Assembly (NCBI RefSeq): GCF_046119375.1
Contig: NW_027362765.1
Coordinates: forward strand, 114,452,001-114,516,000
Reading direction: 5' to 3'
DNA length: 64,000 nt
Source of the DNA: Phyllobates terribilis
Taxonomy: Eukaryota
Shown here: positions 1 through 64,000 of the stretch, one piece after another
How positions within the stretch are numbered: position 1 is the stretch's first letter
Layout: every line of letters begins with the position of its first letter
The notes under the pieces: model-generated
Told to the model about the DNA's origin: nothing
Database searches by the model: none
Seen by the model: the letters and a program-made list of their open reading frames with translations, nothing else
Program-made: the position numbers and the translations under genes

Positions 1-540
1 CCAATACCTGATTTACAAACAACAGTATCACTGTGCTTGACTGGCCAGCAAACTCGCCTGACCTTAACCCCATAGAGAATCTATGGGGTATTGTCAAGAG
101 GAAGATGAGAGACACCAGACCCAACAATGCAGACGAGCTGAAGGCTGCTATCAAAGCAACCTGGGCTTCCATAACACCTCAGCAGTGCCACAGGCTGATC
201 GCCTCCATGCCACGCCGCATTGATGCAGTAATTGATGCAAAAGGAGCCCCGACCAAGTATTGAGTGCATTTACTGAACATACATTTCAGTAGGCCAACAT
301 TTCCGATTTTAAAATCATTTTTCAAGCTGTTGTTATAAAGTATTCTAATTTACTGAGATAATGACTTTTGTGTTTTCATTGGCTGTAAACCATAATCATC
401 AACATTAACAGAAATAAACACTTGAAATAGATCACTCTGTTTGTAATGACTCCATATAATATATGAGTTTCACTTTTTAAATTAAAGAACAGAAATAAAT
501 TAACTTTTTGATGATATTCTAATTTTGTGAGAAGCACCTG
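1..540 (+). mobile_element. 3' part of a Tc1/mariner DNA transposon, truncated by the window edge
   Basis: ORF 33-263 encodes a Tc1 transposase C-terminus ([15 protein letters not shown]...GAPTKY). The element ends ...gagaagcacctg at 540, followed by TA at 541-542. Confidence 0.9.
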
Positions 541-669
541 TATCCTGTACTGATCCTGAGTTATATCCTGTATTATACTCCAGAGCTGCACTCACTATTC
601 TGCTGGTGGAGTCACTGTGTACATACATTACATTACTTATCCTGTACTGATCCTGAGTTACATCCTGTA
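541..669 (+). repeat. 97-bp satellite-like unit (about 1.3 copies), left flank of the LINE
   Basis: tatcctgtactgatcctgagtt occurs at 541 and 638 (97-bp period). The unit contains ccagagctgcactcactattctgctggtggagtcactgtgtaca, which recurs at 15463. Confidence 0.8.
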
Positions 670-1340
670 GATCTTTTATTATAAAAATGAAAAACATAAC
701 AATAATAATAACAGAAACATAACAAAATTATCAACCGCAAAATAAACAATGTAATGAAACTGGTCCAGCGCTCCTTCTCCCCTCACACACATATTATACA
801 TATATACAGAATAATAACTACTCATATTACAGACTTCTGGTCCGGTTACCAAAGAAAATAATAACCACAAACAATAAATAAAATAAACAATAGCTGGAAA
901 AATATATACAAAACTTTTTTTTTTTTTTAATATACAATAAATACTAACTATACAACTATATACAAGACTAAACTAACCACCCAGCACTCAAACCCACCAT
1001 TCCCAACCCCGGCACTGACCTGAGAGCTGGTCCTGCGTCTCATGCCTCAGTCCATGTCCAACGTCCATAGGCCAGATCAGGCAGTGCCAGTTTTTCACCC
1101 AAATAACCAGTGTCCCAAAGTCCCACAAGATGAACCCACCTCCCCCCTTTTCCCACCACCCAACCTAACACCTACACCCAAATCCATAGCCTTATATACA
1201 ATATATACAGAAATAAACAATACAATAACCACAACTAACAAAGCCCAAGTTTGGCGCCTGCATCACTGTCTACTGATCAAAACGAAACAAAAATCTATGG
1301 TGTCAGCAGCAGCCCACCACCGGGAGAGGAGATGACCAGA

Positions 1341-3590
1341 CTAGGGCACACTAAAAGAAAAGCCCCTCCAGAGGAGAGCGGCCCTACATGTGCCCAGTCT
1401 CTCACACTCCAGAGAGCGCACCGTCACCAGGTCACCGAGTATGGTCCTAAACACATCGTCCACTGGGAGGATTTTCCGTTGCGTCAATACTAAGCACCAT
1501 GCGTTGCACGTGTGATACCTAACCACTGTGCTAACTAGAAATAAGGTGCAGCGGTGCTGACCACCCAGGTCTCCGATTGCTCCATAGGCCCATTCCACAT
1601 AAGAGAGATCGGCCAGCCGGGGCCAGCCAATGGAGGCGCCCACCCTGTTGTACACCTCTGTGTTAAAGGGACAACGAAGCAGGAAGTGGTCCACGCTTCC
1701 CAGCATGGTAACACAATGCTCCCGAGGACAGTTCCTGTCCTCAGAGCTCCTTCACACACAGTTTCCCATAGAAGCAGCACCAAGCCAAGTCCCAAAACTT
1801 CAAGGGGATCCTGATAGAATTGAAAAGATGCAGACCCACCCCAAGGTCCCGACTTGGGCAATCCCTGAGCGCCAGAGGCCTTTGAAAATGGGTCAACAAA
1901 ACCCTTTTGTCAAGGAGCTTCCTCGGCAGAGTCATGACCTCCCACATTCCCAGACCCCACCAGCGAATTAACTTCAGAACCAGGGTAGCGTAAGCTGGTA
2001 GATGTCCATGCGGTGTGCGTAGATCCTTCACTTGCCCTCCTGTTTCCCATTCCTGGAAGAAAGGCTGAAACCATCCCCTACAGGAGAATACCCACAGAGG
2101 AGCCCTCTCTTTCCAGAGGTTTGCAATATTGATCTTAATGAAGGTATTCACAAGGAATACCACAGGGTTGACCATACCCAACCCTCCTAGTCTCCTCGTA
2201 CGGTAAGTAACCTCCCTCTTGACCAGGTTCAGTCTATTCCCCCATAATAGTTGGAAGAACAAACTGTAGACTCGAGTCCAGAGAGGCTCTGACAAGATGC
2301 ACACACTGCCCAGATAGATCAGCAAAGGGAGCAGGTAAATTTTGATCAGGTTTATTCTTTCCCTTAGGGTCAAAGACCAACCCTTCCATTGGTTTACCTT
2401 CTGAGTGACAATCTCTAGCCAATTTTGTTTGGGGTAATCCCCCTGGCCAAATTCGATGGCAAGAACTTTTGCAGAGACTTTAGGTCCTGGAAGGGTGTCC
2501 GGGAGATCAAAACCAGGATCTCCTCCTCCTAGCCAGAGACTCTCACACTTATCCTGGTTGATTTTAGACCCGGATGCCTCAGAGTAGTGATTTACCTCTG
2601 ACATCAGCCATTCTGCCTCCCCATCAGTGGAAACAAAAACAGTGACGTCATCGGCATATGCCACCACTCTCAGAGTGGCTTCCGATGCTGCCCGTTCCAT
2701 CCCAGTCCCAGTCAACAGTCCACGCTCCACCCTCCTAAGAAGTGGGTCAATTGCAAATACGTACAGTAGCAGACTCAAGGGACAACCCTGGCGAACACCA
2801 CACCCAACCTCAAAAGAGCTGCCAATCCAACCGATCACAAGCGGGAAACTCTCTGCCCCAGCGTACAAGGTCTTAAGCCAATCAACAAACCCCCCCCCCC
2901 CGGCAAGCCATACCTCAGAAGGACAGACCAGAGGTACTCATGATTAACCTGATCGAACGCTTTTGCCTGGTCTAATGACAGCATGTACCCCTTCCAGTGG
3001 CCAGCCCTACCCTGCTCCACCGCCTCTCGGACACAGAGTATAGCACTAATTGTACTACGTCCCGGAACAGAGCAATGCTGAGCCCCCGAAAGTAGCCGGG
3101 GTGCAAATTTCACCAGCCGATTAAACAGCACCTTTGCCAAAACCTTCCTCTCTGCATTGTGAAGCACTATGGGACGCCAATTCTCAATGCAAGATGGGTC
3201 CTTAACCTTTGACAAGATGATCAGGGCAGACCTCCTCATTGACTTTGGCAGAGTTCCTGAGGAAAGACACTCACTGAATACCTCAGTCAAGAGGGGAACC
3301 AAGGCGTCCTTAAAGGTCTTATAGAATTCAGATGTTAAGCCATCTGGACCGGGAGACTTTTTTAGGGCAAGCCCTTCAATCGCCAACTTAACTTCCTCTT
3401 CCCTGATCATTTCTGTGAAAGCGCCAAGAGAGGGGTCTACCCCTGGTTCGGGGACGGCTTCAGCCAGAAAAGCCGACATCTCATCCCAATCCAGATCCCT
3501 CTTCCCCAAGAGGTGCGAGTAGAAGGATCTGACGACCTCCGGAATCCCTGATCTGGATCTTTTCAGGAACCCGCAGTGTCAACCAGGAGT
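1341..3590 (-). pseudogene. Tx1 ORF2 C-terminal part (RT and Cys/His domain), frameshifted
   Basis: Minus ORFs 2835-3509 (KKSPGPDGLTSEFYK, NWRPIVL, LDQAKAFDQVNH), 1741-2868 (GVRQGCPLS, YADDVT) and 1341-1706 (DHFLLRCP) are collinear L1/Tx1 RT motifs in different frames. Confidence 0.92.
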
Positions 3591-3669
3591 GAAATGTTAA
3601 TATGGTGTCGGGCAGCAATAGGTCTCAATAGGTCTCAGGGGTCAAGATTATCAGGCCCTGGTAGAACCC

Positions 3670-6600
3670 GTGTACTCTGATAGTAGGCCCACCATCTTGA
3701 CAGCCAGGGGTGTAGTCGATGTCCGCAAGGGGAGAGTACCGATACGCATCCTGAATTGTGGGGAGAAAGAGGTCCATTTACCCCGGTATGCCACCCTTGC
3801 TAAGCTGTTCACTGTCAGTAACAATGCAATAAAGGCAGTGGAACCCTTGCCTCCATCCAAACGGCCGGAGGATAATGGCTCCAAGGGGTAGGTGGAGGAT
3901 TGGTGTCAGAAGCTACAAGAAAACACTGACTCCACCCCTTTTCACCAAAAGCATGGAGTGTACCGGGTGGTCCAAGAATATGAGCGAGTCTTTAGCAAAC
4001 ACCCACTAGACTTTGGGCAGGTAAAAGGGGTCCAAGATCATATCCCCACAGGAGATCATCCGCCCATTAAAGAGAGGTACCATCCTGTACCCCCAGCTCA
4101 CTATCAATGTGCCAAGGGAATGTTACGGGAGATGAAGGAGGCTGGGATGATCAGAGATAGTTGTAGCCCCTGGGCAGCTCCATTAGTCCTTGTTAGAAAG
4201 AAAGATGGTACAATGAGGATGTGTGTTGATTATAGGCAGATTAACCGCAAACCGCATTAAACATAAGGACCCTTACCCATTACCCAAAATTGAGGAATCA
4301 TTGGCTGCACTAAGATCCGCTAACTATTTCTCCACTTTGGATCTCACCAGTGGGTATTGGCAGGTTCCCGTGGCAGAGGTGGACAGAGAGAAGACGGCGT
4401 TTACGACACCAATGGGCCTCAGCGAGTTCAACTGCATGCCATTCGGGCTCTGCAACGCCCTGGGAACTTTCCAGCGGTTAATGAAGTGTTGCCTAGGACA
4501 CAAAAACTTTGAAACCGTTCTGCTGTACCTAGATGACGTAATTGTCTACTCAAAGACATACGAAGATGTGTGACGCTCACACCCCGCCCTGGGAGATGGG
4601 GGTACTCGGAGCCGGGTCAGATGTTGGGGGGGGGGGTGTAGCCATGGCCTGGACCTGTCCCGTGCCCAGGGCCGTCACATTAAAAGATGTAATGGGCTTT
4701 CAGAGTTGGTGTTAATCGAGTGGTTGTATTGACTACGCCACCTGTGGTGTCTGGTGATTCCCCCACCAGCGCTGCGTTCAGTCCTCTGAGGCGGGATGTA
4801 ATGGCAGCAGGAGATGATACTACTCCTCACAGGCGGAGCAGGGCCTCAGGGCAGAGAGAACAGGAGGATGGGAACTGTAGTGGGAGATGTGGTGCGGTGT
4901 CGTACGGTGCCGCGTTGCAATAAGGAACTGGAGGCCATAGGGGTAGTCTTCCAAGCATTACTCACGGTAGAATGCACAGCTGCAAGGCTTCTCCCTGCTC
5001 CTCACGGCGTGCTGCGGCCACCAGGACCGGGGGTCCGACAACCTCCAGGTAGTTCAGGTGCTTTGGTCAGGACCCCGCACCAGAGTGTTCCTAGACTTTC
5101 CCACTAGGTCCTCTCCTGTCCATATGTGGTGCGTGTACTAAGGCCGGGTCTTCCTCTGGACTATGCACAGAACAAGGGTACGGGTGGCGACTCCACTCCG
5201 TCCGTTACCCGGTGGGATCCGCTGAGCCTCCGGGCTTCTCCGACTAAGATTTGAAGTGACAGAGTCAGATATCGGGGGCCGGTACCCCTTTTGCAGCAGG
5301 AATCCCTCTGACTAGGCCAGAATAATGAGGACAGGTGGCGTATACCGCTCCGTCTGCATCCCCCTGGGATCCTTTTGCCCGCGGAGCTTTACTTCTCCGC
5401 TCCCCTCCAGGCCTTCTTAAGTAAGGACCTTGACCGGGCAGAGACAGCTGTTAACTCTTGCTCGTTCCTCGTCTCAAGGCCAGAGTACGAGGACCGTGTC
5501 CCCATCAACTGCAGGTTCACACAGAAAGCCACGTTCAGCGATGAAGATCACAATCAAAGACCTTGAACTTAAGATGGTTGGCTATTAAATATGAATTTTG
5601 TACGTGTAACCTCTAAGTGTGTCCTCCACCCTTACCCACTACTAGGTTCCCCCTTACTTTTGGTTCCCCCATCTCCACTTATCCCGGCTGGGGCAGCACC
5701 CTGGTGCCTTAAAGCCCCCCTACAGGTGGAAGAGATGTAGTGTTGGATGCAGAGGTAGGGTCCTGACAGCTGCACCATCCTTACCTCAAAGGAGAGATAC
5801 CATACCTCATTAAAGAGATGCAGTACCCCTGTGGCGACCGAACCCTCAGGGGCGCCACAAAGACCACCTGGAGCACCTGACAGAGGTGTTTGAAGCCCTA
5901 TCTGGTTATGGCCTGAAAGTAAAGCCGTCCAAGTGCCACCTGTTGAAGCCCAAGGTGCAGTACCTAGGTCACGTGGTAAGCACTGAAGGTGTAGCACCAG
6001 ACCCTGAAAAAGTCACCGTGATCAAGGACTGGCCAAGACCCTCCACTATCAAGGAAGTGCAGCAGTTCCTCGGGCTGGTAAGCTACTACAGGAGATTCAT
6101 CAAGGGTTTCACCAAGATAGCGGCACCCATGCAGGACCTCCTAGTGGGCCAGTCCAAGAAGGCCAAGAACCCGAATCCTCCGTTCAAGTGGAGTAAAGCA
6201 GGAGAAGAATCCTTCACTCGACTGAAAGTGGCTCTTACGGGAGACGAAGTCCTGGCCTACCCTGACTATGGCCAAGCCTTTGTACTCTATGCGGATGCCA
6301 GCAACGTGGAATTTGGGAGCGGTGCTGTCCCAGGTACAGCAGGGCAGAGAGAGAGTGATTGCCTACGCCAGCAGGAAGCTCCGTCCCACAGAAAGGAACC
6401 CCGACAACTATAGTTCCTTTAAGTTGGAGTTTTTAGCCATAGTCTGGGCTGTAACAGAGAGCTTCAAACACTACCTCGCCTCCTCCATATTTACAGTCTT
6501 CACGGATAACAACCTGTTGACGCACCTGGAGACTGCGAAGCTTGGTGCCCTAGAACAACGATGGATGGCTCGACTGTCCAACTACGAGTTTACCATCAAG

Positions 6601-8379
6601 TATCGGGGGGGGGCATAAAAACGCTAATGCTGATGCGTTGTCCAGGATGCCCAACGTGCCAGATGGGGGAGTAGACCCGGAAGAGTTGGAAGAGATAGAG
6701 ATACCCGCTTTCCATTGTCACAGGGTGACCCAGTGCTCCCAATGTGTGAGGAACAAGCGCTCCGCTAACAGGGAGGCCACGTTTAACCCATTGCCCCACC
6801 ATGGATGGGCAGAGACGCAGGATAGCAACCCAGCTGTCCACCTAGTAAAGGAGTTGCTGACACAAGCTGACTCGCACCCTGATCCAGATGCTCCACAGGA
6901 GACCCAACAGTTGTGGAAGGAGAAGGGTAAGCTGTTCATCTACGAGGGAAAGCTGTGTCGAAGAAGCATCAACTCCCGGACACACAAACTGGTCTGGCAG
7001 GTGGTAGTCCGGAGGCGGGATGCGCCAATGGTCTTAGAAGCGTACCAAGATGGAGCAGGACACTTCAGGTGGAAGAAGTTGGAAGTCCTGCTACGTGAGT
7101 GATTCTACTGGGTTGGCATGAGGAAAGCGATCGAGAGATGGTGTCGAGAATGTGGTCCATGCAACCTGAAACGGAAAGACCGTGATAGCCAGAGGGCTCC
7201 CCTGCAGCCCATAATCACCAAACAACCACTTGAACTGGTAGCCTTGGACCACGTGAAGCTAGCCCCAAGTCAGTCAGGCTATGTCTACGCTCTCACCATA
7301 GTAGACCACTACTCCCGGGTTCCTGGTAGTAGTGCCAGTGAAGGACCAGACGGCTAAGACGGCAGCCAAAGCGTTTCAACAACACTTTTTTCGCCCGCAT
7401 GGCTACCCTGAATGAGTGCTTACCGACCAAGGCCCAGCCTTTGAAGCAGAAGTGTTTCAAGAATTCTGTAACTTGTACAGCTGCAAGAAAATAAGGATGA
7501 TGCCGTATCATCCCCAGACCAACGTGTTGTGCGAGAAAATGAACCAGGTGGTAATAGACTTGTTGAAGACGCTTGCCCTTGAAGAACGTAGCCTGTGGAC
7601 AGAGAAGTTACCTGATTTGGTGGACCTGTATAACCACATCCCGGTGAACTCCACCAACTGTACACCCGCCTACCTGATGAGAGCAAGACCTGGAAAGCTA
7701 CCCATTGACTTAGACATGGGAGTTTTAACACCTGGAGAACAGATACTCAAAAGGAAAAGACGAGTTCACAAATTAGATGATCAGTGGGAGGTTGAGCCAT
7801 ACACCATCTTACCTTCAAATTTCGACAAAACCAATGTATGCCTCATCAGTAAAGATGGAGGAGAGACTTCAACAGCAGTCTCAGAGAGACCACCGGAAGA
7901 TATGCCCTGATCAATTGAGACACAAAGAGGAAGACCAAAACAGCCCCCAGCACACAGAAACGGTGGAAGAAACGGTTCAAACCATCCTTGGAGAATTTCT
8001 CCGGTCTTGGACGCAGGTGAACCAAGCAATCGTGGTACCTGTCCTGACCTTTCCCCAAGTAGCCTCACAGGAAGCTGCAGAGACTCTAGAACAGCAGAAA
8101 GACCAGTCGGCCCCAGAAACAAATGCTTCATCAGCAGTGGAACCTGTGAATCTACCCCCTGCTAGCGGCGAATCTCTCATACCCATGGTGAGTCAAAGAG
8201 TTCGTAGAAGACTACCAAGCCTACTGGTGTTACCTCAGATTAACCGTAGTGTAGTCCACACTGAACCCACCACACCAGCGGCAGACACTAGAGACCCTTG
8301 TAGGTCATTGTTAACAAATGTACTGTGTAGATCAACCCATAGTACCATAGGTCAGCTCCCTGCCCGTTATAGGGAGTAA
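3670..8379 (+). pseudogene. Gypsy pol remnant (RT-RNaseH-integrase) with stops, frameshifts and a solo-LTR insertion
   Basis: ORFs 3892-4260, 4223-4573, 5886-6413, 6268-6618, 6638-7102, 7118-7357 and 7416-7910 tile one pol gene. Confidence 0.9.
4567..5859 (-). mobile_element. Solo LTR inserted in the Gypsy RT, antisense, 4-bp TSD AAGA
   Basis: TG...CA ends, with AAGA at 4563-4566 and 5860-5863. Removing the insert restores TAC GAA GAC CAC CTG GAG CAC (YEDHLEH). Confidence 0.9.
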
Positions 8380-8538
8380 AAAGTAGTAAAATAATAGTAT
8401 ATGTTATATACTTGCAACCGTTACGTAAACCTGGATATATATACTTATTAAATTTATGGACAAATGGACAACAGGACTAGGTGTGGTCAGGACAATGTTG
8501 AATAAAGTTAAGTGTTGGCCTTGAAAATAAACCGCAGG

Positions 8539-9589
8539 TGTGGCGCCCTGCTGTGCATTGGTGCCACAGAACCCAGAAGGGTGCATGGATGGACTTCTCC
8601 ACAGGAGGCCCTCACACATTCACACACCTCCACCCTACCACCTCAGACCAGTAGAGGGAGCCCGTTAGGGATATATATAGGGAGGGTGGAGCCAGGCAGT
8701 TCAGTCTAGAGTTTAGAGTTTAGTGTGCTGAGTGAGAGAGCAGCATGCAGGCTGCTAGGTGAGGCAAGTTGAGGCCTACAGCATGCACTGAAGCCTAGTG
8801 AGGGCCTTGAGTGGGCCGAAGGCGAGAGGAGAAGAAAGAAGTAGCAAGGGGACAGAGGAGCATACCAGGCTCACCCCGATATATATATACCGGACACCGG
8901 GTCCGCGCCTACAGGGACATTTATACTCAGTAGGAACCACCGGAACCCCTGGAGGTCTACAGGTCCCAGGTTCACCAAACGCTGGCTACAGTACCAGGGC
9001 TAGGAGTCACGGAGGTCCCAGCGTCCAGGGAGAGTGATCTCCAAAGAGAAGGCCCTACCACCAGGTCAGCAGGTGCCAAGAGAGACAGTAACCAAGCTAG
9101 GCCTAGCTCCAGGCAGGTCAGAAGCTTAGAGAAGAAAGCAACTGATCTGGAGGCCCTATACCCGCTCACTGGGGAGAGTCCAAAAGTGCTCCTTTCACCT
9201 GGAATACCCTGGACCGTGCCTGCAGCATCACCAGTAAAGGTACTGAAGCTTACCCCCGTGTGAGTGTACGTCTTTCCTCCGGGACCCTCCTGCCGTCTCT
9301 CCCCTGCACCACCATCCATTACACCCCACGCTGCCCTGGAGCTAGCTCTACCTGTGGAGAGCCACACCATCCCTGCTGCCATAACACCAGCTCCAGTAGA
9401 ATGCTCCGCAGCGGCGGCACCCCTTAGCCGCATTCCACAGGTGGCGTCACAAACTTTCCCAAATCCCCTATAAAATATCCCCCCTTTTACTGACCACCCT
9501 GGGTCACGGACCGGGCCAGCTACCGTGATATCCCCCAGCAACCAGAGGCCCGGCTGCCGAGTACCCCATGGCCCTGGGGGTGCGTCACA
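8539..9589 (+). repeat. 3' LTR of the Gypsy element
   Basis: Starts tgtggcgccctg and ends gggggtgcgtcaca. Contains TATA-like tatata motifs and shares terminal motifs with the other two LTRs. Confidence 0.8.
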
Positions 9590-10922
9590 GGCGTGGCCAA
9601 AAAACAGGCCCACCGACAGAGTGCCCTGAAGCCATGCCCAGGGACCATACACGAAGTGGGTTGAGGAGGTTCCCACCAACCAAACGTCAGGTATCCGGAA
9701 AAAGACAATTCCTGGATAGTGGCGTAAAGACTAAGCGCCGCAATGACTGCTACCAATTTTTGTTGGGTTTTTGTGATTTTTGCTTTTTGAGACTCAATTT
9801 TGTAAATTGTTGGTAATGAGAATTGTTATTGTTGTTAATTGTTAATTCAAAAAGGTATCCTCAGTCCGGGAGTACTGAATTTAATTAGGGGGGAATGTGA
9901 CACCCAGGGGTCCAGTTGCCACAGTGGCATTGCCTCCCTCACAAGGGGTGATACCATGCCTGGAAGCAAGGAGGGGTCCCCTAGTCAGGTTTACCAGCAT
10001 GCAACACTTTCCTGGCTCTAGACCAGAAAGGGGAGCTCCTCCCCTTGACAACTGGAATCTGAAGGCGGGGTTAGTAAGAGTGAGTTGAGAGGAGTTGAAG
10101 ACAGGACAGCGACGAGGAAGGACCTGGGGAAGGGAGCTGTGTATAAGCTCGCCCTAGAGGAGAGAAGCGCAGAAGAACTGGACACTGGAGTCCGAGGTTG
10201 TGGGGCACTGAAGGCCCAGCAGCAGAATTCGGAGGGCAGGAGACTGCAGGTCTCCTGACCCCATCCGACGCCCGGCGACACAGCAGCACCATAGGGCCCA
10301 GCATCGCCACGTGGGAGCGACACTTAAGGAAGGCCCGAGCTGCCTGCCATACTGGTGAGGAAAAAGACATTTTACTCAGGGACGAGGGCCGCAGCATAGC
10401 TACAAGCAGCAGGGCCAAAGAGATTAGCACAGAGGGAAGGCCTACAACTTCACCTGGCGAGGTGGATCTCCAACTTGCTTCCAGGCCGCCCGGACCTCTA
10501 CTACCAGCTAGTACCCGTGCCCCAGGCTGCTTAACAAACCGCAAGTAAAGATAAGAGGAAACCGCCATTAAGCTGTGGACTGGTCATTATCTGCGCCATC
10601 ATCTGCACTACACCGCACCAACAACATCTACCTCATAGCATTACTATATCCTGCCCTGGAGCTAAGTTCTGCCTGTGGAGAGCTGAACCAACTCTGCTGC
10701 GTCACCATCAGCTCCAGAGGATCTGCACCGCAGCGGCGGCTCCATATAGCCGCATACCACAGGTGGCGTCACGAACATTATCTCTGTAAAAACTTTATTC
10801 TCCTTTTACTTTTCCCCTTTTATTGACCGCCCTGGGTCACGGACCGGGTCACTGCCACTGTGACATCCCCCAGCACTGACCGGCCCGGCTACCGAGTACC
10901 CCATGGCCCAGGGGGAGCGCCA
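9590..10922 (+). mobile_element. 3' end of a second LTR element: internal tail, PPT and LTR 9896-10922
   Basis: Purine tract aggggggaa directly precedes tgtgacacccagggg (9896). The LTR ends gggggagcgcca (10922), after which Tx1 ORF2 resumes. Confidence 0.8.
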
Positions 10923-11937
10923 GGTACTTCCCATAATCCCTCTCAAAAAACAAAGATGCGTGTCTATCATACTGACAACTCATTAGCAAAGATTTCACTC
11001 TGGAGATCTCCAGTTGAGACAAGATGCTCGAGTTTCCTCCTCAGGCCCTGATACAGGCGGTACCTGTCCAGACTCCTGAGCCTCAACAGCTGGTGGAAGA
11101 ATCTCGTCACCATATTCTTGAACATCTCCCACCAATCTGAAGAAAATCCTCAAAGGATTGTCTTATCTCCGCTTCTTCCAAGAGAGGCTAATTGAGCCCC
11201 CAAAAGCCTCTTCCAATACAGGGGTCTCTGTAACATTCAGAGAAAACAAAATCAAACAGTGATCGGAGCACTCCACTTCAACAACAGATACTGCTGAAGA
11301 GACGGCTTCTTCCTATAAATAAAACCTGACTATCTTGGACCTACATTTACCTCTATGATAGGTGAACCCCTCGTGGCCTGGGGTGTGCTGGATGTGGACA
11401 TCCACCAGGCGAGCCTCACTAGCTATACTATTAAGGGCGACGCTATCATAAGTCAGCTTGTGTCTGGAACCTCTTCTATCCCGGGGCCTCGTGACAGTGT
11501 TGAAGTCCCCTCCAAAGATGACCTGCCGACTCGTAAAAAGGTAGGGCTTGATCCTCATAAAGAGAAACTTCCGGTCCCACTTAGATTGGGGACCATAGAT
11601 GTTAATTAGCCGAAGCTCCTGTCCCTTCATGAGGACATCTAATATCAGGCAACTCCCCATTTCTAACTCAATAACCCATCGACATTCTACCGGTGCAATA
11701 AAAAGGACCCACTCCGCTATCCAGCTTGGTTGCAAGAGACCAATAGGAGGGCCCGAGTCTCCACTCCCTCTTAGCTTTAAACACCTCTGCCATGTTTGGC
11801 AGCCTGGTCTCTTGCAAAAAGAAAATGTCAGCTTCAACTCGGCTGAGAAAATCAAAGGCTGCAAATCTAGCCATATTTGACTTAATGCTGGCGACATTAA
11901 TGGATGCCAACGTCAACGGAGTGGGTACCGCCATCAT
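10923..11937 (-). pseudogene. Tx1 ORF2 N-terminal part (APE endonuclease), frameshifted
   Basis: MMAVPTPLTLASINVASIK...FFLQETRL, LINIYGP, GGDFNTV, FTYHRG and a downstream SDH motif are APE endonuclease motifs. Confidence 0.9.
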
Positions 11938-14900
11938 TGGTGATTGAGATAGGTGGCTTTCTTTTTACCACTCCCCTTATCCTCTGCCTCAGAAGAGGAA
12001 TCCTTCCGCCTCTTTAGCGATACAGAGGTGTCCATTCCCACATTTTTCCTTCTTTTCTTGTCCTCGTCTCCGGACTCAGGGCCAGTCCCTCCCCCCAAGG
12101 ACCTTGCATCCCCAGGAGAAGGAGACTCGGCGCCCCTGGTAAGCTCCGCCGAATCCAGAACCTCACCCTCGGCCTCCTCCTCAGAGGAAGTGATGTTCTC
12201 AAGGACTTGGAACCAGTTAGAAAGACCAACCAGAGGGGAGTCTGTTTTACCTTCCTTAGGTATCTTGGTCAAAGCGGGAGAAGATGTTTTATCTCCCTTC
12301 TTTCTCTTCTTTTTGGTGCCGAGCTTACACTTGTCCTCTAGCCACCACTTATTATCCTCATCCATACTTTCATAATGGGAGGATTATGAGGCAGAGGCAG
12401 TTTCCTCCCTGTGGATCCTCCTGACCTCCTCATCCAACTCATCATCCCTTGGGGCCTCAGCAGCAAGACTGGCATCCAGGACAGGGGCTGTCCCAGTAGC
12501 CCGGGGCTCGTCCCGCTCCCTCTCCTGTCTGCGCTTGTCTGGACGCCTCAGCTGGGCAGGCGTCTTTTTATTGCTTTTCTTCCCTGGCCCCTCAGCTCCC
12601 CCACCCCTGCTAGTCTCCTCCCCAGCAGAATCGGCCTCACGGCTTTCTTCCACCGGGGTCTCGACCGCATTAGCGAAGGAGCGAGGACAACGGCTGAATG
12701 GGTGACCTAACTCACCACACAAGTGGCGCCTAATCTGTACACAAGATGCAGCAAGATGGCCAACACCCCCCACACAACGCACATTTCTGCACAGTCCAGT
12801 TTGAACTGAAGTGTGTGAGGTCGCTGCACTTGTGACAGAGCTTTGGTTGCCTTGGTAGAAGACCAGGATACGATCCCTACCAAGGAATGCAGATGATGGA
12901 ATGTGGGCAACCGTACCACCTGAACACTTAAGTTTTACCATAAATCTCCAGGCCCCTGACCAGATAGCAAACTCATTGTGGTTTTTCTTTGGCATCTCCA
13001 CCACCTCTCCATACCGACCAAGCCACGTCATGATGTCATAACAAGAAAGCGTCATCATGGTCAATTTCTTGATTTGGTTTTGGCAAGACACTGCCAGAAC
13101 GGCAAAGTTTCGCCAGCCGGGCTCATTTTTTGCCAACTCATAATTCAACCAGAAGAGCTCAAGCCCCTCCGGCCAAACAAAGCTGACATCAAACTCAGGC
13201 ATGGAATAGGGATGTATCAAGTCATAGATGTCAATCGCCTTGAAGCCCATCCTCAGCTGGAGCACCACAAATTTAGACCTTGGAGGACATGCATCACTGC
13301 CCCTCCACCCAAGACGGACCACATTCCTACGCACACTGCCTGGCCCGGCTGTTGGGAGGGACCACACTGTATCCCCCCCTTTTTGCTCTCGGAAGGCCCC
13401 AAGGCCATACTTCTCTATCCAGAAGGATAGATCAACCTCTCGACCCTCTACCATTAGTGATCTCTCTCCCTTCTTTAGAGCCTCCAGAAGGCGCCGTTGC
13501 AACATGCCATCCCCAGAGCCCGGAGACGAAGAGGAGGAAGATGCCCTATTTGCCCCGGAGGTGAAACTGGCATAACTCTGGACAGGCGTTGCCATCACCG
13601 GGGGGACTACCGGACCAGTGACTACATCAGCCTCAACAGCATCACCATTACCCACTTCCATCTTACCCTCCACCAAACCAGCAACCACACCACTAGACAA
13701 TGAATTGGCCTCATTCACACCCACCACCACATTCACTCCTGCTGGACCAGTAACAACGGTGGATGACATTTTGACCTCAGCATCATCAGGCACAAGGAGC
13801 TCAGTCACCTCCATAGAACTGGAGGCGACCTCACCCCTGGTCTTATGTGTGACTTCCACATCATCATTCGGTAATTTCCGCTGTTTTACATTTGTAGCGA
13901 TGCGCCGCTGATCCTTAGCTGTTGTGAGGCACCACTGATCTTTAGCATCAGGATCTTCCTGACTAGCGGAGCCAACACAAAATAACACTTTGGTAGAAGG
14001 ACTGGAACGCTCAGCCCCGGCAGCCCCCTCACACTGCCGCCGCTCCTCAACTAAGAGCTCCTCAGCAGCAACAGCATTCAGAGGTGCCGAGGCTACCGGA
14101 GCTGCCCCCGACACCGGGCTGCTCCCCCCTCCCACTGAGGAGCGCACCACAGCATCGTAGCCTGACCGAACACCCGCCGCCGGGCTACCCTCACTGTCCA
14201 GCCTCTCGGCTGATGCACCTCCGGCTACGTCTCCGCTACTAGAAGCAGAGACGGAGCTCTGCGCCTCACTACCTCGCTTTGTAATCTCCCCGCGCCTTTG
14301 CACCGGATCCACAGCAGAACCCGGGCTGGGCTGGGCAACGAGGCTTATACAGTGAGCTGAGCCTGCCGCCAACTCAGGGGTACAGGGAGGGGGGCATATA
14401 CGTATCTTACCGCTTCCTGCAGCTTTGGCTTGGTCTTTTTAGCCTTTTTCTGTCCGCCAGGTGCCTCTTCTGGTGGATCGTCACCAAGATGGAAGTTTTG
14501 GAGGCACACTGGGGACTCCAGGAGCTTTATTTCTGCCATTAGCGCCCCTCCCTGGCCGCTGCTGTCACTGTCCTCCCCAGAGCCGGCAGAACTTCGACCG
14601 GATGTCATTGTCGCCTGTCCTACAGGGAGCTCGCTGCATGTGGCCTGCACGTGACTTTGCAGGCTGCCAGGTGGGGCTTTCTACTGGTCATCATCACTCT
14701 CATCAACCATCTGGCTCTCAGGCTGCAGCCCCATCTGCCTTTGCTTTCTATTATCTCTTTGAATCGGTCTTCATTTATCAGTTTTTCCTTAAAATGACCA
14801 CACTGCTCTCTGATGACAGCTTTCCTTAGTTCAAGCACATTAATTTCACTTGTGAGCCTCTTTACCTCCGCCTGGAGTTTAGTCTTCCTCGGACTGGAGG

Positions 14901-15320
14901 CACCCGGAGCTTTGGCGCTTGTGCAGTGCAGCTCCTCCCGAAGCCTCCTGATGAGTTACTTGCATCTTCATACTCACAGAGGTGGATCATGACCCAGGAG
15001 GCATAGGTGGACACAGACTCCCGGGGACTTTGCAGTGCCCAACCCTCCTCAGTGTGGTCGGCCTCACCTCCGTGAGCACTCAGCTTTCCTCCGGAAGGAG
15101 CGTCATCATGCACGCTGTCTGACTTACCCTCCATGTTGTAAGCCTTGCGGCTTTTCTGTGTCTCCACTGACCCGGGGGGAGTAGGAGCCACATTGCTGCG
15201 ACTCCTGGTGGAACGTCTCACCCCTGAGTCCTCCGATGTGCAGGCCGGTTTCTGGTTTCTCCTGGTCCCCGCCGGCCTGGTTCAGGGAACAGAAGCCTGA
15301 GACTTGTCTCCATCACTCAT
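11934..15320 (-). pseudogene. Tx1 ORF1 (RRM-like plus zinc knuckles, ZCCHC3-like core), disrupted
   Basis: The 662-aa ORF 12384-14372 has DIYDLIHP..PEFDVSF, DIMTWLGRYG, IWSGAW and LCGELGHPFSRCP. The acidic/basic tail is in ORF 11934-12365. A candidate start ATG AGT GAT GGA lies at 15320. Confidence 0.8.
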
Positions 15321-15462
15321 CCCAGGAAACCCACTCCCCCCTTGGGTAGGAGAGAGAGCAGGTCCCCAGGTGGAGAGGTGTTGGTTCTCTGGAGCTCAGG
15401 AGCACACAGCAGGTTCTGCAGCCACCACACACACACAATCACCACAGTGAGCAACAGCTGAT

Positions 15463-15570
15463 CAGAGCTGCACTCACTATTCTGCTGGTGGAGTCACTGT
15501 GTACATCCATTACATTACTTATATTACACTGATATTGTGTATACTTCAGAGCAGCGCTCACTATACAGCT
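15463..15570 (+). repeat. Continuation of the 97-bp unit, right flank of the LINE
   Basis: cagagctgcactcactattctgctggtggagtcactgtgtacat matches 581-624, then decays. Confidence 0.8.
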
Positions 15571-15919
15571 GACTCAGTCTTTCCTGAGGTTCTAGTTTAC
15601 CACTTATAATCCCTCAATCAGGTCGCGCCCTTGTGCTCACAGTGACGATCTCTCACATTTACATTACTGTTCCTGATGTGGAATCTCTGATTACAGCCCA
15701 GTAAAAATAATTTGCCCTTCAAAGAAAATGAATATTAATTAGAACAGAAGCTGCGTAACCTCGTCAATTACCTGCAATGTAAATCAGGATGTAATTAACA
15801 TCATATAACGAGGGGCAGGGGCATTGGGAATCAGTGACTGGGAGAAGGTGAGGGCAAAACCTCAAGAACATCAATAGCTGCTCGTGTAATCTGGTCATCA
15901 GGGGTTTTTGTTTGAGAAT

Positions 15920-16635
15920 GATTCCATAGCAGCACAGAGTATTTCAGGAGGGAATTTACAAAGCATTACATACTGCAGAGTCTCCCCTTAGGAGAGGAGT
16001 GGGATGATCTTGTGAAAGGTCATCCACTTCTTGTTACTTAGTGGAACAATGCCCCCAGCAGCACAGAGTATTTCAGGAGAGTATAGGATCTTTGGAAAGG
16101 TCACGCACTCAATTTTTGGAAAGTGGAGCATTGCCTCCAGCAGTGCAGAGTATTTCAGAAGAGGACTAAACTAGTCTTGTTAGATGTCAAAGACTGAGAG
16201 AAGATGCAGTCTCTCCAAGCAGCACAGATTATTTCAGCTGAGAAGTATTTGCAGACTGAGAGTTAAATAAGGCAGGGTGCGGGGAAGAGGATGTCCCTCT
16301 GAAAAACCAAGTATTTCAGGAGAGGAGTTTGCTAATCTTGTGAGGGTTATATAGGGAAACAATGTCCACCAGCAGCACAGATGATTTCAGGAGCAACATG
16401 CTCATCTCATGGAAGGTCAGAGGCTGAGAGGTGCAGAAAGGAGGGTTTCTCAGCAACACAGATTATTTCAGGAAAAAAGTATGCTGATTTTGTGGGAGCT
16501 CACAGACTGGGAGTTTCATAATGCAGGGTATCGCAGCAGCACAGAGGATGTCAGGAGGGGAGTGTTCTGATTTTTTTGCAAGGTCACATGGTGCAAGTTT
16601 TCTGCTGCAGCACAGAGGATTTCAGAAGCAGAAAC
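15920..16635 (+). repeat. Old degenerate tandem array, period about 71-83 bp
   Basis: The core cagcagcacagagtatttcagga recurs, with tttcag (tgtcag at 16549) at about 15942, 16071, 16153, 16232, 16314, 16385, 16466, 16549 and 16620. Confidence 0.75.
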
Positions 16636-17229
16636 ACCAACAGCAGTATTGCTTTAAATTTTAGCAATTTACTGGAGACCTGTACTACATATTAATCCCT
16701 CATTACCCTGCACTAACAAAACTTTCCTCCTGTAGGGAGAAGCAGCAGTAAATGAGGCCATTTCAGCACTGCCGGGTAATTTCTGATGCATGGAGGGTAA
16801 AGCGGCAGCAGCTGCTCGGCCATTATCTGCACTTATTATGAGTCCGGGACCGAGTTTTGTTTTATTTATGCCGGGTGGATTTATGGAGCGTCTTATATTA
16901 TGTGTCCATATTAATTCACGGTTATAGGACGAGCGTCTGCATCTGATGTGTTTATCTGAGGCCCGAACACCACGAGCGGCGACAATTACCCAGCGGCCGC
17001 ACCATATGGTGATGTGCTCGCTGCACATCAGACTGGGAGAAGCAGATGATGTTATCCCATCCTTGGAAAGCTGGGTGCCAACCACACAGATTAATACCTA
17101 GACGTAGCATGAAAGTCCCCAGTTCTGTAACTGGTGTGGATGGACAAGTCCAGTTATCCTTGTAACCAATGAGAATCCCAGATATCTGTACCCCAGTACA
17201 GCTGCCTCATCACTCAGATTTCACACCAT

Positions 17230-20200
17230 TCTGAAAGGCATGGGTACTGTGGATGTGATCAGAAGAGGGGGCACTGTGGATGCGATGGGGGCACTGTGAA
17301 TGTGATGGGGGTACTGTGGATGTGATCAGAAGAGGGGGCACTGTGGATGTGATGAGGGCACTGTGGATGTGATGGGGACACTGTGGATGTGATGGGGACA
17401 CTGGATGTAATGGGGACACTGTGGATGTGATGGGGGCATTGTGGATGTGATGGGGGTACTGTGGATGTGATCAGAAGAGGGGGCACTGTGGATGTGATGG
17501 GGGCACTGTGAATGTGATGGGGGTACTGTGGATGTGATCAGAAGAGGGGGCACTGTGGATGTGATGGGGGCACTGTGGATGTGATGGGGGCACTGTGGAT
17601 GTGATCAGAAGAGGGGGCACTGTGGATGCGATGGGGGCACTGTGAATGTGATGGGGGTACTGTGGATGTGATCAGAAGAGGGGGCACTGTGGATGTGATG
17701 AGGGCACTGTGGATGTGATGGGGACACTGTGGATGTGATGGGGACACTGGATGTAATGGGGACACTGTGGATGTGATGGGGGCATTGTGGATGTGATGGG
17801 GGTACTGTGGATGTGATCAGAAGAGGGGGCACTGTGGATGTGATGGGGGCACTGTGAATGTGATGGGGGTACTGTGGATGTGATCAGAAGAGGGGGCACT
17901 GTGGATGTGATGGGGGCACTGTGGATGTGATGGGGGCACTGTGGATGTGATCAGAAGAGGGGGCACTGTGGATGTGATGGGGGCACTGTGAATGTGATGG
18001 GGTACTGTGGATGTGATCAGAAGAGGGGGCACTGTGGATGTGATGGGGGCACTGTGAATGTGATGGGGGTACTGTGGATGTGATCAGAAGAGGGGGCACT
18101 GTGGATGTGATGAGGGCACTGTGGATGTGATGGGGACACTGTGGATGTGATGGGGACACTGGATGTAATGGGGACACTGTGGATGTGATGGGGGCATTGT
18201 GGATGTGATGGGGGTACTGTGGATGTGATCAGAAGAGGGGGCACTGTGGATGTGATGGGGGCACTGTGAATGTGATGGGGTACTGTGGATGTGATCAGAA
18301 GAGGGGGCACTGTGGATGTGATGGGGCAGTGTGAATGTGATGGGGGTACTGTGGATGTGATCAGAAGGGGGGGCACTGTGGATGTGATGAGGGCACTGTG
18401 GATGTGATGGGGACACTGTGGATGTGATGGGGACACTGTGGATGTGATGGGGACACTGTGGATGTGATGGGGTACTGTGGATGTGATCAGAAGAGGGGGC
18501 ACTGTGGATGTGATGAGGGCACTGTGAATGTGATGGGGGCACTGTGGATGTGATCAGAAGAGGGGGCACTGTGGATGTGATGGGGGCACTGTGAATGTGA
18601 TAGGGGTACTGTGGATGTGATCAGAAGAGGGGGCACTGCGGATGTGATGGGGGCACTGTGAATGTGATGGGGGTACTGTGGATGTGATCAGAAGAGGGGG
18701 CACTGTGGATGTGATGGGGCACTGTGAATGTGATGGGGGTACTGTGGATGTGATCAGAAGAGGGGGCACTGTGGATGTGATGAGGGCACTGTGGATGTGA
18801 TGGGGACACTGTGGATGTGATGGGGGCATTGTGGATGTGATGGGGTACTGTGGATGTGATCAGAAGAGGGGGCACTGTGGATGTGATGGGGGCACTGTGA
18901 ATGTGATGGGGGCACTGTGGATGTGATCAGAAGAGGGGGCACTGTGGATGTGATGGGGGCACTGTGAATGTGATAGGGGTACTGTGGATGTGATCAGAAG
19001 AGGGGGCACTGTGGATGTGATGGGGGCACTGTGAATGTGATGGGGGTACTGTGGATGTGATCAGAAGAGGGGGCACTGTGGATGTGATGGGGGCACTGTG
19101 AATGTGATGGGGGCACTGTGGATGTGATCAGAAGAGGGGGCACTGTGGATGTGATGGGGGCACTGTGAATGTGATTGGGGGTACTGTGGATGTGATCAGA
19201 AGAGGGGGCACTGTGGATGTGATGGGGACACTGTGGATATGATGGGGACACTGGATGTATTGGGGACACTGTGGATGTGATGGGGCACTGTGGATGTGAT
19301 GAGGACACTGGGTGCGATGAGGACACTGGGTGTGATGGGGGCACTGTGGATGTGATGGGGCACTGTGGAAGTGATGGGGACACTGTGGATTTGATGGGGG
19401 CACTGTGGATGTGATGAGGACACTGGGTGTGATGAGGACACTGCGTGTGATGGGGGCACTGTGGATTTGATGGGGGCACTGTGGATGTGATGGGGCACTG
19501 TGGATGTGATGGGGCACTGTGGATGTGATGGGGACACTGTGGATGTGATGGGGACACTGGATGTGATGGGGGCATTGTGGATGTGATGGGGCACTGTGGA
19601 AGTGATGGGGCACTGTGGAAGTGATGGGGCACTGTGGAAGTGATGGGGACACTGTGGAAGTGATGGGGACACTGTGGATGTGATGAGGACACTGGGTGCG
19701 ATGAGGACACTGGGTGTGATGGGGGCACTGTGGATGTGATGGGGCACTGTGGAAGTGATGGGGACACTGTGGAAGTGATGGGGACGCTGTGGAAGTGATG
19801 GGGACGCTGTGGATGTGATGGGGACACTGTGGATGTGATGGGGACACTGTGGATTTGATGGGGACACTGTGGATTTGATGGGGGCACTGTGGATGTGATG
19901 AGGACACTGGGTGTGATGAGGACACTGCGGATGTGATGGGGGTACTGTGGATGTGATGGGTGTACTGTGGATGTGATGGGAGTACTGTGGGTGTGATGGG
20001 GCACTGTGAGTGTGGTGAGGACAGTGTGGGTGTGATGGGGTCACAGTGGATGTGATGAGGCACTGGGTGTGATGTTAGTACTGTGAATGTGATGAGGTCA
20101 ATGGATGTAACATTGGCACCATGGATGTGATGGGGCATTGTAGATGGGATGAGGGTACTGTGGATCTGATGAGAGCACTATGGGCATAAAGGGGGAAATG

Positions 20201-20325
20201 TGGATGTGAGGAGGGCACTGCGGATGTGAAGGGGGTACTTTGGATGTGAGGACGGCACTGTGGATGTTGGTAGGGCATTGCGGATGTGATGGGTGTACTG
20301 TGGATGTGATAAGGGCACTGTCGGT
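17230..20325. repeat. Minisatellite (ggcactgtggatgtgatg(g)n, about 20-27-bp units) with a 346-bp higher-order period
   Basis: Units are directly visible. Identical translated blocks occur at 17259/17605 and 17326/17672. The array degenerates towards 20300. Confidence 0.95.
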
Positions 20326-20970
20326 GTGAGGGGAGCACACTTCCCATCCTCCTCTTCCCCGGCAGGGACGCCAAGTCACTTGCCGCATACATCCTATTCC
20401 TGCTGCTGCTTCTCGGGGTCTGCATATGCCTGGCAGAGTCGCAGGCACTGTCCTTAGGGTGCGCGCTCGCTCCCGTCTCTTAAAGAGCCCCAGGCCAATG
20501 GCTGGGAGACACTTATTATCTAAGGCACCTACACCTGTTGGAGGTGCCTGTGCAAAATATTCACTCTGTTTTCATGCTTACTAGTTCTCAGGTCCCCTAT
20601 CCTAGTTTACCTTCCAGTACCTGCCTATGCCTGCCTGTATACCAGCCGTGGCGGCATGTATACCAACCGCACCTGCCTTGCCCGCCTGTATACCAGTTGT
20701 ACCTACCTGCACCTGCTGTAAACGCCTGTATATCAGCCATACCTGCCTGCACCTGCCTTGCCTGTACCTGCTGAGCTTTCCCTTTCTAGTCCATTCCAGC
20801 TCCCTGCCCTTGTGTGTCAGAGGTCTGTCCTGAAGTAGCACCTGGGGTTCATCTGGAGCCAAGTTTAACCCCACCATCAGGGGCTTTAGAGAAGAATGAG
20901 GTGTCTAGTCACGCCCCTCCAGGCTCTCCTTGGTCCACGACACAGTGGTTCCACCACCATTCCTGTTACA
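20325..20970 (+). mobile_element. LTR-like fragment (probable Gypsy solo LTR)
   Basis: Promoter-like core (gcgcgc, cttaaag, ccaat), internal cctgcctgtatacc repeats and a ...tgttaca end. No TSD found. Confidence 0.4.
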
Positions 20971-20977
20971 GCTTACC

Positions 20978-21306
20978 TGTGTCACATTATAAACCCTATC
21001 AGCTCTGCTCCTCTCCTAGCTCTGCTGTACTGCATCTCACCCCACTCTGCCTGTCTAGAGTTATGTCAGTAATCACACTATGTCTGCTGTGCTTACAGTA
21101 ACTTGTGCTCACTCTGCCTGCCTGTTCTGGGCTCATCCTGTCTAAGATGTAATAACAGCCTGCTCTGATCTCACTGCAGAGCACAGCAGACATAAGTGTG
21201 ATTACTGACACATCTCTGGTGAGGGAGTGGTGGGGAGGTGCAGTACAGCAGAGCTGACTAGGCTATAAGAGGAAGAGCGCTGATAAAAGGGTTTGTAATG
21301 TGACAC
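20978..21306. mobile_element. Long imperfect palindrome (hairpin MITE-like)
   Basis: Three nested inverted arm pairs, e.g. tgtcagtaatcacactatgtctgctgtgct / agcacagcagacataagtgtgattactgaca. Confidence 0.7.
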
Positions 21307-21591
21307 AGCTAAACTCAGCGACACTGTCCCCTCTCCCCACAGGGACCTTATCTGAAAGGTACGTGTCATCTGTGCTTTAATCTCCCAATACTTTCTAATC
21401 ATACAAGAGGTTAGACCAGATCAGAACTGTATCTTTACATCTCAAACACTGAGAATCCTAAACTATGATGGAGGCATGTTCTTCTTGCTCCAGTGAGTTG
21501 CTGTTTGCTTATGATTGGTCAGCATCATACAGGTAGAAGTACCTGCCCCCAGTGCAAACTATCTGATCACACGCACTTGGACTTAACTAAC

Positions 21592-22033
21592 TTAAAGGGA
21601 ACCTGTCACCATAAAAAATGCTATTAACCTGCAACTATGGGGTTAATTTACAGGTAAAGTATTACTAACCTAGGCGCACCTGCACTTAGCTGAATGCTGT
21701 AGGGAGAAAATAAACTTTATTCCCCCGGAAGCGTTCGAGTTTCAGTCATGGGGGCTGCACCGGTTCACTCACCGCTCTAAGTATACAGAGCGGTGGCTGT
21801 AACCTGCCCGGGGGCACGGTTACCGCCGCCACGCTCTATACTCAAGAGTGGTGACTGAACCGGTGCCGACCCCATGACTGAAACTGAATGCTGCTGGAGG
21901 GTATGAAGTTCATTTTCTCTCCGCAGCGTTCGGCTAATTGTAGGCACCTGGCAAGTTAGTAACGCTATTAACCTGCAGATTAACCCCATATCTGCATGTT
22001 AATAGCGTTTTTCTGGTGACAGGTTCCCTTCAA
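21592..22033. mobile_element. T2/Kolobok-type MITE
   Basis: ttaaagggaacctgtcacc ... ggtgacaggttcccttcaa termini. Confidence 0.75.
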
Positions 22034-22991
22034 ATACACCTTCCCACCTACTAGTTTTCCCTCTACTTCCACCACCTCTTCTTTAATTGGCAGCTTTGGC
22101 TTCATAGGGCCAGAGAATGGCGGAGATAGATTGAAAACAAGCAGGTGAGAAGGTGTAGTTAAATGATTGGCCCCGCCGTGAAGCACCAAGGGCCTGTACT
22201 TGGTTTGAACAGTCATTGTGCTCACAGAGTACCTTTAATTCACTGCTACAGGTAAAAATACAGTTGGTGCAGAGAGGACGTCCCCTGAGAATACAGGCAT
22301 TGTACCTTGATAAACAGCTCCTCCTCCCACACACAGTATGATGTCCCCCCCAATTGGCAACACAGTATGATGGCCCCACACATGGTTTGATGATCATCAC
22401 AGCCCCCACCCCACATGGAATGATGGCCTCCCCATATCTATTCACAGATAGTATGATTGCCCCCACAGACAGTAATGATGGTCATCAAAGGCCTCCACAC
22501 GGTATGGTGGTCCTTAGCCAGCCACAAATGGTGTGACTGTCCTCACAGCACCCCACACATAGTATAATGGTTCTCAATGGCCCCCTATACACAGTATGAA
22601 CCCCCCTCCATACACATATTGAAAAAAAATACTCACCTTGCTCCTGCTCCCCTGGCACTCCGCTCTTTGCCGTGTGCTCTGAGGCTCTGCACAGCAGATG
22701 TGAGGTAGTGATGTCATTGCGTCTGCTGTCACAGCTGCACACGCTGAACGGTGGAAGAAGGAGCCGGTGGATCTATCCTCCATCATTATATTCACCGCTA
22801 CCTGCATCTTGAGGATGCAGATAGTGGTTAAGTTATGACGCAAGGCATGGGGGGGGTCCACATGATGCAGCATCTGGGCCACTGTTTTCAACCCTATGGC
22901 TGCCACGATCCACAAGCCGGACAGATACAGCCTGAGGGCTGGATGTGGCCCACGTGCCTCACTTTACACAAATCTGATGTAGACCCATCTA

Positions 22992-23615
22992 CAGTTGTGC
23001 TCAAAAGTTTACATACCCCCCCATGGTTCTTGGTTGAGTGAAGCCATTTATTGTCAAACTACTGTTTTCTCTTTTTAAATCTTAATGACAACCAAAAACA
23101 TCCAAATGACCCTGAGCAAAAGTTCACATACCCCGGTTCTTAATACCATGTCTTGCCCCCTCTAACACCAATGACAGCTTGAAGTCTTTTGTGGTAGTTG
23201 TGGATGAGGTTCTTTATTTTCTCAGATGGTAAAGCTGCCCATTCTTCTTGGCGAAAAAGCCTCCAGTTCCTGTAAATTCCTGGGCTGTCTAGCATGAACT
23301 GTGTGCTTGAGATCTCCCCAGAGTGGCTCAATGATATTGAGGTCAGGAGACTGAGATGTCCACTCCAGAACCTTCACTTTGCTCTGCTGTAGCCAATGAC
23401 AGGTCAACTTGGCTTTGTGTTTTGGATCGTTGTCATGTTGGAACGTCCAAGTACGTCCCATGTGCAGCTTTTGAGACAAGTTTGACAATAAATGACTTCA
23501 CCTAACCAATAACCATGAGTGGAGAAAAAGTTTTTTGGTTATCATTCATATTCTCTGAAATAAGGCCAAGAAAGGAAAAATTCTGTTAGGGTATGTAAAC
23601 TTTTGAGCACAACTG
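22992..23615 (-). mobile_element. Internally deleted Tc1 (624 bp) with both TIRs and TA TSD
   Basis: TA|cagttgtgctcaaaagtttacatacc ... ggtatgtaaacttttgagcacaactg|TA. A transposase C-terminal remnant ([17 protein letters not shown]) lies at 23140-23488 on the minus strand. Confidence 0.9.
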
Positions 23616-23744
23616 TATGTACTACAGATTTGCTGCAAATAATGTCCTCCTCCTAGGCTAGCAAAGCTCTTCAAAATTGCATTTTTACCCCGTATAGAAC
23701 AAAATAATTATACTCACCAGGGGCATACATAGTCATGGGGCTCC

Positions 23745-23960
23745 ATAGAAGAAGTATAATGCACCCCCCATAGTCCTCCATATAATATACTGCACAGATC
23801 ATAGTCATCCATAGTAGTAAAATGCACCCCCATAGTCATCCATAGTAGTAAAATGCACCCCCATAGACATCCATAGTAGTAAAATGCACCCCCATAGACA
23901 TCCATAGTAGTAAAATGCACCCCCATAGCCATCCATAGTAGTAAAATGCACCCCCATAGT
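23745..23960. repeat. About 29-bp tandem repeat (catccatagtagtaaaatgcacccccatag)
   Basis: About five near-identical copies at 23808-23958, plus a degenerate copy upstream. Confidence 0.85.
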
Positions 23961-24559
23961 TTTATGGCTACTGATTTTTTTTAAATAAATACTCACCGTT
24001 CCTTCGCTCTCCCACCGTGCTGCGTCCTCTTGTGAAGAAGCCAGCAGCTGATTTTGGCACGCGATGGGAGCGTGACGTCACTACCATGTGCACTCCGACG
24101 TCAGCTGTTGGCCTCTGATTGGTCGGCAGCGTGTATTGTGGCGTGCAGAATCGGTCGCCGTGGTGACCGCTGAGTGCACGGTCGTTACGCTAATGCTGAT
24201 CCGGACCCAACAGCAGTTACTCTTCACTAATATCACACCAAACTTTATAGTTATAGAAATGAAAACTCAACTCACAGCTCTCAAATAGTTGTATTAAAAA
24301 ACATTTATAAATAACAAAAAGGCTAAAGATATAAATATCTGTATACATACAAGTCTAGAACAAGGGACTTTACAGATCAATACGTGGTATTAGGCTAAGA
24401 GATGATGAAAGCAAAAAGCACCCTCGTCCCTGTACAGTCCTCTCCGTGTAGTCCCATGCAAGTGACATCAACCCCTTTCACGTGCAGCCCCCCCAAACCC
24501 CGCTGCGCAGCCCCCAGCATACAGCCTCAGGAAAGTAACATCACCAACTTGTCTGCACA

Positions 24560-24788
24560 AATCAGCAGCACAGCAGCCTCGTCGTCTCCAGCGCTCAGCG
24601 CTGCACTGAATGGAGGCCCCGCCCCTCCGGTGACATCACCCCGCGCAGGCGCAGCTCCACTATAGTCGCGTCCCCTGATGTTATCTGTTATCGGCTCTGG
24701 CTGGAGGCGGCTCCTGCCCTCTGGGCGGCAGTGATAAGGCCGGGCTGTGCGCGGCGCTGTGTATGGAGAGCTGCTGCCGCTGCCGGTG
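24560..24788 (+). promoter_or_regulatory. CpG-rich promoter and 5'UTR region of FAM210B
   Basis: CpG-dense, with a GC box ccccgcccc at 24617-24625 immediately upstream of coding exon 1. Confidence 0.6.
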
Positions 24789-24968
24789 ATGCTGTTGCTC
24801 CCGGGACTTCTCCTCCGCCGGGGCCCGGTGCTGCGGCCTTCACTCCGCGGCCTGTGTGTGGGGGCTGCCCGGCTGCGGTGTGTACGGGAAGTCGGAGCTC
24901 TGCGGCCTCCTGCTCTCTGCCACCTGCCGGAGCTCACAGCCATGTGTGTCAGGACGTACACGGCTCAG
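24789..24968 (+). CDS. FAM210B: FAM210B coding exon 1 (Arg/Leu-rich, mitochondrial-presequence-like)
   Basis: ATG at 24789, MLLLPGLLLRRGPVLRPSLRG...TYTAQ, donor CAG|GTGGGT, phase 0 compatible with exon 2. The start codon choice is an inference. Confidence 0.7.
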
Positions 24969-24989
24969 GTGGGTCGGGGACAGAGAGAG

Positions 24990-27900
24990 AGAGGGCCCCA
25001 ACAGGAGGAGACGGGGAGGGTTGTGCGAGGGAGGTGGGGGACCCCCGACAGGAGGAGACGGGGAGGGTTGTGCGAGGGAGGTGGGGGACCCCCGACAGGA
25101 GGAGACGGGGAGGGTTGTGCGAGGGAGGTGGGGGACCCCCGACAGGAGGAGACGGGGAGGGTTGTGCGAGGGAGGTGGGGGACCCCCGACAGGAGGAGAC
25201 GGGGAGGGTTGTGCGAGGGAGGTGGGGGACCCCCGACAGGAGGAGACGGGGAGGGAGGTGGGGGACCCCCGACAGGAGGAGACGGGGAGGGTTGTGCGAG
25301 GGAGGTGGGGGACCCCCGACAGGAGGAGACGGGGAGGGTTGTGCGAGGGAGGTGGGGGACCCCCGACAGGAGGAGACGGGGAGGGTTGTGCGAGGGAGGT
25401 GGGGGACCCCCGACAGGAGGAGACGGGGAGGATTGTGCGACGGAGGTGGGGGGCCCCCGACAGGAGGAGACGGGGAGGGTTGTGTGAGGGAGGGTTGTGC
25501 GAGGGAGGTGGGGGACCCCCGACAGGAGGAGACGGGGAGGGTTGTGCGAGGGAGGTGGGGGACCCCCGACAGGAGGAGACGGGGAGGGTTGTGCGAGGGA
25601 GGTGGGGGACCCCCGACAGGAGGAGACGGGGAGGGTCGTGCGAGGGAGGTGGGGGACCCCCGACAGGAGGAGACGGGGAGGGTCGTGCGAGGGAGGTGGG
25701 GGACCCCCGACAGGAGGAGACGGGGAGGGTCGTGCGAGGGAGGTGGGGGACCCCCGACAGGAGACGGGGAGGGTCGTGTGAGGGAGGTGGGGAGGGTTGT
25801 GTGGGGGACCCCCGACAGGAGGCGACGGGGAGGGTCGTGTGGGGGACCCCCGACAGGAGGCGACGGGGAGGGTCGTGTGGGGGACCCCCGACAGGAGGAG
25901 ACGGGGAGGGTCGTGTGAGGGAGGTGGGGGACCCCCGACAGGAGGAGACGGGGAGGGTCGTGTGAGGGAGGTGGGGGACCCCCGACAGGAGGAGACGGGG
26001 AGGGTCGTGTGAGGGAGGTGGGGGACCCCCGACAGCAGGAGACGGGGAGGGTCGTGTGAGGGAGGTGGGGGACCCCCGACAGGAGGAGACGGGGAGGGTC
26101 GTGCGAGGGAGGTGGGGGACCCCCGACAGGAGGAGACGGGGAGGGTCGTGCGAGGGAGGTGGGGGACCCCCGACAGGAGGAGACGGGGAGGGTTGTGTGA
26201 GGGAGGGTTGTGCGAGGGAGGTGGGGGACCCCCGACAGGAGGAGACGGGGAGGGTTGTGTGAGGGAGGGTTGTGCGAGGGAGGTGGGGGACCCCCGACAG
26301 GAGGAGACGGGGAGGGTTGTGCGAGGGAGGTGGGGGACCCCCGACAGGAGGAGACGGGGAGGGTTGTGCGAGGGAGGTGGGGGACCCCCGACAGGAGGAG
26401 ACGGGGAGGGTTGTGCGAGGGAGGTGGGGGACCCCCGACAGGAGGAGACGGGGAGGGTTGTGCGAGGGAGGTGGGGGACCCCCGACAGGAGGAGACGGGG
26501 AGGGTTGTGCGAGGGAGGTGGGGGACCCCCGACAGGAGGAGACGGGGAGGGTTGTGCGAGGGAGGTGGGGGACCCCCGACAGGAGGAGACGGGGAGGGTT
26601 GTGCGAGGGAGGTGGGGGACCCCCGACAGGAGGAGACGGGGAGGGTTGTGCGAGGGAGGTGGGGGACCCCCGACAGGAGGAGACGGGGAGGGTTGTGCGA
26701 GGGAGGTGGGGGACCCCCGACAGGAGGAGACGGGGAGGGTTGTGCGAGGGAGGTGGGGGGCCCCCGACAGGAGGAGACGGGGAGGGTTGTGTGAGGGAGG
26801 GTTGTGCGAGGGAGGTGGGGGACCCCCGACAGGAGGAGACGGGGAGGGTTGTGCGAGGGAGGTGGGGGGCCCCTGACAGGAGGAGACGGGGAGGGTTGTG
26901 TGAGGGAGGGTTGTGCGAGGGAGGTGGGGGACCCCCGACAGGAGGAGACGGGGAGGGTTGTGCGAGGGAGGTGGGGGACCCCCGACAGGAGGAGACGGGG
27001 AGGGTTGTGCGAGGGAGGTGGGGGACCCCCGACAGGAGGAGACGGGGAGGGTTGTGCGAGGGAGGTGGGGGACCCCCGACAGGAGGAGACGGGGAGGGTT
27101 GTGCGAGGGAGGTGGGGGACCCCCGACAGGAGGAGACGGGGAGGGTTGTGCGAGGGAGGTGGGGGACCCCCGACAGGAGGAGACGGGGAGGGTTGTGCGA
27201 GGGAGGTGGGGGACCCCCGACAGGAGGAGACGGGGAGGGTTGTGCGAGGGAGGTGGGGGACCCCCGACAGGAGGAGACGGGGAGGGTTGTGCGAGGGAGG
27301 TGGGGGACCCCCGACAGGAGGAGACGGGGAGGGTTGTGCGAGGGAGGTGGGGGACCCCCGACAGGAGGAGACGGGGAGGGTCGTGCGAGGGAGGTGGGGG
27401 ACCCCCGACAGGAGGAGACGGGGAGGGTCGTGCGAGGGAGGTGGGGGACCCCCGACAGGAGGAGACGGGGAGGGTCGTGCGAGGGAGGTGGGGGACCCCC
27501 GACAGGAGGAGACGGGGAGGGAGGTGGGGGACCCCCGACAGGAGGAGACGGGGAGGGTTGTGCGAGGGAGGTGGGGGACCCCCGACAGGAGGAGACGGGG
27601 AGGGTTGTGCGAGGGAGGTGGGGGACCCCCGACAGGAGGAGACGGGGAGGGTTGTGCGAGGGAGGTGGGGGACCCCCGACAGGAGGAGACGGGGAGGGTT
27701 GTGCGAGGGAGGTGGGGGGCCCCCGACAGGAGGAGACGGGGAGGGTTGTGTGAGGGAGGGTTGTGCGAGGGAGGTGGGGGACCCCCGACAGGAGGAGACG
27801 GGGAGGGTTGTGCGAGGGAGGTGGGGGGCCCCTGACAGGAGGAGACGGGGAGGGTTGTGTGAGGGAGGGTTGTGCGAGGGAGGTGGGGGACCCCCGACAG

Positions 27901-30900
27901 GAGGAGACGGGGAGGGTTGTGCGAGGGAGGTGGGGGACCCCCGACAGGAGGAGACGGGGAGGGTTGTGCGAGGGAGGTGGGGGACCCCCGACAGGAGGAG
28001 ACGGGGAGGGTTGTGCGAGGGAGGTGGGGGACCCCCGACAGGAGGAGACGGGGAGGGTCGTGCGAGGGAGGTGGGGGACCCCCGACAGGAGGAGACGGGG
28101 AGGGTCGTGCGAGGGAGGTGGGGGACCCCCGACAGGAGGAGACGGGGAGGGTCGTGCGAGGGAGGTGGGGGACCCCCGACAGGAGGAGACGGGGAGGGTC
28201 GTGTGAGGGAGGTGGGGAGGGTTGTGTGGGGGACCCCCGACAGGAGGCGACGGGGAGGGTCGTGTGGGGGACCCCCGACAGGAGGAGACGGGGAGGGTCG
28301 TGTGAGGGAGGTGGGGGACCCCCGACAGGAGGAGACGGGGAGGGTCGTGTGAGGGAGGTGGGGGACCCCCGACAGGAGGAGACGGGGAGGGTCGTGTGAG
28401 GGAGGTGGGGGACCCCCGACAGGAGGAGACGGGGAGGGTTGTGTGAGGGAGGTGGGGGACCCCCGACAGGAGGAGACGGGGAGGGTTGTGCGAGGGACCC
28501 CCGACAGGAGGAGACGGGGAGGGTTGTGCGGGGGTCCCCCGACAGGAGGAGACGGGGAGGGTTGTGTGAGGGAGGGGGGGACCCCCGACAGGAGGAGACT
28601 GGGAGGGTTGTGCGACGGACCCCCGACAGGAGGAGACGGGGAGGGTTGTGCGGGGGACCCCCGACAGGAGGAGACGGGGAGGGTTGTGTGAGGGAGGGGG
28701 GGACCCCCGACAGGAGGAGACGGGTAGGGTTGTGTGAGGGACCCCCGACAGGAGGAGACGGGGAGGGTTGTGCGGGGGACCCCCGACAGGAGGAGACGGG
28801 GAGGGTTGTGTGAGGGAGGGGGGGAGCCCCGACAGGAGGAGATGGGGAGGGTTGTGTGAGGGAGGGGGGGAGCCCCGACAGGAGGAGATGGGGAGGGTTG
28901 TGTGACGGAGGTGGGGGACCCCCGACAGGAGGAGACGGGGAGGGTTGTGCGAGGGAGGTGGGGGACCCCCGACAGGAGGAGACGGGGAGGGTTGTGCGAG
29001 GGAGGTGGGGGACCCCCGACAGGAGGAGACGGGGAGGGTTGTGCGAGGGAGGTGGGGGACCCCCGACAGGAGGAGACGGGGAGGGTTGTGCGAGGGAGGT
29101 GGGGGACCCCCGACAGGAGGAGACGGGGAGGGTTGTGCGAGGGAGGTGGGGGACCCCCGACAGGAGGAGACGGGGAGGGTTGTGCGAGGGAGGTGGGGGA
29201 CCCCCGACAGGAGGAGACGGGGAGGGTCGTGCGAGGGAGGTGGGGGACCCCCGACAGGAGGAGACGGGGAGGGTCGTGCGAGGGAGGTGGGGGACCCCCG
29301 ACAGGAGGAGGTGGGGAGGGTTGTGTGGGGGACCCCCGACAGGAGGCGACGGGGAGGGTCGTGTGGGGGACCCCCGACAGGAGGCGACGGGGAGGGTCGT
29401 GTGGGGGACCCCCGACAGGAGGCGACGGGGAGGGTTGTGTGAGGGAGGTGGGGGACCCCCGACAGGAGGAGACGGGGAGGGTCGTGTGAGGGAGGTGGGG
29501 GACCCCCGACAGGAGGAGACGGGGAGGGTCGTGTGAGGGAGGTGGGGGACCCCCGACAGGAGGAGACGGGGAGGGTTGTGCGAGGGACCCCCGACAGGAG
29601 GAGACGGGGAGGGTTGTGCGGGGGACCCCCAACAGGAGGAGACGGGGAGGGTTGTGTGAGGGAGGGGGGGACCCCCGACAGGAGGAGACGGGGAGGGTTG
29701 TGCGAGGGACCCCTGACAGGAGGAGACGGGGAGGGTTGTGCGGGGGACCCCCGACAGGAGGAGACCGGGAGGGTTGTGTGAGGGAGGGGGGGACCCCCGA
29801 CAGGAGGAGACGGGTAGGGTTGTGTGAGGGACCCCCGACAGGAGGAGACGGGGAGGGTTGTGCGGGGGACCCCCGACAGGAGGAGACGGGGAGGGTTGTG
29901 TGAGGGAGGGGGGGAGCCCCGACAGGAGGAGATGGGGAGGGTTGTGTGAGGGAGGGGGGGACCCCCGACAGGAGGAGACGGGGAGGGTTGTGCGAGGGAG
30001 GTGGGGGACCCCCGACAGGAGGAGACGGGGAGGGTTGTGCGAGGGAGGTGGGGGACCCCCGACAGGAGGAGACGGGGAGGGTCGTGCGAGGGAGGTGGGG
30101 GACCCCCGACAGGAGGAGACGGGGAGGGTCGTGCGAGGGAGGTGGGGGACCCCCGACAGGAGGAGACGGGGAGGGTCGTGTGAGGGAGGTGGGGAGGGTT
30201 GTGTGGGGGACCCCCGACAGGAGGCGACGGGGAGGGTCGTGTGGGGGACCCCCGACAGGAGGCGACGGGGAGGGTCGTGTGGGGGACCCCCGACAGGAGG
30301 AGACGGGGAGGGTCGTGTGAGGGAGGTGGGGGACCCCCGACAGGAGGAGACGGGGAGGGTCGTGTGAGGGAGGTGGGGGACCCCCGACAGGAGGAGACGG
30401 GGAGGGTCGTGTGAGGGAGGTGGGGGACCCCCGACAGGAGGAGACGGGGAGGGTTGTGCGAGGGACCCCCGACAGGAGGAGACGGGGAGGGTTGTGCGGG
30501 GGACCCCCAACAGGAGGAGACGGGGAGGGTTGTGTGAGGGAGGGGGGGACCCCCGACAGGAGGAGACGGGGAGGGTTGTGCGAGGGACCCCTGACAGGAG
30601 GAGACGGGGAGGGTTGTGCGGGGGACCCCCGACAGGAGGAGACCGGGAGGGTTGTGTGAGGGAGGGGGGGACCCCCGACAGGAGGAGACGGGTAGGGTTG
30701 TGTGAGGGACCCCCGACAGGAGGAGACGGGGAGGGTTGTGCGGGGGACCCCCGACAGGAGGAGACGGGGAGGGTTGTGTGAGGGAGGGGGGGAGCCCCGA
30801 CAGGAGGAGATGGGGAGGGTTGTGTGAGGGAGGGGGGGAGCCCCGACAGGAGGAGATGGGGAGGGTTGTGTGAGGGAGGGGGGGTACCCCCGACAGGAGG

Positions 30901-30915
30901 AGACGGGGGGGGGGG
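24990..30915 (+). repeat. 47-bp G-rich tandem array (about 125 copies) in FAM210B intron 1
   Basis: Unit gacccccgacaggaggagacggggagggttgtgcgagggaggtgggg, period 47 (e.g. 25041 to 25088), with variant sub-blocks. Confidence 0.97.
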
Positions 30916-31463
30916 GGGGGTGTGAGAGGCACGGACAGGAGGCTCCAGGGCTGTGTGGGCTTTTGAATGGTAGTCCCAGCGGCCCCCACTTTTTTGGGAG
31001 GCGAAGTGAACTAAAAACAGCAATTCTGCCATTTAGAATGTTTTTCACTTCGGCATTTACCTTAAGGGTTAAATATTCTGATATTTTATTAGTTGCTCCG
31101 TAGGCCCTGGCTGGCATCACCGTGGCACAGTCATGTTGCAGAAGGGTGGATGGGTCACCTTCCCCCATTTGCACATCTTAAATCCTGCTGTCCTGTTTGT
31201 CCGCAGCATCTTAGAGGGTAAACTGCTGCTCTCCGAGCTGCCATTATTCACAGCAGTTAGATTCCGGTGACAACTGTATAACACAGCTGGCAGCTGCTCT
31301 TTATAATGTGTACATGTATGCAGAGGTCACTGGTTGGACCCTGGCACTTTTCCAGGTTTGCCATGCACTAGCCCTTGTGCCATATCGCCTCCTCATAGAT
31401 GTTCTCTGTTCACATGTAATGTCAGAAGCAGGATGTGGCTCTGATCAATTATTTTGTGCACAG

Positions 31464-31627
31464 GGCACCAGTGAACCGACTAGCACGTCTGAGGATAACG
31501 ATGGGCAGAAGCTAAGCAAGACGCAGCAGCTGAAGCGAGTCTTCAAGGAGTACGGAGGGGTCGCGGTAGCGTTCCATGTTGGGATTTCACTGGTGTCACT
31601 GGGAATCTTCTATGCACTGGTCTCCAG
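31464..31627 (+). CDS. FAM210B: FAM210B coding exon 2 (DUF1279 region)
   Basis: cacag|GGCACC...GTCTCCAG|gtgagg, 164 nt. KTQQLKRVFKEYGGVAVAFHVGISLVSLGIFY matches recalled FAM210B sequence. Confidence 0.92.
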
Positions 31628-31719
31628 GTGAGGAGAACAATCTGCCATGCTTGTATGGACACGCCGGGCGTCTACGAGGTGCCAATGTGTAAAAATGAAA
31701 ATGAGTTCCTTAAAATGAT

Positions 31720-32755
31720 AGCTTTCTGGGTGACAACTAATATGGCCACTATTATAGCTCCTTGGTTGTCACCCAGCTTTCCAAGACTACTGAAGGGCAA
31801 GTTTGAGGTTCTAGGATAACTGGATAAGTCCTCTGGGAAGATCTGCACACTGTGTCTGTCCATATCTAGTCAGAAAATCTGGATGACTGACTCCTGTGTG
31901 AGCTGTAACAGCTGCCATGTTGGGCATCACCCAGCTTTTCCGAGCGAGAACGCTAGTAAGATGATTGGAGATTTGTTTCTATTCTTCAGACGGACACAGA
32001 TTGAAGTTATGCTCCATTGGCTGGTAGTGTGTATAAAAAAATCAACAACTTGGTATTTGGGAAAGCTGGATAACAGCATCTTAATTACAATAGCAGACAT
32101 ATCGTAACCCAGCTTTCCTAGCGCTGAATTATATAAAACATCATTATGCATTCCCCTTTCCTATGTCACTCCCTGATGTAGCGCTCCCATTCAGGACTTT
32201 GGAAACGTGGGATGACCCTTAATGATTGTCACCCAGCTTTACCAGAGTCCTGAAAAACCTGTCTGTCTATGCAATGATATTACAGCGTGCCATAACTAGA
32301 GTGGACGATTTCCTGTTCAGGAATTTAGGAAAGCTGAGTAACAGCCCTTCGTATAGAAAGAGAACTAGTCATCACCCAACTTTCCTAGAGATGAAAATGG
32401 CAAATGCCCAGTTATGAAGTGCTTTATCGCCTGTTCAGGAGTCTAGTAAAGTTGTGTGACCTCCCATGCGGGGGTTATGTCCATATCTCCCAGCTTTCCA
32501 ATGTATAACCAGGTGACGCGCCTGCTATTCGGAAAGCTGGGTAATACATCTGTGTGGAATAGCCGGCCACATTTGTTGCTTTCCTAGAGTCTGGAATTGT
32601 GCAATGAGAAATCTCACTCTGTATGACTGGGCTACTAAGGGCTTGATGAGAAATAGTGTCATCCAACTTTCCCAGAGTCCAGAATGACTTACTTGTAACT
32701 TCAGAAAAGCTGGCTGACAGCGGTATCTTCATACTAGTTGTCACCCATCTTTCCT
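31720..32755. repeat. Degenerate array of hairpin-containing units (about 140-bp period) filling FAM210B intron 2
   Basis: ggaaagctgggt and cacccagctttcc motifs alternate in orientation about 13 times. Confidence 0.65.
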
Positions 32756-32787
32756 TGTGCATTTACTGTGTGTTTCTTCCTCCTCAG

Positions 32788-32995
32788 CGGTCTGGATGTC
32801 CCGTCGCTGCTTCTTAAAGTGGGCTTCAGTGAAGCTGTGGTCCAGTCCAAGCTGGCGTCCGGCACCAGTACCTTCGTGCTGGCGTACGCCGTTCATAAAC
32901 TGTTTGCCCCAGTTCGGATCAGCATCACCGTCGTGTCCGTTCCCTTCCTCGTCAGGTACTTCAGAAGGACCGGCGTCTTCAAGCCTCCCTCATAA
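32788..32995 (+). CDS. FAM210B: FAM210B coding exon 3; total CDS 552 nt, 183 aa
   Basis: cctcag|CGGTCTG, SGLDVPSLLLKVGF...TSTFVLAYAVHKLFAPVRISIT...KPPS*. Phases sum to a multiple of 3 (180+164+208). Confidence 0.93.
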
Positions 32996-33499
32996 AATGC
33001 AGAGGGTCTACATCCTACCAGGTGACATGGTGGACCCCCTCCTTTGCGCCATCTCCAGGAGTCTGCACCCTTGTAAAATAATGTGCTTTATAATGTACCA
33101 GAGATTTATAATATATTAATTTTAATCAATTATTCTATGAGATAAACACTGGAACAACACTCTAGTCATTAACAGGTTTGAATATAAATTACTGATTGGA
33201 GACTTCATCCTGTACTACTCCAGTCACATCCAAATCTGCCCAAAAAATCCTCGGGAAGTGAGCTGGCAGTGATTTCCACAATGCAGCACAGAAGGTGTGT
33301 GCTATGCAGGCACTGATCCAGCAGGGAGTGGTAGAGTGGTAAAGTCCTGCAGTCCTCTGCTGTGAGGGTGGTGCGCCTCCTGCTTGTTCAGTGTCTGCTC
33401 TGCTGCGTTATGATGTGAGATACGTGCTTCAGCAGCCTTGTGAATACAGCTCTGTGAGCGGCTGGAGTAAAAGATTAGTAAAGCACTTACAATATCCCC

Positions 33500-33667
33500 A
33501 ATGGGGACCCTCCCACCCCAGCACTGGTGGTACTTAGCAGGAATGGGGACCCTCCCACCCCAGCACTGGTGGTACTTAGCAGGAATGGGGACCCTCCCAC
33601 CCCAGCACTGGTGGTACTTAGCAGGAATGGGGACCCTCCCACCCCAGCACTGGTGGTACTTAGCAGG
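33500..33667 (+). repeat. Four exact 42-bp tandem copies downstream of the FAM210B stop
   Basis: aatggggaccctcccaccccagcactggtggtacttagcagg at 33500, 33542, 33584 and 33626. Confidence 0.95.
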
Positions 33668-35429
33668 ATCGTCTGTTTCTACTGCAGTGATGCCTGGGTT
33701 TTCTCAGTGCCTTGTCTCAGAATTCGCTTCAAATATAAAAAAACAAATTTCCTTTATAAAATAAATTGTAAAATTATCAATTGTCTCCTGTTTTATGTTA
33801 AAACTTATTTTTATCTAGTTCATATCAAATACACCAGTCACATCCCAAGCTGCACTTACACTTCTGTATGCTGCCAGTGCATGTATACTGTACATGTAGG
33901 GCTGGAGTCTATGTGGGTGCATACCCTGCTCTGTGGATTTAGGGAAGATTGCTATGCAGCCCACAACGAGCACAGGGAAGCATATCAATGTATAGGCATA
34001 GCCCTAACAGCAAATGTGTTGCTGCAGCTCTGGATGTGACTGTAGGGTTTCATGTGATCCTGGATGGGGCACTGTCAGGGATAACACTGGAGCGGTCACG
34101 CAGATCCCACCACTGCCACCAGTTTGTCTGGGGATGCAATTCTTTCTCAATTCGTCATGACAATTATGCAATTGACTGAAAAGTAAACTACTAGGTTGGT
34201 TATTGGGGAACTCAGTGAGGTACTCCAGTCTCTTTGGGGGCGTGGGCTTGAATCCCATTGCTGCCACCATTTTTTCAAGGATAACAGTCATGGAAATTGT
34301 GCAGTTCTGCCACCAATATGTCAGAGAACACAACTCCGCTGCCTCCAATCAGGACAATTACACAGTTGAGTGACGAACGCAGTCGCGGCCAGTTATTGAG
34401 GAACTCAGTAAGTGTATGGTATATACTCCTTTGATTACAGCTCATAGAATATACATATGTACCCCCGTACGGTCACTGCCAGCTCCACAATAACAAAAGT
34501 ACCTAATAGCTGCCACCACGAATAATTTATACAGGCCGATTGGATACCCGTTACAGGAAACGAATGGCTTCAGGGGTGCAGTTTACAGAACGAGAGTAAC
34601 AGAGCGATTCAATTTTATATTTAATTTGGAAAGGTAGGCAGTGTTTAAAAAAAATATACAATATGGAAACAAAATAATATGGTATATACAACTATATAAA
34701 GTAAAAAGGAATAAGAGCAGTACTAAACTGATGTTGCAGGAATGGCTCTTATCTTTATGGAGGGAAGTTCTCTGATTAGGAAAATAAATCTCTCACAGTG
34801 AACTCAGTCTTCCAGAATGAACAATGAGAGACACCCAAACTCTGTTTTATTAGATCATATTTACACCCACATACCTCCCCTTGGTGATCTCATATAGGGG
34901 CTGGTTGTGGGATATTCTAGCTCTGTTAGCAGATTGAGATCTCCAATTTTCAGGATAGCTTCACCCCCTCGAGAGGTCTCAGGCGGTAGATACTGTAGTC
35001 ACGTTTATCACAATTTGACTTTAGAGATGAGACATGGCATTGATATCATCCATCGAACCAACATTAAGTTGGAGATATTCTGCCAGGCTTACGGTGATGT
35101 CAGTGAATGCGTTATATTTTCAGCTTCATAGTGAAGGGACAAACATATCTCCCATAAATATCGGATCAATGCAAACCCCAATATTAGGCCAAAGGCACCA
35201 GAAAGTCTGCGAACAGTGCTTTGAACAGCGGAAGCTCTTGCTTCAGAAGTATACTTCTCCACCTCTGAATATACAAATCCTAGCCTTGGTGTCTGGGTCT
35301 CCTGTTGTAATTATTTGGTCACTGCAGGAGGTCCCTACTTCAAGGGTGAATCATCAGCTCTCACTTCCCCCGTTATAATTAATCCCATATGTTCAATGTG
35401 AGGGTGATGGGCCCCCACCCCCCACCCCA

Positions 35430-38400
35430 TCAGTAGTTTACGGATTTTCATTTTATTGGTTGACCATGACGGCACCATGAGCGTGGATCCTCCCAAGGAT
35501 CCTGCCTCAGTTTGGTTTCCTGTCCTTGATGGGGGTACATTTGACTGGCTTACCTGCTGAAAATGGAACCTGGGCAGGCCAGATTGTGCAGGGATACTCT
35601 CTGTCTGGCTGGCGCAGGACTCTGCCTCTTCACCGTGCGCCCAAAGGGGCTGGCACCGTAGATGGAATGCGAGCTGTCGAGCGGTGCCACTGCCTGGGGT
35701 TGGCAGCTCGAGTATTGCACGGGACAGCTGCATCCTGAGGAGAAGTGAGCTATTGAGCGGTGCCCCTGTCTGGGGGTTTGCAGCTCTAGCATCGCATAGT
35801 ACAGCTTCTGGGTCTTCCTCCTGTAGCATGACTGCGCACCTCCATGCTCTGTAAGAAGCCGGCATGATGACGTGGGTGCGCGCCTGCGGCAGTCACGTGC
35901 CCGGATCGGGAAGTATCGGTCACATGTGGTCAGGATGACGGGGGAACGCTAATTCGACTTATATCGCTAACAGGGGGCAGTCGCACCTGGTATCGAGGGT
36001 GGAGGGGGTAAGGATGAACAGGAAAAAAAAAAATCTTGCTGACCCGGAAGTGTGTTTTAATTAAAAGAAAAAAAAAAAAAAAGAGCAGCTGCAGCTATAA
36101 AAATTATCACGCACCATGACTCAGCTTCCCAGCAACTTCTGCCCCTATCGTAAAATGCAGACAGAAAGTGAGCAGCCACCATCACCATCTCAGCAGTGGC
36201 ATGGGAAGTCCCAGGAGGAACAACGCCTTCGGGTTAGCGGAGACAACTGGACCTCAGGAAGGCGAAGATCTGCGAGCGAGTCCAGTCATCGTAGTGCCAG
36301 CAGGATGGACGAATCTCCAGGCTCCAGGGACGATCTCCCAGCTGAGAAAGGTCCTTCCTCCAAACCAGTACCAGTCCTTTGAGTCATATGGGGGGGGTGT
36401 AAGTGATCTTCGTGAAAGTTCATTTGGTAATACGGTGGCCCTTCTTCTTGTTTTTTACTAGGGGAAGAAGTGCATTACCAAATTTAAGCACAAGAAATGT
36501 GCGTTGTTTGGGTAAGGCCCTATTAGCGGACTCATACCCAAAAAGGCTGTGTCAGTCCTGTATCAGACCTTGGCAGATGAGACCCCCTAGTTTCGCATCA
36601 GGGTTAAAAACCTTGGTCAAGACAGATCAGCAAGGCCCTCTCTAATTATAAAAAAAAAAAAGTAAAGAGAAAGGAGGATACTGATTGTGAGGTCTCTGTC
36701 TCCCTCCCATCGGACTATGAGGAGAACTCTGACGACTCCTCTTCATCATCCTCGTCCTCACTGATGCAGAGCGACATTGTTTTCCACTAAATGAATGATG
36801 GACTGGTTAAAGCAGTCCGCTCAAGTATGGGTATTATGGACACCACCAGAGCAATCAGTCCAAGATCTCATGTACATACCCCCACAGAAATCTAAAACAC
36901 CTTGACCTACACTCACTCTCTGAATCCCTCCTCCCTCTTACAGACAACACTTCCTTACATGATGCAGATGTTGCTGCCGCTTTATATAACACCACAACAG
37001 CTGCAGCTCTCAATTCGGTCGCTGCCCCCCCCCCCCCCCCCCTTACACATACCAAAGCTCTCACAATCAACAGACAACCCTGGCACACCAGCCTAACCAA
37101 AGAACTGCAACAGGCCTCCAGGGTTGCTGAGCGTAGATGGAAAAGGTCCCACTCCAATGAGCACTTCCTCTCATTCAAACAGTCCCTCACTACCTTTAAA
37201 TTCACACTCACTGCAGCAAAACAAACATCCTTTTCATATCCTCCCTGTCTCACAGCCCTAAACAACTACTCAACATCTTCAATTCTCTCCTCCACCCCCC
37301 CAGCGCCTCCTCCCTCTCCTCTCAGCTGAAGACTGACACCATCATACAAAGCTTTTACCTAAAGTCCCCCCAGGCCCTCCTCACACCTATTCAATCCTCC
37401 TCCACCATTATGGAAGATCAACTTGCCTCTCCAAATCACATCTCAGCACCTGTGAACTTGACCTAATCCCATCCCACCTCATCCCCAACCTTACTGCTAT
37501 CTCCCCCCCCCAACCTTAACCCACCTTTTCAACCTGTCACTAACAACTGATGTCTTCCCCTCATGCCTCAATCACACCCATCCTCAAACAGCGCCCTCCC
37601 TTGACCCATCCTCTGACTAGCTATCGCCCCATATCACTTCTCCCTTATGCCTCAAAACCACTCGAACAACACATCCACCTTGAACTGTCCTTTCACCTCT
37701 CCTGCTCTCTTTTTGACCGCCTCCAATCTGACTTCCGATCGCACCATTTTACTGAAACTGCCCAGACTAAAGTCATCAACGACCTACTAACCGCCAAATC
37801 CAAGCGACACTACTCTGTCCTCCTACTCCTAGACCTGTCATCTGCCTTCGACACAGTGGACCATTCCCTCTTACTACAGACGCTCTCATCTCTTTGCATC
37901 ACAGACTTGGCCCTATCCTGGATCTCCTCATGCCCAACAGACCAGACATTGTATCTTCCACTAACACACTACCTCCTCATCTCGCCCCCTACCTGTCGGT
38001 GTCCCCCAAGGTTCAGTTCTAGGACCCCTGCTCTTCTCCATCTACACCTTAGGCCTGGGACAGCTCATAGAGTCTCATGGCTTTCAGTATCACCTCTATG
38101 CTGATGACACACAGATCTACCTCTCTGGACCCGATATCTCCTCCCTGCTAACCAAAATCCCACAATGTCTGTCCGCTATTTCATCCTTCTTCTCTGCTAG
38201 ATTTCTAAAACTTAACATGCATAAAACTGAATTAATCATCTTTCCCCCAACCGACCTATCAACATCAATGGCTGTCCACTCTCCCCATTCCCGCAAGCAT
38301 GCTGCCGTGGGGTAACCCTGGACTCTGATCTCTCCTTCCAACCACATATCCAAGCCGACTCAAAAATATCTCACGGATTCGCACATTCCTCAACCATGAA

Positions 38401-40355
38401 TCTGCAAAACCACTAGCACATGCCCTCATCTCCTGCCTCGACTACTGCAACCTCCTGCTCTGTGGCCTCCCCTACAACACTCTTGCACCCCTCCAATCTA
38501 TCCTAAAGTCTGAAGCCTGACTAATCCACCTGTCCTCCCGCTATTCCCCAGCCTCTCCTCTCTGTCAATCCCTTCACTGGCTCCACATTGCCCAGAGACT
38601 CCAGTTCAAAACCCTAACCACAGCATACAAAGCCATCTACAACGTGTCTCCTCCATATATCTGTGACCTAGTCTCCAATCCCCACAAGATCTCCTTCTCT
38701 ACTCCCCTCTTCCTACAATCGCATACAAGATTTCTCCTGTGCATCCCCCTACTCTGGAACTCTCTACCCCAACACATCAGACTCTTGCCTACCATGGAAA
38801 CCTTCAAAAGGAACCTGAAGACTCTCGCCTCTTCTGACAAGCCTACAACCAGCGGTAACCTTCGCTCCACCATACCACTATGTGACCAGCTCTACCCTCA
38901 CCTACTGTATCCGTCACCCATCCCATGTAGATTTTGAGCCCTCACGGGCAGGGTCCCGCTCCTCCTGTTCCAGTTACAAACTTGAACAAAATGTGACTGT
39001 TTTTGTATGTATACCCCTTTTTAAACATGTAAAGCGCCATGGAATAAATGGCACTATAACCGTAAATAATAATGATGATGGTGTTCAGGGGCCTGGGACA
39101 ATGGAAGAGACAATGTTCTCCGGTTAGTGATAAGGTTCAGGGACTGATACGTAAGGTGTGTGAAAGACCGGAGGAGAAAGGGCCCTCTTTCCCCTTCCTT
39201 TAAAAGTAAATACCCTTTGGAGGATTCAGCTTCATCCTTTTGGGAGAAAGCCCCAAGACTCAATGTTGCAATAATGAAGGCATCTAGAAAAAGCATCTCT
39301 TCCCTTTGATATGGGAGCCGTTAAGGACCCTTTGGACAGAAAAGCTGATACCTTTCTTAAAGGGACCTGGGAAACAGCTGGAGCCTTAAAGCCAGCAGTC
39401 GCTGCAACTTGCACAGCCAGGTCTTTGATAATATGGCTGGAACAGCTTGAGTCCCATCTAAAAGATAAAACCTCAAGAAAGGAGATATTATCCAGCATTC
39501 CACTCAAGCAGTGAGCTGCCGCTTTCCGTGGATTCGGTTAGGTTTTCGGCAAGGTCCGTCACCATGTACAACGCGGCCCTTAGAGCCTTATGGCTTAAGT
39601 GTTGGCCAGGAGATATCCAAGCCAGAACGAGAATGTGCTCTCTTACCTGAGGGAGAGCACCTCTTTGGACCGGCTCTGGATGAGATTTTGGACAATGCGA
39701 GTGATGTGAAAAAAGGATTCCCTAACTTTTCTGATTTGGCAGTGTCCTGTCCACTATAGCTAGATGGATTAGGAAGGCCATTTCTCTAGCATATATATCT
39801 AGCAGCAAGGAAGTGCCAGAAGGCTCACTCCACCCAGGCTGTGGCGACCTCCTGGGCTGAGAAGACAGGGGTCTTGGTAGAGGACATATATAAGGTTGCT
39901 ACCTGGTCCTCTCCCTCTACTTTCTATAGACACTGTTTGATATGGGATGCATCGGCTGACCCGGAGAAGGGTGCTCCAGGCTGTAGTCCCTCCCTAGATT
40001 ACTTCATCTCTGTAATTCTCTTGTGGTGCTGTCATGGTTGATCGATAGTCTTATGTTACTTACCGGTAACAGGATTTCTGAGAGACCATGACAACACCCT
40101 GATATTCCATCCCTTCACATTTGTGGGGGCACTTTTTTTTTTTTTTTTTTTTTTTAACTCACACTTAATAGGGTAATTTTGTGGTTGTTGTGTTTATTAA
40201 CCTGGCGGTCCTCCCATGCTCTGTAATCCAAACTAAGGTGGGAGAAAGGTGCTGCCCTTTTAAGTATGTAGGTTTCCAGTTCTTGGTGGGCAGATCCCCT
40301 CTCGTGGTGCTGTCCTGTCTCAAAAAAATCCCGTTACCAGTAAGTAACTTAAGAC
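35430..40355 (+). mobile_element. DIRS1-like tyrosine-recombinase retrotransposon, internally deleted and split by an L2
   Basis: ORF1 remnants (DSYPKRLCQSC; ALKPAVAATCTARSLIIWLEQLE; GEHLFGPALDEIL) and a YR tail (HST.AVATSWAE...ATWSSPSTFYRH). Inverted ends gacggcaccatgagcgtggatcctccc / gggcagatcccctctcgtggtgctgtc. The ICR-like segment acttaccggtaacaggatt (about 40059) pairs with aatcccgttaccagtaagt (about 40328). Confidence 0.8.
36874..39081 (+). mobile_element. 5'-truncated L2 (CR1 superfamily) LINE inserted in DIRS ORF1
   Basis: RT motifs [32 protein letters not shown] and HLYADDTQ, with an (aat/gat)n tail. Flanks ...gatctcaTGT | TGTtcagggg rejoin as CAA GAT CTC ATG TTC AGG GGC. Confidence 0.9.
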
Positions 40356-40820
40356 TTTTCTCTACGACAGACACATTACAAGAATATTCATTTTCCTCAT
40401 ATCTCAGGCAAATCACAAATTACATACATCCCCTGTTTATTCTCATTGAAGAATGAAGCCAAATAGCTGATGTGTTTCACCACACAATGCTTTAGTCTAA
40501 AGCTAGACTATATAACTTTGACACTTCTATTTTAATGCATCCCCTGGCTTTATAAGCCATCAGGTCTAAGATCCATTTTTCATCAAGATTTCCCCAGAAC
40601 CAAACATTTCACTGCCATCTGCTGGCCACACTCTGAACTACATCAGAAACCTGGTATTGAACCATTCTGCAAGTTAGAGCAGCATTTCCATTTATACTAT
40701 ATTCATACATAAGTATGTAGTGTAAGGGTACATACACCAAGTATTTGCTGCCAACATTTCTGCACCAAAACAAGAGGCACAGACCAGGGTTGGATGCCAA
40801 TGAAGGCAGTAGTGAGTATT

Positions 40821-41270
40821 TTAACCCCATTCTGGCTTGGGGCGTATTAGTACACCCCAGGCCATCACCCCCGGTTCAGTGAGGGCTCCGGCGCTGAGCC
40901 TGCACTGAACTGGACACGTCAGCTGATTCTTACAGCTGACACATGCCCGCAGCTGTTAACCAGTTAAATGCCGCTGTATCTCTGACAGTGGCATTTAACA
41001 GCGCCGCAAGCGTGTCGGTGACCCAGTCATGTAATCACAGGTCACTGATGCGTTGGCATGACAACCCTGGGTCAGGGCAGACCCCAGTGGTTGTCATGTA
41101 AAGATCGCTATGAGCGCCACCTAGTGGTCGGTGCTCATAGCACAGGAGCATTTCTGCTACATAGGTGATCTGCTCATCACCTCTATTGGACAGTTGCTAC
41201 TTCTAGTCTATGGAGACTATTGAAGCATGAAAAAAAAAAAAAAAAAAAAAAAAGTTGCCGCATTCAAAAT

Positions 41271-41321
<51 letters not shown>

Positions 41322-41907
41322 TTGCCTGATCAATATTACAAAAAAAAAAAATTCCAAACGCCAGAATTACATTTTTGGTCAATGCAACATTGCAATAATG
41401 GGCAATCAAAACACTGCATCTACCCCAAAATAGTATAAATAAAAAACGTCAGCCTGACGTGCAAAGAATAAGCCCTCGCCCAGCCCCTGAAAAATGGAGA
41501 AGCTACGGGGTCTTGGAAAGTTGTTTTTTTTTTTTTTTTTTTTTTTTAGCAAAACTTTGGATTTTTTCTCACCACTTAAATAAAACAGAACCTAGACATG
41601 TTTGGTGTCTACAAACTCAGTGACCTGGAGAATAATAATGGCAGGTCAGTTTTAGCATCCAGTGAACGTGGAAAAGAAAAAAAAAAAAAACACTGGAATT
41701 GCATATTTTTGGCAATTTCACCGCACTTGGATTTTTTCCCCTGTTTTCCAGTACACGATATGGTAAAACTAGTAATAGCATTTAAAAGTCCAACTCGTCC
41801 CGCAAAAAAAAAAAGTCCCCAGATGGCCATATTGACCAAAAAATAACAACGCTATGGCTCTGGGAACCAAAAAAAAACAAAACGAAAAATCAGTAAAGGG
41901 GGGTTAA
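40821..41907. mobile_element. TTAA-flanked, CCC...GGG-terminated non-autonomous element (piggyBac-like)
   Basis: TTAA|ccccattc at 40821 and gggggg|TTAA at 41907; no transposase ORF. Confidence 0.55.
41275..41318. repeat. (CA)n microsatellite
   Basis: Uninterrupted CA run of about 22 units. Confidence 0.95.
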
Positions 41908-42547
41908 ACATGGTTTACACGATTTAGTTTAGGCAGGAAGAGAAATTCATGGGAGGGCTTCAATAGATTTTAGTTTTATTACCATTATATCAGCCTGTAG
42001 GGGACTTCTGCCAGCATAAGGACCCCAGCTGAATTCAGTCTTTTTTTTAAGCCTACAGACACTTTACTATTGAGGGGGATTTTACCACTTAATCTGACCG
42101 TAACCTGATAGTGACACATCACAGGAATCAGTCTGACTGGGCTGCTTGCTGTAGTTTTGATAAAACTGTTTCATCAGCAGATATTGGAGTACTAGTAAAC
42201 CTCCTGTAATGTAGCCCTCCATATTCATAAGCCATATATAATCCTGACCCCACCACTGATTAGTAGCTTACGGTGTATGCTGTGTATGGACAGAAAAACT
42301 GAGTGTCTCTCCTTGTAATATAGGCTGGATGTGAGCTTTGCATGTATCCAGAGAGCTGCTCTCTTCATTAGCATATATATCAGCACATCTTCTATCCTAC
42401 ACTTGATCTTCAGGTACTTTCCTTGTACATACCCATTTTCTGTGCTCTCCATAAGCACAGTGCCCCTTTCACACAGGCACATCCAGGCTGCTTAATGCAT
42501 GCAGATGGTTTGTTTACAGTCCTGCAAACATTCTCTGCCCAGAATTG

Positions 42548-43255
42548 TTAAGGCTGTGTGCCCATGATGCGTTTAAGAGTTTACGCAGCAGCAATTCCGA
42601 TGCAGAAACACTTAAAAAACGCTTGGTAGAAGGCCTGCCATGTTCCCAAATGATGATCCGCATGCGCTATGCACATGCTGCGGAAAAATCCGCAGCACTA
42701 CCAATTATTTTGTGGAGTTTTCTCCGCCATTGACTTGCATTGGAACACATGGAATCCGCATCACTGCAGATGCAGATTCCATGCGTTTCAATGTGCGGAT
42801 GGTACCCGGGTTTGGACAAGAGTATAATAATATACTTACCTTCTGATGGCTCCCAGGGTCATTGTCTCAGCTTGCGGTAGACTAAAAGGACCTGCGGTGA
42901 TGTCATTTAGTCATGTGAAGGGTCACGCGACCGCTGACGTCAGCAGGTCCTTTAATCTACTGAGAGCTGCCAGCAAGAAGAGACAAGCAGAAGGGGGGGG
43001 GCCCCCCCATCAGAAGGAAAGTATATATTTATTTTTTACTATTCTTTTACGGTCACACTATATAAATCCATGCCGTTTGCATGGATTTATATAGTGTGAC
43101 CAAGTTGACAAGCACTTTCCAAGTGATGCTAAAAATCGCTTGGAAAGCGCTTGTCCTCCGCATGTACAATCCGGATGTGTTTTTTTCTGCCAGGGAGATG
43201 CAGAAACGCTCAGGAAAAATCTGGAGAATTTCTGCATTTTGGTCACACAGCCTAA
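42548..43255. mobile_element. Tourist/Harbinger-like MITE with an internal perfect hairpin
   Basis: ttaaggctgtgtgccca ... tggtcacacagcctaa termini, with a 23-bp-arm hairpin at 43051-43101. Confidence 0.65.
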
Positions 43256-43743
43256 TATTTTAGCTGCACAGAACAAATGTATCACATAAGCAGCACATCA
43301 TGTTCACACCAGGCAATGTGCTGCATGGCTTAAAAACCCTTGCATTTGACAAATCAGCGCTCTGCTCATTCGTTGGGTGCCTGGTTAATCAGATAGATGG
43401 AACAAGCTCATCTAGATGGGTCATCAGATAACCTTCTCCCATTCAGATCTGTGTACAGACCATTTTACACAGAAGGGAAAGGCCAGCAGAGTCAGAGCCT
43501 GTGATGGATTTATAAAATTTTGCACACATTTTAGATAAATAGCAACTTTCTAATTAGTCATTAAAAATTTAAACCTAAGACTTGTGAAAACACGCACCTT
43601 CTGCCCTGCACAATGGCCAGATTGATGACAACTGAGCCAGAAGAAAGTATACACCTTACCAAAAACTGATAGTCAGCTTCCTAAAAACTAAGATTGCAAC
43701 AGATTAACCACTTAAATGCCACTCAAGCAAGTGATTTTACATG

Positions 43744-43916
43744 NNNNNNNNNNNNNNNNNNNNNNNNNNNNNNNNNNNNNNNNNNNNNNNNNNNNNNNNN
43801 NNNNNNNNNNNNNNNNNNNNNNNNNNNNNNNNNNNNNNNNNNNNNNNNNNNNNNNNNNNNNNNNNNNNNNNNNNNNNNNNNNNNNNNNNNNNNNNNNNNN
43901 NNNNNNNNNNNNNNNN
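43744..43916. other. Assembly gap (N run)
   Basis: Run of n characters. Confidence 0.99.
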
Positions 43917-44342
43917 GCTTAGACTTCAGTCTCTGCACGTCTCTTAATAAGTCACACCCAAAAAAAGTTAAACATTTTTTTTATTATTGAAATGTGTAAA
44001 ATTTACCTTAGAAACATAGAAAGAGACAAGACACGTAGAGAAATGAAACCCAGTAGGTATTTACATGTAGTAGATCCGGACGACCCATTCACATATTCAA
44101 GCAGCTGGTGAAGACTGCGCCCGCAGCCTCAATAAATACATCATGGCATTCGTAGATCAATATTGCACTGGTCATCCTCCCCGAAAGCAAGTAGATCTCA
44201 TCCACAGGGTCCTCAAAACATTCAGTGTATTCACAGCAGGGGCACTTATTGCTCTGACACCCCCTGCAGGCCACACAGGGGGCAGCAATAGAAATCACAA
44301 GACAGATTACTGGAATACGAGCTGTAAAATTGTAGCCTGGTC

Positions 44343-44522
44343 TCACTGCGTCAGGCCTGGGCTACCTTCTGTCATCTGGGGGTGCTTACTGGAGTTCTGT
44401 ACAATCCAGGGGTGTTTAAGTACATCCCTCAGAGGCAGCCTGTGATTGGGGTTGTGCTTCAACAGTTTAGAGATGAGGTCTCTGGCGCCCTCTAACACAT
44501 AAGGAGGGTACTGGTATTCCAC
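44343..44522 (-). CDS. AURKA: AURKA last coding exon (C-terminal D-box-like RLPLRDVL); total CDS 1239 nt, 412 aa
   Basis: ctgcag|[18 protein letters not shown]...[25 protein letters not shown]...TQ*. Confidence 0.93.
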
Positions 44523-44725
44523 CTGCAGAGAAGAGTGAGGAGCCACTAAATATATATACACAATACATGATCTGGTTTTACAGGACAACATGCAGCAGCT
44601 TGCCCCCTGCAGCTGATAGGACCAAGCTACATGAATAAACCACCATGTACAGTACCAGTGTACATGGACCCATCCGTTCTGCACTTACAGGTAGCAGTGG
44701 GTCACACAGGAACGATGGACTTTAC

Positions 44726-44900
44726 CTTTGAAATTCTGCGGTAAGTTTCCTGGTGAGTCTCCGTTTCAAAGGGGGGCTTCCCAACTAGGAACTCGTAGCA
44801 GAGGACACCGAGACTCCACAGGTCAACCTTCTCATCGTGCATCCGACCTTCAATCATCTCTGGGGGCAGGTAGTCCAATGTCCCACACAATGTGGTCCTC
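44726..44900 (-). CDS. AURKA: AURKA coding exon 7 (activation loop)
   Basis: 175 nt, [50 protein letters not shown] flanks. Confidence 0.95.
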
Positions 44901-45174
44901 CTGATAGAGAAATATAGGGTGTCTAGGTAGAATACCTAATCCTGCATGTGATTCAGAAAGTAAGAAAACAAGGTACAACGCAGACAAACCAAGCCTGGGG
45001 TGAAGGCCACAGTGATGGCATCATTCACATGCCGCAGGTCAGCATTGTTGCCATGGTTTAAGTGCGGAAATATTTGTAGTCTGAACACCCCAGGGGAGTG
45101 GGGGGGGGGGGGGGGGGGGGGGGGGGAGTGGCATAAACCAGTTATGTTCTAAGATTTACAGCTTAAGCCATATG

Positions 45175-45312
45175 AGAGCTGCACTCACTGTTCTGCTGCC
45201 AAATCACAGGCCCATACTGTGCTGCACACTTCAAACTTGAGTATAATCTAGGATGAAATGTGAAAATTAATGTGCACAGTGACTGCACAAGCAGAACAGT
45301 GAGTGCAGCTCT
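45175..45312. mobile_element. Small MITE-like element with perfect 22-bp inverted ends
   Basis: agagctgcactcactgttctgc (45175-45196) / gcagaacagtgagtgcagctct (45291-45312). Confidence 0.65.
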
Positions 45313-46034
45313 GGATTTTATCAAGCTTTCTTCTGAGTGTTTCACAATAATCTGAACAGGCTGCCAATCACTCGAACGAACCCAATGCTTGTTAATTGGG
45401 TGAAATGATCTTTTGTGCAGAAAAAGGGTCAGTTCTTGGCAGTGCATAGTCATATAACCAGGACTTGCTCTGCCTAGAACCATAGGAGCCAATGTGCACT
45501 GAGTGATCTAGCATAGATCTATTACGTAACGCTCAGTGCACATCATTCATTAGTGGTAGTTTAATAGCCTTTATAAACAGGAGTGGAAGTTAAAAGAAAC
45601 TAGAATTAAAAAAAAATATTTAGGGTATGTGCACACGATGCAGAAAATTTCTGCACCTCCCTGGCAGAAAAAACGCATGCAGATTATGCATGCGTTTTTC
45701 CTGCAGAATACATGCGGATCCACAAGCGCTTTCCAGGCGATTTTAGCATCACCTGGAAAGTGCTTGACAACTAGGTCACACTATATAAATCCATGCAACC
45801 AGCATGGATTTATATAGTGTGACCAGAGAGAGTGTATATACTTACCTCCGATGGCCCGCGCTGTCCTGCTCAATCCGTTCTCCCTCGCCGGCAACTTTGA
45901 ATTGAAAGACCTGTCGACGTCAGCATCATGTGACCCGTCACATGACTGACGTCAGCGCAGGTCCTTCAACTCACTGCAAGTGCCGGGAACCAAACAGGAG
46001 CGCTGCGCGGGCCGACAGATGGTAAGTATATATA

Positions 46035-47605
<1,571 letters not shown>

Positions 47606-48097
47606 TATATATTTTTTTTTATTTTATTCTTGTTTTACTGCTTTTTTAATGGTACCTGGGTGTGGATGAGACTCTCCTCTCCTCCACACCCGGGTACCAT
47701 CCGCACATTAGAACGCACCAATAACGCAAGTACAGATGCAGTCTTGCGGAATTGGCGCGTTCTAATGCAAGTCAATGGTGGCGAAAACGCCGCGTTTACG
47801 CAAAATTAAATGACATGCTGCTGATTTTTGAGCGCAGCGTTTACACTGCGGAAAAATCCGCATCATGGGCACAGCACATGCGGATTTCAATTGGGGAACA
47901 TTGCTGCCCTTCTACCATGCGTTTTTAATGCGTTTCCGCAACTGCAAAAAAGCCGCGGAAACGCATTAAATACGCATAGTGTGAACTCAGCCTTACACTT
48001 GTCCAGTGTTTGGAGACACTCCTAGTTTTTGCATACAAATACTGATCAAAGATATGGATGTGTGAATGAGGCCTTACACAGGCAGACTACAACTGAC

Positions 48098-48293
48098 TAA
48101 GGCAACGGCCCCACTTTCAGTATTCGGTCAGTATTTTTTCTCAGGAGTGGGAGACAAAACCAGGTGAGGAACAATCAGAAAATGTATAATAGAAACAAGT
48201 CACCAATTCTGCATTTATCACCCACTCCTGGTTTTGGCTCCCACTCCTGAGAAAAAATAATGACCAAATATTGATAGTGGGGCCGTGGCCTTA
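48098..48293. mobile_element. Palindromic MITE, copy 1 of 3
   Basis: taaggcaacggccccactttcagta ... tgatagtggggccgtggcctta, with core gtcaccaattctgcattta. Confidence 0.7.
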
Positions 48294-49358
48294 GGCAACA
48301 CAAACATAAGACAAGTGCCCTTGGGGAGTTAAAAAATAGACAGAACAAGTACAATACATATGCTGGAGTCACAATACCTTTTATGCATTCTTCTTTGTAT
48401 AACTGGGTCTTTAATAAGTCTCAGGTGCTGGATGTTACATTAAAGGACTTATCTCTTCTGCTGATAAATACCACCCTCACTCCTTCATTACTATAGGCAA
48501 AGGAATCTGTCAGGCATTGGGCAGCAATTACTGGTTCTCGAGTATTTACTGAGTCAGACTGACGCCACTTCGACCCATTGGATTGGTCATGGTGACCCAG
48601 TGAAGAAATTCACATCCCACTGAACTCAAGGCCTTTTTATGTAAAGCCCGCATCCATCAGACTCGCATTAATTTCCTTTCCTGACATGAAGTCATCAAGC
48701 GCTCGCTGAACATTTCATATTGGCAAGAGCAGCATGACCCCTGTATGCAGAGAACTGTTGCTCCATTATAGCGGGCACAACAAGTACTGCCTCGGCACAG
48801 GGAATGTAAGGGATTTGGGAGGAGGGGGGGGGGGGCAGACAAACTTTTTTTTTTTTATAAGTTACATCTCTTGTAATAGACAAGAGCTTGGAATGATGGG
48901 TACCAATTGGCAGCCCCCCAGTTCCCTTTCCTCCCCCAATTATGTAGTATATAGTGCCTACTCTCACATCACTGTATGACAAAGCAGATTTGAAGTTAAG
49001 GTGCCTGAAAACGCTGGGACAACCTGTAATAGCAACTGTTTTGGATCTAAGGTATAAAGGACCATTATAAACTAAAATACATAAGGGTAATAACAGATCT
49101 GAATGCTCAGCCCCAATTCCTGACATGTGCGATGCTACAAGGACTGATGTATGTTGTACAGACAGCAATCTACACAGGCTGTCAAGCCATGAAACAGAAG
49201 AGTGATTTAACATTAGGCCATTGGATCCATCACCTTCAGGATCTCAGGTTTACAATGGTGCAACCATACTCCGATATAGGGGCACATACTATTCCCTGGC
49301 ACTGTAGGGATTTCACTTTCCTGCCAGGCAGAGGGCTGCACTTGAGCGTGGCACTCAC

Positions 49359-49507
49359 CTTGAAGATGGGGCATGCACTGACCAGCCAAAGTCCGCAATC
49401 TTCAGCTCCCCATTGGACCCCAGGAGGAGATTCTCAGGCTTGATGTCCCGGTGGATGACTTTCTTCGAGTGACAATACAGGAGGGCATCTGCGAGCTCAG
49501 TGATGTA
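49359..49507 (-). CDS. AURKA: AURKA coding exon 6 (HRD and DFG motifs)
   Basis: 149 nt, [53 protein letters not shown] flanks. Confidence 0.96.
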
Positions 49508-50602
49508 CTGCAAAGAGAATACACTTCGGTGATGGGAGTGTTCCCTGCAATCAATTAACATCTGTTTGGGGGTTTAACTGCAAGCAGTATCAGCTTGTTA
49601 GGTGCAACCTCAGCCCAAACCTGAGATGGGAAAAGTGAATATATTTTGGAAGTATGGAAGGAGCAGACTAACCAGACGAGCATGCTCAATAAGAACCAGA
49701 CTGGCATAAAGCCAGCAACTCCAGCTTCTGATGCCAACACATTGTATCCTCACTCAGGAGACTGGAAGGGGGCTCTGCTTTGGCCGTCACATTCACTTAC
49801 TAAGATTTAGGATAAACACTGCAATTGTATAGGTTATTGAGATAGAGAGAAAGACCAGAATATAAAGAGGCTTTAGAGACCACTGTAGAAGTGAGAAAGC
49901 TGAAATTAGATTACAAATAGTGTTTACTACAACTACATAGCAAGTGTCACTGGGGTGGGTGGAAGAATGTGAGAGCTCTACACTCATGTCATCTTTCCAA
50001 AAAGTGGTAAACATGTCAGGAAATGAGTAAAAACATTTTTTTTAAGCAAGGTTTGCAATGTTATCAATTTTGTAATATACTCCTGTACCTTATCTGGCTT
50101 CTCTCTAAAACATGTTGAAAGTTGTGTCACTTGCCTTGTCCATGCACTTAGGCCTGCAGTTGAGATCGGTGACTATACAGATACCAGACTTGTGAGCGTC
50201 TCTGCGCCCCTCCATTGTGCTCACACTAGTTACAACCCCCCTCCCTGTAAGTATGGGGGAGAGGAGCAGAGAAACTCACATGGGAGCAATACATTTACAG
50301 TTCAGATCAGCCTCTAGGTGAATGAACAAAGCAGGTGAAACAGGACTTTCAACATAGGTTGTAAGAAAAGGAAGCCAGACAATGGCATATATTACAATAG
50401 GTTCATAACTTTGCAAAGACTGATGAATAGAGGAGGGAGGGGGGCAGATAGACAAATTAAAGAAACACATCACGATTAGATGTGTGGTCAAATCAATAAG
50501 TCAGGTTCTCATTTCATTCAGCATCAATACTTCATTTACAAATGCTAATAGCTACCATTACATGGTTATTCATGGAGACAACATCACGAGGGGGGAAGGC
50601 GG

Positions 50603-51039
50603 TTAAAGGGGTTGTCCACTACTTTATATGATTCCCCCAGGGTCTGTTTCTCCAAATACCTCGTGGTGCCTTTTCTGCCTGTGAGCGGCACCATCGCTGG
50701 CAACTCACAGGCATCACGTGTCCCTCTTCCACGTTCCATGGTAGATGCTGGGTTGTGGGCAGGGTTACCCCACGCGCGCTCCCTCTCCTCATTCACTGGA
50801 AAAACGCGCGGTGGATGCTGGGTGTGACGCACAGGGTATCCCCCCGCCTACAGAACAGCGGGGAGTGTGTCACTTGTCACGCCTCACTTGACATGGACAG
50901 TGACGGGTCACATGATGCCTCTGAGCAGCCAGCAATAGCGCTGCTCATAGGCAGAAAATGTACCGCAAGGTACTTATAAATACACTTCCGGGCCCCACGG
51001 GGGATACATGGGGGGGGGGGGGGTGGACAACTTTTTTAA
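50603..51039. mobile_element. T2/Kolobok-type MITE
   Basis: TTAAaggggttgtccact ... gtggacaacttttTTAA. Confidence 0.7.
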
Positions 51040-51254
51040 TGTCGCCTCCCTGGGGTGATTGCTGAAGGCCATCACTATAGGTTTTTTGTTGTTTTTTTGT
51101 CAAGATACCAGTGCAGACCAATACCTGGACTGACTGGTCTGATGCAAACACAACTGCCTCATTGGGCATATATGAAGCCATCTCGGTTTAGGCCAGGAGA
51201 CCTGCAACCTGTCTGGTAATTGAAGTCAGTGCAGAGTGAGACATGACTGCAGCC

Positions 51255-51497
51255 TTAGGCCACAGCCCCACTATCAGTATTTGGTCAGTATTTTTTCTCG
51301 GGAGTGGGAGCCAAAACCAGGAGTGGATGATAAATGCAGAATTGGTGACTTGTTTCTATTATACCTTTTCTCTGATTTTTCTCAGGAGTGGGAGCCAAAA
51401 CCAGGTGAGGAACAATCAGAGAAAAGGTATAATAGAATCAAGTCACCAATTCTGCATTTATCACCCACTCCTGAGAGAAATACTGACCGTGGCCTTT
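51255..51497. mobile_element. Palindromic MITE, copy 2 of 3 (internal duplication)
   Basis: ttaggccacagccccactatcagta start; tttctcaggagtgggagccaaaaccagg is present twice. Confidence 0.7.
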
Positions 51498-52610
51498 AGT
51501 TTTACAGGAATTACATCCATCAGGCTGTGTTCACACATTGCAGCTGTGTTGTGGCCACAACTTGTTAGAAAGCCCTGTGCAGTTTGAATGACAGCAGAAA
51601 ATTGGTAGCCAACAAAACTACTGAAAACCCATGAACAAAAGCAATGTCATTTGCAATCTGCGCCAATCTTCACAGGGCTGTGGAGTCGGCAAGCCAAACC
51701 TCAGACTCCCTCATACATGGCTCATGTTTAAGTGATGAATCTGTGCTACAGTAAATTTATCTCAGCTGAATGTCTAGACCCTTAGATCAGGAATAGGACA
51801 GACATTTCATAACTTTCCCAAACCCTTATGAAAAAAATATATTCCCCATAAACTGCATGGAACTACTGTACCCAATTTATTATATATTTTAGGAGTCCGA
51901 GTACTTCATACAGACTCCACAGCCCTGAATCTTAATGCAGGTCCAGTTTTGTGCCGACTAACAGCAGGCGTGTGAGCCCAGGAGATCCCAATTGGGGTCC
52001 GTTTGCTTCTCCCAACTTCCTGCCTGCTGACGCACAGCCTCCCTGTGCAAACCTGTCAACTCTTTCGTTTCATTAAACAGTTCAAACAAAAAAAACAGTC
52101 AACTCTAAGGCTAAGTGCCCACGATGCAGAAATGCTGCATATTTTTTCCGCTGCTCCCTGGCAGGAAAAACACATGCGGATTTTACATGCATCTTTCCCG
52201 TCAGGCAGAAGCGATTGTCAAGCGTTTTTTGCATGCGGGTTATCAAGCGCTTTTCCAAGAAATTTTAACATCACCCCCTGTGGTAATTATAATGATCCCC
52301 CCCCTCCAGTGCACAGCAGTTGTGGTGGCCATATCCCGCATACTTCTCTTTACACGAGGCACACTTCTTCCTCCCATCTATGGTCATTGTACTGCAGGGA
52401 TCTTGTGCCTGAACAGGCGAGTCACTGATTTCTATCACCTGTATGCTCATATTAGTAGGTCAGATAAGTCCCAGATGGTGATAGATTCCCTTTAAAGTTG
52501 AAACAGATGATTACTGAACGTAACCATGGAGATATTTGGAGGCATTTCCCTTCATGCCTGTATGGCCATGATAATTAGTGACCCCGCAAGTCAGATTACA
52601 CCATACTCAC

Positions 52611-52749
52611 AGTAGCCGATTTCTGCTCATCGAATCGTGTGCACCTCTGAAGTTCCCTGTAGAGCTCCCCACGGGGGGCGTAATCCAAGATGAGGTAGAC
52701 TCTGGTGGAATCATGAAAATAGCCATAGAGTCGGAGAATGTTGGGATGC
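52611..52749 (-). CDS. AURKA: AURKA coding exon 5
   Basis: 139 nt, [50 protein letters not shown] flanks. Confidence 0.95.
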
Positions 52750-53333
52750 CTGCAAAGAAAATAAAATGTATAACAGTTCTAATACATTTCAGTTTTCATA
52801 CCAATAATATTGAAAGGGAACCTGACAGCTCTGATGACATTATCATCCAGCTAATATAGTGTTATCTAACCTGACAGGATAGCTTTAATATTCTTGGGAT
52901 GAAGTCTAGTCAGGTCAGCTAACTATTAACCTGCAGATATAGGGTTATCTATAGGTTAATAGCATTCAGGAGGTGCCTGGCTGCTGCACTCGAAGAAATT
53001 TTACTTTATTGCTCCTAGGAGCAGCCATCCTTCAGTGATCACCCACAGTACTGAGCAGTGGCCGTAAGCAAACACTGGCACTTTGACTGACAGCTGGTTC
53101 TGCACCGACATGAGATCTAGTCATACTGGTGTGCTGGCACAGCCAGTGATCACTCACAGCACAGAGCGGAGTGTGTGCACGCTCTGGCACTGACAGATGG
53201 CTGAGCCCATTATACTTTTCCTCTGTTCCACTCCTGGTTTTGGCTTACAAGTACTGAACGAGGATGTAGAGACTGGTTATTTGTCATAAAACACACCTCT
53301 CAGGTGGTCATCTGAAATAGACCATGCACCCAC

Positions 53334-53525
53334 CTCAAGTGAGATTGGATTTCCACCTCTCGGCGCAGCTGGTGTTCCACCCCTGCCTTCTCCAACTGGG
53401 ACTTGAACAGAACCTTCAGCGCCAGGATGAATTTACTCTGCTTCTCACGAGCCAAGTACACATTGCCAAACTTTCCTTTCCCTAAAGGACGGCCGATCTC
53501 AAAGTCTTCAAGACACCACTGCTTC
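53334..53525 (-). CDS. AURKA: AURKA coding exon 4 (Gly-rich loop and catalytic Lys)
   Basis: 192 nt, [63 protein letters not shown]. Confidence 0.96.
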
Positions 53526-54191
53526 CTGTAGGTACAAGACAGTGTTACCACCACCAATGCCATCAGGAATACTCCTGGAAGAGTGGCAGTCAGTCTTCTG
53601 CAAATAATAAGGTAGTTGGACAGGACTTAGCTTCCCCTATTAAAGGCTGACAGCGATATATGTGCAGTCAATTTTCAGACTGGTCTGATTTGATCCAAGT
53701 CACTAAGGCTTTTCACAGGTCCATTTTTTTTTTTTTTTTTTTTTTTGGGGGGGGGGGGGGGGGTAGACTAAAAAGGTCTGAATGAGGCTTAAATTTTTTT
53801 TTTCTTCCACTCTTCATATCTTTTCAGACTCTCTCATATGCCCTCCCTCCAAGTTTCAGGTGGGTTTTCAGTGGGAGCATCAACCGGACCCTGGATACAC
53901 AGCGTGCATCTTGCCTAGGTCTTCATTACCCTACATATCAATGATGCACCCATTTCTCCTCTAAACTGTGTACGCTGCCCTCCGCGAGATCATGCTCCCC
54001 TTCACATTGGAGATCTGTGTACAACCCCAACACCGGGCTCAGAGGGCCATAATCCACAACTGGCTGCAGGTTTACCAGGCAGAATGTCCTGCCTCATATC
54101 TGCATACAACATCGTCCACCCAAGCATCAGAGGGTAGGCCAGTTGGACTATGAAACCCAAATGTTTACAAGGACTCACACTTTGTTTATTT

Positions 54192-54362
54192 AGTCCAAGA
54201 CCCCACCATCAGTATATTTTCCTCAGGAGTGGGTGATAGAAACAAGTCACCAATTCTGCATTTATTATATTTTTTCTCTGGATTGTTCTTTACATGGTTT
54301 TGGCTCCCATGCCTGAGAAAAAAAATACTTACCAAGTACTGATAGTAGGGCCATGGCCTTAA
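54192..54362. mobile_element. Palindromic MITE, copy 3 of 3
   Basis: Shares gtcaccaattctgcattta and ends tactgatagtagggccatggccttaa. Confidence 0.65.
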
Positions 54363-54527
54363 GGTGCACCCACAAACTGCAGGTGTATGTAGGGGAATGT
54401 AATATTAGGAAACAAGTCTGGCAACCATATTTTACACGAAGGACCATAAAATCTTAGAACTTTTACTGCAGGCAGTGCCATTGTATATCACCATAATTTG
54501 CCTCATTTTTATTGTAAGCACTGTATT

Positions 54528-54965
54528 TTAAAGGGATACTCTTGAGAGATAAAAATTTTGTACTGTCCCTGCCCTCATACACCAACGATGAGATGCCCAA
54601 TGTACGCATCTTTAGAACATTTGTAATTCTGTGTGACAGCAGCTGCTCCTCACTGCTCTCCCCTCCCGCCTGGGATATTACAGCAGTGTGGAGCTCCATG
54701 CTGTTACCATCAGCCAGTCTCTTTATAATAGTTTCTCTGCAGAAAACAGGTAGAAGGCCACATCCCCTCTTCTGACTGGCTGTTACTCACAGGAGGGAGC
54801 TGCACCCCAGTTTGTGACAATGACCTAGATGGGGAGGGCAGGAGGAGCAGCTGCTGTCACACAGAATTACAAATGTTCTAAAGATACATACACTGGGCAT
54901 CTCATCTTTCTAGTGTATGACAGGGACATTACAAAAACTCTTCATCTCCCCAGGTACTCCTTTAA
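54528..54965. mobile_element. T2-type hairpin MITE
   Basis: TTAAagggatact ... ggtactccttTAA, with an internal ~40-bp inverted pair at about 54611 and 54843. Confidence 0.7.
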
Positions 54966-55640
54966 GTTTACACCTTGTATCAGCTGACAAGTTCCCTTTT
55001 AAAGAGTACATGATGCCTACAGTTTGGGCAGCATGCATCAGGCTGTACAATCACAGCCATGTATGTTAGTCTCTGAAACGCTGCCAAAAAAAAAAAAAAT
55101 GTAAATAGCTGCTGAGGATTGAGCTGTTCTATTAACTAGTCATAAAGGCGGGTCCCTGGTGGCTTCTCCCCACCCGCTGACAGTGACTAGCCTGTATGAC
55201 TAGTCAATCGCACAGCTCGGTCCCCAACTGTTTCTTTGAAATGCTGCAGCATTTCAGAGACTAACATATGGCTGTGATCGTACAGCCAGTGCTCAGGTTG
55301 GGCAGCATGCATCAGCTGACAGGTTCCCTTTAAATCCTAAGGCTTTTGACTGACGGAAAACAGTGTCTTTTGGAGACTCATCCAGTTTGATGACTGGGGC
55401 AGCATGTTTTGCATCTGGGGTGTGATTCATCCCTTTGACTCTGCTGTAGACTGAGCAAGTGCAAGATTGAGTGAGGATATTAATTAACCCCTTGCAGTTG
55501 CACCCACATCAAGTGCTGAGAAATGTGTACTTAATGGCCTTTAACCATTGCAAAGCTGCCCTATTTTTAATCTATATCCCCTGAGCATCCCAATACTAGT
55601 GGAACCATTCATATTAAAATAAATCTATTTATCTACTCAC

Positions 55641-55719
55641 TTTTTACCCTCTTCCTTGGGGAGGACTGTGGCCGGGGCCTTGTTCTGATCAGCAGTAGCC
55701 TTCTTGTCTATAAATGGTG
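55641..55719 (-). CDS. AURKA: AURKA coding exon 3
   Basis: 79 nt, ttccag|CACCATTT...GGTAAAAA|gtgagt, (A)PFIDKKATADQNKAPATVLPKEEGK. Phase 1 to 2 fits both neighbours. Confidence 0.85.
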
Positions 55720-55834
55720 CTGGAAAAGTAGAAAACAATACAGTCATGGAGAGTGGCGATTCTCAGGTGTGACTTGACCCTAGTTTCTCTTCAATCCTCT
55801 GCAGTGTATGTCATCATATTCTGTGCCGATACAC

Positions 55835-57046
55835 TTAAGGTACCATCACACCTAGCAACGCTACAGCGATCCCGACAACGATACGACCTGTCAGGGATCG
55901 TTGCTGCGTCGCTATGTGGTCGCTGGTGAGCTGTCAAACAGTCAGATCTTCCCAACGACACAGCAACGATACGGTGACCCGTAGCGACCTGTATAACGTT
56001 GGGACCCTGTCACATAGCAGCTACTCTGACGATTCAGACCTCGATGAAGGACGACTTCTCAGTTCTGAGTCGCCAACGAGGTCGTTGGTAAGGTGTCAAA
56101 CACCGATGCATGCTACCCAGCGGGACCTCATCAAAAAATGGTCCAGGCCATTTCGGCATGACCAGCGATCTCACAGCAGGGGCCTGGTCGCTACTGCGTG
56201 TCAAAAGTAGCAAGATCGCTGCCGAGGTTGCTGTTGCGTCACAAAACTTGTGACTCAGCAGCGATCTCGCTTAGTGTGACAGGGGCTTAAGGCACAATGG
56301 GATAAAGGCCCCGTCACACATAACGAGAGTTAGTGAGTCACGGTTTTGGGATCGCTGGAGAGTCGTTTCATGATCGTTAGGGAGCTGTCAAATATGCAGA
56401 ACTTCCCAACGATTTTGGCCGCCCCAGCTATCTAACTAACGATCTCGGCGGTCGTTGGGATGCTTTCACACAGCAGCTATTTCAACTATCCACACCTTGA
56501 TAGGGACTGTACTGTGTCACAAAGGCGTGCATAAAAATTACTTTTCCGCGCCCCCTCATCTCTGATTGGTGGACGCTACTGCGTACGGCCAGTCACAGCC
56601 GGAGAATGCTACAACGATCCGCAAAATCAGGACTCAGTCGAATGAACGGATATCAACAGCCCAGAGAATTCTGCAATCCAGCACGAGGTCAGAAACCAAG
56701 GATGGAATCGCTATTCTGTTGCCTTCTTTATGCACGGCGGAAAATGAGAACGCGCCAATCGGGGACGAGGGGCGCGGAAAAGTCCAATTTATGCACGCCT
56801 ACGTGTCTCAGTTCTGAATAGCTAACGAGGTCGTTGATAAGGTGTCAAATACAGCAATGCACACTGCCCAGCGGGAGCGCAACGACCCAGGAAGCTCTGT
56901 AACGATCAGCGATCTCACAGCAGGGGCCTGATCGTTGCTACCTGTCAGACATAAAAAGATCGCTAGCAAGATCGCTATGGCGTCACAAAAACCGTGACGC
57001 ATCAACGATCTCGCTAGGGATCTCGTTATGTGTGATGGGGCCTTAA
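55835..57046. mobile_element. Two adjacent CpG-rich MITEs (55835-56290 and 56303-57046) of a related family
   Basis: ttaaggtaccatcacac...gtgtgacaggggcttaa and taaaggccccgtcacacataacgag...ctcgttatgtgtgatggggccttaa. Confidence 0.7.
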
Positions 57047-57162
57047 CCCTTTATTCATACAATGATGTCATCTTCTAAATCTAAAAAGCAAATATTGACC
57101 CATATACTTAACACCAAATGGGGTGAATGCAGCACAGATGACATAACTAGCAGATTTCTCAC

Positions 57163-57430
57163 CCGCTGAGTGATTGCTCAGGGCCGGCTCCTTGTTCTCA
57201 TTCAACGCCTGTGGTTTGCACGGATGCTGCACTGGAGCAGTTGGCTTTGTCGCTTGTACCGTCTGCTTCTGATTGGGTACAACTGGCTTCTTAGTGAGGA
57301 CCCTCTGTGGCTGGTTAGAAGAGCAGAGGACTCTCTGTGGGGCTGTGCTGTTCCCAGCTTGCTTCACCTGGGGGGCATGTTGCTGAGTAACTGGAATACG
57401 TTTTGGGCCGTCAGCCATAGATGTCAAGCT
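57163..57430 (-). CDS. AURKA: AURKA coding exon 2 (A-box region)
   Basis: 268 nt, SLTSMADGPKRIPV...QRVLCSSNQPQRVL...NENKEP, ctttag|AGC and GCGG|gtgaga. Confidence 0.9.
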
Positions 57431-58439
57431 CTAAAGACAAAAAAAAAATGCAAAACTGAAGTTATAAAAGGAAGATTGTATGTCTGGCATCCCAAAAGTG
57501 GTAGAAAATAGTGACCACCTGGGCTTAACATTGTAGAAAGTAGTAGATTGAAGCCTCCCCCCCTCCTTACAGGGAGAGTTATCAGAATTGCCCAAGTGAA
57601 GACCGCTGGCATTCATGCATTACACATACATTGATGGGAATGGAAGCTGTACAGTGGTGCCAAGCAGACAACTGCAATAAAGACAGAAAGGGGACAAGAC
57701 ATTTAAGGTGCAAGGGGAGTTGAGGCATTTACTGCTGGTTCTGACCATGTAGGACATTACCTTGATTGGGCATGTTATGGATTGTAGGCCAATATCAGCC
57801 ATTTCAGGATGGGGGTTGGCCGACTAATCTCCAACATGATTATAGAAAGTTCCATAAAGGAAGTTTATTTTAAAACATTACAATTTTGGTGAGGGCAACG
57901 AGTGCAGAAACCCTCACTACTATTTGAAATGAAAGAGGGTCAACAGTGCACAGCCTATACAATTCTGACAGTCTCTCCTCGGAGCAGATGAGAGGGGTGT
58001 ACCAATTCTTATACAGTCTGAGCCTTACATGAACCCACAAGTCACTACTTTCTGAGGGAAGCAGGGCAGAGTCCATCAGAAGATTCTCTTACTACACCAC
58101 TGATTTTTCTATAAGAAGGGTTGACTGGCACATACATTGGGGAGAGGGGCTGACATTAAGCCTGTCTCCATATAACTGCAAGTACAAGCAATCAGCACCG
58201 TTCACATCTGATAACCCTAGTGGGCAGGCGTTTTGTCTCAACACTCAAAGGATGCAGTCTATTGTAAACCCCCACCTTTAGAAAAGTTATCCAACACAGA
58301 AGGCTCTGATAGGGTTGGACAGGGATTGGGACCTCCTCCCCCCCCCCCCCCCCACAAAAATGCAGGTAGACCCTGCTTTGAATTTCTCCAGCTGCCACAG
58401 GCACACATACAGCTGGGTCTAGGTTTGGTTGTCTGCAGG

Positions 58440-58665
58440 TTTTTATTTTACGGACTTATATAGTGCCATTAATTCCACAGTGCTTTGCAAACATATAATC
58501 ACTGCCCATTGGGGCTCAATCTAGATTTGGTTTCTTTGGGGTGTGCGAGGTAACCCACAAGAACACAGGGAGAACATACAAACTCCTTACAGATGTTGTC
58601 CTTGATGGGATTTGAATTCAGGATCCCAAAGCTGGAAAGCAAGAGTGCTAACCACTGAGCCTCCT
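58440..58665 (-). mobile_element. tRNA-headed SINE with an L2-like tail
   Basis: Minus-strand GGCTCAGTGG A-box and GAATTCAAATCC B-box-like motif, with tail aagcactgtggaattaatggcactatataag. Confidence 0.7.
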
Positions 58666-58816
58666 GGTGCAGATGAATAAAGTGTATGTATATAATCATA
58701 AAGAGAGGTCCCTTTAAAGCAAATTTTTATTTATATAGCAGTCATCATCCAATAGCTACTATAAACAAGTGTTCACAATAAGGACTAACACTGTCCTTCC
58801 ACCCAGTATCTCCTAC

Positions 58817-58873
58817 CTTCACGTTACAGCCAGAAAGTCCATTGCGGTTCTCCTTGGCTGATCGCTGCTCCAT
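58817..58873 (-). CDS. AURKA: AURKA first coding exon (KEN box)
   Basis: ttacag|GACAAC ATG GAG CAG..., MEQRSAKENRNGLSGCNVK|gtagga, phase 0. Confidence 0.85.
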
Positions 58874-60232
58874 GTTGTCCTGTAATAAGATCATCAAGGG
58901 GGTAAGAGGTTTGTTCCTTTTAATTAGGTTTCTGGCTGCAGCTAGATACATGACAAACCTCATCTCCTTCCCGAGTCCACTGGAGAGTCTGTTGCAGCAC
59001 TGACATCACAGCAGACAACACCAATCTGTGATCTCAGCGCCACTGCCAGTGTAACCAGAACGCCCCCCCCCCCACCACCACCACCCCTCTTCAGAGGCGC
59101 AGCCAGTGCCAGACAACAAGAGCTATGGTGGAGACCCAGGGAAGTGGAGCACAAGGCAGTTTGTTGTTATATAACAAACTTCAATTAAAGGGCATTCCCA
59201 TCTCCAAGATCCTATCCCAATATGTAGTAGGTGTATTATTAGCAAATAACCTATACTTCATTTCTAATTTAAGGTATCTGATTCGCCATGTCTTTCCTCC
59301 TGTTTAGGCATTGAAGGACCTTAGGTATCCATGGTTACGACCACTGATATAGTGACAGTTATAGTTGCCAGTGGTCGTAACCATGGATCCAATCCTGCTG
59401 ACAGGTGCACGTTGAGAGCGGCTGATCTGACTTGCAGGTCTATTAAATATCTGCACTTCTGTGCGAGTGTCTGTTCTCCCTCCCCTGTGCTCTATAGAAC
59501 GAACAAGTCAGATGAAACAGCCCTTTGTGCATGGAGTTTGGGATAAAAACTACGCAAGGTAAGGTGAAGGAATATTCCAAGTGGCTGAAAAGTTTTTTTT
59601 TTTGTTTGTTTTTTTAAACAGGGAAACAGTCATGTTAGAAAATGCTATTCACCTGTAGATATGGAGTTAATATGACAGCAATTTATAGAGAAATGCCTCA
59701 TGCAATAGGGTTAGAAAGAAACAAAGGATCCAAAAACCCATACCAAGCAAGCAGAGATTATTGTACACTGGAGTCGACAGACAGACACTTTGTGCAGAGC
59801 AAGCTTTCAGTCCTGGGTTAAGGAGGGTGCACACTCCTCTGACAGAAAGAGCGGCTTGAACTTGCACTCTCAGTATGGAAGACAAACATGACTTTAAGCT
59901 TCACCTGCGGGTCAGCCCCATATCGGCAAGCAGAGTTTTCCAACATGATAGGTTCCCACTAAACTCTGTACAACCCACCCTCCACATACAAACTAGGTGT
60001 GTGAAGTTGTGGAGCTCTCATCTGAATGTCCCATGAACTCAGGGGCCCCATAGTGTGTCAGAGCCCCTTTACTGTGAATATCAATAGTGGCCAAGCCCAC
60101 AAACCGCACTAATGTGACAAATACACGTCAGGCTCAGGTAAATTTCTGGCTGAAGCCGAAGTGCCATCTAATGCCTGCACACTCCATAACATGTGTACAG
60201 CATGACAGGATCAGGATCTGCCGTTTAACCAA

Positions 60233-60650
60233 TTAAAGGGGTTTTTCCAAATTCCCATGAACAAAGTACACTTTTTAATTAACAGATCTTGGAACGATAA
60301 AATGTTCCTGTGCTGAGATAATCTTATAAATGTGCCCCTGCTATGTGTACTGTGTAATGGCTGTGTCTGACCATGTACAAAACATAGTCTGATCATACCA
60401 CAGCTCCTGGGCAGAGTATACAGACATTACAACAGGGGGATAACAAGTGATTCTGTCTGTATACTCATTTCCTCCCCTGCCCAGGAGATGTGGTATATCA
60501 GCCACATCCATTACACAGTACACAGCAGGGGCACATTGATAAGATTATCTCAGCACAGGAACATTTTATTTAAACACATCCAATTGTCGAACTTATTATT
60601 CCAAGATCTATTGATTAAAATGAACTTTATTCATGGGAAAACCCCTTTAA
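60233..60650. mobile_element. T2/Kolobok-type MITE with TTAA TSD
   Basis: TTAAaggggtttttcc ... ggaaaaccccttTAA, with long internal inverted arms. Confidence 0.85.
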
Positions 60651-61038
60651 GTGCTGTTGTCATGCACTGACACTTAAGGGTGCCCTATTCACCCCCTCCC
60701 CCATATTGTGCATCAGTTCAGGTTCTCATATTGCCTCCTTCCATGCCATCACTGGGGGCTGAAGGGTTGCCATGCTGTGGGTGACCCCCAGTACCAGTGT
60801 AGTGGGCTGACGAGTCCCATCCCCAATACCAGTGTAGTGGCTGCACCCGCTGAACAGACTAATCCCATTATGTAGGTGTTAGGGGCTCACAGAATGGTCA
60901 TGTGACAGCCTCAGATAACCGGGGTCCCCGTTTCCTACTGTTGGGGGAGGGGAGGACTAATCACTGCGCAGCAGTCGCGACCATTGCTGACCATACAGCA
61001 GCTTTAGAGTGCGAGCTCCTGCGCTCAGCCCCCATTAC

Positions 61039-61190
61039 CTGCGCTGACTGGCGGCTCTCGGTCACACACCACTCGCAGTACAGCAGAGCCGGACACGACG
61101 CGTCTCCGCACACAGCAGTGGTGGTTGCTGCGTCCTCTGACCCCCGAGGCCTAATTCACGCCTCAGCTCTCACTCCACCAACCGCTCGTC
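61039..61190 (-). other. AURKA: Probable non-coding exon 1 of AURKA (5' boundary approximate)
   Basis: Donor gcgcag|GTAATG at 61039/61038 lies inside the CpG island, just downstream of the CDE/CHR. Confidence 0.6.
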
Positions 61191-61194
61191 TCCC

Positions 61195-61440
61195 CTCAGA
61201 TTCAAACAACCCGCTTTTAAAGCGCTTTAAACCGCTCTCGACGCTGATTGGCTGAAGCCTTGAAGGTGGTGGAAGGTGATTGGTTGATTGAAAGAAAAGC
61301 CGTTGAAGCGAGGAGGAAGCGAAGGACGTAATGACGCAAAAGGGGAGAGAGGAGGCGGTGCCTACAAAGCGCAAGCGCAGTGAGAGCAAAGTCGTGACGT
61401 CATTGCTAGTAGACCGGCGCGCCTTGGTGACTAATTTTTT
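61195..61440. promoter_or_regulatory. Bidirectional promoter: CDE/CHR, two CCAAT boxes, CRE-like sites
   Basis: Minus-strand AGCGG-GTTG-TTTGAA (61215-61201), CCAAT at 61247-61251 and 61279-61283, and tgacgtca near 61396. Confidence 0.75.
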
Positions 61441-61481
61441 TTTTATTTTTTTTTTTTACCGTTCAAAGCGGCGACCGAACT
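61390..61481 (+). other. Probable non-coding first exon of the divergent gene (likely CSTF1 by synteny)
   Basis: Strong donor aact|GTGAGT at 61481/61482. No coding exon is recognisable in the window, so the identity is inference only. Confidence 0.4.
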
Positions 61482-62829
61482 GTGAGTATGTGTGTGCGGC
61501 GCTCCTAGCACGGACCTGACCGTTACATGTAATGGAGGCTGGATTGTACGAGCTTCCATAGAGAGCAGCAGAGTCCAGTCTAAACGTGGCTTCCTGGACC
61601 TCGTGGTTCACTAGGGTTTGGAGAGAGGTTCCTTGTTACCACTAGTAACCATGCAGCTTTCATTTTCTAGTTGGACTGGAAAGCTGATACGTGACGTTTG
61701 ATTGGCTGCTGTTGATTATGCTAATTAGGTTGGGTATATTGTGTTTAAAAGTGGAGTTACCCTTTAAACGGAATCTGTCACCCCTGAGACCTATCAGACC
61801 TCTACTATGGGCATACAGGTGATAGTAATGTGAATCTATACTTCCCTGTATGCCTCATGTTAGATGACTGCTTTGAAATGTCTGTTTATTCAATCCATTT
61901 TCTGATGCTTGGGGGATGGGAAGAAATCCCCACCTACTTAGTGAATTACAATGTTACCCCCCCCTACCCTGCATGTCACAGTGCCCTGTGACGTGTAGTC
62001 TCGTCTTCCTTATCCCGCGCATTCCCAGTGTTTGTTGTCTGCAGCACTGATGTCACACTGACAGCGCTGCTGCCAATCGGTACACTCCGCAGCTCGTGCT
62101 GTATACACAGGCAGAATCGATGAGCTCAGCGATTGTCTGCAGTGCTGTTGGCGTGACATCAGTGCTGCAGACAATAATGCACACCGGGAACAGCATCCAA
62201 ATTCAAGGCCGGACCTGGGGAGGGTGAGAAAAGAACAGTAAATTTTTGCTTTTTTTTTTTTTTTCTTGTTTTTTTAAAACAAACTACAGCTAGGGGTTTT
62301 CAAACTTGGAAAATCACTTTAAAGGTTCACACGACCGTATAAAAAAATCATTCAGAGCTTCATCCAGAAAAGTGGGACAATTATTATCTCACTTGTAATC
62401 CATGTATAATCTGTTTTTTTTACAGCAGCTATTAATCATTTATAATTTCCTATGTTACAGCAATGTCTCAGTAATAATCGGATGTTATACTGTGGCTCCG
62501 TACGGCATCCAATTGATTTACACGCCTATAGACTTGAATACGTGACTCTCATCCGATTTACTCAAGAAACTAGTGAGTGCATGCTGGGATTTTTTTTTCA
62601 GATTTGGTCAGTGAAATTGCTCATCTGCACTGCCCCATTGAAAAACATTGATCCGAGGGCACACAGACTGAAAATTGTTGTGTGAACGAGCCCTAAAGGA
62701 GATATCTGGTCTTTTAAAGAGATTCTGTACCCAGGTTTTTGCTATCTCATTTGAGAGCAGATTATTGTTGTGGCAGACACCCTGATTACTATTTTTAAAG
62801 CACCAATAATTCCAGGGTGCAGGATGCAT

Positions 62830-63049
62830 ATTTATTTATTTTACTCACTTATATAGCATCATTAATTCCCCAGCGCTTTACAGACACTATCATCCCTGTC
62901 CCCATTGGGGCTCGCAATCTACATTCCCTATCAGTATGTCTTTGGGATGTGGGAGGAAACCCATGCAAACTCCTTGAAGATGGTGGGATTTGAAACCAGG
63001 ACCCCAGCGCTGCAAGGCTGCAGTGCTAACCACTGAGCCACCGTGCTGC
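62830..63049 (-). mobile_element. tRNA-headed SINE with an L2-like tail
   Basis: Minus-strand GGTGGCTCAGTGGTTAGC...GGTTTCAAATCC head, with tail tgtaaagcgctggggaattaatgatgctatataag...aaataaat. Confidence 0.75.
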
Positions 63050-64000
63050 ATATATATAAAATGTACATAAACTGTCAGACTGATACAGAGGAGGAGACTG
63101 ACCGGTTCCAGCCTTGACCCACATTGGCCGATGAGCATTTCTAGAAACGCTTGTTTCCCAATAATCTTTCAGTGTAAACCGGCTGCCGACCACCCAGCGA
63201 ACGAGCAAAACACTTGTTCATTGGTTGAAATAGATTTTTATAAGCTTACTTAATAGAGTTTTATATCGGACTTTGCTGTCTTCTGCTCTGTTCAAGGGGT
63301 GTCACTGCTGTGATTTACCGCTGGCTCCCCCCTGCCCAATTATGGGGAGCTGGCTGTCAATCAGCATGACATTCACAGTAGCACCTTGTCAACAGAGCAG
63401 ACCAGAAGAGAATGAATTGCTGTCAGCATGAAGTCAAAAGAAGCAGGAGAATTGCCAGCAGGGTGGTTCGGACAGATCAATGCACAGCAGCACAGGCAGG
63501 TAGTTAGCAGCTACCTGTTGATAAGTTCTTAGCCCCGTAGAGGGGAAAAAAAATAAAATCCTTAATAACCCCTTTAAAAATCATCGTTTTTGGCAGTGCA
63601 TTGTCCTGTGTAAAACAGATGTGCTGCTGAAAACAATGGCTGCCTATGTGCACACAGAACGTTCCACAATTGGTGTGTGTGTGAGGGAGTACGTACCTTT
63701 TAGTAACAGTGGCTAGGTGTTGTGGCATTATTCTGTATGATCAAACTTGGAAGCCGAAGTAAACAGTAAGCTCCACCGCCCCCTCAAGCAGTTGATTGGT
63801 GCCGAGAGTCGGACCCCCTCCAATATAGTATTCATGGATTATTCTAAGGGTGGGCCATCATTTATAAAAGACTGGTTAACACCTAATTAAGGGGATGTAG
63901 AGCTACTCGTGATAGAAGTGACAACCCCACCATTCAATAGAATGTGTCCATTCCACCCCACTGCTTGCTTTACCAATTTTGACTAGGCAATGGTGTCACA

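Follow-up and report, generated by a model that had tools for sequence, protein, structure and literature searches.

A LINE family in the frog Phyllobates terribilis is site-specific for a dispersed satellite of 86- and 97-bp units, a conclusion that the mapped junctions make practically certain. The copy described here lies in a window of 64,000 nucleotides, the whole stretch of DNA that was analyzed (contig NW_027362765.1, positions 114,452,001 to 114,516,000). In this copy, the left flank of the insert ends with ...GAGTTACATCCTGTA at position 669 and the right flank resumes with CAGAGCTGCACTC at position 15463. In the intact satellite unit at 541-637, TTATACTC is the spacer between these two segments, and no target-site duplication (TSD) is visible at the window junctions. 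Inspection of the sequence thus upheld the junction coordinates and the 8-nt replacement without a TSD that had been read from the window beforehand. The same reading took the 14.8-kb insert to be a LINE. A LINE is present, but the insert is not a single element: it consists of about 7.45 kb of LINE on the minus strand (670-3586 plus 10923-15462) and of LTR-retrotransposon pieces, nested and together about 7.3 kb long. The features of the window are as follows.

1..540, no strand assigned: right portion of a DNA transposon (Tc1-like) inserted at a TA of the satellite array; apart from the main finding
541..669, plus strand: satellite, with an intact 97-bp unit (541-637) and 32 nt up to the main 3' junction ...ATCCTGTA
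670..1343, minus strand: LINE 3' UTR and ORF2 stop codon; the element-strand end, ...AATAAAAGATC, has no poly(A) tail and is identical in 40/40 matches
1344..3586, minus strand: ORF2, reverse transcriptase (RT) and C-terminal zinc-binding part, frameshifted in the window copy (RVT_1; RVT_1 and zf-RVT in copy L071)
3587..10922, plus strand: nested, broken Gypsy-like LTR-retrotransposon pieces, with pol remnants and LTR-like segments ending TCACA, GCCACA, or GCGCCA
10923..11937, minus strand: N-terminal part of ORF2, APE-type endonuclease, broken in the window copy (Exo_endo_phos in L071)
11937..15281, minus strand: ORF1, with a long low-complexity stretch, two ZCCHC3-type RNA-binding domains (PF23057, PF23058), and CCHC knuckles; fragmented in the window
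15282..15462, minus strand: LINE 5' UTR up to the visible satellite junction, the same junction in 30/30 copies
15444..15480, minus strand: predicted hairpin spanning the 5' junction, pairing satellite positions 4-18 with element positions 4-19 (from folding)
15463..15519, minus strand: the right-hand satellite unit, its first 57 nt; positions 1 to at least 44 form the putative leader, shown for young copies and not for this old one
15520..15571, plus strand: degenerate end of the satellite array

The transposon at 1..540, which we take to be Tc1-like from its terminal repeat, has its other end, together with further satellite units, just left of the window; its inverted termini match and TA stands on both sides. 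Within the Gypsy-like block, RT_RNaseH_2 and RVT_1 domains were found at 5814-6410 and repeats at 9331-9587/10651-10922. This block is a later insertion into the LINE, other copies being uninterrupted, and about 60 nt of ORF2 is gone at the break.

Copies were mapped throughout the genome and their flanks were tabulated. With the 3' 231 nt as the query, 40 of 1,006 candidates were scored, the window copy among them. All 40 adjoin the satellite, nearly all with ...CCTGTA followed directly by GATCTTTT; the exceptions are a copy joined to the second ATCCTGTA in the unit and another whose site is rearranged. The 5'-end search gave 1,244 candidates, of which 40 were scored and 30 fetched, and every fetched copy shows ...GCTGAT followed directly by CAGAGCTG, with few substitutions at most. 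Genome-wide, the exact 9-nt flank stands directly before exact 3'-end 20-mers in 488/606 cases, and exact 5'-end 20-mers continue into the exact 8-nt flank in 201/235. Among the first 100 3' ends listed, 30 had no exact flank; 20 of these were fetched and all were still in the satellite, 18 at the same site with one substitution and 2 at the second ATCCTGTA, a position used as the junction by 3 copies. When 30 copies were picked by the ORF2 C terminus protein alone, 19 had class A and 8 had class B 3' junctions (described below), in 2 a later insertion stood in front of a class A junction, and for 1 the 10 kb examined gave no assignment, so that 29/30 were satellite flanked in a set that includes one tandem triplicate. 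Orientation relative to the satellite was single in the copies examined. The text of Kojima 2015 regards a family as target-specific when >20% of its flanks are one sequence type (PMC4494074); here, the satellite makes up 40/40 3' and 30/30 5' flanks. The background is low: exact empty sites number 173,127 in the 10.57-Gb genome, about 8e-6 per position and strand, and the satellite was present in 0 of 200 kb of background sequence (20 arbitrary 10-kb samples). The original prediction that the family targets the repeat therefore held, since the 40/40, 30/30, 488/606, and 201/235 counts stand against a background of ~1e-5 and neither unrelated flanks nor background-level association appeared. 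Some copies are plain DNA duplicates (the C3 78-87 Mb cluster, the L070 tandem, and L141-L143), and the junction counts therefore overstate the number of independent insertions.

The target itself forms short dispersed arrays with an A+T content of 57-60%. Of 202 unit lengths counted, 104 were 97 bp and 70 were 86 bp. The outer flanks of 52 arrays compared are unrelated except for other repeats and one duplicate pair. The satellite was also found in public runs of four other organisms; no contig in those 4 runs bridges the 5' junction, which is no proof of absence. The description of PepSat2-97 of Physalaemus ephippifer (PV463925; PMC12191414) likewise gives an abundant 97-bp monomer, with an A+T content of 55.7% versus 57-60% for the Phyllobates satellite, a comparison by description only and just a lead.

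Uninterrupted copies of the LINE are 7.57-7.60 kb long. ORF1 encodes ~1,130 amino acids in intact copies, with a 1149-codon open frame in copy L184, and profile searches of the window and L071 copies identified PF23057, PF23058, and a weak zf-CCHC. ORF2 of L071 contains Exo_endo_phos, RVT_1, and zf-RVT (zf-RVT at 27.4 bits versus a cutoff of 27.5). Human L1 ORF2p is the best PDB match to ORF2 (E 6.5e-69), and the best PDB matches to the endonuclease of copy L171 are L1-EN structures. ORF2 thus has the APE endonuclease, RT, and C-terminal zinc-binding domain that define the L1/Tx1 group, and ORF1 is Type I (RRM-like plus CCHC) rather than Transposase_22. The text of PMC5203782 describes this type of ORF1 as consistent with Tx1. 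The domain architecture fits Tx1 and is the source of this provisional label, since the RT tree of 118 sequences has no named Tx1 or L1 reference. In that tree, ORF2 falls in a clade of 24 (support 1.0). Every named member of the clade is a frog protein, from Bufo (75%), Xenopus (45-58%), Leptobrachium, or Pelobates; a coelacanth protein lies outside. ORF2 is 28% identical over 889 columns to an automatically named YTX2 protein, and Tx1L itself is absent among the listed matches. In the family tree, subfamilies branch off in a ladder-like succession. The window copy is an old one, grouping with copies about 93% identical to one another, and the young copies are ~98% identical, many with an open 1,145-codon ORF2.

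The satellite next to the 5' end of the young copies differs from satellite elsewhere. Among 78 distinct 5' junctions, a three-base variant (CCAGTATG-type) is present in 24/78 first units and in 0/213 neighboring units. It marks 24/26 copies with the young element allele and 0/52 others (2/26 young copies are without it), and 589/618 of its occurrences genome-wide directly follow the element. Other alleles are enriched in young first units as well, as judged from 47 young first units against 206 neighboring units: position 29 (19/47 versus 22/206), position 41 (7/47 versus 3/206), and G at position 44 (6/47 versus 0/206). In young copies, position 29 is independent of the local array (p 0.97), whereas position 58 (p 0.016) and unit length (p 0.0002) track it, and the carried leader therefore ends between position 44 and about position 57. 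As far as these alleles indicate, what looks like 5' flank in young copies is part of the element from position 1 to at least position 44. In the young subfamily, then, upstream target sequence appears to be inherited with the element, as in R2. Position 29 does track the local array in the old copies (p 0.0006), the window's subfamily among them; there, the leader would be shorter than 29 nt or has been overwritten. For the window's own subfamily, a uniform junction is shown; a long leader is shown for young copies alone. Contigs bridging the young 5' junction are present in 4/4 public runs of the same organism, which come from 2 studies and are of uncertain RNA status. The young junction is therefore no assembly artifact, RNA starts being outside what contigs show.

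These variants change how the missing 8 nt should be read. The 8 nt that the insert was said to replace are indeed missing; fresh replacement, however, fits less well with leader variants that are linked to the element, and the loss is likely an inherited trait of a satellite-carrying element rather than a fresh cleavage scar. A long TSD (the unit minus 8 nt) and a TSD of 22 to 27 nt were also considered and rejected, because the left and right segment copies differ in young copies. One alternative is that the endonuclease alone accounts for targeting, with staggered nicks 8 nt apart deleting TTATACTC each time and the satellite-like bases being all host target. Uniform junctions are in keeping with this idea, as are the absence of the leader-specific variant in old copies and the reported in vitro sequence specificity of the Tx1L endonuclease (in the text of PMC1950540). 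It leaves unexplained why a first-unit three-base variant (589/618) is tied to one element clade, which refutes it for young copies, and why variable 5' truncations are nearly absent. In a set of 75 ten-kb loci, the full 5' end is present in 49, one of which has a small deletion spanning it. A single locus is truncated and joined to the satellite, in 4 another insert precedes the satellite, and the other 21 stop with no end reached; a second truncated copy lies outside this set. We consider endonuclease-only targeting very unlikely as a general account; at the first nick, or in the oldest subfamilies, it could nevertheless apply.

The copies could instead descend from one or a few insertions carried with the satellite by DNA duplication, gene conversion, or a carrier transposon. 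Such hitchhiking would suit the near absence of 5' truncation alongside internal deletions in 14/49 full-length copies, the true duplicate clusters, and the flank variants that travel with the element. Selection on the coding sequence speaks against it. In 71 copies, from which four known duplicates had been removed beforehand, pN/pS for mutations found in 1, 2, 3 to 5, or ≥6 copies was 0.80, 0.57, 0.43, and 0.22 in ORF2 and 0.88, 0.70, 0.53, and 0.24 in ORF1. Mutations common to copies are thus strongly skewed to synonymous changes, with pN/pS well below 1, and this purifying selection indicates spread by retrotransposition. The carried sequence also ends between satellite positions 44 and 58, successive subfamilies exist, and outer flanks or carrier termini are not common to copies. 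The possibility that a MITE or DNA transposon encloses the arrays as their carrier was rejected on the ground that the arrays have no outer flanks in common. In the sense of Kojima, the insertions are independent rather than hitchhiked, given the pN/pS gradient, the unrelated outer flanks, and the local-array concordance beyond the leader. Hitchhiking is therefore an extremely improbable origin for the family and is retained solely for local clusters.

The reading that we favor, and consider quite probable, is leader-guided insertion: an L1/Tx1-type LINE would integrate by target-primed reverse transcription, and its carried satellite leader, about 45 to 55 nt in young copies, would anneal to the target and close the 5' junction. 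The RNA would start or be cut about 45 to 57 nt upstream of the element, within the satellite. The APE endonuclease would nick the satellite plus strand, mainly after ...ATCCTGTA, where reverse transcription would begin. In a sizeable minority of insertion events, the observed junction lies at ...TATTCTGCTGGT, where priming may have used a match of 5 nt located 90 nt inside the 3' UTR. The leader cDNA would then anneal to the next unit and replace its first 44 or more bases. The unpaired TTATACTC, lying between the 3' nick and the point where leader homology begins, would be dropped every time. Together, this loss and the annealing of the leader would yield uniform full-length junctions with no TSD. 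Leader-guided insertion is supported by the fixed junctions, the single orientation, the element-linked leader variants, selection on both ORFs, and the rarity of 5' truncation. By analogy with R2, homology guidance is the likely mode of 5' joining.

At the 3' end, two classes of junction were compared with their local arrays. The unit length of the class A 3' flank tracks the local array (p 0.0008, 29 young loci), and this flank is therefore target derived. In class B, ...CTATTCTGCTGGT is joined to CTGGT 90 nt inside the 3' UTR and the AATAAA is dropped. There are 327 exact class B copies, many in one duplicated cluster, and several class B copies have an open ORF2 and the usual 5' junction. 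On the young tree (8/31 copies), class B needs 6 changes, compared with a mean of 7.3 in 500 shuffles, 64 of which were as low. Monophyly of class B as one derived subfamily was rejected (AU p 4e-65, 8/31 young copies), with recombination as the caveat. Concordance of the class B flank with the local array gave a p value of 0.17 in a small sample (n 10). The simplest reading is that class B reflects recurrent internal priming at a second site, although recombination between subfamilies might produce the same pattern. A tail variant near position 70 gave no signal of being element carried (p 0.12, in a sample biased toward non-exact ends), and a hairpin at the 3' junction had no support (z -0.47).

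These junctions also bear on the idea that targeting is mostly RNA guided, with an RNA that has satellite sequence at each end and pairs with whatever satellite nick or break it meets, and an endonuclease that adds little specificity. All of the rarer junctions show short RNA-target matches (class B CTGGT, L186, and L093), and class B copies fail to group as a single clade (AU p 4e-65), a scatter that recombination between subfamilies could also produce. Against this, the 3' flank past about 10 to 20 nt tracks the local array, so any 3' tail would be short, and 3' junctions occur at few positions only. We regard mostly RNA-guided targeting as unlikely.

The element-sense strand can form a hairpin across the 5' junction (z -2.45, with 5/200 shuffles equally good). 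Pairs were counted over the 78 junctions (47 old, 5 intermediate, and 26 young). One pair changed from G-C through G-G to C-G in old, intermediate, and young copies, respectively; among the other pairs, three were gained or improved, one is now a wobble, and one is broken. These changes suggest a function for the hairpin, in few independent events and with template switching also able to give an inverted repeat. A search of Rfam gave a subthreshold CPEB3 (HDV-like) match in one young copy (16.3 bits versus a gathering cutoff of 35, E 0.05-0.26), which starts at satellite position 46 and runs over the young junction; by inspection, its P1 is poor and its P2 is out of register. Rfam gave no CPEB3 match in the window copy. 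A loose HDV-like descriptor run on 86 junctions returned mismatch-laden candidates only, with no clean fold. The nested double pseudoknot of an HDV-like ribozyme, with a P1 of 6 to 7 bp, P3/L3, P1.1, and a catalytic C beside P2, was not found, and the searches gave no clean ribozyme or promoter accounting for a fixed RNA start. A ribozyme at the 5' junction is accordingly quite unlikely. It is similarly doubtful, though conceivable, that the element is promoterless and relies on satellite read-through, being freed by a self-processing fold of leader and 5' UTR whose halves coevolve (G-C to C-G via a mismatch). If this were true, an APE-type LINE would have converged on the R2 strategy, with the satellite standing in for rDNA.

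Target-specific Tx1 families have been published, and satellites ("Sat") are a listed target type in the Fig. 3 legend of Kojima 2015 (PMC4494074). As described in that text, Tx1 families (Tx1L in Tx1D, Keno, Kibi/Koshi, and Tx1-Mar) resemble the Phyllobates LINE in an APE-RT-zinc ORF2 and an ORF1 of RRM type with CCHC, and the target-specific ones share a fixed site in multicopy sequence and tandem insertions (PMC4494074). The Phyllobates LINE differs from them in its target, an 86/97-bp dispersed frog satellite, in making no TSD, and in its anuran-wide RT clade. Tx1L has a 23-bp TSD. The relatives in Xenopus tropicalis (UniRef RT proteins P0005/P0009, 57% ORF2 identity) and Bufo gargarizans (XP_044146854.1, 75%) belong to the same clade (support 1.0); they are likened by protein alone and may match named Repbase families. 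A metagenome scan for close relatives with flanks in other species gave 26-39% relatives only.

For R2 elements whose RNA retains 28S sequence from upstream, uniform 5' junctions are described, together with inherited substitutions and a 7-bp deletion that is likewise uniform (PMC3774820). The R2 elements of springtail, earwig, sow bug, and silkmoth in that text thus resemble the Phyllobates LINE in a target-derived leader and a uniform small target deletion (7 bp in the springtail), and a cDNA-target heteroduplex is proposed for them, as we infer here (PMC3774820). R2, however, targets rDNA and has its 5' end made by a proven HDV-like ribozyme, whereas the Phyllobates LINE targets a satellite, is APE type with two ORFs, and has at most a candidate ribozyme. 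R2 has one ORF and a restriction-like endonuclease.

Literature and motif searches did not find this LINE-satellite pair, and Fig. 3 or the supplements of PMC4494074 may name satellite-targeting families. The pair appears to be new as judged by the literature, a comparison that leaves aside Repbase and Dfam. The principle itself is not new, since satellite-targeting Tx1 elements and target-carrying R2 leaders are already published; what varies in the Phyllobates LINE is its carried leader, which is R2-like, and the presence of a second site of priming. The family is young and has >170,000 harmless target sites, with natural marker mutations that tell RNA-derived from target-derived junction bases. 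Target-site deletions or duplications call for caution when they are read from full-length copies within tandem repeats, since such changes can be inherited fossils. The family makes the least understood step in LINE integration, the priming of the second strand at the 5' end, readable from genomes for an APE-type element and testable in vitro; this step had previously been worked out mainly for R2.

The LINE copy in the window is split by several broken Gypsy-like LTR pieces, which are nested and occupy positions 3587 to 10922. One LTR-like piece (approximately 4567 to 5861) divides the pol remnant of another Gypsy-like piece and is accompanied by an apparent AAGA duplication. To the left, an internally deleted Tc1-like DNA transposon occupies positions 1 to 540 and continues into L100, the locus just outside the window. 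It lies within the LINE-bearing satellite array, where its insertion point is a TA, and more satellite units are found on its left side.

The 86/97-bp satellite recurs at 45175 to 45315 as two short fragments in mutually opposite orientation. At least seven degenerate 79- to 83-bp repeats with the core AGCAGCACAGAGTATTTCAGGA were found at 15900 to 16630, and these are a different family from the satellite. Two long GC-rich minisatellites were also identified:

17246 to 20338, minisatellite with 20-bp units
24996 to 30912, minisatellite with 47-bp units

As a by-product of the GC-rich repeats, long open frames run through 24840 to 31177. Coverage of the 86/97-bp satellite was very deep in X16 and X17, public RNA libraries from two other organisms, where the contigs are no proof of transcription.

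Elsewhere in the genome, an element unrelated to the LINE has an open frame of 1,083 codons (L176:4166-7414), located directly past the satellite adjoining a 5'-truncated LINE copy. At three other loci (L075, L099, and L065), LINE copies are arranged head to tail, and in the tightest case the spacer is a single satellite stretch of 89 nt. Dozens of near-identical copies occur at G000:C3:78-87 Mb and 108-114 Mb and on contig C81 of the same frog genome; some contain an extra, Helitron-like insert. The near identity and even spacing of these copies point to a large tandem segmental duplication.
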